NCBI GenBank assembly: GCA_963662715.1
Contig: OY759724.1
Span: forward strand, 2,040,001-2,072,000
Direction of reading: 5' to 3'
DNA from: Candidatus Omnitrophota bacterium
GTDB taxonomy: Bacteria; Omnitrophota; Gorgyraeia; Zapsychrales; JANLHA01
Length of the DNA stretch: 32,000 bases
Position numbers and translations under genes: made by a program. How positions within the stretch are numbered: the first letter of the stretch is position 1; every line of letters starts with the position of its first letter. This document shows, in pieces, positions 1 through 32,000 of this stretch. The notes under the pieces are model-generated. The model saw only the letters and a program-made list of their open reading frames with translations. It searched no databases and was not told where the DNA came from.

Positions 1-1197
1 TGGATCAGAGATATCAAAGGATCCTACCCGCATATTTATTGTGTCGGAGGCGGCTGTCATATAACCTTGAATCCTCATGACGGCCTGGAGACATCTCTGG
101 ACGCCCTTTGCATCGGAGAGGGGGAATGGCCGATCCTGGAACTTGTGGAGCAACTGGATCAGGGACGCATTCCGCAGGGAATAAGTAATTTATGGATTAA
201 GCGGGACGGACAGGTTGAAAAGAACCGTATCCGTCCGTTTTTGGAAAACATTGATGATCTGCCGTTCCCGGACCGGGAGATGTGGCATCCCTGGACATTG
301 GATCTGGACAGCCGGCCGGCGGTTCTTTTAGGCCGCGGATGTCCTTTTCAATGCACGTACTGTTCAAATCATGCCTTAAAGAAACTGGCATCAGGCACGT
401 ATGTCCGCTGCCGTTCCGCGGAGAATATTATTGCCGAACTCAAAGAGATCACGTCCCGGCAGCCTTCCGCCAGGGAGGTTTACTTTGAGGTGGAAACATT
501 TAATGTGAATCTCCCCTGGGCTATCGGTTTGTGTGAAAGATTGGCAGAATTTAACCGGAAAAGGGACATCCCTCTGGAGTTTGGCGTGAACATCCGCGTC
601 ACGCCTAATACGGATTTTGCTTCGCTTTTTGCGGCCATGAAGAAGAGCCGGTTTTCTTTTATCAATATCGGGGTCGAATCCGGCAGCGAACGGATCCGCC
701 GGGATATTATGAAGCGGCGGTATTCCAACGACGATATTATGAAGACCGTTGCCCTGGCCCGGGAGCATGGATTAAAAGTGCATTTTTTGAACATGATCGG
801 TCTCCCGACGGAAACAGAGGAGGATATCCGTCAGACGATTGCTGTTAACCGTGCCTGCCAGCCGGATATGTGGCCGTCCCATTCGATTTTTTTCCCGTAC
901 CCCGGGACAGAAATTCACCGTATGTGCCGGGAAATGAATTTATTGCCCCCCCAGATGGATGTCGAACGGGAACGCTCCCGGGCCGTGCTTAATCTGGACG
1001 GGTTGTCAAAAAGCAGAATTATGCATTATTTTGTCTGGTTTGACTATTATGTTTATAAAGGTCACCGCCCTTTATGGAAACTGCTGGCCCGGGTTTTTGT
1101 GGCCCGGCTGCATTGCTCGTACCGGTTGATGCGTATTTACCGGGGGCTGACCGAACGGGGCGTTCTTAAAAAATTGAAGGAGTTTCTCAAAAAATAA
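1..1197 (+). CDS. B12-binding-domain radical SAM enzyme (class B), 5'-truncated by the window edge
   Basis: Frame 1 is open from nt 1: WIRDIKGSYPHIYCVGGGCHITLNPHD precedes the TTG at 67 used by the ORF track, so the gene starts upstream of the window. CxxxCxxC cluster motif GRGCPFQCTYCSN (Cys codons 340-363). GVESGSERIR motif. The GGGCH..GEGE segment is typical of the cobalamin-binding N-domain. Confidence 0.85.
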   Translation, partial: WIRDIKGSYPHIYCVGGGCHITLNPHDGLETSLDALCIGEGEWPILELVEQLDQGRIPQGISNLWIKRDGQVEKNRIRPFLENIDDLPFPDREMWHPWTLDLDSRPAVLLGRGCPFQCTYCSNHALKKLASGTYVRCRSAENIIAELKEITSRQPSAREVYFEVETFNVNLPWAIGLCERLAEFNRKRDIPLEFGVNIRVTPNTDFASLFAAMKKSRFSFINIGVESGSERIRRDIMKRRYSNDDIMKTVALAREHGLKVHFLNMIGLPTETEEDIRQTIAVNRACQPDMWPSHSIFFPYPGTEIHRMCREMNLLPPQMDVERERSRAVLNLDGLSKSRIMHYFVWFDYYVYKGHRPLWKLLARVFVARLHCSYRLMRIYRGLTERGVLKKLKEFLKK

Positions 1198-1199
1198 AC

Positions 1200-2363
1200 A
1201 TGGCGAACGAAACCAAAAGAAAAGTTATCCCTTACGGACGGCAAAGCATTTCCCAGGAAGATATCAAGGCTGTTGTAAATGTTTTGCGTTCGGACTGGAT
1301 CACTCAAGGGCCCAGGATTCAGGAATTTGAAAAGGCGCTGTGCCGTTATACGGGAGCGAAATACGCGGTTGCCGTGGCCAACGGAACCGCGGGCCTGCAC
1401 CTGGCCTGTTTAGCGGCCGGAGTCGGCCCCGGAGATGAAGTCATCACATCCCCGATGACTTTTTTGGCTTCTGCCAATTGTGTTTTATATTGCGGAGGGA
1501 CCCCGGTCTTTGCCGACATCCAGCCGGATACGGGGAATATCGACCCGGAGGAGATTGCTAAGAAAATCAGCGCAAGAACCAAAGCCGTTATTCCTGTACA
1601 TTTTGCCGGCCATCCCTGTGATTTGAAAGAGATCCGTCGCATGGCCAGGAAGCACAAACTGGTTGTGATTGAAGATGCCTGCCATGCGTTAGGGGCTGAA
1701 TACCAGGGGAAAAAGATCGGCGCCTGCCAGTATTCTGATATGACGGTCTTCAGCTTTCATCCGGTTAAGAGTATTACGACCGGGGAGGGAGGAGCCGTCT
1801 TAACGAATAATAAAAGGATGTATGAAAAACTTGTTCTATTGAGAAACCACGGGATGACGCGGGACAAGGCCAAAATTAAAAAGGGACAGGGGGACTGGTA
1901 TTGCGAAATGCAGGCGTTGGGATTTAATTACCGTATCACCGATATCCAGTGCGCCTTGGGTATAGGGCAGTTAAGCAGACTGGACCGGTTCCTGGCCAAA
2001 AGACGGCAGCTGGTTCAAGTCTATCAGAAGGCTTTGGCGGATACTTCGCACATTCAGCGTCCGGTTGAGCTCCCCGGGGGGCGTTCGGCCTGGCATATTT
2101 ATCCCGTTTTTATTCACCCCTCAAGCCTGAAGCCTGTTGTTTTCAAGAAATTAAAGGCGGCCGGAATCAGACCGCAGGTTCATTATATGCCGGTTTACTG
2201 GCATCCTTATTATTATTCCCTGGGGTACAGAAAAGGGTTATGCCCCGGGGCAGAAGAATTTTATCGCGCGGAAATCACGGTCCCGTTGTATCCTTCGTTG
2301 AAATTACGTGAGGTTCATTATGTTGTCCGGACGTTAAAAGATATCTTGGAAGAGGTGAGGTAA
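1200..2363 (+). CDS. pseC: DegT/DnrJ/EryC1-family PLP aminotransferase, PseC-like (UDP-4-amino-4,6-dideoxy-N-acetyl-beta-L-altrosamine transaminase)
   Basis: N-terminus IPYGRQSISQEDIKAVVNVLRSDWITQGPRIQEFE matches the PseC signature. PLP-lysine motif SFHPVKSITTGEGG. Sits in a pseC / cytidylyltransferase / pseG ... pseI gene order. Confidence 0.85.
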   Translation: MANETKRKVIPYGRQSISQEDIKAVVNVLRSDWITQGPRIQEFEKALCRYTGAKYAVAVANGTAGLHLACLAAGVGPGDEVITSPMTFLASANCVLYCGGTPVFADIQPDTGNIDPEEIAKKISARTKAVIPVHFAGHPCDLKEIRRMARKHKLVVIEDACHALGAEYQGKKIGACQYSDMTVFSFHPVKSITTGEGGAVLTNNKRMYEKLVLLRNHGMTRDKAKIKKGQGDWYCEMQALGFNYRITDIQCALGIGQLSRLDRFLAKRRQLVQVYQKALADTSHIQRPVELPGGRSAWHIYPVFIHPSSLKPVVFKKLKAAGIRPQVHYMPVYWHPYYYSLGYRKGLCPGAEEFYRAEITVPLYPSLKLREVHYVVRTLKDILEEVR

Positions 2364-3094
2364 TGAAAACAGTGGCTGTCATACAAGCCCGGATGAATTC
2401 TACCCGTCTGCCCGGGAAAGTCCTTATGGATATTGCCGGGCAGCCGATGCTGGCACATGTGGTCAGACGGTTGACACATAGCAGCCGGATTAATGAAATT
2501 GTCGTCGCTTTAACAACAGATACCGCTGATGATGTTGTGGAAATGTTTTGCCGGGACAGTAAAATCAAAATTTTTCGGGGGGAAAGTCATGACGTGTTGG
2601 ACCGTTATTATCAAACAGCCCGATCTTTTCAGGCGGATTGTATCGTCCGGATCACCTCAGACTGCCCTTTGATCGATCCTCAGGTCGTGGATCACGTTAT
2701 CCGTGAATTCAAAGATACTTCCGCTGCTCTGGACGGGGCCACGAATTGTCTTCGCCGGACATATCCTCGCGGACTCGACTGTGAAGTGTTCGGCTTTTCC
2801 GCCCTTGAGCGGTGCTGGAGACTGGCGGAGAAAGATTATTGCCGTGAGCATGTCACGATATATATGTATGAACATCCTGAGCTTTTTAAGATGAAAAATG
2901 TTGAATATAAGGAAGATTTGTCTTTTTACCGGTGGACCGTTGATGAAGAGCTTGATTTGAAATTGGTGCGGGAGATTTATCTGAGACTGAGATCGGCAAA
3001 GGAGATGTTTTTTATGCAGGATATTCTGGAGGTGTTTGAAAGAGACCCGGCCCTTAAACATATCAACGAACATGTCCTTCAGAAACACGTTTAG
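2363..3094 (+). CDS. SpsF/NeuA-family cytidylyltransferase (candidate CMP-nonulosonate synthetase)
   Basis: MKTVAVIQARMNSTRLPGKVL...RITSDCPLIDP is typical of CTP_transf_3 / SpsF-type cytidylyltransferases. TAATG overlap with pseC. Located between pseC and pseG. Confidence 0.7.
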   Translation: MKTVAVIQARMNSTRLPGKVLMDIAGQPMLAHVVRRLTHSSRINEIVVALTTDTADDVVEMFCRDSKIKIFRGESHDVLDRYYQTARSFQADCIVRITSDCPLIDPQVVDHVIREFKDTSAALDGATNCLRRTYPRGLDCEVFGFSALERCWRLAEKDYCREHVTIYMYEHPELFKMKNVEYKEDLSFYRWTVDEELDLKLVREIYLRLRSAKEMFFMQDILEVFERDPALKHINEHVLQKHV

Positions 3095-3106
3095 AGAAAT
3101 TTATTT

Positions 3107-4120
3107 ATGTCAGAACAGGTTTTGATTTTAACAGAAGGAGGAAAAGACGTCGGCCTGGGGCATCTGTCCCGATGCTCCGCCTTGTACCAGGCTTTTGCGC
3201 AGAAGGGCGCTTCTCCGGTCCTGGTGGTTAACGGAGAAGAACATATCCTGGATTTTATCCCTGGTTTGCAATGCCATATTCAGCCCTGGCTGGACAAAGA
3301 TGTCCTTTTGTCTTTATTGCAAGAAACGCCGGATATCGCGGTGGTCGATTCTTATTTAGCCGGGGAAGATCTTTATCAGATCATTGCGCGTAAGTGCAAG
3401 GTTGCCGTTTATATGGATGATAATAAACGTATGGATTATCCTCCGGGAATCGTGGTGAACAGCGCCGGAAACGCTGAGGCGTTGGGATATCCTCCCTGTC
3501 ACGATAAGGTTTATTTGTTAACAGAAAAATATGCGTTGTTAAGAGCCCCGTTTTGGCAAGACTCCCCCAGGAGAGCCGGACAGGCGCTTGAAACAATTTT
3601 GTTGACAATGGGTGGGAGTGACATGCGCAATCTGACTCCAAAGATTTTACAGGTTTTAACGCAGGAGTACCCGCAGGCGGAAAAGATTGTCATCGTGGGG
3701 CATGGGTTCAGCCGGCAGGAAACGATGTCATCATGGATCGATGATAGAACACAGATTGTACAATCTCCAGATGCGGAAGCTCTGAGAGCCTTGATGCTTC
3801 AGGCGGATATGGCTGTTTCCGCTGGCGGGCAGACATTATACGAACTGACACGGTGCGGGGTTCCGGCTTGTGTCGTATGTGTCGCGGATAATCAGGCGTC
3901 GCATATCTCCTGGTTTCAAGAGAAAGGTCTGGTAAAGGATTGCGGACGGTATGATGCTTCTAACCTATCAGCGCGTGTGCGGCAGGCCTTAGGAGAATTG
4001 GCTGATGAGGAGCTTCGCAGCCGGATTTCGGCGGCAGGCAGAAAGATTGTCGACGGCCGGGGCGCGTTACGCCTCGTGGACGAAATATTAAAATATTTGC
4101 CTCTGCAACAGCATTATTGA
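3107..4120 (+). CDS. pseG: PseG-like UDP-2,4-diacetamido-2,4,6-trideoxy-beta-L-altropyranose hydrolase (GT28-like fold)
   Basis: N-terminal GGKDVGLGHLSRCSALYQAF and C-terminal ADMAVSAGGQTLYELTRCGVPACVVCVADNQ match PseG family motifs. Pse gene context. Confidence 0.75.
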   Translation: MSEQVLILTEGGKDVGLGHLSRCSALYQAFAQKGASPVLVVNGEEHILDFIPGLQCHIQPWLDKDVLLSLLQETPDIAVVDSYLAGEDLYQIIARKCKVAVYMDDNKRMDYPPGIVVNSAGNAEALGYPPCHDKVYLLTEKYALLRAPFWQDSPRRAGQALETILLTMGGSDMRNLTPKILQVLTQEYPQAEKIVIVGHGFSRQETMSSWIDDRTQIVQSPDAEALRALMLQADMAVSAGGQTLYELTRCGVPACVVCVADNQASHISWFQEKGLVKDCGRYDASNLSARVRQALGELADEELRSRISAAGRKIVDGRGALRLVDEILKYLPLQQHY

Positions 4121-4149
4121 ATTTTACATTAAAAGGGGAAGAATGAGTT

Positions 4150-4791
4150 ATGGAAAAAGTCAAGATAGCTATATATGGCGCTTCCTTAGGGGGTGAGACC
4201 GTTAAAGAATGTCTTGCTCTGGAAGATACCTGTGATATTGCTTGTTTCCTGGATGATGACCCCCGGAAGTCGGGAATGGAATTTTGCGGTTTACCTATCC
4301 GGTCCTCGGATGATCTGGAGAAATTAAGCGCAGAGGGCGTGTCCCGGGTTGCCCTGGCCGTTGCCAATGCCTCGAAGAGACTGGAACTCCGGGGCCGGCT
4401 CATGGCATGCCGCCTGGAGCCGATGAATGTGATACATCCGCGCACTTATATAGCCCCGTCTGTAAAGATCGGGAAAGGAAACTATATTAAAGCCGGCGCG
4501 GTTATTGAGACAAATAGCACTGTTGGTGATTGCTGTATTATCGATAACGGTGTCATTGTCGCTCATGACAATGTCATTGAAGACGCCTGTCATCTTGCAC
4601 CGGGTGTCGTTTTGGGAAGCAGTATTGTGGTCGGATCAGGGAGCATTATCGGAATAGGGGCCAGTATATCAACAAAGATCCGTATCGGAAAAAATGTGAT
4701 TGTCAGCGTGGGAACCAGTGTCACCAGAGACGTTCCGGATAACAGTATTGTAGAAGGCGTTCCGGGAAAAATCATTGGAAGACGAAAATAA
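4150..4791 (+). CDS. NeuD/PglD-family left-handed beta-helix sugar N-/O-acyltransferase
   Basis: N-terminal Rossmann-like IAIYGASLGGETV..FLDDDP. C-terminal hexapeptide repeats (IGKGNYIKAGAVIETNSTVGDCCIIDNGVIVAHDNVIEDACHLAPGVVLGSSIVVGSGSIIGIGASI). Ending VEGVPGKIIG is typical of the NeuD/PglD family. Confidence 0.8.
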   Translation: MEKVKIAIYGASLGGETVKECLALEDTCDIACFLDDDPRKSGMEFCGLPIRSSDDLEKLSAEGVSRVALAVANASKRLELRGRLMACRLEPMNVIHPRTYIAPSVKIGKGNYIKAGAVIETNSTVGDCCIIDNGVIVAHDNVIEDACHLAPGVVLGSSIVVGSGSIIGIGASISTKIRIGKNVIVSVGTSVTRDVPDNSIVEGVPGKIIGRRK

Positions 4792-4847
4792 AAAATGCTT
4801 CCTGTCCCCGGGCCGCGGAAGCGGGTGAGGGCTTACAGTTAGGGTGT

Positions 4848-5765
4848 ATGATGAAAACAGAAGTGTTGTATGAAAAGATGTTGTTAATAAGGCTCTTCGA
4901 GGAGCAGGTGGGTCTTTTGTTTACCCGGGGAGATTTATTCGGGACGACACACGCCTGTATCGGGCAGGAAGCCGTTGCTGTGGGTGTTACGCAGGGGCTC
5001 CATCAAGATGATATCATCACGAGCAATCACCGCGGCCACGGCCATTATATTGCTTTCACCGGAGATGTCGAAGGCCTGCTGGCGGAACTGATGGGCAAAA
5101 AGACCGGAGTTTGCGCCGGTCGCAGCGGCAGCCAGCATTTGTGTTATAAAAATTTCTTTTCCAACGGAATAACCGGAGGCATGATCCCGGTGGCAACGGG
5201 CATGGCTTTGGCGGAAAAGAAAAAGAAGAGCGGAAAAATCGTTGTTTGTTTCTTGGGAGACGGTGCCTTGGGAGAAGGCCCGCTTTATGAGTCTTTGAAC
5301 ATGGCCTCTTTATGGGGGCTGCCGATTATTTTTGTTGTTGAGAATAACAGTTATGCCATGAGCACGCATATTTCCGAGGCCGTGGCCGGAAAGATTTTAG
5401 AGCGCGGGAAAGCCTTCTCGATCAAAACAGAAGAGTTTTATACTCAGGATGCCGGGAAAATTTTCTCCGGGTTTGAAAAAATTATCAGCCATGTCCGGAC
5501 ACAGGTTCAGCCGTATTTTTGTCTTTTTCATACATACCGGTTTTGCGGGCACAGCAAGAGCGATGATTGCTGTTACCGCGATAAGAATGAAGAACTGGAA
5601 TGGCGTAAGAAAGATCCGCTGCTTATTTTAGAACAGCGTTTAGAGCCGCAAACCGTAAAAAGGATTCAGGAAAAATGCCGCCGTCAAATTGAGGAAGCTT
5701 TAAGCCAGGCGGCGGAAGCTCCCTTTCCTGACCCGGCTTGCTTGTCTCAGGGATTATGGGGTTGA
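4848..5765 (+). CDS. ThDP-dependent 2-oxoacid dehydrogenase E1 component, alpha subunit
   Basis: ThDP motif GDGALGEGPLYESLNMASLWGLPIIFVVENNSYAM (GDG-x-NN). YRFCGHSKSD motif. N-terminal MLLIRLFEE..GTTHACIGQEA is typical of PdhA/AcoA. Confidence 0.85.
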   Translation: MMKTEVLYEKMLLIRLFEEQVGLLFTRGDLFGTTHACIGQEAVAVGVTQGLHQDDIITSNHRGHGHYIAFTGDVEGLLAELMGKKTGVCAGRSGSQHLCYKNFFSNGITGGMIPVATGMALAEKKKKSGKIVVCFLGDGALGEGPLYESLNMASLWGLPIIFVVENNSYAMSTHISEAVAGKILERGKAFSIKTEEFYTQDAGKIFSGFEKIISHVRTQVQPYFCLFHTYRFCGHSKSDDCCYRDKNEELEWRKKDPLLILEQRLEPQTVKRIQEKCRRQIEEALSQAAEAPFPDPACLSQGLWG

Positions 5766-5774
5766 GGAAGATGT

Positions 5775-6788
5775 ATGAAAACATTTGCGCAATCGATTAA
5801 TACCGCGTTGGAGGAAAAATTAGCTGAAGATCCCCGGGTGCTTTTGCTGGGCGAAGATCTCCGGGATCCTTACGGCGGTGCCTTTAAAATCACAAAAGGA
5901 CTGTCTTCCCGGTATCCGGACCGGGTTCTCAACACGCCGATGAGCGAGTTTTCATTAGCCGGAGTGGCTGCGGGGCTGGCCATACGGGGTTTGCGGCCGG
6001 TCTTGGAGATCATGTTCGGTGATTTTATGACATTTTGCGCGGATCAGCTGATCAACCATGCCGTGAAGTTTCGCTGGATGTACAACGGACAAGTGGATGT
6101 CCCGCTTGTGATCCGGACTCCCATGGGAGGGGGACGCGGTTACGGTCCGACCCACAGCCAGTCTCTGGAGAAGATTTTTATGGGCATTCCGGGGCTGAAG
6201 ATCATTGCTGCGAGTCATTTTCATGATGCCGGGACATTGTTAAAAGACGCTATTGATGACGACAATCCGGTTTTATTTATAGAACATAAACTTTTATATC
6301 CCCGTAAGATCGGCCAGCCGGTGGACGGTTACATTTCGGACTTTGCCGTTAAATTTTCTGACGGCAGGTATAAAACATTGAGATTATCTAACACGGACTT
6401 TGACGATCCTCAGCTTACGGTGCTTGTTTATGGCGGAATGTTGCCTTGGGTGACAGAGGCTGTTAATGAACTGCTCGTTGAAGAGGAGGTCGGAGCGGAG
6501 ATTGTTGTCCCGAGTTATATTAACCAATCTTTCATCCCGGAGATGATGGAATCCGTTAAGACAACAGGGAGGCTGGTGATTGTGGAAGAAGGGACTCTGT
6601 CGTTCGGCTGGGGGGCAGAAATGGCCGCCAGGATTGTGACACATGAAAGCATAGGGTCCTTGAAGGCGCCTGTCAGGCGGGTGGCCGCGAAAGATCTGCC
6701 TTTGGCGAATTCACGTGTTTTAGAAGAAGCCACATTGCCGCAGGTCAGGGATATCAAAAAGGCTGTTCAGGAGGTCTTAGCGTCATGA
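5775..6788 (+). CDS. 2-oxoacid dehydrogenase E1 component, beta subunit (transketolase-like Pyr + C domains)
   Basis: LLGEDLRDPYGGAFKITKGL...NTPMSEFSLAGVAAGLAIRGLRPVLEIMFGDF...GPTHSQSLE are classic PdhB/AcoB motifs. Lies 9 nt after the alpha subunit. Confidence 0.85.
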   Translation: MKTFAQSINTALEEKLAEDPRVLLLGEDLRDPYGGAFKITKGLSSRYPDRVLNTPMSEFSLAGVAAGLAIRGLRPVLEIMFGDFMTFCADQLINHAVKFRWMYNGQVDVPLVIRTPMGGGRGYGPTHSQSLEKIFMGIPGLKIIAASHFHDAGTLLKDAIDDDNPVLFIEHKLLYPRKIGQPVDGYISDFAVKFSDGRYKTLRLSNTDFDDPQLTVLVYGGMLPWVTEAVNELLVEEEVGAEIVVPSYINQSFIPEMMESVKTTGRLVIVEEGTLSFGWGAEMAARIVTHESIGSLKAPVRRVAAKDLPLANSRVLEEATLPQVRDIKKAVQEVLAS

Positions 6789-7222
6789 TACACGATATCC
6801 TTGTGCCGCAGTTGGGCGTTAATGATGAGTTCGTCACCATTGTTGAGTGGCGTGTTAACGACGGGGACAAAGTTGAGGTTGGGACGCCGTTATGCATCAT
6901 TGAGACAACGAAGGCGGTCGTAGACCTGTTAGCTGAAAATCCCGGGGTTATCGTCAGGATACGCTGTGAAAAGGAGCGGGTAGCCATAAAAGATCTTTTG
7001 GGATACATCGGCGATTCTTGGGAGGAGATCCAGCGCCTTATCCCGGAGAAACAGGCGACCGGAAAAAAGTCTGTGGGCGGCGAAGCCGATATTAAAGCCA
7101 CGCAGAAAGCCCGGGCCCTGGCTGAATCCCTGGGAGTGGATATCGGTCTGATTCTTAAGAAAGGGATCATCCGCGAAAAGGATGTGCAGGAATTTTATGC
7201 TTCCCGGCAAAAGGAATTTTAA
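6785..7222 (+). CDS. Stand-alone lipoyl-attachment domain + peripheral-subunit (E1/E3)-binding domain protein; E2 lacking its catalytic acyltransferase domain
   Basis: Lipoyl domain ILVPQLGVNDEFVTIVEWRVNDGDKVEVGTPLCIIETTKAVVDL (putative lipoyl-Lys in ETTKA). Linker. PSBD-like ATQKARALAESLGVDIGLILKKGIIREKDVQEFY. Only 145 aa, so there is no room for a 2-oxoacid_dh catalytic domain. ATGA overlap with E1 beta. Confidence 0.75.
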   Translation: MIHDILVPQLGVNDEFVTIVEWRVNDGDKVEVGTPLCIIETTKAVVDLLAENPGVIVRIRCEKERVAIKDLLGYIGDSWEEIQRLIPEKQATGKKSVGGEADIKATQKARALAESLGVDIGLILKKGIIREKDVQEFYASRQKEF

Positions 7223-7223
7223 G

Positions 7224-8279
7224 GTGAAAAGGACGAACGAGACAACCGGAAAAAGATTTTTTCACGAGGATAATTCGGTCTTTATTATCGCGGAGGTCTC
7301 TGCTAATCATGGGCAGGATTTTAAGCGGGCCGTCCAAATGATCAAGACGGCCAAAAAGTGCGGCGCGGATGCCGTGAAATTTCAGGCGTACACTCCTGAT
7401 ACGATGACGATGGACGTCAACACCCGTTATTTTCAGGTCCGTCATGCTCAATGGAGCGGACAGTCTTTGTATCAGCTGTATCAAAAGGCGTATACGCCTT
7501 TTGCATGGTTTAAGAAATTGAAAAAAGTGGCTGATGATATCGGTATTTTGTTTTTTGCCACGGCGTTTGATAAAACGGCCGTTGATTTGCTGGAAGAAAT
7601 CCGGGTGCCGGTACACAAGATTGCATCGTTTGAACTTAACGACATCCCTTTGATCCGGTACATGGCCAGGACGAAGAAGCCGCTGATATTATCCACGGGG
7701 ATGGCAACGCTGGCTGAGATTCAGGCGGCCGTTGATGCCGCCTGTCAAAACGGAACCCGTGATATATCTTTACTAAAATGTGTCAGTGATTACCCGGCTT
7801 CCCCGGAAGAGATGAATTTAGCGACCATCCCGGATATGAAAAAAAGATTTCCTGCCGTTATCGGCCTTTCGGACCATTCTTTGGGCATAGGGGTGTCTGT
7901 GGCCGGAGTATCGTTAGGGGCGAAGATTATTGAAAAGCATTTTACCCTTTCAAGAAAGCACAGGACGGCAGACAACTTTTTTTCCCTGGAGCCGGACGAG
8001 TTAAAGGATCTGGTGGATAATATACGGGTGGTAGAAAAGGCTGTGGGGCAGATTCATTACGGATTGACCAAAAAGGAAAAGGCGAGCCGAATTTACCGGC
8101 GTTCGTTGTTTGCGGTTCAGGATATTCGGAAAGGGGAGAAGCTGACCGAGCACAATGTGAGGTCGATCAGGCCTGCTTACGGTCTGGACCCCGAGGCTAT
8201 CGACGAGGTGCTGGACAAAACGGCCAGCAGGCATATCCGGAAAGGGGTTCCTTTAAGATGGGACATGATTGAAACATGA
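7224..8279 (+). CDS. pseI: Pseudaminic acid synthase (NeuB family, with C-terminal SAF domain)
   Basis: FIIAEVSANHGQDF...GADAVKFQAYT...AQWSGQSLYQLYQKAYTPFAWF...HKIASFELNDIPLI...GLSDHSLG...IIEKHFTL, then a SAF-like RRSLFAVQDIRKGEKLTEHNVRSIRP. Start is ambiguous: in-frame GTG at 7224 (right after the upstream stop, AAAGGAA upstream) versus the track ATG at 7182, which overlaps the upstream gene by 41 nt. Confidence 0.85.
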   Translation: MKRTNETTGKRFFHEDNSVFIIAEVSANHGQDFKRAVQMIKTAKKCGADAVKFQAYTPDTMTMDVNTRYFQVRHAQWSGQSLYQLYQKAYTPFAWFKKLKKVADDIGILFFATAFDKTAVDLLEEIRVPVHKIASFELNDIPLIRYMARTKKPLILSTGMATLAEIQAAVDAACQNGTRDISLLKCVSDYPASPEEMNLATIPDMKKRFPAVIGLSDHSLGIGVSVAGVSLGAKIIEKHFTLSRKHRTADNFFSLEPDELKDLVDNIRVVEKAVGQIHYGLTKKEKASRIYRRSLFAVQDIRKGEKLTEHNVRSIRPAYGLDPEAIDEVLDKTASRHIRKGVPLRWDMIET

Positions 8280-9241
8280 TTTCACTGAAAAATAAACATC
8301 AGAATCAGCGTGCTCTTGTCATTTTCGGAGGGCCTTCTATTGTCGCGAACCGGTATCCTCTGCAGAGCATTGACAAAAGCCGGTATACGGTCTTCCTGGA
8401 ATCAAAGGCTTTAACGCCGTATTTCTTGAAATCAGGCCTGGTCCCGGATTATTATTTAATGTTTTTCCTTGAGAAATGCAAGTCGAATGCGTTCCAACAC
8501 GTGGTTTTCCAGTCGTTCCTGGCCGACATAAAATTGGATGACCTGCTCCGGGAACAATTCCTGGCAGAGTATCACTTTATGAAAGATCATTTTGACATGT
8601 TCTTTGAGCCTTTCCGGCCGCATAAAGGCCCGCATAAGAAATACCGCTATAGACCCGATGTGTTCCTGAAAAACAGTCCTTTGGATCTGCTGGCAAATTT
8701 TCCCGGGGTGGCAGGGCTGTCTATAGAAAGTAATTTCCAGGACTACGCCGGAAGTTTTTCTTATCAGAATCCGGTCCATAAATTTCATGTCAGGAAAGCG
8801 GAAAAGCAGTTTGATCTTGATGATTATTTTCATGTTGATGACGAGGGCGACATCCCGTCTCTTAAAGATTACAGTTTCTTAAACTCGGCGGCGATAGCCT
8901 TGTTCCCCATCCTGAAGTATCTGGGATTCGACAGTGTTTTTTTTCTGGGGATGGATATGTCCATGCTGGGGAGCATGGAGTTTGCCGCCTGCTATACTTT
9001 TAAATCCATGAAGCATTATGAAAAATTTTTCAAAAAGGCGCAACGGGTTTTCAATGCTTCGTTCAGGGAGAATAAGAGAAAATTCATGCGTCCGCCTTAT
9101 GACTTTGAGGCGGTAGAGCAAATTCTCTCTTACCGGGGAATGACATTTCTCAATATCTATGAACCATTTGAATATGCGATGCCTGTGCCGGGTATTCGCA
9201 GTATCTCATTTAAGGAATTTCTTAATGGAACAGTCCAATAA
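8276..9241 (+). CDS. Maf/DUF115 (MptE-like) or GT42-like putative nonulosonic-acid transferase
   Basis: N-terminal ALVIFGGPSI resembles the GxGPS(L/I) motif of Maf and Cst-II proteins. GLVPDYY. Later NSAAIALFPILKYLGFDSVFFLGMDMS resembles the S-G-x...ALG...I.L.G.D block. Lies immediately downstream of pseI with an ATGA overlap. Confidence 0.5.
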   Translation: MISLKNKHQNQRALVIFGGPSIVANRYPLQSIDKSRYTVFLESKALTPYFLKSGLVPDYYLMFFLEKCKSNAFQHVVFQSFLADIKLDDLLREQFLAEYHFMKDHFDMFFEPFRPHKGPHKKYRYRPDVFLKNSPLDLLANFPGVAGLSIESNFQDYAGSFSYQNPVHKFHVRKAEKQFDLDDYFHVDDEGDIPSLKDYSFLNSAAIALFPILKYLGFDSVFFLGMDMSMLGSMEFAACYTFKSMKHYEKFFKKAQRVFNASFRENKRKFMRPPYDFEAVEQILSYRGMTFLNIYEPFEYAMPVPGIRSISFKEFLNGTVQ

Positions 9242-9908
9242 TCATTCGGTTGGCGTTTTTTCTTTCGCAAGGGTGCAAAGCGAACGATGTTCGCAGAAAA
9301 TGATCCGCCCCTTTGGCGACACGACATTAACTGATATCGTTCTGAAGAAATTGAGGGAAATCGGGCCGGACACCTTTTTCGCCGGCTACGAAAAGGTGTT
9401 CGCCGATAAATGTCAGGAGGCCGGGGTCTCTTTTGTCCGCCGGAGTGAGCACTCTGTTCATATCGATGGTCCTATTACTGAAATCCTCTCATTTCTGAAA
9501 GACCTCCCGTATGATTACTTTCTGATCATCAATGCCTGTCTGCCCTTTCTGCCGGTCCGGACCATTAAGGATTTTCTGCAGTACTGTCAGCAGGATTTTC
9601 GTCCCGTCTTTGCTGTTATAAAAAGGCATAATTTTTATTTTGATCATAAACAGCAGCCGCTTAATTTCAATTTATCTTTAAAAACGATCAACACAAAAAC
9701 CGTGACCCCGGTGTTTGAATTTGCTCACGCGTTATATTTTTTTAAAAAAGACTATTTTTTTGAAACGGGACGCTACTGGGACTGGCAGGAAGTGCGCCTG
9801 TTTGAACTGCAGAGCAAATTGGAATTGTTCGACATTGATACGGAGGAAGATTTTTTGATAGCAGAGGGAATGAGGAGAACTTATGAAAGTCGTATTCTTG
9901 GTTCATAG
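9225..9908 (+). CDS. Second, divergent cytidylyltransferase-like protein (NeuA/CTP_transf_3-like)
   Basis: VGVFSFARVQSERCSQKMIRPFGDTTL fits the A-R-x-x-S-x-R-x-x-x-K...L nucleotide-binding pattern. ...YFLIINACLPFL. Start taken at in-frame ATG 9225, since the track's 9159 start would overlap the upstream gene by 83 nt. Confidence 0.5.
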   Translation: MEQSNNHSVGVFSFARVQSERCSQKMIRPFGDTTLTDIVLKKLREIGPDTFFAGYEKVFADKCQEAGVSFVRRSEHSVHIDGPITEILSFLKDLPYDYFLIINACLPFLPVRTIKDFLQYCQQDFRPVFAVIKRHNFYFDHKQQPLNFNLSLKTINTKTVTPVFEFAHALYFFKKDYFFETGRYWDWQEVRLFELQSKLELFDIDTEEDFLIAEGMRRTYESRILGS

Positions 9909-11235
9909 AACGAATTACTACCGGTATTTGACTCCGGTTATCCAGGAAGCCCTGAACCGTGGCCATGAGGTGGAATGCTGGCATGATTACAGCGCCCCTC
10001 GTCATGGCCTGAAAGGGTATAGTTTCCCTTTCTTGGAGCATATGCCGGTCTTTTCCGGAACCCGGCAGCCGACGCCTAAAGCCTTTGCCGGCATCGCCGA
10101 ACTGGAGCCTTTGCTGTATTCCCGGCAGATCGATGTTGTTTGTTCCATTTATCCGCTGAAGTTGTCTTTGCCGCATGCCTCTTTAGACAGTTTTTCTTTT
10201 ACTTGGGTGACGCTGATGACCGGCCCGGACAGTTTTTTCCAGATCCCCAAATTTGAATTATTAAAGAAGCGGGAAAACAAAGAACTGTTCATGGCTTACA
10301 GTGATTTCTTTGTTGAAAAAGGCCGGGTATTTCTGGAAAAATATTATCCCTCGCATAAAAATTATCTTGATAGTGATTATACAAAAGTTTTTGTTCCGGG
10401 CAACCCGGAGTTTGATGCCTTTCGTGATATTCAGGAAGAACATGTCCGTGATAAATACGGCCTGCCTTCGGGGAAAAAGATTTTGCTGTATCTGCCGTTC
10501 CCTTATTGCAACCGCAATAGACATTCTGCCTGGGAGAGGGCTTTTTGCGGACGGTTAACAGATACGGCGGTCAGTCCGGGAGGTTTGCTGGTCCATGATA
10601 AAAGAAGAGCTCCTCTGAAACGTTTTATGACGGATGTCAGTCATTTCCTTCGGATTTGCCGTGATCCTTTGAGCCTGGACTATCTGCTCAGGAAGATTGA
10701 TGAAGCGGGAGTCTTTAAATCGATTAGGAAATTTTGCGACAGGAACGATCTTTATCTCGTTGTCAAACCCCGGTTGAAATTCCCGGTTGCCGAATATGTT
10801 AAGGAAACAGCCGATTTGGTTGTTTGGGATAATGAACAGGAAGAGAATCCTCCTATATTGAAAGAACTGTTGTCCGTGACGAAAATCTGCGCCATGTATT
10901 TCAGCTTTGCGTCTCTGGCGTCTATATATCATCAGGTGTTTTGTCTCAACATCAATCTGCCTGACGAATTCTTCGTGAATGACGCCCAGCGGTTTTGGTT
11001 TTCCAATACTTTGGGGGGGAGTTTTAATTATCCCGGAGTTATAGAGACGTGGGAAATGGTCGATGTTATACAAAAATTGCCGCAGACGCCCTTAGAAACA
11101 TTTGATGTCGATGCCGGACAGCATAGGGAATTTGTCAGGAAATTTGTTACCCATGATGACACCCTTTCCAGCCGGCGGGTATGGAATATTGTCGAATCAG
11201 AAGTATCCCAAAAAAAGGATATTGTGGCCGTATGA
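9883..11235 (+). CDS. Uncharacterised protein, possibly GT-B/TagF-like transferase fold
   Basis: Long ORF with coding-like composition and translational overlap on both sides. Weak TagF-like layout: VFVPGNPEFDAF, KKILLYLPFP, LYLVVKPRLK, ICAMYFSFASLASIYHQVFCLNI. No diagnostic catalytic motif recognised. Confidence 0.35.
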   Translation: MKVVFLVHRTNYYRYLTPVIQEALNRGHEVECWHDYSAPRHGLKGYSFPFLEHMPVFSGTRQPTPKAFAGIAELEPLLYSRQIDVVCSIYPLKLSLPHASLDSFSFTWVTLMTGPDSFFQIPKFELLKKRENKELFMAYSDFFVEKGRVFLEKYYPSHKNYLDSDYTKVFVPGNPEFDAFRDIQEEHVRDKYGLPSGKKILLYLPFPYCNRNRHSAWERAFCGRLTDTAVSPGGLLVHDKRRAPLKRFMTDVSHFLRICRDPLSLDYLLRKIDEAGVFKSIRKFCDRNDLYLVVKPRLKFPVAEYVKETADLVVWDNEQEENPPILKELLSVTKICAMYFSFASLASIYHQVFCLNINLPDEFFVNDAQRFWFSNTLGGSFNYPGVIETWEMVDVIQKLPQTPLETFDVDAGQHREFVRKFVTHDDTLSSRRVWNIVESEVSQKKDIVAV

Positions 11236-13154
11236 GAAACAATGTTGCTGTTGTTTTGTGTTGCCATCATAAGCCGTGGTTGATCATGTCAACGTTGATC
11301 ACTTTGGCGGTGCAGGATTATCAGGATTATGATATCTTTGTCCTTTTTCAAGAGGGTGACGGGAAATGTCTTGATAAGCCGTCTTATAGAGAATATTTTC
11401 ATTTGGCGGAGAAACACGGGGTGAATATTCAACTGAGCCCGCATGACAGGCGGGTTCGGGATATTGTCCGTCAAGTCAGTGGTAAGAATGTCCAGGAGAT
11501 CTTCTTGGAAAATGATCATGCTCTTGATTCCGGTGCTTGGTATAAGTTTATCCGCACGAGGAAATGGGAGGAGTATGATTATATTTTTATGATCCAGGAA
11601 GGGACATTGCTGACGCGGGATAACGTTTTATCCTCATCTTTAGGGTTTGTCCGGGAGCGCGGTATTCATTTCCTTTCCGCAGGGCATGAAAAGCGGAAAA
11701 TGTCTAAGAACCATTTTTTGAATTATAATACCCAGGGGGAGCATTCGAGCGAATTTGACCTTTACCATGATGAACAGATTAAAAAGGTTTTTCAGATGTT
11801 TTGTCGCGACCCTGAATTTAAGGAAATCTTTTTGTCCTGGCGCCCTGATTGTCCTTTGACAACGCAGAATCACGTGCCGGATGTTTTTGTCCCTTGGAGA
11901 ATGAAATGTTACCAGATTTTACAAACTGTTAAGCACTTCGGGGAAATTTCTGCTTTCGGGCCGGCTATTCATGAAGACACTTATCGCCGTTCTTTGAAAA
12001 ATATTGTCCGTGATTTTAGTGTCTGGGACAACATCATTTTTCACAAGGATAATGCCCCCGAATGGTTCGGGTGTTCTTGCCAGCATCTTTTCAGCCGTGA
12101 GTTCCTGGAAAAGTTTTCCGCAAAGCTGGAAAATTATGATATTTATGATGTCCTGGATATCCCTTTTGCCGGGACCCCTCTGGAGCCTATTTGGGGATTT
12201 TTGCCGCAATGGCTGGGGTATGACAAATGGTTTTTTGACGGCATTCACCGTATCAGGAAGAATTTTGTGACCTATGCCAGAGAGGATGATCCTGCGGGTA
12301 TGTGCCGGTATATTCATGCTTATTACCGGGACAGGATAAGATTAAAAGTGGAGGGGGATTATTTAAGAATAGGGACACTGCATAAGAAGTATTGTCATGC
12401 TCGACATATGCTGGGGGCACATTTTTGGAGCGATGTTGAGCACAATGGAAAATCGAAAGTCGAGGGTGCCAAAAATTATTGGAGAAATCTGGCTATCCCG
12501 GCAAGAAATGCTTCTCTCATTTTTGATGCTGTCCAGAAATATTATGCTCGGCCGCTTCATCGAGTGCTGGAGTTCGGCTGTGGAGGAGGTGGAAATTTAA
12601 AATATTTTATGGATAAAATCCCCGGGCTTAATACTTGGGGGATAGATGTCAACAGCCGGGTCAATGAGTTGAGGGAGCAATATCCAAATTTTACGGGAAT
12701 AGTTGGGGATGAAAAGAGTCTGGCTCTGTTTGACCGGAACGAATTTGATGTGGCTTTTACGATTTCCGTCTTAGATCACATTCCTTCTGATTTTTTAGTC
12801 AAACAGGCTATCACTGATTTGACGCGCGTGGCACGGTTCGTGATATTGCTCGAACCTTATATTGAAGGGGTGCATGGCGATGTCTCGGATAAGAAGAGAG
12901 GGCAAGTCAAGAAAGGACTTATCAGGCCGGACAAGAAATTTGCGAAGCATTCTTATATTTGGAATTATGATGATATGTTAAAATCTATCGGCGTTACCTA
13001 CATAAAGTATCCTATGTCGCTACACGTCTCTTCGTTAGGGCCATTTTATTATCTTTATGTAATAGAGGCATTCTCCTTAGGAGAAGAAGGTCCAACCAGA
13101 GATTCTCATCTGACAGATGCCATAGGGGCCACTAATTTAGAAGAGTCCAATTAA
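11232..13154 (+). CDS. Two-domain protein: unknown ~420-aa N-terminal region fused to a C-terminal class I SAM-dependent methyltransferase
   Basis: ATGA overlap with the upstream stop (ATG 11232). C-terminal motif I VLEFGCGGGGNLKYF, then GIDVN and FDVAFTISVLDHIP. N-terminus VAVVLCCHHKPWL...DIFVLFQEGDG looks GT-A-like, but I could not recognise a family. Confidence 0.55.
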   Translation: MRNNVAVVLCCHHKPWLIMSTLITLAVQDYQDYDIFVLFQEGDGKCLDKPSYREYFHLAEKHGVNIQLSPHDRRVRDIVRQVSGKNVQEIFLENDHALDSGAWYKFIRTRKWEEYDYIFMIQEGTLLTRDNVLSSSLGFVRERGIHFLSAGHEKRKMSKNHFLNYNTQGEHSSEFDLYHDEQIKKVFQMFCRDPEFKEIFLSWRPDCPLTTQNHVPDVFVPWRMKCYQILQTVKHFGEISAFGPAIHEDTYRRSLKNIVRDFSVWDNIIFHKDNAPEWFGCSCQHLFSREFLEKFSAKLENYDIYDVLDIPFAGTPLEPIWGFLPQWLGYDKWFFDGIHRIRKNFVTYAREDDPAGMCRYIHAYYRDRIRLKVEGDYLRIGTLHKKYCHARHMLGAHFWSDVEHNGKSKVEGAKNYWRNLAIPARNASLIFDAVQKYYARPLHRVLEFGCGGGGNLKYFMDKIPGLNTWGIDVNSRVNELREQYPNFTGIVGDEKSLALFDRNEFDVAFTISVLDHIPSDFLVKQAITDLTRVARFVILLEPYIEGVHGDVSDKKRGQVKKGLIRPDKKFAKHSYIWNYDDMLKSIGVTYIKYPMSLHVSSLGPFYYLYVIEAFSLGEEGPTRDSHLTDAIGATNLEESN

Positions 13155-13204
13155 CGGCATTGGGAACGATTTTTTGATTGGCCTTATCAAGCAAGGAGGG
13201 GCAC

Positions 13205-13978
13205 ATGAAGGTTGTTATTCTGGCCGGGGGGCTTGGTTCGCGGTTAAGTGAGGAAACCTATTTGAAACCCAAGCCGATGATTGATGTCGGGGGCCGGCCG
13301 ATTCTTTGGCATATTATGAAGTTTTATTCCAGTTACGGGTTTAACGATTTTGTTATCTGCCTGGGGTATAAGGGATATATGATTAAAGAATATTTCGCGA
13401 ATTATTTCCTTCATGAAACGGATGTGACCATTGATTTGAACTTTAATAATATGCTGTTTCACGATTCGAAAGCCGAACCCTGGAAGATCACTCTGGTGGA
13501 TACCGGCCTGGATACCATGACCGGGGGAAGAATCAAACGCATACGGAATCATATCGATAATACAACATTTATGCTGACATACGGCGACGGCCTGGGGGAT
13601 GTTCCTCTGAAAGAATTGCTGTCCTTCCATCAGTCGCACAAAAAGATGGCCACGCTCACAGCCGTACAGCCTATCGGACGCTTCGGTGCTTTGGACATGG
13701 CCGGCCAGGCCGTTAAGTCTTTTATTGAAAAGCCTAAAGGGGACGGGGGATGGATCAACGGCGGGTTTTTTGTCCTGGAACCGAAAGTTTTTGATTATAT
13801 TGAAAATGACCAGTCTATCTGGGAAAAAAAACCGCTGGAAGCCATTGCCGCCGAACGGCAGCTGAATGCCTATCAGCATACAGGTTTTTGGAAGCCCATG
13901 GACACTCTTCGGGATAAAAGGGAGCTGGAAGAGTTATGGAATACCGGCAAAGCTCCCTGGAAAGTTTGGAATGATTAA
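13205..13978 (+). CDS. rfbF: Glucose-1-phosphate cytidylyltransferase
   Basis: MKVVILAGGLGSRLSEETYLKPKPMIDVGGRPILWHIMKFYSSYGFNDFVICLGYKGYMIKEYFANYFLH is near-collinear with Salmonella/Yersinia RfbF/DdhA as I recall it. AAGGAGGGG RBS upstream. Confidence 0.93.
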   Translation: MKVVILAGGLGSRLSEETYLKPKPMIDVGGRPILWHIMKFYSSYGFNDFVICLGYKGYMIKEYFANYFLHETDVTIDLNFNNMLFHDSKAEPWKITLVDTGLDTMTGGRIKRIRNHIDNTTFMLTYGDGLGDVPLKELLSFHQSHKKMATLTAVQPIGRFGALDMAGQAVKSFIEKPKGDGGWINGGFFVLEPKVFDYIENDQSIWEKKPLEAIAAERQLNAYQHTGFWKPMDTLRDKRELEELWNTGKAPWKVWND

Positions 13979-15068
13979 TTCGTTTAACAATATTTACCGC
14001 GGAAAGAAGGTCCTTATCACCGGGCATACGGGTTTTAAAGGGTCCTGGTTAAGTCTTTGGCTGAGAGAATTGGGGGCGGATATTGTCGGTTATGCTTTGG
14101 CCCCTGCCACGCAGCCGAACCATTTTGAGCTTTTAGACCTGGATATGGTTTCTGTCATTGACGATATCCGTCATCAGGAGAGCCTTGCAGCCGTTTTCGC
14201 TCAACACCGGCCGGAAATGGTTTTCCATATGGCCGCCCAGTCCCTTGTCCGGTATTCCTATCCCCACCCGGCGGAGACCTTTGAAACAAACGTTATGGGA
14301 ACGGTACATGTTCTGGAAGCCGTAAGGCGGTGCGCTTCGGTTAAGGCGATTGTGAATGTGACCAGCGATAAGTGCTATGATAATAAAGAGTGGGTCTGGG
14401 GATACCGGGAAACAGATCCTTTGGGGGGATATGATCCTTACAGCGCTTCCAAAGGGTGTGCGGAAATCGTTACAAACGCTTATCGCAATTCTTTCTTCCC
14501 CCTTCACCGGTATGGAGAGGAGCATCATGTTCTGCTGGCCAGCGTCCGAGCCGGAAATGTTATCGGGGGAGGGGACTGGGCCGAGGACAGGCTTGTCCCG
14601 GACATCATGCGGGCAGTGGCAGACCATAAACAAGCTGTGATCAGAAATCCTCAGGCGACACGTCCCTGGCAGCATGTTTTGGATCCTTTAAGCGGGTATC
14701 TTTTGCTGGGACAGCAGTTGCTCGAGGGGCGGAAAGAGTTTGCCGAAGCCTGGAACTTCGGACCGGCCGATGACGCTGTTCTGACCGTAGAGGATGTTGT
14801 TCTTGCGGCCCGTTCTTCCTGGGACAGGATATCTTTGAAAATGAATGGCCCGGAAGAACAACCTCACGAGGCGCATGATTTGAAGCTGGACTGTTCCAAA
14901 GCGCACCGTAAACTTCAATGGCAGGGGCTGTGGGAGACCTCCCGGGCGATACAGCAGACGGTTGAGTGGTATAGGGCTTATTTTGAAGACAAGACAATAC
15001 TGAGTCGTGAACAGTTGAAATCCTATATGAATTCGGGCAGGCAGAAGAAAGCTGTGTGGGGGGAATAA
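13971..15068 (+). CDS. rfbG: CDP-glucose 4,6-dehydratase
   Basis: YRGKKVLITGHTGFKGSWLSLWLRELGADIVGYAL... and YSASKGCAE (YxxxK) are classic RfbG/DdhB features. ATGATTAA overlap with rfbF. Confidence 0.93.
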   Translation: MINSFNNIYRGKKVLITGHTGFKGSWLSLWLRELGADIVGYALAPATQPNHFELLDLDMVSVIDDIRHQESLAAVFAQHRPEMVFHMAAQSLVRYSYPHPAETFETNVMGTVHVLEAVRRCASVKAIVNVTSDKCYDNKEWVWGYRETDPLGGYDPYSASKGCAEIVTNAYRNSFFPLHRYGEEHHVLLASVRAGNVIGGGDWAEDRLVPDIMRAVADHKQAVIRNPQATRPWQHVLDPLSGYLLLGQQLLEGRKEFAEAWNFGPADDAVLTVEDVVLAARSSWDRISLKMNGPEEQPHEAHDLKLDCSKAHRKLQWQGLWETSRAIQQTVEWYRAYFEDKTILSREQLKSYMNSGRQKKAVWGE

Positions 15069-15626
15069 ATGCAATTTTCTGAAACTAGAATTCCCGGTGT
15101 TTATATCATTGAGCCCAGGGTTTTTACGGATGAGCGCGGGGCTTTCATCAAGATTTTTCATAAAGAAGAGTTTCAGAATCACGGCCTGGCATGCGAATTT
15201 AAGGAGTCATTTTACTCGATCTCCCAAAAGGGCGTTATCCGGGGCATGCATTTTCAGACCCCGCCGCATGAACATGCCAAATTGATTTATGTGACCCGGG
15301 AAGCCATCAGGGACGTTATTGTCGATATCCGCCGCGGATCGCCGGCCTACGGGGAATATGTTTCGGTTGAACTGTCTGAAGAAAACCGGAAGATGCTTTA
15401 TGTCCCGGCAGGCTGTGCTCATGGTTTTTCCGCTTTGCAGGACGGCGCCTGTGTGATTTACTCGCTGACGTCGGTCTATGCCGAGGATCATGATAAGGGC
15501 ATCCGCTACGATTCATTCGGTTTTGACTGGGGGAGGATTGAAGCTCCCATCGTGTCTTTAAGAGACCAGGGGTTCCCTCCTTTGAAAGATTTTCAGTCCC
15601 CTTTCCGGTACGGGGGATCATCATGA
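15069..15626 (+). CDS. RmlC-family cupin sugar-nucleotide 3,5- (or 5-) epimerase, probably acting on a CDP-4-ketohexose
   Basis: IPGVYIIEPRVFTDERGAFIKIF...IRGMHFQTPPHEHAKLIYVTREAIRDVIVDIRRGSPAYGEYV...LYVPAGCAHGF are dTDP-4-dehydrorhamnose 3,5-epimerase family motifs. The ATG follows the rfbG stop directly. Confidence 0.85.
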   Translation: MQFSETRIPGVYIIEPRVFTDERGAFIKIFHKEEFQNHGLACEFKESFYSISQKGVIRGMHFQTPPHEHAKLIYVTREAIRDVIVDIRRGSPAYGEYVSVELSEENRKMLYVPAGCAHGFSALQDGACVIYSLTSVYAEDHDKGIRYDSFGFDWGRIEAPIVSLRDQGFPPLKDFQSPFRYGGSS

Positions 15627-16531
15627 AAGTTTTTATAACAGGCGCAACGGGGTTCATCGGAAGGCACTTGACGGAAACGCTGATACGTCGTCATACCGGT
15701 GTTGTCGCGCTTGTCCGTCCGTCCACGGACGTTGATCTCCTGGTCCCGGGAACAACCTATTATTGTGACCAGGGGGACACTTCGGCTTTGGTGTCATATG
15801 TTCAGGAACAGAAATTTGACGGTATGATTCATTTGGCGTCCCTGTTCCTGCCGCAGCATAACCCGGGAGATGTTGAGCCTTTGATTCAGTCCAATATCAC
15901 GTTTGCCGCCAGGGTCCTTGAAGCGGCGGTACAGGCGGAGGTCCCCTGGTTTATTAACACGGGAACATTTTGGCAGCATTACCGTAATCAGGATTATAGC
16001 CCGGTGAATTTTTATGCGGCCACCAAACAGGCGTTTGAAGTGATAGCCCAGTATTATTTAGAGACAGCCGGAATTAATTTTGTTACTCTTAAACTTAATG
16101 ATACATTCGGCCCCGGTGACCGGCGGCCTAAAATATTCCACTCCTGGATGAAGATGGCCGAAAACGGGGAAGCCCTGGACATGTCCGGCGGGGAGCAGGT
16201 GATGGATGTCAGTTACATTGACAATGTTATTGATGCCTACGTTCAGATGGTAGACCTGCTGGCCCGGGATCAGGAACGGAAATTCAAAGGCCGGTCTTTT
16301 GCGGTCCGTTCCCAGGAAAGAATGACTTTAAAAGAGTTGGCCGCGGTTTTTGAAGAGGTCACCGGCAAATCCTTGAATATCCGCTGGGGACAACGCGACT
16401 ACCGTGAACGCGAGGTGTTTAATCCCTGGGATCAAGGGCCGACCGTCCCGGGCTGGCAGCCGAGGGTGTCGTTGCGGGAGGGTATTGTAAAGACATTCAA
16501 GCAAGGAGTTGAACATGATCATTATCGCTGA
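15623..16531 (+). CDS. NAD(P)-dependent SDR sugar-nucleotide 4-ketoreductase, RfbS/RfbJ/AscF-like
   Basis: MKVFITGATGFIGRHL (GxxGxxG), FYAATKQAF (YxxxK). Overall layout resembles CDP-paratose/abequose synthases. ATGA overlap with the epimerase gene. Confidence 0.8.
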   Translation: MKVFITGATGFIGRHLTETLIRRHTGVVALVRPSTDVDLLVPGTTYYCDQGDTSALVSYVQEQKFDGMIHLASLFLPQHNPGDVEPLIQSNITFAARVLEAAVQAEVPWFINTGTFWQHYRNQDYSPVNFYAATKQAFEVIAQYYLETAGINFVTLKLNDTFGPGDRRPKIFHSWMKMAENGEALDMSGGEQVMDVSYIDNVIDAYVQMVDLLARDQERKFKGRSFAVRSQERMTLKELAAVFEEVTGKSLNIRWGQRDYREREVFNPWDQGPTVPGWQPRVSLREGIVKTFKQGVEHDHYR

Positions 16532-17237
16532 AATAGGGATTAATCATAACGGAAACATTCATCTGGCCCACGAACTGATCAAACAGGCCAAATTATGCGG
16601 GGCGGATATCGCCAAATTTCAGTTTTATGATCCGGACAAGATTTTCGGCCCTAAAGGCGCCTACCCGGATAAAGATAATTACGAATTTGCATTGACGGTG
16701 CAGTTCGGTTTTGAGGAAGCGAAAAGGCTTAAGGCCTGGTGTGATGAGGAAGGCATAGAGTTCATGGCGTCTGTTTTTGACGAAGAGAGGTTTGAGTGGA
16801 TGGAGGCCCTGGGGATGAAAAGGTATAAGGTCGCCAGCCGCACCGTGCAGGAAGAGAGTCTTTGTAAAAGAATTTTTTCCACTCAAAAAGAAGTTTTCAT
16901 TTCTTTGGGATTCTGGGAGAATGCGGATGTGCCTTATGATTATGAGAACGCCAAATACCTTTATTGCGTGGCGAAATATCCGGCGGAATATAAGGACATC
17001 CATCTGCCGGTGTCTTTTAAAGCCACGCCCTATGACGGCTTCAGCGACCATACGATCGGCATTGAAGCCGCGCTTGTCGCTGTTGCCAGGGGCGCGAATA
17101 TTATCGAAAAGCATTTTACGCTAAATAAGGGCCTTGTCGGTCCGGATCATGTTTGCAGTGCGACTCCGGAAGAGCTGAGCATCTTGTGCCAGCAGTCGCG
17201 GGAGATGGAGAAATTTATTAATGTGGCCGAAGATTAG
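16515..17237 (+). CDS. NeuB-family (PEP-condensing sialic-acid-synthase-like) TIM-barrel protein lacking the C-terminal SAF domain
   Basis: MIIIAEIGINHNGNIHLAHELIKQAKLCGADIAKFQ...YKVASRTV...GFSDHTIG...IIEKHFTLNK. Only 240 aa and ends shortly after the barrel. AAGGAG at 16503-16508 lies 6 nt upstream of ATG 16515; the track's TTG at 16509 is less likely. Confidence 0.7.
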   Translation: MIIIAEIGINHNGNIHLAHELIKQAKLCGADIAKFQFYDPDKIFGPKGAYPDKDNYEFALTVQFGFEEAKRLKAWCDEEGIEFMASVFDEERFEWMEALGMKRYKVASRTVQEESLCKRIFSTQKEVFISLGFWENADVPYDYENAKYLYCVAKYPAEYKDIHLPVSFKATPYDGFSDHTIGIEAALVAVARGANIIEKHFTLNKGLVGPDHVCSATPEELSILCQQSREMEKFINVAED

Positions 17238-17294
17238 TCCGCAAGAATCATTCGTGGAAAATCGGGCCCCGGTCAGCTGTGAGGGAGTAAGATT

Positions 17295-17948
17295 ATGCGC
17301 TTAATTGATATTTCGGTTATTGTTGTGAATCATAATTATGGCACGCTTATCCGCCGGTGCATCCGGTCGCTGCTCAATCAGGACCTGGATAAATCTCATT
17401 ATGAAATTATTGTTGTCGATGACGGCAGTACGGATGACTCCATAAAAGCTTTGGATACCTTTGTCAGGGCCGGGGATATTAAGGTCATTAAAAACGAGGA
17501 GAATTTAGGCATCGGGGCCAGTGCCCAGATCGGGGTGGCGAACTCCCGCGGGAAATATTTTGTCCGGGTTGACTCGGACGATTATGTGCAGCCTCCTTTT
17601 TTGTACATGCTTTATAATTTTCTGAAATTTAACCCGAAATACGTCGGTGTTTCCTGCGATTATTATATGACGGATAATGAAGAGCGGATCATTTCCAAGG
17701 AATCCTTCAAGGATAACGGCATTGCCTGCGGTCTTATGTTCAGGACATCTTACCTGGAAATCATCGGCTCCTATAATTCCGAGAAAAAAGTCTTTGAGGA
17801 CAAAGATTTATCTAGGCGGATGGAGAAAGATAAAATTTTTCACCTTCCCGTTCCGCTTTATAATTATGTCAAACACGGGAATTCCATGACCGATAAACAT
17901 GTCGTATCTGTCTATAAGATAGGAGAATCGGATGAGTCAAAATCATAG
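17295..17948 (+). CDS. Family 2 (GT-A) glycosyltransferase
   Basis: ISVIVVNHNYGTLIRRCIRSLLNQ...YEIIVVDDGSTDDS...RVDSDDY (DxD). Confidence 0.85.
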   Translation: MRLIDISVIVVNHNYGTLIRRCIRSLLNQDLDKSHYEIIVVDDGSTDDSIKALDTFVRAGDIKVIKNEENLGIGASAQIGVANSRGKYFVRVDSDDYVQPPFLYMLYNFLKFNPKYVGVSCDYYMTDNEERIISKESFKDNGIACGLMFRTSYLEIIGSYNSEKKVFEDKDLSRRMEKDKIFHLPVPLYNYVKHGNSMTDKHVVSVYKIGESDESKS

Positions 17949-19851
17949 CCATAAAGCCACATTATTTTCCTTATTAAGCCATTATGCCAGACCGGTTTGG
18001 AAAGAAATTTCCGTTTTGGTTTTTATCACACTAATTGCGAACTTTTTTACAGTCGCACAACCTGTTATTGTGTCAGGCATCATTAATGTGATTACAGAGT
18101 ACAAATCAGGAACTGTCTTGGCTTCCAGAGAGATGAACTCTTCTGTAGTGCAGACTAATTTTTTTAACTTAAATAATATCGGGGGCCGGGTTAAAGACTT
18201 TATGCAGGGGGTTATCCCTTATGAAGGAGCGGGAATTTGGACGATGTTGCTTTTTATGCTGACAGCCTTTTTGCTGTGTGTCCTATTGTCTGCGGCTTTG
18301 AATTACCTTGCTCTGGTTATTACCCGCTGGGTTCGCACCCGCTGTACTCATCTTATTCGGAGAGACGCTTTACAACATCTCCTCAACCTTAACTTGGGGT
18401 TTTACCATAATCAGAAGTCAGGAGAATTGATTTCCCGGATCATTCAGGATTCGCATAATACCGGGCAGGGGTTAGGCCCTCTCGTGCGGGGATATCTTCA
18501 TCATTCTGTATTAATTGTAATGTACAGCACTTATCTGATCAGCACGAGTCTGTGGATGACGGTCTGTACTTTTTTTATGATTATGCTTCATTTTGGCCTT
18601 ACGGAATTAATCAAACGTCCGGTCAGACGGACGACAAGGAAATTTTTTGATAAAGTGGCTGATTTGACATCGACATTACAGGAAACCTTAACAAGTATCC
18701 GCGTTGTGAAATCGTTCGGTGTCGAAGACTATGAGATGGAAAAATTAGATAAGGATTTGAATAATGTCCGGAAGGCCGGTTTTAAAGAGGGGGTTATCCG
18801 CCATATTGAACCCCACGTTCGTGAATTCCTCGATGCCGTAGCTTTCGTCGGGATTTTTTTGGTTGCGGCAATTCAATTGATGAACGAAAGCCTTTCCCTG
18901 CAAGGATTTCTTTTGTATATTTACGTCGGCCGTTTGTTGATTCAGCCGGTTAATAAATTTGCTGTTGCTGTGACCTGGACTCAAGCTCTTTTAGCTTCTT
19001 ATGAACGGTTGAATGAATTGTTTGCCCATACATCACAGGTGAAAGACGGCCCTGTTTTTAAGCCAGATTTTAGGGAAAGCATACAATTTCAAAATGTAAG
19101 TTTCACATACGATATCTATAGTGAGTTTTCGCTCAAGAATCTTAATATTAATTTCAAAAAGGGCGAAAGCATTGCTTTAGTAGGCCCGAGCGGGGCCGGG
19201 AAATCCACATTAACGGACTTGATTTTGAGGTTCTATGATCCCCAGGCCGGGGAAATTCTGATGGACGGGATGGACCTTAAGAAACTGAGAATTTCTTCCT
19301 ACCGTAAATTATTCGGCGTTGTCCCTCAGGAGAGTCTGTTGTTTAATGATACCGTTGCCAATAATATTGTTTTCGGCAGGGACGGACTCACCCGTGCAGA
19401 TGTGATGGAAGCCGCTCAGCTGGCCAATGCGCATGAGTTTATCCAGGATCTCCCTGAAGGCTATGACACGTATGTCGGAGACCGGGGGGTGCGCCTTTCC
19501 GGCGGCCAGCGGCAGCGTATTGCGATTGCCCGGGCCATCGTGGCTAAACCGGAAATCTTGATCTTTGATGAAGCGACGAGTTCGCTGGACAGTCATTCTG
19601 AAAAGCAGGTGCAAAAGGCGATTGACAGCGTTTTGGAACGCTGCAGCGCTATCGTTATCGCTCACCGCTTATCCACGATACTGCATGCTGATAAAATCAT
19701 TGTCCTTAACAAGGGCCGTATCGAAGCTATCGGGACGCACCCGGAACTGCTGAAGATTTCCAGCTTATATCAGCAGCTTTATCACCTGCAGTTTGAAATG
19801 CAGAAGAATATTTTTGAGGGGCAGAATGAAGAATTGTCTGTTAAATCTTAA
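17932..19851 (+). CDS. ABC exporter, fused TMD-NBD half-transporter (MsbA/PglK type)
   Basis: Six predicted hydrophobic helices in the N-terminal half. Walker A GPSGAGKST, signature LSGGQRQRIAIARA, Walker B ILIFDEATSSLD, H-loop IAHRLST. Confidence 0.9.
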   Translation: MSQNHSHKATLFSLLSHYARPVWKEISVLVFITLIANFFTVAQPVIVSGIINVITEYKSGTVLASREMNSSVVQTNFFNLNNIGGRVKDFMQGVIPYEGAGIWTMLLFMLTAFLLCVLLSAALNYLALVITRWVRTRCTHLIRRDALQHLLNLNLGFYHNQKSGELISRIIQDSHNTGQGLGPLVRGYLHHSVLIVMYSTYLISTSLWMTVCTFFMIMLHFGLTELIKRPVRRTTRKFFDKVADLTSTLQETLTSIRVVKSFGVEDYEMEKLDKDLNNVRKAGFKEGVIRHIEPHVREFLDAVAFVGIFLVAAIQLMNESLSLQGFLLYIYVGRLLIQPVNKFAVAVTWTQALLASYERLNELFAHTSQVKDGPVFKPDFRESIQFQNVSFTYDIYSEFSLKNLNINFKKGESIALVGPSGAGKSTLTDLILRFYDPQAGEILMDGMDLKKLRISSYRKLFGVVPQESLLFNDTVANNIVFGRDGLTRADVMEAAQLANAHEFIQDLPEGYDTYVGDRGVRLSGGQRQRIAIARAIVAKPEILIFDEATSSLDSHSEKQVQKAIDSVLERCSAIVIAHRLSTILHADKIIVLNKGRIEAIGTHPELLKISSLYQQLYHLQFEMQKNIFEGQNEELSVKS

Positions 19852-20707
19852 AAGAACATGCGGTAAAAAGGTTAAGCGGTATCTACGTTCCCAAAGACGC
19901 AAATACAAAGAAGCGATTTATTCTCGCTACCCCAGGAACCATATTTTTCATATCTGCGTGGACGAAACGGCTTTCCAGATGACCTTTTTAGATTATCGGC
20001 TGGATTACGCGATCATCGAGCGTATCGAAGGGCTGCGGGAACCGGTAACAACGGCGGTTATTAAATCTCTCGTTCAGCGGGGGAGCCGCGTTCTGGAAAT
20101 CGGAGGATGCTACGGATATTTTACAGCTATTATGGCGCAATGCGCAGGAGAGGAAGGCCGGGTTGTTTCTGTTGAAGGAACGCCCAACAACTATAATATC
20201 CTGAGGGAAAATATCCGTATCAATAATTTTTCCCGGGTTGAGTGCTATAATTTTTTTATAGCCGCGGGACCGGACCAGATCCTCTTTGATGAGGGGGATA
20301 CCAGCCCTTATAAAGCCATGGAAAGGTTGCAGCAAAAGGAGGATTCTCTTGAGCGGTCCGTCAAAGTCCCGGTCAGGACAATAACAGCGTTCTTAAAGGA
20401 AATCGATTTCTCCCCGGACTATATTTTTATGGATATTGAAGGATATGAGGCGGACATTTTTGCGGACTTTTTAGCACAAAAATATTTGCAGCATCACCGG
20501 CCGGTCATTGTCTTTGAGCTGCACCCGGATTATTATCGTCCTGAGAAGGATCTGGTTTATATCGAACGGATACTGACCGACCATAACTATACTTTCAGAA
20601 AGATTGCGACGAATTATATTTGTTTCCCCCAGCAAAACATAAACAGGAATAAAAACCTTTTTTCAAATGTCGTGCATTCATTCTCTCAGAGCCCGTCTCC
20701 TGATTAA
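19826..20707 (+). CDS. FkbM-family SAM-dependent methyltransferase
   Basis: VLEIGGCYGYFT (motif I), VVSVEGTPNNY, FMDIEGYEADIF (the FkbM-typical D-I-E-G-x-E). Start chosen at in-frame ATG 19826; the track start at 19793 lies deeper inside the ABC gene. Confidence 0.75.
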   Translation: MKNCLLNLKRTCGKKVKRYLRSQRRKYKEAIYSRYPRNHIFHICVDETAFQMTFLDYRLDYAIIERIEGLREPVTTAVIKSLVQRGSRVLEIGGCYGYFTAIMAQCAGEEGRVVSVEGTPNNYNILRENIRINNFSRVECYNFFIAAGPDQILFDEGDTSPYKAMERLQQKEDSLERSVKVPVRTITAFLKEIDFSPDYIFMDIEGYEADIFADFLAQKYLQHHRPVIVFELHPDYYRPEKDLVYIERILTDHNYTFRKIATNYICFPQQNINRNKNLFSNVVHSFSQSPSPD

Positions 20708-20758
20708 ATCATGAAAGACAGGGGAAGAAGACACCTGTCTGATGTTTAAAACATTATT

Positions 20759-21415
20759 ATGATAGAAAATTTAAAGAAAAAAATCGGATGTTTTTATTCC
20801 CGTTCATTGCACAGACAATACCTGGATGCTGTTATCTCCCGAAAAGCTCCGCTGGTGTCCCGGACCGTGCTGGATGTCGGCTCTAAAAACAGACGTTATG
20901 ATCATCTTTTTCCCCTGGCCGACCCCCTTGTGGCGATTGACCGCCGTCCGGGGCAAGACAATGTTATGGCCGCCGATGCCCTGCAACTGCCTTTTAAGAA
21001 TCATAGTTTTGATGTTGTGCTATCATTTGAAGTCCTGGAATATATCCCTTCCACGGATGTGGCTTTAAGCGAAATCGCCCGGGTCCTTAAACCGCGGGGG
21101 GTTTTTATTTTTTCTGTCCCGTTCCTGGACCCGGTTCACGGGGACATCGATTATGTGCGGCACACGTACAGGTCCTGGGAGCGTTTGTTGGCCCCTTATT
21201 TTAGCGTTCAGGAGATGATTCAGCTCGGAGGCCGTTTTGCGTGTATCTGGGATTTTTATTTCGAAAAAGTGCGGAACCATTATGGGAAATTTGCTAAACT
21301 GATTGTCCTGCCTTTTTTGTATGTGACAAAAAAGATTGTGTTATGGCTGGATCAGAGAGAGAAAAGCTGGAGGTATCCCATGGGGTATTTTTATGTTTGC
21401 CGGTCCCGTCATTGA
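20759..21415 (+). CDS. Class I SAM-dependent methyltransferase (Methyltransf_11-like)
   Basis: VLDVGSKNRRY, DALQLPFKNHSFDVVLSFEVLEYIP, LKPRGVFIFSVP. Confidence 0.8.
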   Translation: MIENLKKKIGCFYSRSLHRQYLDAVISRKAPLVSRTVLDVGSKNRRYDHLFPLADPLVAIDRRPGQDNVMAADALQLPFKNHSFDVVLSFEVLEYIPSTDVALSEIARVLKPRGVFIFSVPFLDPVHGDIDYVRHTYRSWERLLAPYFSVQEMIQLGGRFACIWDFYFEKVRNHYGKFAKLIVLPFLYVTKKIVLWLDQREKSWRYPMGYFYVCRSRH

Positions 21416-21453
21416 GTTGGTAATCGGAATGAATTTAAGGAAGAAATATAAGA

Positions 21454-22533
21454 ATGCAACAAAGCAAATTAGCACAATCGGTTCAAATTATTAAGCAGCG
21501 AGGCGTCAGGGATTTTTTAAGAATTGCCAGCAATTATTATCTTTATAATTCTCATACCCGGAAAAATCTTCCTGCCCGCTGTCTGACAAAACCGATTCAT
21601 TTGCAGGTCGAAACAACAAGGTTATGTAATCTTCGCTGCAAAATGTGTGAATACTCATATCGTAACGGCGAGAGAAGTTTCATGTCTCTTGAGACGTTCA
21701 AGAAAGTTTTCGGCCAGTTCCCCCAGCTTCGTTCGATGGACTTAACCGGCATTGGGGAACCGTTCTGCAACCCTGATTTCATGAAAATCGTACGCTACGG
21801 GAAAAAACATGGCGTAAAGATCGAATTTTCGACCAACGGACTTCTTTTAACAGAAGCTCATATGGATGAACTGATAGAACTGGATGTGGATAAAATATCT
21901 TTTTCCGTCGATGCCTCAACCCGGGAAACGCATGAAAAGATCCGGCAGGGGTCCTCTTTTGAAAAATTAACAAGTCATATTAAATTGTTAAGCCGGAAGA
22001 AGCGGGGTTTGAGACGGCAGAAACCGGTTGTTTATTTGAGTTACATCGTTTCGCTTGAGAATATCCTGGAGGCCGAGGCGTTTCTTGATCTGGCCGGGGA
22101 GGTCGGGGCCCAAACCGTTGTTTTCCGTGATCTGCTGGTTTTTGAGTCCGGGGATTATTCGGACAAGGATAAGGTTGAGAGTCTGTCCTTGCAATGGCGG
22201 CAAGATTTGGGGAGGAAAATATTGGATAAGGCACGGCATCTGGATATTGAGGCAGCTTTGCCTGATTCCCTGTCCATCTCTGGTCCGAAGAAAAAAATAT
22301 TCTGTTTCCGCCCCTGGCGTTCAGCTTTTGTGGATGTTTTCGGCCATATGTATCCCTGTTGTCGTTTGACGCAAAAGAATGTTAATATCATGGATTATTC
22401 TTTCGGCCACCTGCTTTCCCAGGATGTCAATGAGATATGGAATAATCCCCGATATGGCGCGTTGCGGAAGACCCTGGTTCATCCCACCGCGATCCCCCGT
22501 TTGTGTGAAGGGTGCGGTTGCCTGAGAAAATAA
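21454..22533 (+). CDS. Radical SAM enzyme with C-terminal SPASM/twitch-like auxiliary Cys cluster
   Basis: ETTRLCNLRCKMCEY (CxxxCxxC), GIGEPFCNPDF, STNG. C-terminal CFRPWRSAFVDVFGHMYPCC (C-x12-G-x4-C) and CEGCGC. Confidence 0.8.
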   Translation: MQQSKLAQSVQIIKQRGVRDFLRIASNYYLYNSHTRKNLPARCLTKPIHLQVETTRLCNLRCKMCEYSYRNGERSFMSLETFKKVFGQFPQLRSMDLTGIGEPFCNPDFMKIVRYGKKHGVKIEFSTNGLLLTEAHMDELIELDVDKISFSVDASTRETHEKIRQGSSFEKLTSHIKLLSRKKRGLRRQKPVVYLSYIVSLENILEAEAFLDLAGEVGAQTVVFRDLLVFESGDYSDKDKVESLSLQWRQDLGRKILDKARHLDIEAALPDSLSISGPKKKIFCFRPWRSAFVDVFGHMYPCCRLTQKNVNIMDYSFGHLLSQDVNEIWNNPRYGALRKTLVHPTAIPRLCEGCGCLRK

Positions 22534-22566
22534 CTCCGGCCGGAAGAACTCTTCATAAGGAATTTT

Positions 22567-23994
22567 ATGAAATTATTTTTTATAGAGCCGCCGCTTATCA
22601 ATGCTTCCAACGAGGCGTGTCTTGCCCGCGGAGAACTGGCCGCCCCGGATGTTGCGCCTTTCCCCAATTTAGGCATCGCCTATTTGGTGGCGGTTGCCGA
22701 ACAACTGGGGCATCAATGTCGCGTTGTTGACATGAACGTCTCCCCGGGCGGCTTTGAGCAAAAGGTCCTTGGCTTCTCTCCTGATATTTTGTTTTTAACC
22801 GCCCTGACGACGCAATACCGGGCTGTTAAAATTATCATCAATACGTTTAAAGGGCGAATTCCCATTGTCCTGGGCGGGCCGCATGCCAGCATTTTTGAGG
22901 AAAGACTTTTAGACGACGGGGTGGATATTGTTGTCGTGGGAGAAGGGGAAGAGACCTTGCGTTCCCTGCTGGCCCGTTTCCCTGACCAGCTGGGCAGTGT
23001 GCCGGGAGTAATCTTTAAGAAGGAAGGACAGGTTGTCAAAACCGGCCGGCCGGAGCGCGTGTTAAATCTTGACGATCTGCCGTTCCCGGCCTGGCATCAT
23101 TATCATCTTGATTTATACGACAATATGTACGGCGGCCGGAAATGTTTGCCGGTGATATCGAGCCGTGGCTGTCCCTTCCATTGCGTTTATTGTTTTAAAG
23201 GGGTTTTTGGCGATAAGATCCGGATGAGAAGCGCGGCTAACGTTGTTGAGGAAATAATGTTTTTTAAAAATAAATATGATATCGGAGCCGTGCTTTTTTG
23301 CGATGATTTGTTCACTGTTAAACGGAAACGCGTTGAGGAATTCTGTCATCTTCTCCTGGAGAAAAAAATGGATATTATCTGGCGGTGTCTGGGGAGAGCG
23401 GACCAGGTTGATTACGATCTTTTATCCCTTATGAAAAAGGCCGGATGTCGCTCGATTGCTTTAGGTATTGAATCCGGCAATCAGGAAGTTCTGGATAAAG
23501 TGGGGAAGCGGATCAGCCTGAAGCGCGTTGCGGAAGCGATTCAGGCGTGCCGCCGTGTGGGGATTGTTTCCAAAGGTTATTACATTATCGGCCTGCCCTG
23601 GGATACCCATAAAACGGTGCAGGATACGATCAATTTTGCTAAAAAGAACCGGACGACGCAATCGCAGTTTACGCTTCCTCTGGCTTATCCGGGAACGGAA
23701 TTGTGGGACATTGGAAAGCAAAAAGGGCTTCCGGTTGAAGACTATGTCGAAACTTTTTCCTGGGATAAGAATCTGCCCCCGTATTCATTCTCGGATGATT
23801 TGAGCGAGAAAGATATTGAATATTATATCCGGACGGCCCGCAGGATTGATGCGTGGGCGTATGTCGTTAAAAGATTGCGGAAAATGAAGTGGCAAGAATA
23901 TCCTGGTTTTATAAAATGGATTTGTATTAAAAGTTATGCCCTGCTCAGAGCCAAATTGGCTATGATGTTCAGATTAGCTAAACATCATGCCTGA
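22567..23994 (+). CDS. B12-binding-domain radical SAM enzyme (class B)
   Basis: N-terminal cobalamin-domain-like segment (PNLGIAYLVAVAEQLGHQCRVVDMN...IVLGGPHASIF...VVVGEGEETL). SSRGCPFHCVYCFK (CxxxCxxC). GIESGNQEVL. Confidence 0.85.
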   Translation: MKLFFIEPPLINASNEACLARGELAAPDVAPFPNLGIAYLVAVAEQLGHQCRVVDMNVSPGGFEQKVLGFSPDILFLTALTTQYRAVKIIINTFKGRIPIVLGGPHASIFEERLLDDGVDIVVVGEGEETLRSLLARFPDQLGSVPGVIFKKEGQVVKTGRPERVLNLDDLPFPAWHHYHLDLYDNMYGGRKCLPVISSRGCPFHCVYCFKGVFGDKIRMRSAANVVEEIMFFKNKYDIGAVLFCDDLFTVKRKRVEEFCHLLLEKKMDIIWRCLGRADQVDYDLLSLMKKAGCRSIALGIESGNQEVLDKVGKRISLKRVAEAIQACRRVGIVSKGYYIIGLPWDTHKTVQDTINFAKKNRTTQSQFTLPLAYPGTELWDIGKQKGLPVEDYVETFSWDKNLPPYSFSDDLSEKDIEYYIRTARRIDAWAYVVKRLRKMKWQEYPGFIKWICIKSYALLRAKLAMMFRLAKHHA

Positions 23995-24053
23995 TAATCT
24001 TTGGCGGGGAGGGTGTGGGAAGTCAACATAAAGGACCTTATAAGGAGTTTCTG

Positions 24054-25736
24054 GTGGAAATAAAGGTTGGTCATATTTGTCGGCTGAAAGATCCCGAGCG
24101 CATTTGCGCGGAGACGCCCGTGGACGCGGTTTTGATTGTCGATATCCTGGCTTTTAATAGTTATGTTTTTATCCCCCTGGTGCCGGCCGGCGCCCTGCCA
24201 GGGGACAAAGATATCATTCTTGAAAGCCGGGAAAGTCTTAAGGGCTCCCTGCCGCAGGTGAAGGCCGCCTGTGCCTGCATGTCCTCGCTTAAAGGGGAGG
24301 ATATCGCGGAGGTGGTGGATGAGCTTAAGAAGCCGGCGTTGGAAAAAATTCTAAAGATATGTATTAAACGTTCAACGGAGAATTATTATGAATCCGTCCA
24401 CGCTCCTGCTCAGTCTTCGGCTTTTGTCCCGGGGCAGTCCCGGATTCCCTATGCGGGCAGGGTTTATACCGCAGAAGAGATCGGGAACCTGGTGGATTCT
24501 TCCCTGGAATTTTATCTGACCGCCAGGCGTTATGACAAAGCCTTTTGTGAAAATTTCAATAATTTTTTATCAGGAGCCGGGCTTCCTGGGGCGGTCCGGA
24601 GCTTGACGGTTAATTCCGGGTCATCGGCCAATCTGTTGGCCTTGGGCGCGCTCACCTCTTATAAGCTGGATGATTTGAGCCTGAAGGAGGGGGATGAAGT
24701 CATTACGGCTGCCGCCGGATTCCCGACAACGATTGCGCCGATCATCCAGCATAAACTGACGCCGGTTTTTGTGGATGTTGATTTGGGGAGTTATAATATA
24801 AAGACCTCACGGCTTGAGGAGGCGGTCACGGAAAAAACCAAGGCGATTTGCGTGGCGCATACTTTGGGTATCCCGTTTGATTTAGAACGTGTGCTGGAGC
24901 TGGCCGAAAAACATCGTCTTTGGATCATTGAAGATAATTGTGACGCGCTCGGGGCCGAGTTTCAACTGAAGAAGGAATATCATCTTATCAAAGGGCGGTG
25001 CGTTTCCGGGAAAAGATACACCGGGACCTTTGGACACATAGGAACATCGAGTTTTTATCCGGCGCATCATATTACAATGGGAGAAGGCGGGGCTGTTTAC
25101 ACTCAGGATCTGGAGCTTTATCGGATTTTATTGTCCCTGAGGGACTGGGGCCGGGACTGCTGGTGCGAGCCCGGACAGGATAATACGTGTCAAAAACGTT
25201 TCGGCTGGCGGTTGGGAGATTTGCCGGTCGGCTATGATCATAAATACATATATTCCCATTTGGGATATAATCTGAAGATTACGGATTTGCAGGCGGCGGT
25301 TGGTTTGGCTCAATTGAAAAAGCTGCCGTCTTTCATCGAAGCCCGGAGACGACACTGGCAACTGCTCTGCGACGGACTGAAAGATTTGGCGGATTATTTT
25401 ATCCTGCCGAGCTGTCCCGTTCAGGCTACGCCGTCCCCCTTTGGTTTTGCGCTAACGGTGCAGCCCGGGGCCGGTTTCAAGCGAGACGATATCACTCAGT
25501 ATCTGGAGAGCCAGGGCATTCAGACCCGGACGGTTTTTGCCGGGAATATTTTAAAACAGCCGGCTTTTGTTTACACCCGGCCCGGGCACCGTGTTGTCGG
25601 AGACTTGGCCAACACGGACCGTGTCATGAACGATACGTTCTGGCTGGGCGTTTATCCCGGGTTAAATGACGAGAAACTGGAATATGTTATGGACCATGTC
25701 CGGAGGTTTATCAAGTGCAAGATCAAAGTCTGTTAA
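24054..25736 (+). CDS. rfbH: CDP-6-deoxy-L-threo-D-glycero-4-hexulose 3-dehydrase (E1, PMP/[2Fe-2S]; RfbH/DdhC/AscC-like) with an extra ~90-100 aa N-terminal region
   Basis: From FVPGQSRIPYAGRVY onward it is collinear with Salmonella RfbH as I recall it (SGSSANLLALGALTS, GDEVITAAAGFPTT, EDNCDALG). FYPAHHITMGEGGAV has His in place of the PLP Lys. RDWGRDCWCEPGQDNTCQKRF is the C-x-C-x7-C Fe-S motif. YDHKYIYSHLGYNLKITDLQAA. Start: AAGGAG at 24042-24047 lies 6 nt before in-frame GTG 24054. Alternatives are GTG 24015 or ATG 24279. Confidence 0.85.
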   Translation: MEIKVGHICRLKDPERICAETPVDAVLIVDILAFNSYVFIPLVPAGALPGDKDIILESRESLKGSLPQVKAACACMSSLKGEDIAEVVDELKKPALEKILKICIKRSTENYYESVHAPAQSSAFVPGQSRIPYAGRVYTAEEIGNLVDSSLEFYLTARRYDKAFCENFNNFLSGAGLPGAVRSLTVNSGSSANLLALGALTSYKLDDLSLKEGDEVITAAAGFPTTIAPIIQHKLTPVFVDVDLGSYNIKTSRLEEAVTEKTKAICVAHTLGIPFDLERVLELAEKHRLWIIEDNCDALGAEFQLKKEYHLIKGRCVSGKRYTGTFGHIGTSSFYPAHHITMGEGGAVYTQDLELYRILLSLRDWGRDCWCEPGQDNTCQKRFGWRLGDLPVGYDHKYIYSHLGYNLKITDLQAAVGLAQLKKLPSFIEARRRHWQLLCDGLKDLADYFILPSCPVQATPSPFGFALTVQPGAGFKRDDITQYLESQGIQTRTVFAGNILKQPAFVYTRPGHRVVGDLANTDRVMNDTFWLGVYPGLNDEKLEYVMDHVRRFIKCKIKVC

Positions 25737-26581
25737 CGGTTCTCATCACAAATTATAACACCCTGGACTTTGTTAAGGTCTCACTTCTGGCCCTTCAGAA
25801 GCTTACGATCAACCCGTATAAAGTTTTTATTAATGACAACGGTTCCCGTCCGCGGGAAACGGCGGAGCTGAAAAATATTGCAAAGGACAATCCTCATGTT
25901 TGGGTGAATTTTAGAAAGAGTTCGCGCAAACAGACATCTTACGCCCATGCCGAGGCCCTGGATTTGCTGATCAGCCGTGTTGAAACAAAATATGCTGTTG
26001 TCCTGGACAGTGACTGCACGTTCCTTATGAAAGGGTGGGACGAGTATATGATCCGTCAAGTCGATGATGCGGTGAAGATTGTCGGTTCTCCGCTGGCCAA
26101 AGGGCGAAGCGGTCTGAAACCCGATGATTTTCCTTTTCAGTTTGCGGTTTTATTTGATACGGCTGTTTATAAAAGCCTTAACATCAGCTGTATGCCGGTG
26201 GATATCGCCGGAGGAAAAGACACCTGCTGGGAATGGAAACATAAGTTTACAAACGGAGGATATAAAGGGAAAGTCTTTTCCGCGCTTTGCACCCGGGATT
26301 ATAAGGAAGGGCCGTTCAGGAGCATCACCGGGGTTGCTGAATATTACACCGAGGACGGACGTCTCATCGGGTCCCATTACGGGAGAGGCTCCACACAGGG
26401 CATTACGAAATTCCGGGCCGGAATATACCGTATCCCGTATCTTTCGAAACTGTTGAACATTTATGTCGGGTTAAAAGAGAAAAAGGACTGGTTAGGAATT
26501 TGCCGGCGGATTATTGAAGAACAAGCGGACCTTTGTCCCGCCAGCACCCCGGCCGCCCGGCCCGTCATGGCAGGAAGATAA
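25715..26581 (+). CDS. GT2-like (GT-A fold) glycosyltransferase
   Basis: LLTVLITNYNTLDFVKVSLLALQKL...VFINDNGS...YAVVLDSDCTF (DxD-like). GTG start with GGAGG 8 nt upstream. Overlaps the rfbH 3' end by 22 nt. Confidence 0.6.
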   Translation: MQDQSLLTVLITNYNTLDFVKVSLLALQKLTINPYKVFINDNGSRPRETAELKNIAKDNPHVWVNFRKSSRKQTSYAHAEALDLLISRVETKYAVVLDSDCTFLMKGWDEYMIRQVDDAVKIVGSPLAKGRSGLKPDDFPFQFAVLFDTAVYKSLNISCMPVDIAGGKDTCWEWKHKFTNGGYKGKVFSALCTRDYKEGPFRSITGVAEYYTEDGRLIGSHYGRGSTQGITKFRAGIYRIPYLSKLLNIYVGLKEKKDWLGICRRIIEEQADLCPASTPAARPVMAGR

Positions 26582-26605
26582 AAATTTTTGTTTAAAGGTG
26601 AGATC

Positions 26606-27889
26606 ATGAAAAAAAGAATCGCCAACCTTGTCGCCGGTAACAGCTGTTTGTTTGGGGCGGCATCGGCTTTGAAATTTGTTAATTTCAGAAAATTTAATAA
26701 ACTGCATTGTTTCCGCTCAGCACGGAAAAATGAAGTGAAAGCGACCTGTTTGCCCTGCCGGGGGGTTTTGAATTTAACAGATATGTGCAATTACCGCTGC
26801 GCCTTTTGTGAAATTCATTATTTTCATGATAAGTTTCCGGAGCTGCACAAAAATTTTATCGATATAGAAGTGGTCAAAAAGTATGAAGATTGGATTAAAA
26901 ACCTGGACAGCCTGGCTTTCTACGGTTCTGTGGGCGAACCCATGATGAACAAGCAATTCGCACACATCGCCCGGTACTTAAAGACCAGATATCCGTCCCT
27001 GCAATTAAGCGTGACGACAAACGGATATTTTCTGAATCAGGAGACGGCGGATATCCTGATCGATTGCGGTTTTGACCATGTCCTGGTTTCTCTGCACGCG
27101 GCGAAAGGGGAGACGTATAAAAGACTTTTAGGCGGAAATTTGGACAGGATCCTGAAAAATATCCTCTATTATACAAAGCATAAGAAGCCGCAACAGGAAG
27201 TGGCCGTGAATTTTATGCTGAACCGGATTAACGCGCAGGATATTTATTCAGTTGTCGACCTGATCCTGGACCTGCAGTGTGATTACCTTGTTGTTAATAA
27301 TTATTATGACGTCCGCAATAAATTGGAGCGGGAAATTTCTTATTATTTCAGCCCGGAGGAGGGGAATCATATCCTGGACAACCTCTACTCCTATGCCCGT
27401 AAACAGGGGCTCCGTCTGATGCCCCTTGCCCCGCCGTATTATTATGAGCTGAAGGACTATAGCGATCTTGATTATGATGACTTGACCGTTTCGCAAGGTG
27501 TCTGCCCGGAGCCCTGGCGTTCGGTTCAGTTTAAAGGAACCTTGGAACACGCGGATTCGCATTATATTTCTGTCTGCAACCGCATTGAATTGATGCGTTT
27601 GAACTATAAAGAGTTTTTTGCGGACGGGACAAAAACTTTTTCCGATATCTGGAACCATCCTATCCTGCAGTTTTTGAGAGAGACAGTGAATTCAGAAAAC
27701 ATGAACCTGATATGCCGGTTATGTAAATCCCAGGAATACAAAGTCATCCGGTGTCTGGATAATGACCGTTATCGCATCCTGCGGGACCATGCGGTGAATG
27801 AATTTTACCGGAATTTCAAAAAGCATTGCGCCGGGGCCTATCAGCCTGTCAAGGGGCTGTATCTGCTGGATGAAATTCCTTTTAGTTAA
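26606..27889 (+). CDS. Radical SAM enzyme with SPASM/twitch-like C-terminal Cys motifs (paralogue of 21454-22533)
   Basis: LNLTDMCNYRCAFCEI (CxxxCxxC), GSVGEPMMNKQF, TTNG. C-terminal CPEPWRSVQF...SVCNR...DIWNHP...ICRLC parallels CFRPWRSAFV...PCCR...EIWNNP...LCEGC of the other enzyme. Confidence 0.75.
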   Translation: MKKRIANLVAGNSCLFGAASALKFVNFRKFNKLHCFRSARKNEVKATCLPCRGVLNLTDMCNYRCAFCEIHYFHDKFPELHKNFIDIEVVKKYEDWIKNLDSLAFYGSVGEPMMNKQFAHIARYLKTRYPSLQLSVTTNGYFLNQETADILIDCGFDHVLVSLHAAKGETYKRLLGGNLDRILKNILYYTKHKKPQQEVAVNFMLNRINAQDIYSVVDLILDLQCDYLVVNNYYDVRNKLEREISYYFSPEEGNHILDNLYSYARKQGLRLMPLAPPYYYELKDYSDLDYDDLTVSQGVCPEPWRSVQFKGTLEHADSHYISVCNRIELMRLNYKEFFADGTKTFSDIWNHPILQFLRETVNSENMNLICRLCKSQEYKVIRCLDNDRYRILRDHAVNEFYRNFKKHCAGAYQPVKGLYLLDEIPFS

Positions 27890-27929
27890 ATTTTTTGGGT
27901 AAGGATTTTTGATTGTTGAGAAAGGACAG

Positions 27930-29426
27930 ATGTTAGAACGCACAAAAGATCAAGTGAAAATTTTGTTGATGTACCCCCCGACCGGATCGATCGGGACCTA
28001 CAATACGCCGACAGGATTGCTTTATATCGCAACGGTCCTTCAGCATCATGGATATTTCGTCCGGCTTGTCGACTGTTCGGTCGAGCCGCGCTATCAGGAT
28101 ATTTTAGACCGGGAAATACCGGACACGGATTTGCTCGGCATTTACGCGATGAGCGTGCATATCCGTTATCTTCTCCCGGAGCTCAGGCGACTGAAGGCCT
28201 TGAATCCACGGCTCAAAATTATCTGGGGCGGCCCGCATGCGATCCTTTTCCCCGAACAGACGGCCAGCAGCCCTTTGGCGGATATCGTGACCCGGGGAGA
28301 GGGGGAAGACTTGATGCTGGAAATTGTCCGGGAATATGAAGCCGGCACCCTGGATTACCGCAAGATCAAAGGAATTTATTTTAAGGATAACGGGCAGATC
28401 ACTTCAACCCCTCCGCGGCCTTTTGTCGACGTCAATCAACTTCCGTTTCTGGACTGGTCTTTTTTAAAGAAAGACGTCCTTGATACGGTGCGTAAAGGAA
28501 TTATCCGGGTGCAGGCCAGCCGGGGTTGCCCTTACCGATGCGCCTTCTGTATTAATGTGCTTACGAATAACAGAAAGATGCGGTATCGGGATCCGGAAAA
28601 GGTCGTTGATGAAATCGAATACTTAACCCGGGAATATCATATCCACCGGGTCGGCTTCCGGGATGAGGTCTTTATGTCCAACCGTAAACAGGTGAAGGAT
28701 ATTGCCCAGGGGATTCTTGACCGGGATATCCATATTACCTGGCTGGCTAATCCCCGGGTCGAGTATCTCAGGGAATCCTATATCGACGATGCTTATTTAA
28801 AACTGCTGGCCGATTCCGGCTGCAACAAGCTGCAGTGCGGAGGAGAATCCGGGTCCCAGCGGATTCTGGATATGCTGCATAAAGGGATTAAAGTGGATGA
28901 TATCCTTAATTTTGTCCGGAGAACCAAAAAATATAATATTTATCCGCTGGTCGCTTTTATGACCGGGATTCCCACCGAGACAAAAGCGGAGCAGATGCAG
29001 ACGCTGAGGCTTATCAGGGATATTTTACGTATACAGCCGGTAGCTTTTATCAACGGCCCGGCGAATTACCGCCCTTATCCCGGAGGGGAACTGTATGATA
29101 TGTGCGTGAAGGAGTATCATTTGAAGATGCCGGATTCCCTGGAAGGCTGGGAGAAAGCGGAAATTCTGGGGGGGAGTGCGCCTCCGTGGGTCGAAGACGT
29201 CTGTTTCAACCAGTTTTTGTGGACCAGCACGAAGGCGGCGACCTATTCTTTCTCCTATTTGTGGAAACAGATCCGCCGGAATCCTTTGAAAGGGTTGGCG
29301 ATTTCCTTTTTAAGCATAATTTCGAGGATGCGTTTACGCTGGCTTTTTTACCGTTTCCCTTTTGAATTTTATCTGTTGAATTTTTATTATCAAAGAATCC
29401 TTAAAAAAGTCCCGGAATACAGTTAA
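27930..29426 (+). CDS. B12-binding-domain radical SAM enzyme (class B)
   Basis: VKILLMYPP...PTGLLYIATVLQHHGYFVRLVDCS...IIWGGPHAILF...VTRGEGEDLM. ASRGCPYRCAFCIN (CxxxCxxC). GGESGSQRIL. Start at ATG 27930; the track's TTG at 27909 is possible. Confidence 0.85.
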   Translation: MLERTKDQVKILLMYPPTGSIGTYNTPTGLLYIATVLQHHGYFVRLVDCSVEPRYQDILDREIPDTDLLGIYAMSVHIRYLLPELRRLKALNPRLKIIWGGPHAILFPEQTASSPLADIVTRGEGEDLMLEIVREYEAGTLDYRKIKGIYFKDNGQITSTPPRPFVDVNQLPFLDWSFLKKDVLDTVRKGIIRVQASRGCPYRCAFCINVLTNNRKMRYRDPEKVVDEIEYLTREYHIHRVGFRDEVFMSNRKQVKDIAQGILDRDIHITWLANPRVEYLRESYIDDAYLKLLADSGCNKLQCGGESGSQRILDMLHKGIKVDDILNFVRRTKKYNIYPLVAFMTGIPTETKAEQMQTLRLIRDILRIQPVAFINGPANYRPYPGGELYDMCVKEYHLKMPDSLEGWEKAEILGGSAPPWVEDVCFNQFLWTSTKAATYSFSYLWKQIRRNPLKGLAISFLSIISRMRLRWLFYRFPFEFYLLNFYYQRILKKVPEYS

Positions 29427-29431
29427 GGACA

Positions 29432-30400
29432 ATGATTATGCTGAACGGCTTGCGGCTCGCTTTGGGTAACGAAATCAAAGAAGGCCCCTGGGGAGGAGGC
29501 AATCAGTTCCTGTCTTCTTTTAAAACGCATTTAGAGAGTAAGGGAGCCAAGGTTTTCTTCCGTTTAGAAGATGATCTGGATGTGATTATTTTGTTTAATC
29601 CCCGCAGAGAGAGCGGGACGTTCCACCATAAGGATGTTAAACGGTATAAAAAACGTTTTCCTAAAGCGAGAGTGATTCACCGGATCAACGAAACCGATAA
29701 GGCTAAAAACACCCGGTTTATCGACCGTTTACGCCTTGAGGCCAATAAAGTGGCCGATGCCGTTATTTTTATCAGCGAATGGGTCAGAGACTATTATATC
29801 AGCAAAGGTTTTGACCAGAGGATCCCTTCCTTCGTCATCCGCAACGGACCTGATGAAAATATTTTCAACTCGCGGGGATACACCCCGTGGCAGCCCAACG
29901 GGTCCCTGAGAGTTGTTACGCATCATTGGTCGGATAATCCCATGAAAGGTATTGATATTTATCAATATTTTGATAGACTTCTGAATGATCCCTGGATGAA
30001 GAGGTTATTCAACTTTACGTATATTGGCCGTTACCCTAAAGGGGTTCAATTGCAGCAGACACAGTGCGTCCCCCCTTTATTCGGTGCGGATCTGGCGCGT
30101 GAACTGAAAAAGCATCATGTTTATTTGACGGCGGCCCGATGGGAATCCTGCGGTATGCATCAGCTGGAAGGCGCCTGTTGCGGCCTGCCGGTTCTTTATA
30201 TTGATGAAGGCGGGGGCGTCGTTGAGACCTGCCGGGATGCCGGGATTAAATTTACCGTTGAGACCTTCCCGGTCAGCCTTTTCAAAATGAGGGAAGAATA
30301 TCCTTCCTTGCAGCCGAAGTTAAACGCGTTCCCTTTTAATGCCCGCTTGATGTGTCAGGAATATGAGAATGTTATCGAGAAAATTCTTATGAGCTCCTAG
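29432..30400 (+). CDS. GT-B fold glycosyltransferase, GT4-like
   Basis: C-terminal ESCGMHQLEGACCGLPVLYIDEGG fits the E-x7-E / G-x-P-V region of GT4 retaining transferases. ATG 29438 is an alternative start with better RBS spacing. Confidence 0.65.
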   Translation: MIMLNGLRLALGNEIKEGPWGGGNQFLSSFKTHLESKGAKVFFRLEDDLDVIILFNPRRESGTFHHKDVKRYKKRFPKARVIHRINETDKAKNTRFIDRLRLEANKVADAVIFISEWVRDYYISKGFDQRIPSFVIRNGPDENIFNSRGYTPWQPNGSLRVVTHHWSDNPMKGIDIYQYFDRLLNDPWMKRLFNFTYIGRYPKGVQLQQTQCVPPLFGADLARELKKHHVYLTAARWESCGMHQLEGACCGLPVLYIDEGGGVVETCRDAGIKFTVETFPVSLFKMREEYPSLQPKLNAFPFNARLMCQEYENVIEKILMSS

Positions 30401-30411
30401 CGAAAGGAGAT
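30359..30411 (+). repeat. Direct repeat copy A: last 14 codons of the GT4 gene + stop + GAAAGGAGAT ribosome-binding site
   Basis: Manual alignment with 31238-31290 gives 39/53 identical and 21 of the last 23 identical (ATGAGCTCCTA-NN-GAAAGGAGAT). Confidence 0.7.
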
Positions 30412-30464
30412 TCAGTTGAAGAAAATAAAAGAAGGTTAATTGTTACCTGAAAGGAGATCGGCCT

Positions 30465-31184
30465 GTGAGTGCTAAAGCCTATAATACGGGAGATAATATT
30501 AATGTCGGTAATGCGCAATGGAATTTTTCGGCTGCCGCAAAGAATTTTGATGAACATGTCAAAAAGTCGGTTCCGTTTTATGAAGCCGGGCACGATTATA
30601 TTGCCCAGCTGGCCAGTTTCTTTTTGCGGGATCAGGCCGTTGTTTATGAAATCGGCTGTTCGACAGGGGAACTGGCTCATCGAGTCCTGCGGCACAATTC
30701 AGAGAAAAAAGTCAAATATGTCGCTATTGACAATGTGGCGCCTATGGTCACACAGGCGAAGAAACGGCTCAAAGACGATAAAAGGGCCCGGGTTGTTCTG
30801 GGAGACGCTCTGACCCATTCTTATAAACCCTGTTGCCTTTATCTTTCTTATTATACGATTCAGTTTATTAAGCCCTGCGTGAGACAGGAACTTATCAATA
30901 AAATTTACAATGCCTTGGAATGGGGCGGGGCTGCCATTATTTATGAAAAAGTCAGGGGCACGGATGCCCGTTTCCAGGATATCCTGACCCAGCTTTACAC
31001 GGACTACAAGTTGGCCCAGGGATTTACGGAAGCAGAAATTATTCATAAGACACGGAGTTTGAAAGGAGTTCTGGAACCGTTTAGCACGGCCGGGAACATG
31101 GATTTATTTAAAAGGGCCGGTTTTGTGGATATTATGATGATTCAGAAATATCTCTGTTTTGAAGGGTATTTGTGTATTAAATGA
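30465..31184 (+). CDS. CmoA-family protein (carboxy-S-adenosyl-L-methionine synthase-like class I methyltransferase fold)
   Basis: Collinear with E. coli CmoA as I recall it. W-x-F...F.EHVKKSVPFYE (cf. [22 protein letters not shown]). VYEIGCSTGE (cf. VYDLGCSLGA). YVAIDNVAPMV (cf. IIAVDNSPAMI). YTIQFIKPCVRQELINKIYNALEWGGAAII (cf. [30 protein letters not shown]). AQGFTEAEIIHKTRSL...KRAGF (cf. ANGYSELEISQKRSML...HKAGF). GTG start 8 nt after GAAAGGAG. Confidence 0.65.
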   Translation: MSAKAYNTGDNINVGNAQWNFSAAAKNFDEHVKKSVPFYEAGHDYIAQLASFFLRDQAVVYEIGCSTGELAHRVLRHNSEKKVKYVAIDNVAPMVTQAKKRLKDDKRARVVLGDALTHSYKPCCLYLSYYTIQFIKPCVRQELINKIYNALEWGGAAIIYEKVRGTDARFQDILTQLYTDYKLAQGFTEAEIIHKTRSLKGVLEPFSTAGNMDLFKRAGFVDIMMIQKYLCFEGYLCIK

Positions 31185-31279
31185 TGGAAAGAGGAAAGGG
31201 GGTAGGGGTATTTTTCCCCTCCGATGAATTGGCCTGGGATAATGAAAATGTATTTAAAATCATTTTCATGAGCTCCTAA
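31181..31279 (+). pseudogene. 32-codon ORF (MMERGKGVGVFFPSDELAWDNENVFKIIFMSS*), probably the surviving 3' end of a decayed GT4 paralogue; alternatively a translationally coupled micro-ORF
   Basis: ATGA overlap with the CmoA-like stop. The C-terminal ~14 residues and the following RBS are homologous to the end of the 29432-30400 GT4 gene. Below the size cut-off of the ORF track. Confidence 0.35.
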
Positions 31280-31290
31280 AGAAAGGAGAT
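31238..31290 (+). repeat. Direct repeat copy B: remnant gene end + GAAAGGAGAT RBS preceding the 31294 gene
   Basis: See copy A. Encodes ...DNENVFKIIFMSS* versus ...EYENVIEKILMSS* at the GT4 C-terminus. Confidence 0.7.
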
Positions 31291-31293
31291 CTG

Positions 31294-31983
31294 ATGCAAA
31301 CTTTTACAGAAAAACAAACTCGGCAGGAATACTGGGATATTCAAATCCAGTATTCAAGATTGAAATTCGCTTTCTGTAAAGTGAGCATCCCGTGTGTCAA
31401 GCATTGGAAAAGAATTATCACTCGCTGCCAAAAAGGATCGGCTATCAAGGGGCCGATCCTGTGCCTGGCGACCCGTAACGGCAGGGAAATCGATGTTTTT
31501 CGTAATGTTTTTTTCGGGCACCCTATGAGGGTCGCTTTCATGGGGCTTTTGGAACAACATAAAAACGCTTTTTCTTCCCGCTGGCGTTTTCTGGAAACGA
31601 TTAATAAAAGTAACATTAATAATATTAAAGAAGGCAGTGTTGTCGGAGTCGAGATAAATCCAGATGGGAGAAGACAGGATGTGTTAATCGCGAGCTTTGA
31701 CGAACTTCCGGCAGAATGGGGGGGGAAGTTTCAGGTCGTGTACTCAAATTCTTTGGATCATGCCCAGGACCCTTATCGGGCGTCTCAAGAATGGTTCCGT
31801 GTTCTTCAGCCCGGCGGCTATTTGATCCTCGGTTCTCCGGGGGAAAATATTAATCCTTCCAAGGTTGATATCGTCGGGAATATTGGGCTTGCCGATATTC
31901 AGGAATTATTCCCCGGGGAACTGCTTTATCATAATAAGTACGGGAATGCTTTCCAGGACACCATTATTAGAAAGCGGAAATAA
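31294..31983 (+). CDS. Methyltransferase-fold protein with a degenerate SAM-binding loop (function unknown)
   Basis: FQVVYSNSLDHAQDPYRASQEWFRVLQPGGYLILGSP resembles the Methyltransf_11 motif IV / post-motif region, and VVGVEINPD is motif-II-like. The motif I position reads ILCLATRNGREI instead of a Gly-rich loop. Contains a G8 tract at 31718-31725. Confidence 0.45.
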   Translation: MQTFTEKQTRQEYWDIQIQYSRLKFAFCKVSIPCVKHWKRIITRCQKGSAIKGPILCLATRNGREIDVFRNVFFGHPMRVAFMGLLEQHKNAFSSRWRFLETINKSNINNIKEGSVVGVEINPDGRRQDVLIASFDELPAEWGGKFQVVYSNSLDHAQDPYRASQEWFRVLQPGGYLILGSPGENINPSKVDIVGNIGLADIQELFPGELLYHNKYGNAFQDTIIRKRK

Positions 31984-32000
31984 CTGAGGCAGAAAATGTC

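What the first reader, a model, noticed from the sequence alone, without database searches (positions are those of the whole stretch)
4150..7222. A four-gene acyltransferase + E1 alpha/beta + lipoyl-carrier module sits in the pseH slot of a pseudaminic acid operon
The gene order is pseC, cytidylyltransferase, pseG, [NeuD/PglD-type LbH acyltransferase, ThDP E1 alpha, E1 beta, lipoyl+PSBD mini-E2], pseI. No GNAT-type PseH (the acetyl-CoA-dependent 4-N-acetyltransferase of the canonical pathway) is present in the window. The insert lies where that step is normally encoded. An E1 heterodimer normally decarboxylates a 2-oxoacid and reductively acylates a lipoyl-lysine. Here the lipoyl carrier has no E2 catalytic domain to pass the acyl group to CoA. 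My inference is that the adjacent LbH acyltransferase takes the acyl group, either directly from S-acyl-dihydrolipoyl-protein or through a small CoA pool. It would then N-acylate the 4-amino sugar. This would give a nonulosonic acid whose N-acyl group comes straight from a 2-oxoacid (pyruvate, hydroxypyruvate, 2-oxobutyrate and so on). N-acyl diversity on Pse/Leg sugars is well known, but I do not know of a described lipoyl-dependent route. Competing hypothesis with precedent: PDH-E1-like AviB1/AviB2 in avilamycin biosynthesis attach a two-carbon branch to a ketosugar. The E1 pair here could likewise make a C-branched sugar from one of the 4-keto intermediates of this locus.
Basis: partly seen in the sequence, partly recalled or inferred. 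Interest (0 to 1): 0.82.

Follow-up and report, generated by a model that had tools for sequence, protein, structure and literature searches.

The report
Lipoyl-driven acylation module in pseudaminic operon
Four adjacent genes in a pseudaminic-acid sugar operon encode a pyruvate-dehydrogenase-like enzyme pair, a small lipoic-acid carrier and a sugar acyltransferase; about a hundred natural gene fusions in other bacteria indicate that they work together to decorate the sugar by an apparently undescribed route that probably bypasses coenzyme A.

Summary
Four ORFs lie between pseC, a cytidylyltransferase and a pseG-like gene on one side and pseI on the other:
- 4150-4791: NeuD/PglD-type LbH acyltransferase
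- 4848-5765: ThDP E1 alpha
- 5775-6788: E1 beta
- 6785-7222: 145-aa lipoyl carrier with a degenerate PSBD-like tail and no E2 catalytic domain

The window has no GNAT, PseB, E3 or lipoate ligase.

- 98 of the 120 closest LbH homologues are long enough to be natural lipoyl-LbH fusions.
- In 17 of 18 non-redundant metagenomic loci with enough flank, the fusion sits beside E1 alpha/beta.
- Some loci insert a lipoate-protein ligase between the E1 genes.
- Most long loci also carry NeuB, PseB-like and DegT genes.
- This E1 clade is separate from E1s that pair with canonical E2s. It keeps both histidines needed for reductive acylation.
- Elsewhere the same clade pairs with lipoyl domains fused to KAS III, to a methyltransferase or to an E2-NRPS.

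I read the module as an E2-like swinging-arm system in which a sugar N-acyltransferase replaces the CoA-acyltransferase core. Direct lipoyl-to-amine transfer, the acceptor (the PseC product) and the acyl group are inferred, not shown. I found no description of it in the searchable literature.

The parts
1200..2363 (+). PseC aminotransferase. It makes the only sugar amine encoded in the window, which is the presumed acyl acceptor.
   Evidence: TIGR03588 scores 523.8 bits against cutoff 423.5; PF01041.
2363..3094 (+). CTP_transf_3 cytidylyltransferase, the presumed CMP-nonulosonate synthetase. It is not a canonical PseF.
   Evidence: PF02348, E 2.9e-32; TIGR03584 PseF scores only 24 bits. The same gene precedes the PseG-like gene in L002, L006 and L050.
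3107..4120 (+). PseG-like UDP-sugar hydrolase.
   Evidence: TIGR03590 scores 132.6 bits, below cutoff 153.55. It is 36-40% identical to the homologue beside the module in L002, L006, L058 and L059.
4150..4791 (+). NeuD/PglD/PerB-type LbH sugar N-acyltransferase. The catalytic His139 is encoded at 4564-4566. The Asn that is strictly conserved in Class I enzymes is Asp132 here.
   Evidence: TIGR03570 scores 177.2 bits against cutoff 160.8. The best PDB match is PerB 4ea7, E 1.7e-28, with His141 aligned to His139. 98 of the 120 nearest homologues are at least 330 aa, the length of lipoyl fusions.
4848..5765 (+). ThDP-dependent E1 alpha subunit (305 aa). His235 is encoded at 5550-5552.
   Evidence: PF00676, E 2.5e-56. 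TIGR03182 scores 286 bits, below cutoff 394. G137/G139 and N166/N167 of the ThDP motif and H235 are conserved in 119-120 of 120 homologues.
5775..6788 (+). E1 beta subunit (337 aa). Glu58 is the cofactor-activating residue. His127, encoded at 6153-6155, corresponds to H128beta of G. stearothermophilus.
   Evidence: PF02779 + PF02780. H127 and E58 are each conserved in 68 of 68 clade members.
6785..7222 (+). 145-aa lipoyl carrier ('mini-E2'). The lipoyl domain is encoded at 6785-7012, with Lys43 at 6911-6913 in the motif E-T-T-K-A. A flexible linker follows. The PSBD-like helical tail is encoded at 7088-7195. There is no catalytic domain.
   Evidence: PF00364, E 1.2e-12. K43 aligns to the lipoyl-lysine of human E3BP and E2 and is invariant in 78 sequences. 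AlphaFold mean pLDDT is 84.9; the top Foldseek matches are full-length E2 models and then lipoyl domains. The PSBD HMM scores 14.1 bits. The start codon overlaps the E1 beta stop by 4 nt.
7182..8279 (+). PseI pseudaminic acid synthase.
   Evidence: TIGR03586 scores 453 bits against cutoff 340.25; PF03102 + PF08666.

Best explanation
The four genes encode a CoA-independent, lipoate-dependent sugar N-acylation system. It is built like a 2-oxoacid dehydrogenase complex in which a NeuD/PglD-type LbH sugar N-acyltransferase has replaced the E2 catalytic core.

Proposed steps:
1. The E1 alpha2beta2 enzyme uses ThDP to decarboxylate a 2-oxoacid, or to cleave a ketol donor. It then reductively acylates the dithiolane of lipoyl-Lys43 on the 145-aa carrier. 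The carrier's PSBD-like tail docks it to the complex.
2. The swinging arm delivers the S-acyl-dihydrolipoyl thioester to the LbH trimer. His139 acts as the base, and the acyl group passes to the 4-amino group of UDP-4-amino-4,6-dideoxy-beta-L-AltNAc made by PseC. This is the step that GNAT PseH performs in the canonical pathway.
3. The PseG-like hydrolase, PseI and the cytidylyltransferase complete a CMP-pseudaminic acid derivative that carries this acyl group on N7.
4. Dihydrolipoyl must be re-oxidised by an E3 or another oxidant encoded elsewhere.

Status of each claim:
- Shown by sequence: domain content, catalytic residues and gene linkage.
- Shown by comparative genomics: functional coupling of E1, the lipoyl domain and LbH.
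- Inferred: direct thioester-to-amine transfer, the acceptor and the acyl identity. The acyl may be something other than acetyl, such as glycolyl or another hydroxyacyl, but this is open.
For: 1. Rosetta-stone fusions. 98 of the 120 closest LbH homologues (44-66% identity) are at least 330 aa, and nearly all of them carry PF00364 N-terminal to PglD_N/Hexapep. In a library of 1.84 billion representatives, most of the best hits down to about E 1e-36 are 355-383 aa with the LbH at about residues 155-370. The fused segment includes the PSBD-like tail and is 48% identical to the window carrier over 140 aa.
2. Linkage. The fusion is adjacent to E1 alpha/beta in 20 of 21 metagenomic loci with at least 2.2 kb on both sides, which is 17 of 18 clusters after de-replication. 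The single exception is a partial LbH.
3. Split form. The window's arrangement, LbH-E1a-E1b-Lip-NeuB, recurs in L048 with 66/63/66/52/61% identity. L001 also carries the E1b-Lip part.
4. Lipoate ligase. An LplA-type ligase gene lies between E1 alpha and E1 beta in L002 and L049, and tblastn finds a homologue there in L056 and L063.
5. Carrier residues. The lipoyl Lys is invariant and the motif E-T-[TS]-K-A is conserved.
6. E1 competence for reductive acylation. Alpha H235 is present in 120 of 120 sequences. Beta H127 and beta E58 are each present in 68 of 68. The roles of these residues are described in PMC2663715.
7. Phylogeny. In an NJ tree the E1 clade with non-canonical lipoyl partners is separate from E1s followed by a canonical Lip-PSBD-PF00198 E2.
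8. Lipoyl arm as a general carrier. In the same clade the lipoyl domain is fused to KAS III (L005), to an E2cat-C-A-T-TE NRPS (L010) and to a SAM methyltransferase (L134).
9. Acceptor. The characterised Class I relatives compared in PMC9271549 (PglD, PerB, VioB, Pcryo_0637) acylate the C-4' amine of NDP-4-amino-6-deoxyhexoses. PseC is the only aminotransferase in the window, since the other DegT-family protein is RfbH-like. No GNAT is present.
10. Nonulosonic acid (NulO) context. Every long locus fetched by protein look-up has a NeuB within 10 kb. So do 7 of the 11 metagenomic loci with at least 5 kb on both sides.
11. Precedents. LpxA and LpxD are LbH enzymes that accept a carrier-protein-tethered thioester (names; mechanism is established knowledge). 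QncN/L/M and SclQ1-4 are E1 plus lipoyl systems that feed secondary metabolism.
Against: - No biochemical data exist for any member.
- tblastn finds no E3 (dihydrolipoamide dehydrogenase) in the window or in any clade locus. The same search finds one in 19 of the loci outside the clade, most of which carry a canonical E2. Turnover therefore depends on an unlinked oxidant.
- L006 has PseB, PseC, PseG-like, E1a, E1b and PseI but no lipoyl or LbH gene within 20 kb. L013 has an LbH partner with no detectable lipoyl domain.
- Some loci that carry the module also carry a PseH-like GNAT (L052, L053). Several carry a PIG-L de-N-acetylase (L048, L049, L050, and 5 of 11 long metagenomic loci). In those loci the LbH may acylate a different amine.
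- The LbH still passes the generic NeuD/PglB/VioB model, so acyl-CoA use cannot be excluded from sequence alone.
- PseB is not in the window, and I could not read the DNA upstream.
- By homology the E1 is closest to pyruvate dehydrogenase E1. The acyl could therefore simply be acetyl, which would make the module's purpose unclear.
Confidence: 0.6

Rival explanations
1. CoA relay. E1 and the lipoyl carrier generate an unusual acyl group. It passes first to CoA, through an unlinked E2 or transacylase or non-enzymatically. The LbH then works as an ordinary acyl-CoA-dependent Class I N-acyltransferase. On this view the fusion only keeps the donor-generating and donor-consuming parts close together.
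For: The LbH passes TIGR03570 and keeps the catalytic His of the CoA-dependent enzymes PerB, PglD and VioB. All characterised members of this class use acyl-CoA.
Against: No PF00198 domain or other candidate transacylase is present in the window or in the Lip-LbH loci. Fusing the lipoyl arm directly to the LbH copies the lipoyl-PSBD-catalytic core architecture of E2. The strictly conserved Class I Asn is replaced by Asp in 99% of the clade, which marks an altered active site.
Confidence: 0.15
2. Same machinery, different acceptor. The lipoyl-dependent LbH acylates an amine other than the PseC product at the PseH step. One candidate is the N-2 position (N5 of the nonulosonate) after de-N-acetylation. 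Another is an amino group on a different sugar of this large locus. An unlinked PseH would then do the canonical acetylation.
For: PIG-L de-N-acetylases accompany the module in L048, L049, L050, L006 and in 5 of 11 long metagenomic loci. PseH-like GNATs co-occur in L052, L053 and L006. I could not inspect the sequence upstream of the window.
Against: The window has no PIG-L and no GNAT. PseC is its only sugar aminotransferase. Characterised relatives of the LbH act on C-4' amines. The module sits between the pseG-like gene and pseI.
Confidence: 0.15
3. C-branching carboligase. The E1 pair transfers a two-carbon unit from pyruvate onto a 4-keto sugar intermediate, as proposed for AviB1/AviB2 and Pau11/Pau12. 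The lipoyl protein and the LbH would be unrelated to that step.
For: There is precedent for E1 alpha/beta-like pairs in sugar pathways (PMC4753412). L006 has the E1 pair in a Pse locus without a lipoyl or LbH gene.
Against: The E1 pair co-occurs almost always with a lipoyl domain. The lipoyl Lys is invariant. The beta His that is needed specifically for reductive acylation is conserved in 68 of 68 members. Lipoate ligase genes are embedded in related loci.
Confidence: 0.04

Closest known systems
2-oxoacid dehydrogenase complexes with heterotetrameric E1 (PDH, BCKDH, acetoin dehydrogenase AcoABC)
   Same: An alpha/beta ThDP E1 with the same catalytic residues. A lipoyl domain with the modified Lys at the hairpin. 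A flexible linker and a PSBD-like module. The gene order E1a-E1b-lipoyl protein.
   Different: There is no PF00198 E2 catalytic domain and no linked E3. The E1 subunits score below the NCBIfam PDH cutoffs. The Asp of the DKA lipoyl motif is Thr or Ser. The acyl acceptor is proposed to be a sugar amine instead of CoA. The E1 clade is separate in the NJ tree.
QncN/QncL/QncM and SclQ1-4 (glycolicacyl unit for nonribosomal peptides)
   Same: An E1-like ThDP enzyme plus a lipoyl arm, recruited outside central metabolism to make an acyl building block. SclQ2 (305 aa) and SclQ3 (338 aa) match the sizes of the window E1 alpha and beta (PMC6335953). A clade member, L010, is fused in line with an NRPS.
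   Different: Those systems keep an E2 catalytic domain and hand the acyl group to an ACP. Here there is neither an E2 catalytic domain nor an ACP, and the acceptor enzyme is an LbH sugar N-acyltransferase. I could not compare the sequences directly with QncN or SclQ2.
Class I LbH sugar N-acetyltransferases (PglD, PerB, VioB, Pcryo_0637; LegH in legionaminic acid synthesis)
   Same: A PglD_N domain plus a left-handed beta-helix, the catalytic His, and action on C-4' amines of NDP-4-amino-6-deoxyhexoses.
   Different: All of these use acetyl-CoA and stand alone. This clade is fused to, or linked with, a lipoyl carrier and E1. It has Asp in place of the strictly conserved Asn, plus a clade-specific Lys114.
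GNAT PseH of the canonical pseudaminic acid pathway
   Same: It occupies the same pathway step, 4-N-acylation between PseC and PseG, and a similar operon position.
   Different: It has an unrelated fold (GNAT rather than LbH). Its donor is acetyl-CoA, whereas here the donor is proposed to be an acyl-lipoyl carrier.
AviB1/AviB2 and Pau11/Pau12 (C-4 acetyl branching of octoses)
   Same: An E1 alpha/beta-like pair encoded in a deoxysugar pathway (PMC4753412).
   Different: Those are proposed carboligases and no lipoyl partner is described for them. Here the lipoyl carrier is near-obligatory and its lysine is invariant.
LpxA/LpxD
   Same: LbH acyltransferases that take the acyl group from a carrier-protein-tethered thioester. 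They appear among the PDB matches. The mechanism is established knowledge.
   Different: Their carrier is ACP with phosphopantetheine, not a lipoyl domain. They lack a PglD_N domain and act on different substrates.

Membership tests
Heterotetrameric ThDP-dependent 2-oxoacid dehydrogenase E1 | E1_dh alpha subunit plus a Transket_pyr/Transketolase_C beta subunit | tested here: met
   PF00676 at E 2.5e-56; PF02779 at 1.2e-33; PF02780 at 1.4e-15.
Heterotetrameric ThDP-dependent 2-oxoacid dehydrogenase E1 | The ThDP motif GDG...NN, the cofactor-activating beta Glu, and the two active-site His residues (alpha H271 and beta H128 in G. stearothermophilus numbering) | tested here: met
   G137/G139, N166/N167 and H235 in alpha; E58 and H127 in beta. 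They are conserved in 119-120 of 120 and 68 of 68 clade sequences. Roles are described in PMC2663715.
Pyruvate dehydrogenase E1 (NCBIfam equivalogs) | Score above the curated cutoff of TIGR03182 or TIGR03181 (alpha) and PRK09212 or PRK11892 (beta) | tested here: not met
   286.4 bits against cutoff 393.85; 171.8 against 411.35; 230.9 against 321; 211.8 against 454.
Canonical 2-oxoacid dehydrogenase complex | E2 with a PF00198 catalytic domain | tested here: not met
   The 145-aa protein has PF00364 only. No PF00198 is found anywhere in the window.
Canonical 2-oxoacid dehydrogenase complex | A linked E3 dihydrolipoamide dehydrogenase | tested here: not met
   tblastn with an Lpd sequence finds E3 in 19 loci outside the clade and in none of the clade loci or the window.
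Lipoyl domain | Biotin_lipoyl fold with the modifiable Lys at the hairpin tip | tested here: met
   PF00364 at E 1.2e-12. K43 aligns to the lipoyl-Lys of E3BP and E2. The residue is invariant in 78 sequences. AlphaFold pLDDT is about 95 for residues 1-76. Foldseek matches lipoyl domains.
Lipoyl domain | Canonical D-K-A motif, and actual lipoylation | tested here: inconclusive
   The motif is E-T-T-K-A, with Thr or Ser replacing the Asp across the clade. Lipoylation cannot be tested here. Lipoate ligase genes embedded in L002, L049, L056 and L063 argue for it.
Peripheral subunit-binding domain (PF02817) | A match to the E3_binding profile | tested here: inconclusive
   Pfam gives no hit for the window protein. 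A custom PSBD HMM scores 14.1 bits against a background maximum of 7.8. The L005 homologue hits PF02817 at 1e-5. The helix-loop-helix is predicted at pLDDT 75-86.
NeuD/PglB/VioB (Class I LbH sugar N-acetyltransferases) | PglD_N plus LbH, above the TIGR03570 cutoff, with the catalytic His | tested here: met
   177.2 bits against cutoff 160.8. His139 aligns to PerB His141 and is present in 100% of clade and outgroup sequences.
NeuD/PglB/VioB (Class I LbH sugar N-acetyltransferases) | The strictly conserved Asn seven residues before the catalytic His (PglD N118, VioB N128) | tested here: not met
   Window residue 132 is Asp. It is Asp in 99% of 138 clade sequences, and Asn in 91% of 46 generic relatives. 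The role of this Asn is described in PMC9271549.
NeuD/PglB/VioB (Class I LbH sugar N-acetyltransferases) | Acyl-CoA as the donor | not testable with these tools
   This needs enzymology. The genomic evidence points to an acyl-lipoyl donor.
Pseudaminic acid pathway (PseB, C, H, G, I, F) | PseC and PseI at equivalog level | tested here: met
   TIGR03588 at 523.8 bits against 423.5; TIGR03586 at 453 against 340.25.
Pseudaminic acid pathway (PseB, C, H, G, I, F) | PseG, PseF, PseB and a GNAT PseH | tested here: not met
   PseG scores 132.6 bits, below cutoff 153.55. PseF scores 24 bits. No PseB or GNAT is in the window.
AviB1/AviB2-type branching E1 | An E1 alpha/beta pair acting as a carboligase without a lipoyl acceptor | tested here: not met
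   A lipoyl carrier is translationally coupled to E1 beta in the window. It is near-universal in the clade.
QncN/L/M-type glycolicacyl system | An E2 catalytic domain and an ACP downstream of the lipoyl arm | tested here: not met
   The window has no PF00198 and no PP-binding protein. The family is described in PMC6335953.

The most novel reading that the evidence does not exclude
This may be a previously unrecognised class of lipoate-dependent enzyme system, widespread in uncultured and some cultured bacteria. In it the acyl group made by a dedicated E1 goes straight from S-acyl-dihydrolipoyl-lysine to a nucleotide-sugar amine, through an LbH transferase and with no CoA or ACP. On this reading the lipoyl arm acts more generally as an ACP-like carrier. 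It can be tailored while loaded (methyltransferase fusion) or feed KAS III and NRPS enzymes. In this locus it would produce a pseudaminic acid with a non-acetyl N7-acyl group derived from a 2-oxoacid or a ketose.
Probability: 0.45. Interest if true: 0.88.

Novelty: new variant of a known kind. Interest (0 to 1): 0.8.

Why it matters
- **Lipoate biochemistry.** To my knowledge, few lipoate-dependent systems are known: PDH, OGDH, BCKDH, acetoin dehydrogenase and the glycine cleavage system. The Qnc/Scl glycolyl system is a natural-product offshoot. An E2 analogue whose catalytic core is a sugar N-acyltransferase would add a new acceptor chemistry, thioester to amine on a nucleotide sugar.
- **Carrier versatility.** The lipoyl swinging arm would then be a modular carrier that evolution has plugged into LbH, KAS III, methyltransferase and NRPS partners.
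- **Glycobiology.** It would give a genetic marker for unusual N-acyl groups on pseudaminic- and legionaminic-type sugars. Those groups shape flagellin, S-layer, capsule and O-antigen antigenicity.
- **Annotation.** The roughly 370-aa fusion proteins are currently named 'NeuD/PglB/VioB family sugar acetyltransferase' or 'biotin/lipoyl attachment protein'. Those names miss the proposed function.
- **Testability.** The hypothesis can be tested directly, because a cultured carrier exists: Azospirillum fermentarium, assembly GCA_025961205.1.

Tried and rejected
- **Source genome.** I tried to fetch it to look upstream for pseB and pseH. Exact look-ups of the window's carrier and E1 alpha found no contig on record. 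The genome-contig scan did not include the source.
- **Word-index search with the 145-aa carrier.** It found only one non-self relative. The family became visible only through E1 alpha and the LbH.
- **Literature.** Ten full-text searches combined pseudaminic, legionaminic or nonulosonic acid with lipoyl, E1, pyruvate or acetoin dehydrogenase, NeuD, PglD or PerB. None returned a description of the module. One apparent hit uses 'lipoyl' to mean fatty acylation. The SugarBase preprint has nothing relevant.
- **Hydroxypyruvate lead.** AP_endonuc_2 genes next to the module in L049 and L052 might have been hydroxypyruvate isomerases. NCBIfam gives no such match, so I dropped the idea.
- **HRGHGH motif.** I asked whether this E1 alpha motif is clade-specific and could hint at the substrate. 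It is shared with E1s that pair with canonical E2s (L016, L018), so it is not informative.
- **Strict regex counts of E1 motifs** undercounted. I replaced them with alignment-based counts.
- **Pfam E3_binding on the window carrier** was negative. Only a custom HMM and the structure model support a PSBD-like tail.
- **Terminator and promoter scan.** It found no intergenic terminator. The promoter-like hits are not interpretable.
- **Structure of a natural fusion.** I did not predict one. The tool returns no coordinates and no multimers, so it could not test whether Lys43 docks at the LbH active site.

Full report
**1. Observation.**

The window is a single-strand, tightly packed glycan locus. 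The ORFs in and around the finding are listed below, with scores from Pfam and NCBIfam.

| Coordinates | Assignment | Key evidence |
|---|---|---|
| 1200-2363 | PseC | TIGR03588, 523.8 bits, cutoff 423.5 |
| 2363-3094 | CTP_transf_3 cytidylyltransferase | PF02348 |
| 3107-4120 | PseG-like | TIGR03590, 132.6 bits, below cutoff 153.55 |
| 4150-4791 | NeuD/PglD-type LbH acyltransferase | TIGR03570, 177.2 bits, cutoff 160.8 |
| 4848-5765 | E1 alpha | PF00676 |
| 5775-6788 | E1 beta | PF02779 + PF02780 |
| 6785-7222 | 145-aa lipoyl protein | PF00364 only |
| 7182-8279 | PseI | TIGR03586, 453 bits, cutoff 340.25 |

- The start of the carrier gene overlaps the E1 beta stop by 4 nt. No intergenic terminator-like site separates these genes.
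- None of the 30 + strand genes has a GNAT or a PF00198 domain.
- tblastn with PseB, PseH-like GNATs, PIG-L, LplA and E3 taken from related loci finds nothing in the window.
The one qualification is the 'PSBD'. Pfam does not detect it. Residues 102-137 align end to end with a PSBD HMM that I built from 18 canonical E2s, scoring 14.1 bits with a 3-residue deletion in the GTGxxGR loop. The best unrelated score among 4032 ORFs is 7.8 bits.
- AlphaFold (mean pLDDT 84.9) gives a lipoyl barrel at residues 1-76, a disordered linker at 89-100, and helices at 107-116 and 131-143. The top Foldseek matches are full-length E2 models aligned over 156-179 columns, followed by lipoyl domains.

**2. What the parts look like.**

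- **E1.** It keeps everything a reductively acylating E1 needs: the GDG...NN ThDP motif, the beta Glu58 that activates the cofactor, alpha His235 and beta His127. The two histidines correspond to H271alpha and H128beta of the Geobacillus stearothermophilus enzyme. H128beta is proposed there as the proton donor for acyl transfer to lipoate. These residues are conserved in 119-120 of 120 alpha homologues and 68 of 68 beta homologues of the clade.
- **E1 family placement.** Both subunits score well below the NCBIfam cutoffs for pyruvate dehydrogenase E1.
- **Carrier.** Lys43 aligns with the lipoyl-lysine of human E3BP and E2. It is invariant in the two alignments, of 78 and 76 sequences. The usual D-K-A motif is T/S-K-A throughout the family.
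- **LbH.** Its closest solved relative is PerB, the GDP-perosamine N-acetyltransferase (E 1.7e-28), with the catalytic His141 aligned to His139.
- **An altered LbH active site.** In Class I enzymes the only truly conserved catalytic features are this His and an Asn seven residues upstream (PMC9271549). In the window and in 99% of its clade that Asn is Asp132. A clade-specific Lys114 lies 18 residues before it, which is one beta-helix turn by inference.

**3. Related sequences decide the question.**

- **E1 alpha homologues.** The closest ones (49-63% identity) are about 300 aa and come from many phyla.
- **Fusions in the neighbourhoods.** In L002-L004 the lipoyl plus PSBD-like segment and the LbH form a single 365-aa protein. 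It lies directly upstream of E1 alpha, an LplA-type lipoate-protein ligase lies between E1 alpha and E1 beta, and NeuB follows.
- **How common the fusion is.** Searching with the window LbH shows that the fused form is the rule.
  - 98 of the 120 best hits are at least 330 aa, and nearly all of them carry PF00364.
  - In the library of 1.84 billion representatives, most of the best hits are 355-383 aa with the LbH at about residues 155-370.
- **Metagenome scan.** A scan with the fusion alignment returned 80 loci in 60 clusters.
  - In 20 of the 21 loci with at least 2.2 kb on both sides, E1 alpha/beta is adjacent. That is 17 of 18 clusters.
  - The only exception is a partial LbH without a lipoyl part.
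- **The split form is real.** The window's arrangement recurs with the same gene order in L048 (LbH 66%, E1a 63%, E1b 66%, Lip 52%, NeuB 61% identity). L001 also carries the E1b-Lip part. It is therefore not an assembly artefact.
- **Nonulosonic acid (NulO) context.** All long loci obtained by protein look-up carry NeuB within 10 kb, mostly with DegT/PseC, PseB-like and CTP_transf_3 genes. These loci are L002, L048-L053 and L059. L051 is from the cultured Azospirillum fermentarium.
- **Long metagenomic loci.** Of the 11 with at least 5 kb on both sides, 7 have NeuB, 8 have DegT and 8 have a PseB-like gene. More distant Chloroflexota loci (L009, L011, L014, L015) have the E1 pair and the fusion but no NeuB in view. 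The module is therefore an amino-sugar acylation device, used mostly but not only for nonulosonic acids.

**4. The E1 clade and its partners.**

An NJ tree of concatenated E1 alpha plus beta separates the window's clade from E1s that are followed by a canonical E2. Partner type follows identity to the window E1 alpha.

| Locus or group | E1 alpha identity to window | Partner of the E1 pair |
|---|---|---|
| Canonical group | at most 38% | Lip-PSBD-PF00198 E2 |
| L005 | within the clade (at least 44%) | Lip-PSBD-KAS III, 517 aa |
| L007 | within the clade | Lip-Hexapep, 518 aa |
| L010 | within the clade | Lip-PF00198-C-A-T-TE NRPS, 1889 aa |
| L134 | clade-type locus; not placed in the tree and identity not measured | E1a-E1b-LbH, then a Lip-SAM methyltransferase fusion, then DegT |

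The lipoyl arm in this clade therefore behaves like a general acyl carrier. E3 homologues are found in 19 loci outside the clade and in none of the clade loci.

**5. Mechanism.**

The architecture lipoyl domain, flexible linker, PSBD-like module, trimeric acyltransferase is that of an E2, with the CAT-like core exchanged for a PglD-type LbH.

- **Proposed course.** E1 loads an acyl group onto lipoyl-Lys43. The arm carries the thioester to the LbH. His139 deprotonates the sugar amine, which attacks the thioester.
- **Precedent for the donor type.** LbH enzymes that use a carrier-tethered thioester exist, namely LpxA and LpxD with acyl-ACP (established knowledge).
- **Acceptor.** It is most probably the PseC product. 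The characterised Class I relatives compared in PMC9271549 act on C-4' amines. PseC is the only aminotransferase in the window, since the other DegT-family protein is RfbH-like. No PseH is present either.
- **Shown versus inferred.** Domain content, catalytic residues, gene fusion and linkage are shown. Direct transfer, the acceptor and the acyl identity are inferred.
- **Acyl identity is open.**
  - Homology is closest to pyruvate dehydrogenase E1, which would give acetyl.
  - Three observations suggest a group that is not available as a CoA thioester: a four-gene route to an acetyl group seems hard to justify in organisms that make acetyl-CoA, a methyltransferase is fused to the carrier in L134, and the Qnc/Scl precedent produces glycolyl.
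  - This is a weak inference.

**6. Problems and exceptions.**

- There is no linked E3.
- L006 has the E1 pair between the PseG-like gene and PseI but no lipoyl or LbH gene in 20 kb. It has a formyltransferase-like gene, a PIG-L and a GNAT instead.
- L013 has an LbH partner with no detectable lipoyl domain.
- PseH-like GNATs co-occur with the module in L052 and L053. PIG-L de-N-acetylases are frequent. In some loci the LbH may therefore acylate N5 or another amine.
- I could not read the sequence upstream of the window, so an upstream pseB-pseH pair cannot be excluded.

**7. Comparison with known systems, and novelty.**

- **What it works like.** It resembles a 2-oxoacid dehydrogenase E1/E2 swinging-arm system and the Qnc/Scl glycolyl system.
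- **Why it is not a member of either.** It lacks PF00198, E3 and an ACP, and it scores below the PDH cutoffs.
- **The LbH.** It is a NeuD/PglD-family member by profile. It departs from the characterised Class I enzymes at the strictly conserved Asn and in being tied to a lipoyl donor.
- **The AviB1/B2 branching precedent** (PMC4753412) does not fit. It does not account for the near-obligatory lipoyl carrier or for the conserved beta His.
- **Literature.** Ten full-text searches found no description of an E1/lipoyl module in nonulosonic acid or amino-sugar N-acylation. The library does not cover subscription-only papers, so prior description cannot be ruled out.

**8. Verdict.**

- The feature is real.
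- It is a new variant of known machinery.
- Interest is high, because it would extend lipoate biochemistry and explain a source of nonulosonic acid N-acyl diversity.
- It is directly testable in a cultured organism.

Noticed in passing
L005:11929-13482 (uncultured Planctomycetota, CAZDHT010000042.1): A 517-aa protein that fuses a lipoyl domain, an E3_binding (PSBD) domain and a KAS III (FabH-like) condensing enzyme. It lies directly after an E1 alpha/beta pair of the same clade. This suggests a lipoyl-delivered starter unit for a fatty-acid or polyketide-type condensation.
   Followed up: partly
L010:11845-17514 (Candidatus Dormiibacterota, DATNLZ010000122.1): A 1889-aa protein with a lipoyl domain, a 2-oxoacid_dh catalytic domain and then C-A-T-TE NRPS domains. 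It follows E1 alpha/beta that are 44-46% identical to the window's. It resembles a single-polypeptide version of Qnc/Scl-like logic.
   Followed up: partly
L134:6050-10899 (JGI metagenome Ga0117909_1012013): Gene order E1a, E1b, a stand-alone LbH, then a 378-aa lipoyl domain fused to a class I SAM methyltransferase, then DegT. A B12-radical SAM and a SPASM radical SAM gene come before these. This hints that the acyl group is tailored while it sits on the lipoyl arm.
   Followed up: partly
L002:10909-11529 and L049:3921-4532; tblastn hits in L056 and L063: An LplA-B_cat lipoate-protein ligase gene lies between E1 alpha and E1 beta in loci of Saganbacteria-like and other uncultured bacteria. The window has no such gene.
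   Followed up: partly
L006:4270-14932 (uncultured Pirellulales, CAYUIE010000005.1): A Pse-type locus with the order PseB, PseC, AKR, SDR, cytidylyltransferase, PseG-like, E1a, E1b, formyltransferase-like, PIG-L, GNAT, PseI. It has no lipoyl or LbH gene in 20 kb. It is an unexplained exception to the E1-lipoyl-LbH linkage.
   Followed up: partly
window 67-1197, 21454-22533, 22567-23994, 26588-27889, 27909-29426: Five radical SAM genes in one glycan locus. Two have a detected B12-binding domain, a third resembles B12-type enzymes but is cut by the window start, one has a SPASM domain, and one has neither. Several methyltransferases lie alongside (11181-13154, 19793-20707, 20759-21415, 30465-31184). 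Together they point to heavy C- or O-methylation or other radical tailoring of the glycan. Related loci L002 and L134 also pair B12-radical SAM genes with the module.
   Followed up: no
window 16509-17237: A second, short NeuB-family ORF of 242 aa with no SAF domain. It scores 184 bits against TIGR03569, far below the cutoff. It sits among CDP-hexose genes and could be a truncated synthase or an aldolase-like enzyme for a different substrate. Two full NeuB genes also occur in L048 and L052.
   Followed up: no
window 13178-15068 and 24015-25736: A CDP-glucose pathway, as used for 3,6-dideoxyhexoses. It comprises glucose-1-P cytidylyltransferase (TIGR02623, 440 bits), CDP-glucose 4,6-dehydratase (TIGR02622, 495 bits) and an RfbH-like dehydrase with an N-terminal extension of about 110 aa (647 bits). 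The first two ORFs overlap by 113 nt as called, so the dehydratase probably starts later.
   Followed up: no
window 8276-9241, 9159-9908, 9883-11235: Three genes directly after pseI have little or no family assignment. The first is 321 aa with only a weak MptE-like (Maf-like) hit. The second is a second CTP_transf_3-like cytidylyltransferase. The third is 450 aa with only a weak Glyphos_transf hit. They may be the transferase and a second activation step for the modified sugar.
   Followed up: no
L002:13578-18328, L048:1258-5989, L053:14332-17623: A recurring cassette lies next to the module in several loci but not in the window. In L002 and L048 it comprises an Acetyltransf_9 protein, a glyoxalase-fold protein, an acyl-CoA ligase, an inositol-monophosphatase-like phosphatase and a PdxA-family dehydrogenase. 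L053 has a variant with a Gp_dh_N dehydrogenase. Its function is unknown.
   Followed up: no

What the first reader, a model, noticed from the sequence alone, without database searches (positions are those of the whole stretch)
6785..7222. E2 reduced to lipoyl domain + E1/E3-binding domain, with no catalytic core
The 145-aa product has a recognisable lipoyl domain (ETTKA lysine) and a shortened peripheral-subunit-binding domain, then stops. The next gene (pseI) begins within 2 nt, so the missing catalytic domain is not an assembly frameshift artefact visible here. A free lipoyl-PSBD protein would act as a mobile acyl/electron carrier that can still dock onto E1 beta and a housekeeping dihydrolipoamide dehydrogenase. 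The PSBD loop that usually reads G-T-G-x-G-G-R-I is shortened to KKGII. That change might alter partner specificity.
Basis: partly seen in the sequence, partly recalled or inferred. Interest (0 to 1): 0.62.

Follow-up and report, generated by a model that had tools for sequence, protein, structure and literature searches.

The report
Free lipoyl carrier for sugar N-acylation
This small protein is the swinging lipoyl arm and docking domain of a pyruvate-dehydrogenase E2 with no core, and it most likely carries an acyl group from its own E1 enzyme to a sugar N-acyltransferase in a pseudaminic-acid operon, a use of lipoate I found in no paper of the searchable library.

Summary
ORF 6785-7222 (145 aa) is a lipoyl domain (Lys43 in ETTKA), a disordered linker and a peripheral-subunit-binding domain (PSBD) whose loop is three residues short. 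It then stops, and pseI follows at once.

It is not simply a decayed E2. Its closest relatives are the N-terminal 140 residues of proteins in which lipoyl+PSBD is fused to a NeuD/PglD-type sugar N-acyltransferase or, in another branch, to an E2 core. The window's separate NeuD-type gene (4150-4791) belongs to that fused clade: 98 of its 112 full-length relatives carry the lipoyl arm. E1 alpha/beta genes almost always lie next to these genes, mostly in nonulosonic-acid loci.

One metagenome contig repeats the window's split order (NeuD, E1a, E1b, 155-aa didomain, NeuB) at 52-66% identity. The genome has PseB, C, F, G and I, no PseH and no canonical E2. It does have LipA, an LplA-like ligase and Lpd.

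Best reading: E1 loads an acyl group from a 2-oxoacid onto the lipoyl arm, and the NeuD-type enzyme puts it on the Pse precursor's 4-amine. This is inferred, not shown, and the acyl group is unknown.

Earlier notes of this scan reported the fused form in other genomes. This is the split form.

The parts
6785..7222 (+). Free-standing lipoyl + PSBD didomain protein (145 aa), the finding itself
   Evidence: 52% identical 155-aa orthologue in L043
6785..7015 (+). Lipoyl domain (residues 1-77)
   Evidence: PF00364 E=1.2e-12; pLDDT 95-98; Foldseek rmsd 1.5 A to 2dnc
6911..6913 (+). Codon of Lys43, the predicted lipoyl-lysine (ETTKA)
   Evidence: Invariant in 74 aligned family members; lies in the hairpin turn of the model
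7016..7090 (+). Linker: short helix 79-85, then a disordered stretch (residues 91-100, pLDDT <50)
   Evidence: length varies among relatives
7091..7213 (+). Peripheral-subunit-binding domain with a loop 3 residues short (KKGIIREKDV)
   Evidence: Family profile against PDB PSBDs, E=4.9e-8; 39/45 members hit PF02817; helices 107-116 and 131-143
4150..4791 (+). NeuD/PglB/VioB-family LbH sugar N-acyltransferase (213 aa), proposed acceptor-side enzyme
   Evidence: TIGR03570 at 177 bits, over cut-off; best PDB match is PerB; His138 aligns with the PerB histidine that reads Asn in entry 4eaa; 98/112 full-length relatives carry an N-terminal lipoyl domain
4848..5765 (+). ThDP-dependent E1 alpha
   Evidence: PF00676 E=2.5e-56; nearest solved structure is human PDH E1 alpha, E=3e-44; 63% identical to L043 E1a
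5775..6788 (+). E1 beta; its stop overlaps the didomain's start codon
   Evidence: PF02779+PF02780; His127 aligns with human beta-His128; 66% identical to L043 E1b
7224..8279 (+). PseI (pseudaminic acid synthase); alternative in-frame ATG starts at 7182 and 7197
   Evidence: TIGR03586 at 453 bits, over cut-off
1200..4120 (+). DegT aminotransferase (PseC-like, 1200-2363), CMP-sugar cytidylyltransferase (PseF-like, 2363-3094) and PseG-like hydrolase (3107-4120)
   Evidence: PseB lies just upstream of the window (G000:C1:2038762-2039745, 497 bits)

Best explanation
The 145-aa protein is the acyl carrier of a four-gene module: a NeuD-type N-acyltransferase, E1 alpha, E1 beta and the lipoyl-PSBD didomain. 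The module fills the PseH step of a pseudaminic-acid pathway.

Proposed cycle:
1. The didomain is lipoylated on Lys43 by the cell's LplA-like ligase and LipA.
2. Its PSBD docks it on the E1 alpha2-beta2 tetramer.
3. E1 decarboxylates a small 2-oxoacid. Its identity is unknown. E1 alpha is closest to pyruvate-type E1.
4. E1 reductively acylates the lipoyl group.
5. The trimeric LbH N-acyltransferase takes the acyl group from S-acyl-dihydrolipoyl-Lys43 and puts it on the 4-amino group of UDP-4-amino-4,6-dideoxy-beta-L-AltNAc. No acyl-CoA is involved.
6. The housekeeping Lpd re-oxidises the dihydrolipoyl arm.

Shown here: the domain make-up, the gene neighbourhood, the fusion of the two partners in most relatives, a conserved split copy elsewhere, the absence of PseH and of an E2 core, and the presence of lipoylation genes and Lpd.

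Inferred: every chemical step, the direct CoA-free transfer, the docking partners and the acyl group.
For: Fusion evidence:
- The best full-length matches of the didomain are the N-termini of lipoyl-PSBD-PglD_N-Hexapep proteins.
- The window's separate NeuD-type protein is 45-63% identical to about 100 such fusions, but only 32-38% identical to ordinary stand-alone NeuD/PglD proteins.

Neighbourhood:
- E1 alpha/beta lie next to the fusion or didomain in L026, L028, L033, L035-L037, L039, L041, L043-L045 and L048.
- Most of these loci with enough flank also carry NeuB, DegT and cytidylyltransferase genes.

Split form conserved:
- L043 has the same order: NeuD, E1a, E1b, a 155-aa didomain, NeuB. 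Identities to the window are 66, 63, 66 and 52%.
- L048 and L047 are two further free didomains that end at real stop codons.

Pathway logic:
- PseB (497 bits), PseI (453 bits), PseC-, PseF- and PseG-like genes are present.
- No PseH is found in the genome; the best match scores 20 bits against a cut-off of 93.

Cofactor supply:
- LipA, an LplA-like ligase in the gcv operon, GcvH and Lpd are present. There is no canonical E2.

Catalytic residues:
- E1 beta His127 aligns with the histidine proposed as general acid in reductive acetylation.
- NeuD His138 aligns with the PerB histidine that is mutated in 4eaa.

Precedent:
- QncN/QncL/QncM use an E1-like enzyme, a lipoyl arm and an acyltransferase to feed a biosynthetic acceptor.
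- In L029 a lipoyl-PSBD-E2core relative sits beside an ACP.
Against: - There is no biochemical evidence of any kind.
- Lipoylation of Lys43 has not been shown.
- Known NeuD/PglD/PerB enzymes use acyl-CoA. Nothing here shows that this clade accepts a lipoyl thioester.
- In the split form the arm is not tethered to the transferase, so direct transfer needs a transient encounter.
- The cassette has no E3 of its own.
- E1 pairs without any lipoyl partner occur twice more in glycan loci of this genome. E1 in a glycan locus therefore need not imply lipoyl chemistry.
- The beta-histidine is conserved in those pairs too, so it does not discriminate.
- Why a cell would make an acetyl donor from pyruvate when acetyl-CoA is at hand is unexplained, unless the acyl group is not acetyl.
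Confidence: 0.62

Rival explanations
1. A CoA-coupled mini-dehydrogenase. E1 and the lipoyl arm make an acyl-lipoyl intermediate that is first passed to CoA. The transfer would be done by the LbH enzyme itself, by the orphan E2-core-like protein at G000:C1:1925374-1926213, or without an enzyme. The NeuD-type enzyme then uses acyl-CoA in the ordinary way. The module would be a local supplier of an unusual acyl-CoA.
For: - All solved relatives of the NeuD-type enzyme are acyl-CoA users.
- The genome holds a stand-alone 279-aa protein with the E2 motif DHDVIDG.
- Like the cassette, that protein was not found in the close relatives searched.
Against: - The orphan core lies 114 kb away and has no PSBD or lipoyl domain.
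- It has no orthologue in 400 genomes of the phylum. That sample includes the eight other genomes with a lipoyl-PSBD family match.
- Physical fusion of the arm to the LbH domain in about 100 relatives argues that the arm reaches that active site.
- A real E2 core is kept in the branch that serves ACPs, so it was available if CoA or ACP transfer were needed.
Confidence: 0.17
2. C-C bond chemistry. As with AviB1/AviB2-type E1 pairs, the E1 adds a two-carbon unit from pyruvate to a keto-sugar. The lipoyl protein would then be only a redox or regulatory accessory.
For: - Two other E1 alpha/beta pairs of this genome sit in sugar loci with no lipoyl protein.
- Other agents of this scan read one of them this way.
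Against: - Those pairs are only 32-34% identical to the window's E1.
- The window's E1 beta shares an insertion and motifs with the E1 betas that accompany lipoyl proteins.
- Branch-forming E1 pairs need no lipoyl arm.
- Here the arm is conserved, coupled to E1 beta by an ATGA overlap, and fused to an N-acyltransferase in relatives.
Confidence: 0.06
3. A decaying remnant of an E2 gene, or of a fusion gene, with no present function.
For: The protein is short, it lacks any catalytic domain, and its PSBD scores below the Pfam cut-off.
Against: - The frame is intact, and the start overlaps the E1 beta stop.
- Lys43 and the family's invariant residues are kept.
- A 52%-identical orthologue of the same length sits in the same gene order in L043.
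- Independent free didomains occur in L047 and L048.
- The model is confident.
Confidence: 0.04
4. A biotin carrier rather than a lipoyl carrier.
For: PF00364 covers both kinds of domain. Weak BCCP matches exist (E about 1e-3).
Against: - The motif is ETTKA, not the biotinyl (A/V)MKM (from my own knowledge).
- The top sequence and fold matches are E2 lipoyl domains.
- A PSBD follows the domain, and the partner is an E1.
- No carboxylase genes are nearby.
Confidence: 0.02

Closest known systems
E2 (dihydrolipoyl acyltransferase) of 2-oxoacid dehydrogenase complexes with heterotetrameric E1 (e.g. Geobacillus stearothermophilus PDH), and the laboratory-made E2 'di-domain' of lipoyl domain + linker + PSBD
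   Same: Same N-terminal architecture: lipoyl domain, flexible linker, PSBD. It is encoded directly after E1 alpha and E1 beta. The lipoyl-lysine motif and the fold are the same. The natural protein matches the di-domain construct used to study E1 binding (PMC2663715).
   Different: There is no catalytic core, so no 24- or 60-mer scaffold and no CoA acyl acceptor site. The PSBD loop is 3 residues shorter. No E3 is encoded with it. It sits in a glycan operon, not in central metabolism.
Lipoyl-PSBD-NeuD/PglD fusion proteins, annotated only as 'NeuD/PglB/VioB family sugar acetyltransferase' or 'biotin/lipoyl attachment protein'; I found no publication on them
   Same: The didomain is homologous (35-48% identity). 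The window's NeuD-type enzyme is 45-63% identical to their C-terminal halves. The partners are the same E1 alpha/beta, and the setting is the same nonulosonic-acid loci.
   Different: Here the arm and the transferase are separate polypeptides, encoded at the two ends of the E1 gene pair. The arm is therefore not tethered to the trimeric transferase.
QncN/QncL/QncM (quinocarcin), NapB/NapD and SclQ1-4: an E1/transketolase-like enzyme + lipoyl-acyltransferase + ACP that make a C2 glycolicacyl unit (Peng et al. 2012, PMC3365175, as described in PMC7570522 and bioRxiv 10.1101/265645)
   Same: A ThDP enzyme loads a lipoyl arm, and the acyl group goes to a biosynthetic acceptor rather than to CoA for catabolism. 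A relative of the window's didomain with an E2 core lies beside an ACP gene (L029).
   Different: Those systems keep an E2-type catalytic domain and deliver to an ACP. The window has neither an E2 core nor an ACP. The proposed acceptor is an amino sugar, reached through an LbH enzyme. The window's E1 alpha is a true E1_dh family member.
PseH (GNAT) and PglD/PerB/NeuD (LbH) acetyl-CoA-dependent amino-sugar N-acetyltransferases
   Same: The NeuD-type partner has the PglD_N + LbH architecture and a conserved histidine. The module occupies the PseH step of the pathway.
   Different: Canonical enzymes work alone with acetyl-CoA. This clade comes with E1 alpha/beta and a lipoyl arm.

Membership tests
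Lipoyl attachment domain (PF00364, E2-type) | Sequence match above the curated threshold | tested here: met
   47.9 bits against a cut-off of 22.1, E=1.2e-12
Lipoyl attachment domain (PF00364, E2-type) | Flattened beta-barrel with the modified lysine at the tip of a hairpin | tested here: met
   AF2 pLDDT 95-98; Lys43 lies between strands 35-40 and 45-49; Foldseek rmsd 1.5 A to 2dnc and 3crk
Lipoyl attachment domain (PF00364, E2-type) | Lysine actually carries lipoate | not testable with these tools
   The genome has LipA, an LplA-like ligase and GcvH. The modification itself needs mass spectrometry.
Peripheral-subunit-binding domain (PF02817) | Single-sequence match above the Pfam gathering score | tested here: not met
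   12.2-15.5 bits against a cut-off of 23.7
Peripheral-subunit-binding domain (PF02817) | Homology to solved PSBDs at profile level, with a two-helix fold | tested here: met
   Family profile against 1w4i E=4.9e-8 and 2eq8 E=5.6e-6; 39/45 members hit PF02817; helices 107-116 and 131-143
Peripheral-subunit-binding domain (PF02817) | Canonical G-T-G-x-G-G-R-I loop | tested here: not met
   A 3-residue deletion in every alignment to solved PSBDs; the family consensus is kkGiIREkDV
Peripheral-subunit-binding domain (PF02817) | Binds E1 and/or E3 | not testable with these tools
   Needs a binding assay or a complex model
E2 dihydrolipoyl acyltransferase | C-terminal 2-oxoacid_dh catalytic domain with the DHRxxDG motif | tested here: not met
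   The ORF ends at residue 145, and pseI follows. PF00198 is absent from the window.
Lipoyl-PSBD-NeuD fusion family (undescribed) | Didomain homologous over its full length to the N-terminus of the fusions | tested here: met
   Matches cover query residues 1-140 in P0008, P0017, P0020, P0157-P0162 and others
Lipoyl-PSBD-NeuD fusion family (undescribed) | Arm covalently fused to the LbH acyltransferase | tested here: not met
   The genes are separate, at 6785-7222 and 4150-4791. The same split occurs in L043.
Lipoyl-PSBD-NeuD fusion family (undescribed) | Cognate NeuD-type enzyme belongs to the lipoyl-associated clade | tested here: met
   98 of 112 full-length relatives are fused. The ingroup is separated from ordinary NeuD proteins with SH-aLRT 99.
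Lipoyl-PSBD-NeuD fusion family (undescribed) | Adjacent E1 alpha/beta | tested here: met
   Window 4848-6788; also in L026, L028, L033, L035-37, L039, L041, L043-45 and L048
QncN/L/M-type lipoyl-dependent extender-unit system | E2-type acyltransferase domain and an ACP acceptor | tested here: not met
   No PF00198 and no PF00550 in the window

The most novel reading that the evidence does not exclude
Lipoate serves here as a CoA-independent acyl donor for glycan biosynthesis. A diffusible lipoyl-PSBD protein acts like an acyl carrier protein. It shuttles an acyl group made by E1 from a 2-oxoacid, possibly a non-acetyl group for which the cell has no CoA thioester, straight to a trimeric LbH transferase. 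That enzyme N-acylates a UDP-amino sugar and so yields a pseudaminic acid with an unusual N7 acyl group. The split form would also be a natural two-piece version of the system, ready for reconstitution.
Probability: 0.45. Interest if true: 0.82.

Novelty: new variant of a known kind. Interest (0 to 1): 0.68.

Why it matters
Lipoyl arms are known almost only from central metabolism: the 2-oxoacid dehydrogenases, acetoin dehydrogenase and glycine cleavage. A few natural-product systems also use one.

If this module works as proposed, bacteria in many phyla decorate surface nonulosonic acids with acyl groups taken directly from 2-oxoacids. That would be a new role for lipoate and a new way of diversifying N-acyl groups on pseudaminic and legionaminic acids. 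The origin of the unusual N-acyl groups on these sugars is an acknowledged open problem (PMC5378307).

The split form found here gives separate, small, expressible parts: E1, the didomain carrier and the transferase. That makes the hypothesis directly testable in vitro.

Tried and rejected
- The word-index homologue search with the 145-aa protein found only one relative. The exhaustive HMMER search was needed.
- The search for related loci with a 23-row alignment had no usable conserved stretch. With 6 rows it gave a single locus.
- I tried to show that the split form derives from a fused ancestor.
  - The quick ML tree nests the window clade inside fused proteins (SH-aLRT 91-93).
  - The AU test does not reject placing that clade next to the ordinary stand-alone outgroup (p=0.77), and the constrained tree scored 17 lnL higher.
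  - The direction of the event is therefore unresolved, and I do not claim fission.
- E1 beta His127, the equivalent of H128beta, is also conserved in the genome's two lipoyl-less E1 pairs. It does not discriminate.
- The orphan E2-core-like ORF at 1925374 was considered as a trans-acting core. It has no orthologue in 400 phylum genomes or in 25 relatives, so co-occurrence could not be tested.
I could not check reads or transcripts over the stop codon.
- Six literature searches found no paper on a lipoyl/NeuD or E1/pseudaminic-acid system. The library lacks most subscription journals.
- The substrate of E1 could not be inferred from sequence.
Full report
WHAT IS THERE

ORF 6785-7222 on the + strand encodes 145 aa. 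Its ATG overlaps the stop of the preceding E1 beta gene (ATGA at 6785-6788). Its TAA stop is at 7220-7222. The PseI frame follows, with a GTG at 7224 and in-frame ATGs at 7182 and 7197. There is no room for a catalytic domain, and no frameshift could supply one.

- Residues 4-67 match Pfam Biotin_lipoyl at E=1.2e-12.
- The best NCBIfam and PDB sequence matches are E2 and protein-X lipoyl domains.
- An AlphaFold2 model built on 74 aligned relatives has mean pLDDT 87. It shows a beta-barrel over residues 1-77 (pLDDT 95-98), with Lys43 of ETTKA in the hairpin turn. A short helix and a disordered linker follow (residues 91-100, pLDDT <50). The model ends in two helices (107-116 and 131-143).
- Foldseek puts full-length E2 models first, then isolated lipoyl domains at rmsd about 1.5 A.

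THE PSBD

Alone, the C-terminal part is below the Pfam threshold for E3_binding (12-15 bits against a cut-off of 23.7). I therefore cut the homologous 47 residues from 45 relatives.

- The profile hits solved PSBDs: 1w4i at E=4.9e-8, 2eq8 at E=5.6e-6 and 6zzl at E=7.6e-6.
- Each alignment shows a 3-residue deletion where canonical domains read G-T-G-x-G-G.
- 39 of the 45 members hit PF02817.

It is a trait of the whole family, whose consensus is ATxKAxxLAxxLGxDLxxIxxxGIIREKDV. It is not a peculiarity of this gene.

WHO ITS RELATIVES ARE

An exhaustive HMMER search of 1.84 billion representatives gave 239 hits at E<=1e-10. Most of the best ones align over query residues 1-140 and are the N-termini of longer proteins.

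- Pfam shows these to be lipoyl + PglD_N + Hexapep proteins (P0008, P0017, P0020 and others). In another branch they are lipoyl + 2-oxoacid_dh proteins such as P0006.
- Among the 151 proteins listed, 45 carry a domain like the window's own NeuD-type protein, with E-values down to 1e-71. Another 49 carry an E2 core.

I then searched in the opposite direction, starting from the window's NeuD-type protein (4150-4791; TIGR03570 at 177 bits).

- Nearly all of the best 120 hits are 355-373-aa proteins with PF00364 at the N-terminus, at 45-63% identity.
- Ordinary stand-alone NeuD/PglD proteins appear only at 32-38% identity.
- Of the 112 full-length relatives used for the tree, 98 are fused.

This is a Rosetta-stone link between the two window genes.

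NEIGHBOURHOOD

- In L026 the order is cytidylyltransferase, a 317-aa gene, E1a, E1b, the fusion, then NeuB.
- In Azospirillum fermentarium (L044) the order is PseB-like, DegT, NeuB, E1a, E1b, the fusion, then cytidylyltransferase.
- In L045 the order is NeuB, the fusion, E1a, E1b.
- L033 from a Pseudomonadales MAG is similar.
- Of eight other genomes with a match among 400 sampled from the phylum, six show E1 beta beside the lipoyl gene. All eight have long open frames of 361-540 aa.
- No match was found in the three genomes of the same genus that were searched.

THE SPLIT FORM IS CONSERVED

- Contig L043 has NeuD (212 aa), E1a, E1b, a 155-aa lipoyl protein and NeuB, in the window's order. Identities to the window are 66, 63, 66 and 52%. 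The didomain ends at the same place.
- In L048, E1b is followed by a 155-aa didomain, an ATP-grasp gene and a NeuD-like gene.
- In L047, E1b is followed by a 159-aa didomain and a formyltransferase-like gene. Both didomains end at real stop codons.

The free didomain is therefore a maintained gene. It is not an assembly artefact or a pseudogene.

DIRECTION OF THE SPLIT

A quick ML tree of the NeuD domain puts the window and P0153-P0155 in one stand-alone clade (SH-aLRT 93). That clade sits beside fused proteins and inside the fused group.

The AU test does not reject a tree in which this clade sits next to the ordinary stand-alone outgroup (p=0.77). The constrained tree even scored 17 lnL higher. 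Whether the split is derived or ancestral is open.

THE GENOME

The window lies in a single 3.36-Mb contig.

- PseB (497 bits) is two genes upstream of pseC.
- PseI passes its cut-off. PseG-like and PseF-like genes are present.
- No PseH is found anywhere. The best match scores 20 bits against a cut-off of 93.
- The module NeuD-E1a-E1b-didomain lies between pseG and pseI.
- Lipoylation genes exist: LipA (337 bits), a 234-aa LplA-like ligase at the end of the gcvT-H-PA-PB operon, and GcvH.
- One true Lpd (502 bits) stands alone at 340426-341859.
- The genome has no canonical E2.
- Besides this protein, PF00364 finds two small carrier proteins that I did not examine (open frames of 155 and 86 aa) and one weak match.
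- No ACP lies in the window.

MECHANISM (INFERRED)

E1 alpha is a genuine E1_dh member, closest to human PDH E1 alpha. E1 beta keeps the histidine equivalent to H128beta, the proposed general acid of reductive acetylation. The NeuD-type enzyme keeps the histidine that aligns with the PerB residue changed in entry 4eaa.

In the fusions the order lipoyl-PSBD-LbH copies the E2 order lipoyl-PSBD-core. From my own knowledge, both LbH enzymes and E2 cores are trimers. The simplest reading has five steps:
1. The PSBD docks on E1.
2. E1 loads an acyl group from a 2-oxoacid onto lipoyl-Lys43.
3. The arm delivers the acyl group to the LbH active site.
4. The 4-amine of the UDP-sugar is acylated.
5. Lpd re-oxidises the arm.

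In the window the arm is a separate protein, the natural counterpart of the E2 'di-domain' used in vitro.

The acyl group is unknown. Acetyl-CoA is available to any cell, so a non-acetyl group is plausible but untested.

RIVALS

- A CoA-coupled version cannot be excluded, in which acyl-lipoyl is passed to CoA and then on to the sugar. All solved relatives of the transferase use acyl-CoA. The genome also has an orphan E2-core-like ORF with DHDVIDG. That ORF lies 114 kb away and has no orthologue in the phylum sample.
- The AviB-type C-C branching role fits the genome's two other E1 pairs, which lack lipoyl partners. Those pairs are only 32-34% identical to the window's E1 and lack its family-specific insertion.
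- Decay and biotinylation are unlikely, for the reasons given under the rival explanations.

WHAT IS KNOWN

Six full-text searches found no description of a lipoyl arm joined to a sugar N-acyltransferase, or of E1 genes in pseudaminic or legionaminic acid pathways. Public records annotate the fusions only as NeuD-family acetyltransferases or as biotin/lipoyl attachment proteins.

The nearest published logic is QncN/QncL/QncM and their homologues, where a ThDP enzyme and a lipoyl-acyltransferase load an ACP. A relative with that layout exists in L029.

Earlier AI notes of this scan describe the fused form in several other genomes and reach a similar reading. I found the fusion independently, before reading those notes. 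They are not independent evidence. This report adds the split form.

LIMITS

- No multimer modelling was possible.
- The literature library is incomplete.
One 65%-identical partial homologue carries that name.

Noticed in passing
outside the window: G000:C1:1685308-1687372 and G000:C1:654667-656718: Two further E1 alpha/beta pairs sit in other sugar-nucleotide loci of the same genome, with no lipoyl protein nearby. They are 32-34% identical to the window's pair. They may be C2-branching enzymes of the AviB1/B2 type.
   Followed up: partly
outside the window: G000:C1:1925374-1926213: An orphan 279-aa protein consists only of an E2-like catalytic domain (motif DHDVIDG), with no lipoyl domain or PSBD. 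No orthologue was found in 25 relatives or in 400 genomes of the phylum.
   Followed up: partly
L029:582-2490: A 361-aa lipoyl-PSBD-E2core relative is followed by a 75-aa ACP and a GNAT. This looks like a compact QncL/QncM-like acyl-loading system.
   Followed up: no
L028:2266-3759 (P0003), also P0009, P0015, P0018: A roughly 500-aa class has lipoyl-PSBD joined to a longer, different LbH region. It also lies directly after E1 alpha/beta. Its function is unknown.
   Followed up: no
L048:919-3227: Another split arrangement: E1 beta, a 155-aa didomain, an ATP-grasp ligase and a 207-aa NeuD-like gene. The ATP-grasp gene may add an amino-acyl group.
   Followed up: no
window 16509-17237: A second, short NeuB-like ORF (242 aa) lies in the same island. 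I did not scan it for domains.
   Followed up: no
window 1-1197 (gene starts at G000:C1:2039752): A B12-binding radical SAM gene is inserted between pseB and pseC. L026 and L043 also carry B12-radical SAM genes beside the E1/lipoyl module.
   Followed up: no
window 5775-6788 and loci L026, L043, L044, L045: E1 beta subunits that accompany lipoyl-PSBD proteins share an insertion of about 12 residues (window SNTDFDDPQLT). They also share the motifs EIMFGDF and PMGGxRGYGPTHSQ. The genome's lipoyl-less E1 betas lack these features.
   Followed up: partly

Follow-up and report, generated by a model that had tools for sequence, protein, structure and literature searches.

Two radical SAM gene pairs in a surface-glycan operon appear to be different, separately assembled cassettes

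The window, a 32,000-nucleotide stretch of a Candidatus Omnitrophota genome, twice presents a gene for a twitch-type radical SAM protein directly followed by a gene for a B12-binding radical SAM protein. The initial annotation took this for one duplicated module, whose two enzymes would act together on a sugar or a lipid-linked glycan. Are the two pairs copies of each other, and what may they do? The features concerned are the following.

1..1197, + strand: B12-0, a third B12-type radical SAM gene, cut by the window edge (Pfam Radical_SAM 86.8 bits)
13178..16531, + strand: the remaining CDP-dideoxyhexose genes, for an RfbF-like cytidylyltransferase, an RfbG-like 4,6-dehydratase, an RmlC-like 3,5-epimerase and an SDR reductase
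21454..22533, + strand: SPASM1, gene 1 of pair 1, a radical SAM protein of 359 aa whose C-terminal domain is of the twitch type (BtrN-like, single auxiliary cluster)
22567..23994, + strand: B12-1, gene 2 of pair 1, a B12-binding-domain radical SAM protein of class B type, 475 aa
24015..25736, + strand: RfbH, an E1-type CDP-4-keto-6-deoxyglucose 3-dehydrase, extended at its N-terminus by ~110 aa
25715..26581, + strand: GT2b, a GT2-family glycosyltransferase (Pfam Glycos_transf_2 38.7 bits) that travels with RfbH
26606..27889, + strand: SPASM2, gene 1 of pair 2, a radical SAM protein of 427 aa whose C-terminal domain is twitch-like but divergent, with four cysteines
27930..29426, + strand: B12-2, gene 2 of pair 2, a B12-binding-domain radical SAM protein of 498 aa
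29432..30400, + strand: putative GT-B (GT4-like) glycosyltransferase, sub-threshold in Pfam, the gene most often conserved beside members of the SPASM2 family

The layout is as initially annotated, with the open reading frames of both pairs at these coordinates, in the same order on the + strand and with short spacers (33 and 40 nt). The starts at 26606 and 22567 agree with those of the database proteins P0026 (427 aa) and P0054 (475 aa), respectively, whereas the start at 27930 had no database protein retrieved to compare with; alternative TTG starts lie at 26588 and 27909, and would leave a second spacer of 19 nt. When the order of 31 co-directional genes, including two twitch and three B12 genes, is randomised, 0.6% of the resulting orders place a B12 gene directly after each twitch gene (P about 0.006). 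Searching with blastn, we found no nucleotide-level similarity between the pairs (best E 0.07).

The genes of the window form a single long, co-directional surface-glycan operon. It carries pseudaminic-acid genes (PseC/PseG/PseI), RfbF/G/H, GT2s, many SAM methyltransferases, an ABC exporter and five radical SAM genes, which we interpret as sugar-tailoring enzymes; between 17.2 and 31.3 kb, no intergenic gap exceeds 109 nt. The genes at 13178..16531 match NTP_transferase, GDP_Man_Dehyd/Epimerase, dTDP_sugar_isom and Epimerase in Pfam. RfbH scores 647 bits with NCBIfam NF011936 (cutoff 423) over residues 110-568, and its N-terminal extension has no Pfam match. The proposed sugar or glycan context is true for both pairs. 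The statement that glycosyltransferase genes follow each pair needs correction: a GT2 gene does follow pair 1, but RfbH, listed with it, is no glycosyltransferase, being a 3-dehydrase that depends on PMP. The gene described as GT4 after pair 2 is present at 29432-30400, with sub-threshold GT4/GT1 Pfam matches (Glycos_transf_1 25.4 against a cutoff of 26.4) and no PDB sequence match, and its GT4-like assignment is a weak, putative one.

Comparing the twitch proteins, we find full-length homology at low identity. The SPASM1 and SPASM2 families align from end to end with a profile-profile probability of 99.96% (E 3.6e-39, 302 columns), and the two proteins share 23% pairwise identity (E 3e-17). 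As the initial annotation had noticed, C-terminal motifs are common to both orthologue families, namely C-x-(R/E)-P-W, (P/V)-C, IWN-x-P and C-x-x-C. In Pfam, SPASM1 matches Radical_SAM with 75.5 bits as well as SPASM with 51.2 bits, and Radical_SAM is the sole match of SPASM2. The CX3CX2C motif of SPASM1 is C58/C62/C65, and C284, C302, C303, C351 and C354 are invariant in its family; in the SPASM2 family, C61/C65/C68 together with C300, C324, C370 and C373 are invariant. Spare conserved cysteines are present in SPASM1 and none in SPASM2. The top PDB sequence match for the SPASM1 family profile is BtrN; C284, C302 and C351/C354 line up with the cysteine motifs of the BtrN twitch domain. AF2 models (pLDDT 86.7 for SPASM1, 92.1 for SPASM2) retrieved generic SPASM/twitch radical SAM folds only, the closest to SPASM1 being SuiB, BlsE, DesII and SkfB; the peptide-modifying enzymes SuiB and SkfB are thus among them.

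The two B12 proteins share one domain plan, as had been proposed, with Pfam B12-binding and Radical_SAM domains (74.4 and 85 bits in B12-1, 56.6 and 78.3 bits in B12-2). They are 28% identical (E 9e-42), and B12-0 is 29% identical to B12-1 and 28% to B12-2. In a rough neighbour-joining tree without support values, the three fall into three separate clades, and the B12 genes adjoining twitch genes occupy at least four. The best PDB sequence matches were AprD4, 9ccb, CysS and TokK for both B12-1 (E 1e-11 to 1e-21) and B12-2 (E 4e-8 to 5e-19). Every NCBIfam equivalog score for the four radical SAM families was far under cutoff, as with B12-1 (HpnJ 178 against 578; BchE 155 against 481) and with the BlsE model (42.6 bits against 400).

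These distances bear on whether an ancestral twitch and B12 module was copied, with obligate partners and with the copies serving two different sugars. Order, strand and short spacers are alike in both pairs, the twitch homology extends to the auxiliary-cluster motifs, the best non-orthologous matches of SPASM2 in the local sequence set are the broad SPASM1-like family, and the wide recurrence of twitch-B12 adjacency makes a very ancient paired ancestor conceivable. Even so, we regard such a duplication as unlikely. SPASM2 scores 55.7 bits against SPASM1, where 12,351 representatives of 50%-identity clusters reach E<=1e-10; more than 12,000 of these clusters thus lie between SPASM1 and SPASM2 in similarity. 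With B12-1 as query, B12-2 reaches 134 bits and the 120th database match still has 287 bits; at least 120 proteins, counted as representatives of 90%-identity clusters, and probably thousands, are nearer to B12-1 than B12-2. The three B12 genes are equidistant as well as in separate clades. Aligning both pairs and the truncated gene at 1-1197 gave mutual B12 identities of 28-29% and no confirmation of module duplication; pairwise identities, database ranks and the B12 tree relate the pairs at subfamily or superfamily level only. By sequence, the two pairs appear to be different cassettes that were assembled separately, and not a module and its copy.

Pair 1 is a conserved, inherited two-gene unit, usually beside RfbH of the CDP-3,6-dideoxyhexose pathway and a GT2 gene. 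In six of seven independent contexts, the B12-1 orthologue comes directly after the SPASM1 orthologue. Such adjacent orthologues occur in L079/L080, L081, L082, L162/L163 and L164, where the B12-1 orthologues have 59-65% identity. In L162/L163, the start of the B12-1 orthologue overlaps the stop of the SPASM1 orthologue by 4 nt, which suggests translational coupling. Only on the L001/L078 contig do the two lie ~33 kb apart, a split that speaks against a duplicated module. RfbH and/or GT2b adjoins pair 1 in the window, L079, L082 and L162; RfbH is adjacent to or near the SPASM1 orthologues in L001 (~3.4 kb downstream), L079, L082 and L162. RfbH and GT2b are themselves adjacent in L001 (61% identity), L162 (55%), L007 and L079, and the RfbF/RfbG/RmlC-like/SDR gene set also flanks the SPASM1 orthologues in L001 and L162. 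The expectation that the pair is conserved elsewhere, with links to nucleotide-sugar and glycosyltransferase genes, is borne out for pair 1.

The same expectation is not borne out widely for pair 2, which looks like a secondary association. SPASM2 orthologues are usually followed directly by a GT4-like gene, without any B12 gene: the GT4-like homologue directly adjoins them in 7 of 13 loci (spanning Dehalococcoidia, Pirellulales, Alphaproteobacteria and Promethearchaeota) and is present in 10. A B12 gene stands beside SPASM2 in only three of the 13 (L003, L006, L004), all close relatives; B12-2 orthologues follow SPASM2 in L003/L006 (77-78% identity), and the one in L004 (53%) is convergent with it. 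In L081, a B12-2 orthologue (67% identity) follows the B12-1 orthologue, with no SPASM2. Both the B12-less SPASM2 orthologues and this SPASM2-less B12-2 count further against duplication.

Of 85 loci from the broader twitch family, 20-21 (about 25%) have a B12 radical SAM gene right beside the twitch gene. B12 ORFs number 50 in 701 kb of twitch loci and 7 in 960 kb of control loci, which are of differing taxa; this roughly tenfold enrichment favours the initial view that such genes go together. SDR sugar dehydratase/epimerase genes are adjacent in 12 of the 85 loci and present in 33. Do the neighbours work together at all? In islands rich in radical SAM tailoring genes, the enzymes could act independently on different sugars or positions, their adjacency arising from cassette shuffling and co-regulation. 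Variable combinations fit this view, with one twitch and four B12 genes within 10 kb in L081, and a twitch gene with 2-3 B12 genes from different clades in L108, L113, L122 and L126; so do the split pair in L001/L078 and the many loci with a lone twitch gene beside SDR or GT genes. Class B methylases, moreover, work without a partner, so that adjacency may reflect merely a shared pathway. An obligate partnership would not be required mechanistically and draws no support from these comparisons. We nevertheless find a complete lack of functional coupling doubtful: pair 1 keeps its adjacency and order while its flanks vary, the 4-nt overlap suggests coupled translation, and the tenfold enrichment argues for at least a shared pathway.

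The overall explanation that we cautiously favour is that of two distinct cassettes of sugar-tailoring enzymes in a surface-glycan operon. The four enzymes would most likely tailor sugars by radical redox chemistry or epimerisation and by C-methylation. For substrates and reaction types we infer the following scheme, in which the partners may or may not act in sequence on one sugar. Each twitch enzyme would abstract a sugar C-H hydrogen with a 5'-deoxyadenosyl radical, leading to a keto sugar by BtrN-like oxidation or to HygY/NeoN-like epimerisation, and the B12 enzymes would each add a methyl group to an unactivated carbon of a sugar in the manner of GenK/GenD1. Cassette 1 (SPASM1 and B12-1) most likely modifies a CDP-dideoxyhexose, or the sugar after its transfer by GT2b. 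Cassette 2 would basically be SPASM2 with the GT4-like gene, B12-2 having its place between them in this lineage.

Known systems offer partial precedents. BtrN of butirosin biosynthesis, the founding twitch radical SAM enzyme, is alike in its radical SAM core, C-terminal four-cysteine auxiliary-cluster domain and sugar-like substrate; it differs in having ~16% identity to SPASM1 over a structure-based alignment, and SPASM1 has an N-terminal helical extension of ~45 aa and lies in a cell-surface glycan operon, not an aminoglycoside cluster. HygY and NeoN are radical SAM carbohydrate epimerases, and enzymes of this type use a spare cysteine as hydrogen donor. The spare conserved cysteines of SPASM1 could serve likewise, whereas SPASM2 is unlike HygY/NeoN in lacking one. 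DesII, BlsE and AprD4, among the top structural or sequence neighbours, are radical SAM precedents that deaminate, decarboxylate or dehydrate activated sugars (nucleotide- or nucleoside-linked sugars, aminoglycosides); DesII is not known to have an auxiliary cluster. Non-methylating B12-binding radical SAM enzymes also exist (BchE, HpnJ, OxsB), and AprD4 is not known to use cobalamin, so that C-methylation is only the commonest precedent. GenK, GenD1, Fms7 and MoeK5, established cobalamin radical SAM enzymes that C-methylate sugars (PMC9204698), share the N-terminal B12-binding domain and radical SAM core. GenK/GenD1 are likened to B12-1/B12-2 by domains and precedent, and the NCBIfam equivalog models tested gave no orthology to any characterised enzyme; GenK-type enzymes act on antibiotic sugars, unlike the primary glycoconjugate synthesis that is the setting here. 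Among characterised glycan pathways, full-text literature searches gave none that uses a pair of this kind, in agreement with the initial annotation.

Might the substrate be something other than a sugar? The combination of SPASM/twitch with B12 radical SAM enzymes is a typical trait of RiPP clusters. In proteusin pathways, the radical SAM epimerase PoyD and the B12 radical SAM C-methyltransferases PoyB/PoyC act on a ribosomal peptide, a likeness in that one cluster joins a radical epimerase or oxidase to C-methylases that depend on B12. The sub-threshold NCBIfam matches include ApyD (RiPP) and 'lipid biosynthesis B12/rSAM' models, and the top structural neighbours include SuiB and SkfB. A ribosomal peptide, or a lipid/polyprenyl carrier, is nonetheless highly improbable as substrate. 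The window differs from proteusin clusters in having no precursor gene and an entirely sugar-gene context; with all gaps at 109 nt or less, a gene for a precursor peptide would not fit, and protease, leader-binding (RRE) and peptide-specific export genes were not identified. All assignable neighbours, here and in related loci, are sugar-nucleotide, glycosyltransferase or methyltransferase genes. SPASM1-like domains are fused to GT4, Anp1-type GT, methyltransferase or sulfotransferase domains, and the glycosyltransferase fusions again argue for a sugar; no twitch-B12 fusion was seen among 18 multidomain relatives. A lipid-linked glycan is a possible substrate that overlaps with the sugar-tailoring explanation.

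The classical CDP-3,6-dideoxyhexose pathways (ascarylose/abequose/tyvelose) employ RfbF, RfbG, RfbH (E1) and RfbI/AscD (E3). RfbF, RfbG, RfbH, an RmlC-like epimerase and a reductase are present here, and an E3 reductase gene (RfbI/AscD) was not found within the window. Unlike in the classical pathways, RfbH here has the radical SAM pair for company and not any known tailoring gene. Pair 1 recurs beside dideoxy-sugar genes in several uncultured bacteria.

Judged by its predicted gene content, the window is a large island for the biosynthesis of surface or protein glycans. Every credible gene is on the forward strand, and the genes are closely packed, many of them overlapping, with gaps of at most 109 nt from 17.2 kb onward. 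The nearest related loci were found in an uncultured Planctomycetales MAG (locus L006) and on a metagenome contig (L003), where some genes are 87-91% identical.

Genes of the window, in order
67-1197, +: B12-0, B12-type radical SAM gene, 5'-truncated (family scan)
after B12-0, +: pseudaminic-acid genes PseC, cytidylyltransferase, PseG, NeuD-type acetyltransferase and PseI (family scans)
4848-7222, +: PDH-type E1alpha, E1beta and a lone lipoyl/biotinyl-carrier domain, among the pseudaminic-acid genes (family scan)
after the pseudaminic-acid genes, +: weakly Maf/MptE-like protein, then a second cytidylyltransferase (family scans)
before the CDP-hexose set, +: two proteins without assigned function, the second with a C-terminal methyltransferase domain (family scans)
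13178-16531, +: CDP-hexose set of RfbF-like, RfbG, RmlC-like epimerase and reductase genes (family scans)
16509-17237, +: short NeuB-like gene (family scan)
between the short NeuB-like gene and SPASM1, +: GT2, MsbA-like ABC exporter and two methyltransferases (family scans)
21454-22533, +: SPASM1, twitch radical SAM gene of pair 1
22567-23994, +: B12-1, B12-type radical SAM gene of pair 1
24015-25736, +: RfbH (NF011936)
25715-26581, +: GT2b
26606-27889, +: SPASM2, twitch radical SAM gene of pair 2
27930-29426, +: B12-2, B12-type radical SAM gene of pair 2
29432-30400, +: weakly GT4-like gene, followed by two more methyltransferases

The initial annotation had described the twitch plus B12 pair as a two-gene unit that occurs twice, and had suggested a duplicated module acting on a sugar or a lipid-linked glycan. 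Both pairs lie at the claimed coordinates and on the claimed strand, with the spacers (33 and 40 nt) and domains as described. In random orders of the 31 genes, two twitch and three B12 genes among them, both twitch genes have a B12 gene right behind them in just 0.6% of cases, and the arrangement is not trivial chance.

We checked the class of the twitch proteins. The four proteins of the pairs and the product of 67-1197 belong to the radical SAM superfamily, scoring 69-87 bits against PF04055 (cutoff 29.5). The CX3CX2C motif lies at C58/C62/C65 in SPASM1, where it is conserved in every family sequence covering the region, and at C61/C65/C68 in SPASM2, where it is invariant in the family. Performing family alignments, we find the invariant C-terminal cysteines C284, C302, C303, C351 and C354 in the SPASM1 family and C300, C324, C370 and C373 in the SPASM2 family; C-x-x-PW, IWN-x-P and C-x-x-C motifs are common to both. 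The shared C-terminal cysteine architecture noticed earlier is real and conserved within each orthologue family. Both proteins have the four conserved C-terminal cysteine ligands, spaced roughly C-x18-24-C-x46-48-C-x2-C, that define the twitch (BtrN-type) domain in sequence, cluster binding being predicted only. A full SPASM domain, defined by at least seven conserved C-terminal cysteines including CX2CX5CX3C and by two auxiliary clusters, was absent from both: SPASM1 has five invariant C-terminal cysteines, SPASM2 has four, and neither has CX2CX5CX3C. SPASM2 also had no Pfam SPASM match. Aligned with each other, the SPASM1 and SPASM2 family profiles match over 302 columns (probability 99.96%, E 3.6e-39), with the SPASM2 cysteines falling on the SPASM1 motifs. 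BtrN was the best solved-structure match of the SPASM1 family profile; the matched stretch is the BtrN twitch domain, whose cysteine motifs align with C284, C302 and C351/C354 of SPASM1. The cysteine motifs, the profile alignment and the BtrN match together argue that SPASM1 and SPASM2 are twitch-type proteins with one auxiliary cluster, not full SPASM proteins.

Against the NCBIfam twitch/SPASM equivalogs (tungsten-cofactor maturase, BlsE, PqqE, AhbD, MoaA and others), SPASM1 stayed below the cutoffs (best 150.6 vs 380 bits, TIGR04317; BlsE 42.6 vs 400), as did SPASM2 (best 97.2 vs 380 bits). Their structure and sequence neighbours are generic (SuiB, BlsE, DesII, SkfB, viperin, MoaA, anSME and BtrN), and Foldseek searches with AF2 models returned generic SPASM/twitch neighbours only, with no substrate-level assignment. 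B12-1 and B12-2 have the class B domain plan, an N-terminal B12-binding Rossmann domain (PF02310 at 74.4 and 56.6 bits, cutoff 32.1) fused to the radical SAM core. Compared with HpnJ, BchE, ApyD, PhpK, BzaD, ladderane-type and other equivalogs, they too remained below the NCBIfam cutoffs (B12-1, best 178.5 vs 577.6 bits, HpnJ; B12-2, best 160.3 vs 481 bits, BchE). Their neighbours are likewise generic (AprD4, 9ccb, CysS and TokK); AprD4, a top PDB match, carries the B12-binding domain and is not known to use the cofactor. Cobalamin binding and methyl transfer by B12-1 and B12-2 are putative functions, read from their domains.

The two pairs resemble each other only remotely. SPASM1 and SPASM2 are 23% identical, B12-1 and B12-2 are 28% identical, and B12-0 is 28-29% identical to each of the latter, making the three B12 proteins equidistant. 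We found no DNA-level similarity between pairs 1 and 2. SPASM1 was searched exhaustively with HMMER against 1.84 billion cluster representatives: 12,351 match at E<=1e-10, 340 of them at E<=1e-30, and SPASM2, placed on this scale, reaches 55.7 bits (E 4.8e-10). B12-1 still matches the database protein ranked 120th at 287 bits, compared with 134 bits for B12-2. In a rough NJ tree built from the B12 proteins of every locus retrieved, B12-0, B12-1 and B12-2 occupy three separate clades, and twitch-adjacent B12 genes are scattered over at least four. The pairs are not mutual closest relatives, and the proposed module duplication did not stand up to these data; from their sequences, pairs 1 and 2 are two distinct cassettes, representing separate orthologous groups and no duplicated unit. 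The like order and cysteine architecture might still reflect an ancient module duplication with obligate partnership of the two enzymes, a reading disfavoured by the low identity, the closer database relatives, the separate B12 clades and the existence of SPASM2 loci without a B12 gene. The best non-orthologous matches of SPASM2, in a local and biased sequence set, come from the broad SPASM1-like family; therefore, both twitch proteins are distant members of one broad sugar-locus group. Of the earlier interpretation, the sugar/glycan context and a conserved pair 1 are retained and the duplicated module is given up.

We followed pair 1 through related loci of other genomes and metagenomes (L-numbers). 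A pair counts as a conserved cassette if its orthologues keep their adjacency, gene order and shared strand in independent genomes whose flanking genes differ, and pair 1 was such a cassette in L079/L080, L081, L082, L162/L163 and L164. The SPASM1 orthologues are 40-53% identical, and the directly following B12-1 orthologues are 59-65% identical.

Gene order at the pair 1 orthologues
L079/L080: Epim-RfbG-RfbH-SPASM1-B12-1
L081 (Sedimentisphaerales): SPASM1-B12-1 adjacent
L082: RfbH-SPASM1-B12-1
L162/L163 and four similar places: RfbF-RfbG-Epim-Red-RfbH-GT2b-SPASM1-B12-1
L164: SPASM1-B12-1 adjacent

RfbH and GT2b are the recurrent company of this pair, and in L162/L163 the B12-1 start overlaps the SPASM1 stop by 4 nt. 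The exception was a 124.8-kb contig (L001/L078), where the two orthologues lie about 33 kb apart in one huge glycan region, the SPASM1 orthologue directly preceding RfbF-RfbG-Epim-Red-RfbH-GT2b. More distant SPASM1 relatives (43-44% identity; L002, L083) had no B12 neighbour. That the twitch and B12 partners have no functional coupling is possible for pair 2 and is hard to square with the conservation of pair 1. In L164, an STT3/AglB-type oligosaccharyltransferase fused to a DnaJ domain (5544-8231) lies 3 kb downstream of the pair 1 orthologues, a hint that at least some such glycans are protein-attached.

Pair 2 recurs only narrowly. The SPASM2 orthologue set comprised 13 loci (32-54% identity), with Planctomycetales, Dehalococcoidia, Pirellulales, Thermoplasmata, a deltaproteobacterium, Flavobacteriales, Alphaproteobacteria and Promethearchaeota among the taxa. 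Direct succession of SPASM2 and a B12-2 orthologue in the same direction is confined to L003 and L006, which are close relatives; the two genes converge in L004, and the 10 other loci have no adjacent B12-2, one of them (L013) being uninformative because its sequence stops 26 nt past the gene. In 7 of the 13 loci SPASM2 adjoins a homologue of the GT4-like gene, which is present in 10. On the simplest reading, SPASM2 and the GT4-like gene form the older cassette, with B12-2 inserted between them in the window's lineage. The B12-2 orthologues of L003 (9251-10834) and L006 (11247-12797) are 77-78% identical, compared with 53-54% for the adjacent SPASM2 orthologues, so the genes of pair 2 differ in rate or history. 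In L081, a B12-2 orthologue (67% identity) follows the B12-1 orthologue, and SPASM2 is absent from that 10-kb contig. The GT4-like gene had no PDB sequence match that would confirm it as a glycosyltransferase. In L162 (11869-13842), a locus with pair 1 and without SPASM2 or B12-2, its closest homologue outside L003 and L006 (60% identity along the full 322 aa) forms one part of a 657-aa protein.

We also scanned metagenomes with the SPASM1 family profile. This gave 80 loci (26-51% identity) and, with the earlier ones, 85 loci of median length 7 kb. In 20-21 of the 85, a B12 radical SAM gene directly adjoins the twitch gene, and 29 contain one; for an SDR-type nucleotide-sugar dehydratase/epimerase the corresponding counts are 12 and 33; nucleotidyltransferase, NeuB/PseI and GT2 genes are also frequent. 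B12 genes numbered 50 per 701 kb in the twitch loci; in 62 control loci, chosen around radical SAM genes of other families, the density was 7 per 960 kb. In some loci (L099, L108, L113, L122 and L126) one twitch gene is accompanied by two to three successive B12 genes that belong to different clades, and L081 (1-10494) packs one twitch and four B12 radical SAM genes into 10 kb. SPASM1-like database proteins (P-numbers) include fusions to a GT4 glycosyltransferase (P0177) and to an Anp1-type GT domain (P0253, P0276), and, among P0180, P0193 and P0269, to a methyltransferase, to TPR plus sulfotransferase and to aldo-keto reductase plus ferredoxin. Relatives with two to three tandem radical SAM-twitch units also exist; a twitch-B12 fusion was not seen among 18 long SPASM1-like proteins. 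The family stands beside or is fused to glycosyltransferases in Planctomycetota, Chloroflexota, Asgard archaea and other anaerobes. As judged from these loci and fusions, the twitch family belongs to glycan biosynthesis, and its association with B12 radical SAM enzymes is real, not obligatory.

Which sugar might pair 1 act on? RfbH is an E1-type CDP-4-keto-6-deoxyglucose 3-dehydrase by its match to NF011936 (647.4 bits, NCBIfam cutoff 423). Together with RfbF, RfbG, the RmlC-like epimerase and the reductase (13178-16531), RfbH (24015-25736) makes the CDP-3,6-dideoxyhexose set look complete; an E3 (AscD/RfbI) reductase gene was not found within the window. SPASM1 as a stand-in for this reductase was considered and rejected as the main explanation: twitch enzymes cleave SAM and do not simply carry electrons, and RfbH sets occur without SPASM1 (L007, L008). 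RfbH also has an N-terminal extension of about 110 aa without a Pfam match, which L079, L007 and L008 share and L001 and L162 lack.

Precedents for twitch enzymes on carbohydrates are oxidation of a secondary alcohol, as by BtrN, and epimerisation of a carbon; HygY and NeoN epimerise with a cysteine as hydrogen donor. SPASM1 has spare conserved cysteines, namely C105 (beside a GEP SAM-binding-like motif) and one of C302/C303, and SPASM2 has none in its family alignment. This is compatible with an epimerase-type SPASM1 and a dehydrogenase-type SPASM2, roles that are speculation at this stage. The cobalamin radical SAM enzymes GenK, GenD1, Fms7 and MoeK5 C-methylate unactivated sugar carbons (PMC9204698). 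In our model, cassette 1 would tailor the CDP-3,6-dideoxyhexose made by RfbF/G/H, epimerase and reductase, or that sugar after transfer by GT2b; cassette 2 would tailor the sugar handled by the GT4-like protein; and the many SAM methyltransferases of the window would add O- or N-methyl groups. We propose, tentatively and with more doubt than confidence, that SPASM1 and B12-1 could form a two-enzyme radical system devoted to an intermediate of the CDP-3,6-dideoxyhexose pathway or to its transferred product, yielding a dideoxy sugar not described before, C-methylated or C-branched and possibly re-epimerised. A peptide or a lipid is an unlikely alternative substrate. A peptide would need a precursor gene, for which there is no room, and against both stand the neighbours with assignable function, all of them sugar genes, and the fusion of the family to glycosyltransferases. 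A lipid-linked glycan is compatible with the proposed sugar tailoring.

We know of no earlier description of cobalamin/radical-SAM chemistry in primary cell-surface (nucleotide-sugar) glycan biosynthesis; to our knowledge, nearly all radical SAM tailoring of sugars described to date comes from antibiotic pathways (aminoglycosides, nucleosides). Searches of the full-text literature found nothing relevant on a described glycan pathway with such a twitch plus B12 pair and nothing specific on twitch radical SAM sugar epimerases. The methylated O-glycan of the anammox S-layer (PMC5088730) was dropped as a lead, as nothing ties the window to that organism or glycan. If the proposal is true, cassette 1 and the broad twitch family would extend radical chemistry to ordinary glycoconjugate biosynthesis, and the wider set of glycosyltransferase-fused or -adjacent twitch proteins would be a widespread anaerobic glycan-tailoring toolkit of uncultured bacteria and archaea, pointing to new sugar structures such as C-methyl dideoxyhexoses. 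The pairs belong to uncharacterised enzyme families and offer genome mining a promising lead towards new radical sugar chemistry, to be annotated and studied separately as two distinct orthologous groups.

Some further features of the window were noted. The E1alpha/E1beta/lipoyl-carrier trio (4848-7222) may mean an unusual acyl or C-branched nonulosonic-acid substituent. The longest-ORF start of RfbG (13866) overlaps the preceding gene by 113 nt (13866-13978), and that of the second cytidylyltransferase (9159) by 83 nt (9159-9241); both true starts are probably further downstream, since homologue alignments begin about 36-45 residues in. A 657-aa protein (11181-13154) matches a methyltransferase domain at its C-terminus only, its large N-terminal part having no match; it is kept in L001, L003 and L006 (52-63% identity), as two ORFs in L006. 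The short NeuB-like gene (16509-17237), additional to PseI, encodes 242 aa without a SAF domain and is 87-88% identical in L003 and L006, far above the conservation of most of its neighbours.

Follow-up and report, generated by a model that had tools for sequence, protein, structure and literature searches.

The window, the whole 32,000-nt stretch of an Omnitrophota contig that was analysed, carried all of its genes on one strand (+), within a nonulosonate-type glycan operon. The operon encoded two NeuB proteins, CMP-transferases, DegT, PglD-like and RmlC proteins, glycosyltransferases and an ABC exporter, as well as TPP E1 alpha/beta, FkbM and other methyltransferases, and numerous radical-SAM enzymes, B12-radical-SAM types among them. 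The first-pass annotation had placed a CmoA-like gene in a sugar-modification operon, and the NeuB, CMP-transferase, DegT, PglD-like and glycosyltransferase genes bore this out. It had also called that gene the penultimate member of the operon, which was wrong: the + strand operon extended at least 15 kb past the window end, so the penultimate position was an artefact of the window edge. The features at the locus were as follows.

1..32000, + strand: nonulosonate-type glycan operon, extending past both window ends
29432..30400, + strand: GT4/GT1-like glycosyltransferase, 322 aa (weak GT1/GT4 matches)
30358..30411, + strand: direct repeat copy 1, in which the glycosyltransferase gene has its true 3' end and stop codon, with a ribosome-binding site (RBS) (repeat search, family D1)
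30449..30458, + strand: Shine-Dalgarno-like GAAAGGAGAT before the GTG of the CmoA-like gene (motif in three copies)
30465..31184, + strand: CmoA-like gene, 239 aa, of a "type-2" CmoA sister clade, probable carboxy-SAM synthase (TIGR00740, 4GEK, AF2/Foldseek, tree)
31237..31290, + strand: direct repeat copy 2, a non-coding remnant of the glycosyltransferase 3' end with RBS, abutting the ATG of the 229-aa gene (repeat search, D1)
31294..31983, + strand: class I methyltransferase-fold protein, 229 aa, of a rare family, candidate cofactor user (Methyltransf_11 half, AF2, alignment)

Both 30465-31184 and 31294-31983 are real genes. The 239-aa open reading frame started with GTG and had the Shine-Dalgarno sequence AAAGGAGA 7 nt 5' of the start codon; the other two copies of the Shine-Dalgarno-like motif lay near 30402 and near 31281.

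CmoA converts SAM and prephenate to carboxy-SAM (Cx-SAM) and phenylpyruvate, and Cx-SAM is one of very few natural SAM analogues. To our knowledge, its uses so far are in tRNA cmo5U, 3-thiaglutamate, a microcin C variant and phage DNA. We scored the 239-aa protein against TIGR00740, and this check gave a divided answer: the match was near full length (model positions 20-234 of 239, E 3e-41), and its 141.6 bits fell under the curated CmoA equivalog cut-off of 193.3 bits. The E. coli CmoA structure (PDB 4GEK) matched over the full length with E 1e-25 and 29% identity, and hhalign aligned the protein with CmoA without gaps at a probability of 99.9. The whole-length alignment with E. coli CmoA noted earlier was confirmed by all three comparisons. 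The AF2 model (pLDDT 92.9) had a class I Rossmann methyltransferase fold with a three-helix lid that buries the cofactor. Foldseek superposed it on 4GEK with TM 0.85/0.88, and the top PDB matches were 4GEK, 4IWN and 1IM8 (TM 0.84-0.90, rmsd 2.4, ~225 columns). The true C-methyltransferases CysG/BelI were also structural neighbours in Foldseek (TM 0.79), as was SgvM, a further small-molecule C-methyltransferase.

E. coli CmoA contacts SAM through Y39, D62, G64, S66, D89, D117, N132 and F137 (PMC3663124). The 239-aa protein kept Y39, G64, S66, D89 and D117 (query D114), and the alignment showed that T134/Q136/F137, E164/K165 and K198 were kept as well (F137 is query F134 and E164 is query E161). 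Across its clade, D62 was replaced by E and N132 by Y. Arg199 is the sole contact to the carboxylate described for E. coli CmoA (PMC4482062). In the gapless MAFFT and hhalign alignments, E. coli Q-K-R199-S-M-L paired with query H-K-T196-R197-S-L, placing Thr196 in the Arg199 column, Arg197 at +1 and a near-invariant Lys200 at +4. The C-terminal K-x-R-S-(M/L) match noted earlier was therefore off by one, and conservation of the cofactor-binding residues was split, with Thr196 in register with the carboxylate contact and the other SAM contacts mostly retained. The results showed two layouts of this region, K-R-x-x-L-E in canonical CmoAs and K-x-[RKQ]-x-L-[KR] in the clade. The latter was also found in SpCmoA of phage S-B43, an enzyme that makes Cx-SAM with a kcat of 2.33 per s (PMC12783734) and that aligned with E in the Arg199 column, K at +1 and R at +4. 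The clade also had a new invariant Arg in the motif E-K-V-R-G-x-D-A-R-F-Q-D, and its specific invariant residues near the active-site lid were R164, R169, Y129/Y130 and K200.

The clade spanned >10 phyla with 50-57% identity across them, and 41 columns were invariant among 120 aligned sequences; its members scored 130-168 bits against TIGR00740. In the tree, it was sister to the group with canonical and phage CmoAs, and was not nested in that group, which contains both validated Cx-SAM synthases. Phylogenetic bracketing of Cx-SAM function therefore failed, in a tree whose root lay on very long outgroup branches. The host loci were diverse and comprised NeuB/NeuC clusters, Bacteroidota capsule loci, cyanobacterial sulfotransferase loci, Rhizobiales carrier-protein/thioesterase loci and non-glycan sites, with no sugar pathway common to all of them; these contexts leave out the closest relatives (70-79% identity).

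The 239-aa protein could instead be an ordinary SAM methyltransferase with a CmoA-like closed-lid fold, whose substrate would be some common small precursor (a keto acid, a nucleotide sugar or a nonulosonate intermediate, for example), with the neighbouring methyltransferases as merely further tailoring enzymes. Its TIGR00740 score, the Arg199 displaced from register, the D62E and N132Y changes with the new invariant Arg, and the C-methyltransferases CysG/BelI and SgvM among its fold neighbours are consistent with this. Methyltransferases are also frequent in glycan loci, and the clade proteins are named by NCBI only as "methyltransferase domain-containing". One of these points is weakened by the N132 column, which was variable in validated and canonical CmoAs too (L, T, V, C or I). 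A nearly invariant enzyme is likewise unexpected in host loci that share no sugar pathway, and both the gene neighbourhoods and the distribution of CmoB described below speak against a plain methyltransferase, which we consider rather unlikely.

We then counted methyltransferase-fold genes around the clade gene. They occupied the +1 position in 32/66 loci (48%) and the -1 position in 8/67, and other positions in 0-8%, mostly ~2%. The Pfam tallies agreed, with Methyltransf_11 at 34/133 and FkbM at 9 for the ±1 positions and 3/116 at ±4. The adjoining methyltransferases came from no fewer than five families unrelated to each other, namely Methyltransf_23, CARME-like (with a 440-aa partner), Methyltransf_11-half, FkbM and a weakly CmoB-like family. 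Such sharp +1 coupling to varied methyltransferases would not be expected of two independent tailoring steps. The same arrangement, in which a near-constant enzyme supplies the cofactor and the transferase next to it varies, is seen in cmoA-cmoB, tglE-tglF, mccS-mccB and cmoA-cmoX (PMC10491745, PMC12783734). The window pair likewise had a methyltransferase-fold gene at +1, in a pairing that was not conserved. Co-occurrence in 150 Flavobacteriales genomes was uninformative, since the clade gene and the partner it has in Bacteroidota were each present in <1%.

Genome-wide profile searches of the own genome detected no CmoB, the best TIGR00452 match reaching 39.5 bits and lying outside the window region. 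The genome encodes PheA (chorismate mutase fused to prephenate dehydratase), and it makes prephenate. It also encodes a second CmoA at contig position 2419140-2419898, which scored 248.7 bits against TIGR00740, over the cut-off, and kept Arg199. The two CmoA-family proteins share 30% identity, and they differ in score and at Arg199; their settings are alike, each in a nonulosonate-type glycan locus, followed by a methyltransferase, in the same CmoB-less genome. The gene order at the second locus was flippase, CmoA, Methyltransf_11 protein and NeuB, and this CmoA fell among the canonical CmoAs, in a CmoB-less subgroup present in 12/301 genomes of the phylum. The search for a housekeeping cmoA/cmoB pair, by which the window gene was to be recognised as an extra copy, thus returned a glycan-embedded cmoA and no cmoB, and with cmoB missing that check does not apply.

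Other genomes indicated what the clade enzyme makes. Eight genomes had a true CmoB (202-434 bits) and a CmoA-family gene solely of this clade: G203 and G220 from the own phylum, and 6/12 CmoB-bearing genomes among the 50 with the clade gene. One of the eight is a complete 8-Mb chromosome, and in four the cmoB lay mid-contig without an adjoining cmoA; most are metagenome-assembled and of unknown completeness. In the phylum sample, all CmoB genomes had some CmoA-family gene (8/8), and CmoB was missing from 38/50 genomes with the clade gene. The clade gene lay outside glycan loci in the eight orphan-cmoB genomes, where it presumably serves tRNA. An ordinary methyltransferase would leave these eight without a source of Cx-SAM. 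They indicate that CmoB, an enzyme selective for Cx-SAM (PMC4482062), can use what the clade makes, and the product of the 239-aa protein is probably Cx-SAM.

The gene arrived at this site recently. In the same-genus genomes G258 and G205, the glycosyltransferase gene was followed directly by the 229-aa homologue, with no CmoA-like gene between them. The two 54-nt repeats flanking the gene were 74-75% identical to each other and 42-54% alike with the orthologous junction in these genomes, and copy 2 forms the downstream edge of the inserted cassette. On this sequence evidence, the CmoA-like gene is a recent, lineage-specific single-gene insertion ahead of the 229-aa gene, apparently younger than the split from the same-genus genomes.

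An insertion of this kind would also suit a Cx-SAM synthase that is incidental to the glycan operon, either a mobile redundant copy or one with a non-glycan consumer (tRNA, lipid or peptide), next to a 229-aa protein that is a plain methyltransferase. The second CmoA already in the genome and the position of the clade gene outside glycan loci in the orphan-cmoB genomes, presumably for tRNA, point the same way, as does a 229-aa family that normally occurs without CmoA. Against incidental placement, neither CmoB nor another known Cx-SAM user was found in the genome, and the other CmoA is glycan-embedded too. The gene moreover has its own RBS in a tightly packed one-strand operon, and a methyltransferase next to it is the rule across the clade. 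We judge this explanation quite improbable.

The 229-aa protein matched only the C-terminal half of Methyltransf_11 in Pfam (E 6e-7), had no NCBIfam match, and had 33 relatives among 5.8 billion proteins. Its AF2 model (pLDDT 94.3) gave generic class I methyltransferase matches only (TM 0.45-0.53). Where the Gly-rich G-x-G-x-G motif I is expected, the loop reads C-L-A-T-R-N-G-R-E, and the alignment gave C-[LMF]-[GA]-T-R-N-G-R-E for the whole family, with an acidic residue retained at the end of strand 2 (G-V-E-I-N-P). The replaced SAM loop described for this protein is thus real and family-wide. The protein lacked the marks of CmoB (Methyltransf_9/TIGR00452, a ~100-aa N-terminal domain and K91/Y200/R315), and phmmer with E. 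coli CmoB found no match over the window region. We also considered it as a dedicated, conserved Cx-SAM partner and rejected this: no CmoA-family gene lay within 4 kb of its family genes in 52 informative metagenomic loci (0/52), and no homologue occurred among 80 clade loci. Because the family occurs without CmoA at all 52 loci, the odd loop also found no support as a Cx-SAM signature.

In both same-genus genomes without the CmoA-like gene, the 229-aa gene was damaged, by a 42-aa deletion of motif I in one and a frameshift in the other. This would fit dependence on the CmoA-like gene; with n=2, a frameshift that is perhaps an assembly error and an insertion apparently younger than the split, we gave it no weight as evidence.

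We propose, with a probability of about 0.55, that the 239-aa protein is a second type of Cx-SAM synthase that feeds carboxymethylation of the operon's sugar or glycan by an enzyme other than CmoB. The gene would have entered the operon as a single-gene cassette between the glycosyltransferase and methyltransferase genes, and its product would make Cx-SAM from SAM and prephenate, like E. coli CmoA and SpCmoA. In a genome without CmoB, the consumer must be a non-CmoB methyltransferase-fold enzyme, and it would carboxymethylate a sugar, nucleotide-sugar or glycan produced by the operon. The absence of CmoB, the glycan-embedded second CmoA, the +1 coupling and the eight orphan-cmoB genomes favour use of Cx-SAM outside tRNA, and its use on the glycan is somewhat better than an even prospect. 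Which transferase takes it up is doubtful: at +1, the 229-aa protein is the closest candidate, and other operon methyltransferases, such as those encoded at 11181-13154, 19793-20707 and 20759-21415, or the partner of the second CmoA could serve instead. The core of the original proposal, recruitment of a Cx-SAM synthase for a role other than tRNA, is supported by indirect evidence that converges, and its specific pairing with the 229-aa protein lacks support as a conserved system. A different SAM-derived cofactor, carrying another group or made from a donor other than prephenate for the partner transferases, would suit a separate sister clade that has invariant residues of its own by the lid, and is very unlikely given the Cx-SAM-selective CmoB of the orphan genomes (PMC4482062) and the lid configuration common to the clade and the validated SpCmoA.

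Known systems offer partial precedents. The window protein resembles E. coli CmoA of the CmoA/CmoB pair (4GEK, 4QNU; tRNA cmo5U34) in its closed-lid fold, SAM contacts, E164/K165/K198 and adjoining methyltransferase-fold gene. It differs in its sub-cut-off score, in having Thr at Arg199, Arg at +1 and Lys at +4, and in D62E and N132Y; the pair also differs in lying in a glycan operon of a genome without CmoB, next to a 229-aa protein without a Methyltransf_9 match. SpCmoA/CmoX/CmoY of phage S-B43 (5-carboxymethylcytosine) is similar in lacking Arg at the Arg199 column, in its basic +1 and +4 residues and in a non-CmoB transferase partner, and it shows recruitment of Cx-SAM outside tRNA (PMC12783734). 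SpCmoA, unlike the 239-aa protein (30% identity), lies on the canonical side of the tree, and the S-B43 acceptor enzyme, a homologue of C5-cytosine methyltransferases, targets DNA (PMC12783734). In TglE/TglF and MccS/MccB-CTD, likened here by description and not by sequence, the Cx-SAM synthase gene of a biosynthetic cluster likewise adjoins that of a dedicated carboxymethyltransferase, the targets being a peptide thiol and a peptidyl-nucleotide, and the MccB C-terminal domain illustrates that a carboxymethyltransferase need not resemble CmoB (PMC10491745).

Neither a report of Cx-SAM or CmoA in connection with glycans nor a natural sugar with an O- or N-carboxymethyl group was found in the literature searched, and this does not prove that none exists; such a decoration, and this use of the cofactor, may be new. 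With the usual tRNA consumer of Cx-SAM missing from this genome, bacteria may carboxymethylate surface sugars, which would be an unrecognised acidic decoration. More tentatively, at a little short of even odds, the clade as a whole may be a near-invariant type of Cx-SAM synthase that has spread horizontally through the glycan loci of >10 phyla, feeds varied non-CmoB sugar carboxymethyltransferases and in some genomes takes the place of canonical CmoA for tRNA cmo5U. If the clade makes Cx-SAM for transferases of glycan loci, the annotation "methyltransferase domain-containing" would be wrong for thousands of genes, and biocatalysis would gain several new natural carboxymethyltransferase families. 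Cultured carriers of the clade gene were Tenacibaculum maritimum, Elizabethkingia anophelis, Cellulophaga omnivescoria, Chitinophaga pinensis and Croceitalea dokdonensis.

The CmoA-like gene (30465-31184, + strand) starts with a GTG codon preceded by a good Shine-Dalgarno sequence and encodes a 239-aa protein that matched the CmoA equivalog model TIGR00740 along its whole length and E. coli CmoA (4GEK) at E 1e-25 with 29% identity. It had been described in the first-pass annotation as a full-length CmoA relative, and this held; the TIGR00740 score of 141.6 bits falls below the curated cut-off of 193.3 bits. The AlphaFold2 model, built with 120 relatives as input, reached a pLDDT of 92.9, and its top structural matches were E. 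coli CmoA and H. influenzae YecO (TM 0.84-0.90). The retained cofactor contacts and family-specific residues (E. coli numbering) were Y39, G64, S66, D89, D117, T134/Q136/F137, E164/K165 and K198. N132 is replaced by Tyr, at a position that also varies in canonical and validated CmoAs. The best-supported reading is that this protein is a carboxy-SAM (Cx-SAM) synthase recruited to a glycan operon, and we give the whole chain a probability of roughly 0.55; Cx-SAM synthase activity, taken alone, is predicted with rather better odds. The first-pass annotation, largely right in its observation, had drawn the same main inference. The literature searched contained no account of Cx-SAM being used on glycans.

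Arg199 is the only side chain contacting the Cx-SAM carboxylate in E. coli CmoA (PMC3663124, PMC4482062). In gapless MAFFT and hhalign alignments it paired with Thr196 of the CmoA-like protein; R197, previously taken for the conserved arginine, sits one position after this column. Among 41 family members the Arg199 helix occurred in two layouts. Canonical CmoAs have layout A, K-R-x-x-L-E, as do the Erwinia, PaBG and Alcaligenes phage proteins. In layout B, K-x-[RKQ]-x-L-[KR], the basic residue is shifted one helical turn further; this layout was found in the entire group of CmoA relatives to which the protein belongs (the glycan clade), in Staphylococcus, Streptomyces and faecal phage proteins, and in SpCmoA of Synechococcus phage S-B43. 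SpCmoA has been shown to convert SAM and prephenate to Cx-SAM at ten times the rate of the E. coli enzyme (PMC12783734). Since this validated Cx-SAM maker has the same layout as the glycan clade, loss of the in-register Arg199 does not exclude Cx-SAM synthesis. The two-layout reading, drawn from aligned sequences and tied to a validated enzyme, is new here.

The clade comprised 2874 database clusters at E < 1e-10, with 50-57% identity across Omnitrophota, Bacteroidota, cyanobacteria and alpha-, gamma-, delta- and epsilon-proteobacteria, and further members in Planctomycetes, Actinobacteria, Elusimicrobia, Leptospirales and Myxococcota. An alignment of 120 sequences contained 41 invariant columns. 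In the maximum-likelihood tree the clade was supported at 91/99, and its sister group took in the canonical CmoAs together with every phage CmoA and the two enzymes validated by experiment, so that phylogeny cannot bracket function; the root is uncertain because the outgroup branches are very long. The protein is a member of a distinct second CmoA type, recognised as such in this analysis. One Acetobacteraceae MAG carries a 731-aa open frame (L018:8507-10699) with a CmoA-like domain at its end and about 500 unassigned residues ahead, which may be a fusion or merely an upstream frame without a stop.

Of 80 clade loci fetched, 67 yielded the gene and were analysed. A methyltransferase-fold gene stood directly downstream (+1) in 32 of 66 loci and directly upstream (-1) in 8 of 67, and the rate at the remaining positions, up to eight genes away, was 0-8%, mostly about 2%. 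An independent Pfam tally agreed: 34 of 133 immediate neighbours matched Methyltransf_11 and 9 matched FkbM, and at ±4 the matches numbered 3 of 116. The partner methyltransferases came from families unrelated to one another. In NeuB/NeuC/CMP-transferase clusters the partner was a 360-aa Methyltransf_23 protein, in Bacteroidota a 440-aa CARME-like protein, in cyanobacteria an FkbM-type protein, and in Omnitrophota a member of a family of about 250 aa with a Methyltransf_11 half. No sugar pathway was common to the host loci. A cofactor synthase with its users would be expected to look like this, one near-invariant enzyme next to a transferase that varies, and the arrangement mirrors the known Cx-SAM pairs cmoA-cmoB, tglE-tglF, mccS-mccB and cmoA-cmoX (PMC10491745, PMC12783734). 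Other direct neighbours in the 67 loci included three proteins of the Asn-synthase/GATase family, to which the phage amide ligase CmoY belongs, and three DAHP_synth_1 proteins (KdsA/AroG family).

CmoB, the tRNA enzyme that uses Cx-SAM, is selective for this cofactor (PMC4482062). A true CmoB was present in 8 of 301 sampled genomes of the same phylum; canonical cmoA adjoined cmoB in six, and in the other two (G203 and G220) the glycan-clade gene was the sole CmoA-family member. Among 50 genomes carrying the clade gene, 12 had a true CmoB and six of these lacked canonical CmoA, among them a Thiohalocapsa genome in the form of a complete 8-Mb chromosome. The cmoB gene lay mid-contig with no cmoA adjoining in four of the six, and on one contig from a gammaproteobacterium it neighboured the clade gene in divergent orientation. 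Most simply, CmoB in these genomes would receive its Cx-SAM from the clade enzyme. The clade gene there usually lay outside glycan loci and lacked a +1 class I methyltransferase, which fits a tRNA role. This substitution pattern is new in this analysis. The other 38 of the 50 lacked CmoB, and another consumer would therefore be needed. In a Leptospirales genome of the orphan-cmoB set (G325), a PEMT/ICMT-type membrane methyltransferase directly 3' of the clade gene (L146:6162-6899) hints at a lipid-directed use. In G203, a dienelactone-hydrolase-family protein (L134:6075-6704) lies directly upstream of the orphan cmoB, in the usual place of cmoA.

A search of the source genome for a housekeeping cmoA/cmoB pair yielded no such pair. 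CmoB was not found (best TIGR00452 match 39.5 bits; no PF08003 match at E <= 1e-10). PheA, a chorismate mutase fused to prephenate dehydratase, is encoded, so prephenate is made. A second CmoA (contig 2419140-2419898) scored 248.7 bits, above the curated cut-off, and keeps Arg199. Its neighbours are a Wzx-type flippase on one side and a 282-aa Methyltransf_11 protein on the other, with NeuB, a NeuC-like epimerase and a CMP-transferase following, in a second glycan locus:

contig 2410866-2426662, about 347 kb beyond the window: glycosyltransferase, DegT, others, GT2, flippase, CmoA, Methyltransf_11, NeuB, NeuC-like epimerase, others, CMP-transferase

The second CmoA is no housekeeping gene either. 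Canonical CmoA without CmoB, as here, occurred in 12 of 301 phylum genomes.

The window, at contig positions 2040001-2072000 of a 3.36-Mb single-contig genome, is occupied by one long glycan operon, all on the + strand. The CmoA-like gene had been called its penultimate member; same-strand ORFs continue for at least 15 kb past the window end, so that position was a window-edge artefact. The operon encodes CMP-sugar cytidylyltransferases, DegT aminotransferases, a PglD-like acetyltransferase, RmlC, dehydratases and epimerases, together with glycosyltransferases, an ABC exporter, and FkbM-type and other methyltransferases. Further members are:

4848-6788, +: TPP-dependent E1 alpha/beta pair (pyruvate/acetoin dehydrogenase type), adjoining the PglD-like acetyltransferase in the nonulosonate operon
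7182-8279, +: first NeuB homologue
within the group 8276-9241 and 9883-13154, +: 321-aa ORF, weak MptE-like match (former DUF115, Maf-type)
same group, +: 450-aa ORF, faint glycerophosphotransferase match
same group, +: 657-aa ORF, methyltransferase domain at the C-terminus
16509-17237, +: second NeuB homologue, short (242 aa), without SAF domain
21454-22533, +: SPASM-type radical-SAM gene
22567-23994 and 27909-29426, +, plus one upstream of the window: B12-binding radical-SAM genes

The E1 pair may act in the transfer of a two-carbon branch or an acyl group onto a sugar, and the 321-, 450- and 657-aa ORFs may jointly serve in glycan-to-protein or polymer transfer. The radical-SAM genes of the operon number at least six (1-1197, 21454-23994, 26588-29426), three with a B12-binding domain and two plain, which suggests that the sugar is C-methylated or otherwise tailored by radical chemistry.

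Directly downstream of the CmoA-like gene lies a 229-aa methyltransferase-fold gene (31294-31983), by position only a candidate acceptor enzyme. In the syntenic operon of two genomes of the same genus (G258 and G205), a glycosyltransferase is followed directly by the homologue of this gene, and no CmoA-family gene was found anywhere in either genome. A repeat flanks the CmoA-like gene on both sides in the window:

30358-30411 and 31237-31290, +: 54-nt direct repeat

The repeat holds the glycosyltransferase 3' end with its stop codon and ribosome-binding site, the second copy being a non-coding remnant. The copies are 74-75% alike, versus 42-54% against the orthologous junction in the same-genus relatives, indicating that the duplication, and so the insertion, is specific to the source lineage. 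Both relatives carry damaged homologues of the 229-aa gene: a 42-aa in-frame deletion removes motif I in G258 (L115:7990-8580), and a frameshift, possibly an assembly error, lies between residues 116 and 125 in G205 (L116:7908-8557). These copies were set aside as evidence, there being two genomes and an insertion younger than the split.

The 229-aa protein belongs to a rare family (33 clusters among 5.8 billion proteins). The AlphaFold2 model of the protein was confident (pLDDT 94.3) but bore only a loose likeness to solved class I methyltransferases. The non-canonical cofactor loop noted at first pass proved family-wide, as an unusual, conserved motif I, C-[LMF]-[GA]-T-R-N-G-R-E; the proposed pairing with a CmoA-like gene did not prove conserved. 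Of 71 metagenomic loci of the family, 52 had sufficient flanking sequence, and in none of these did a CmoA-family gene lie within 4 kb; the odd loop is therefore no mark of Cx-SAM use. These results indicate that the local pairing arose by recent insertion of the CmoA-like gene before a member of an otherwise CmoA-independent methyltransferase family, a finding new to this analysis.
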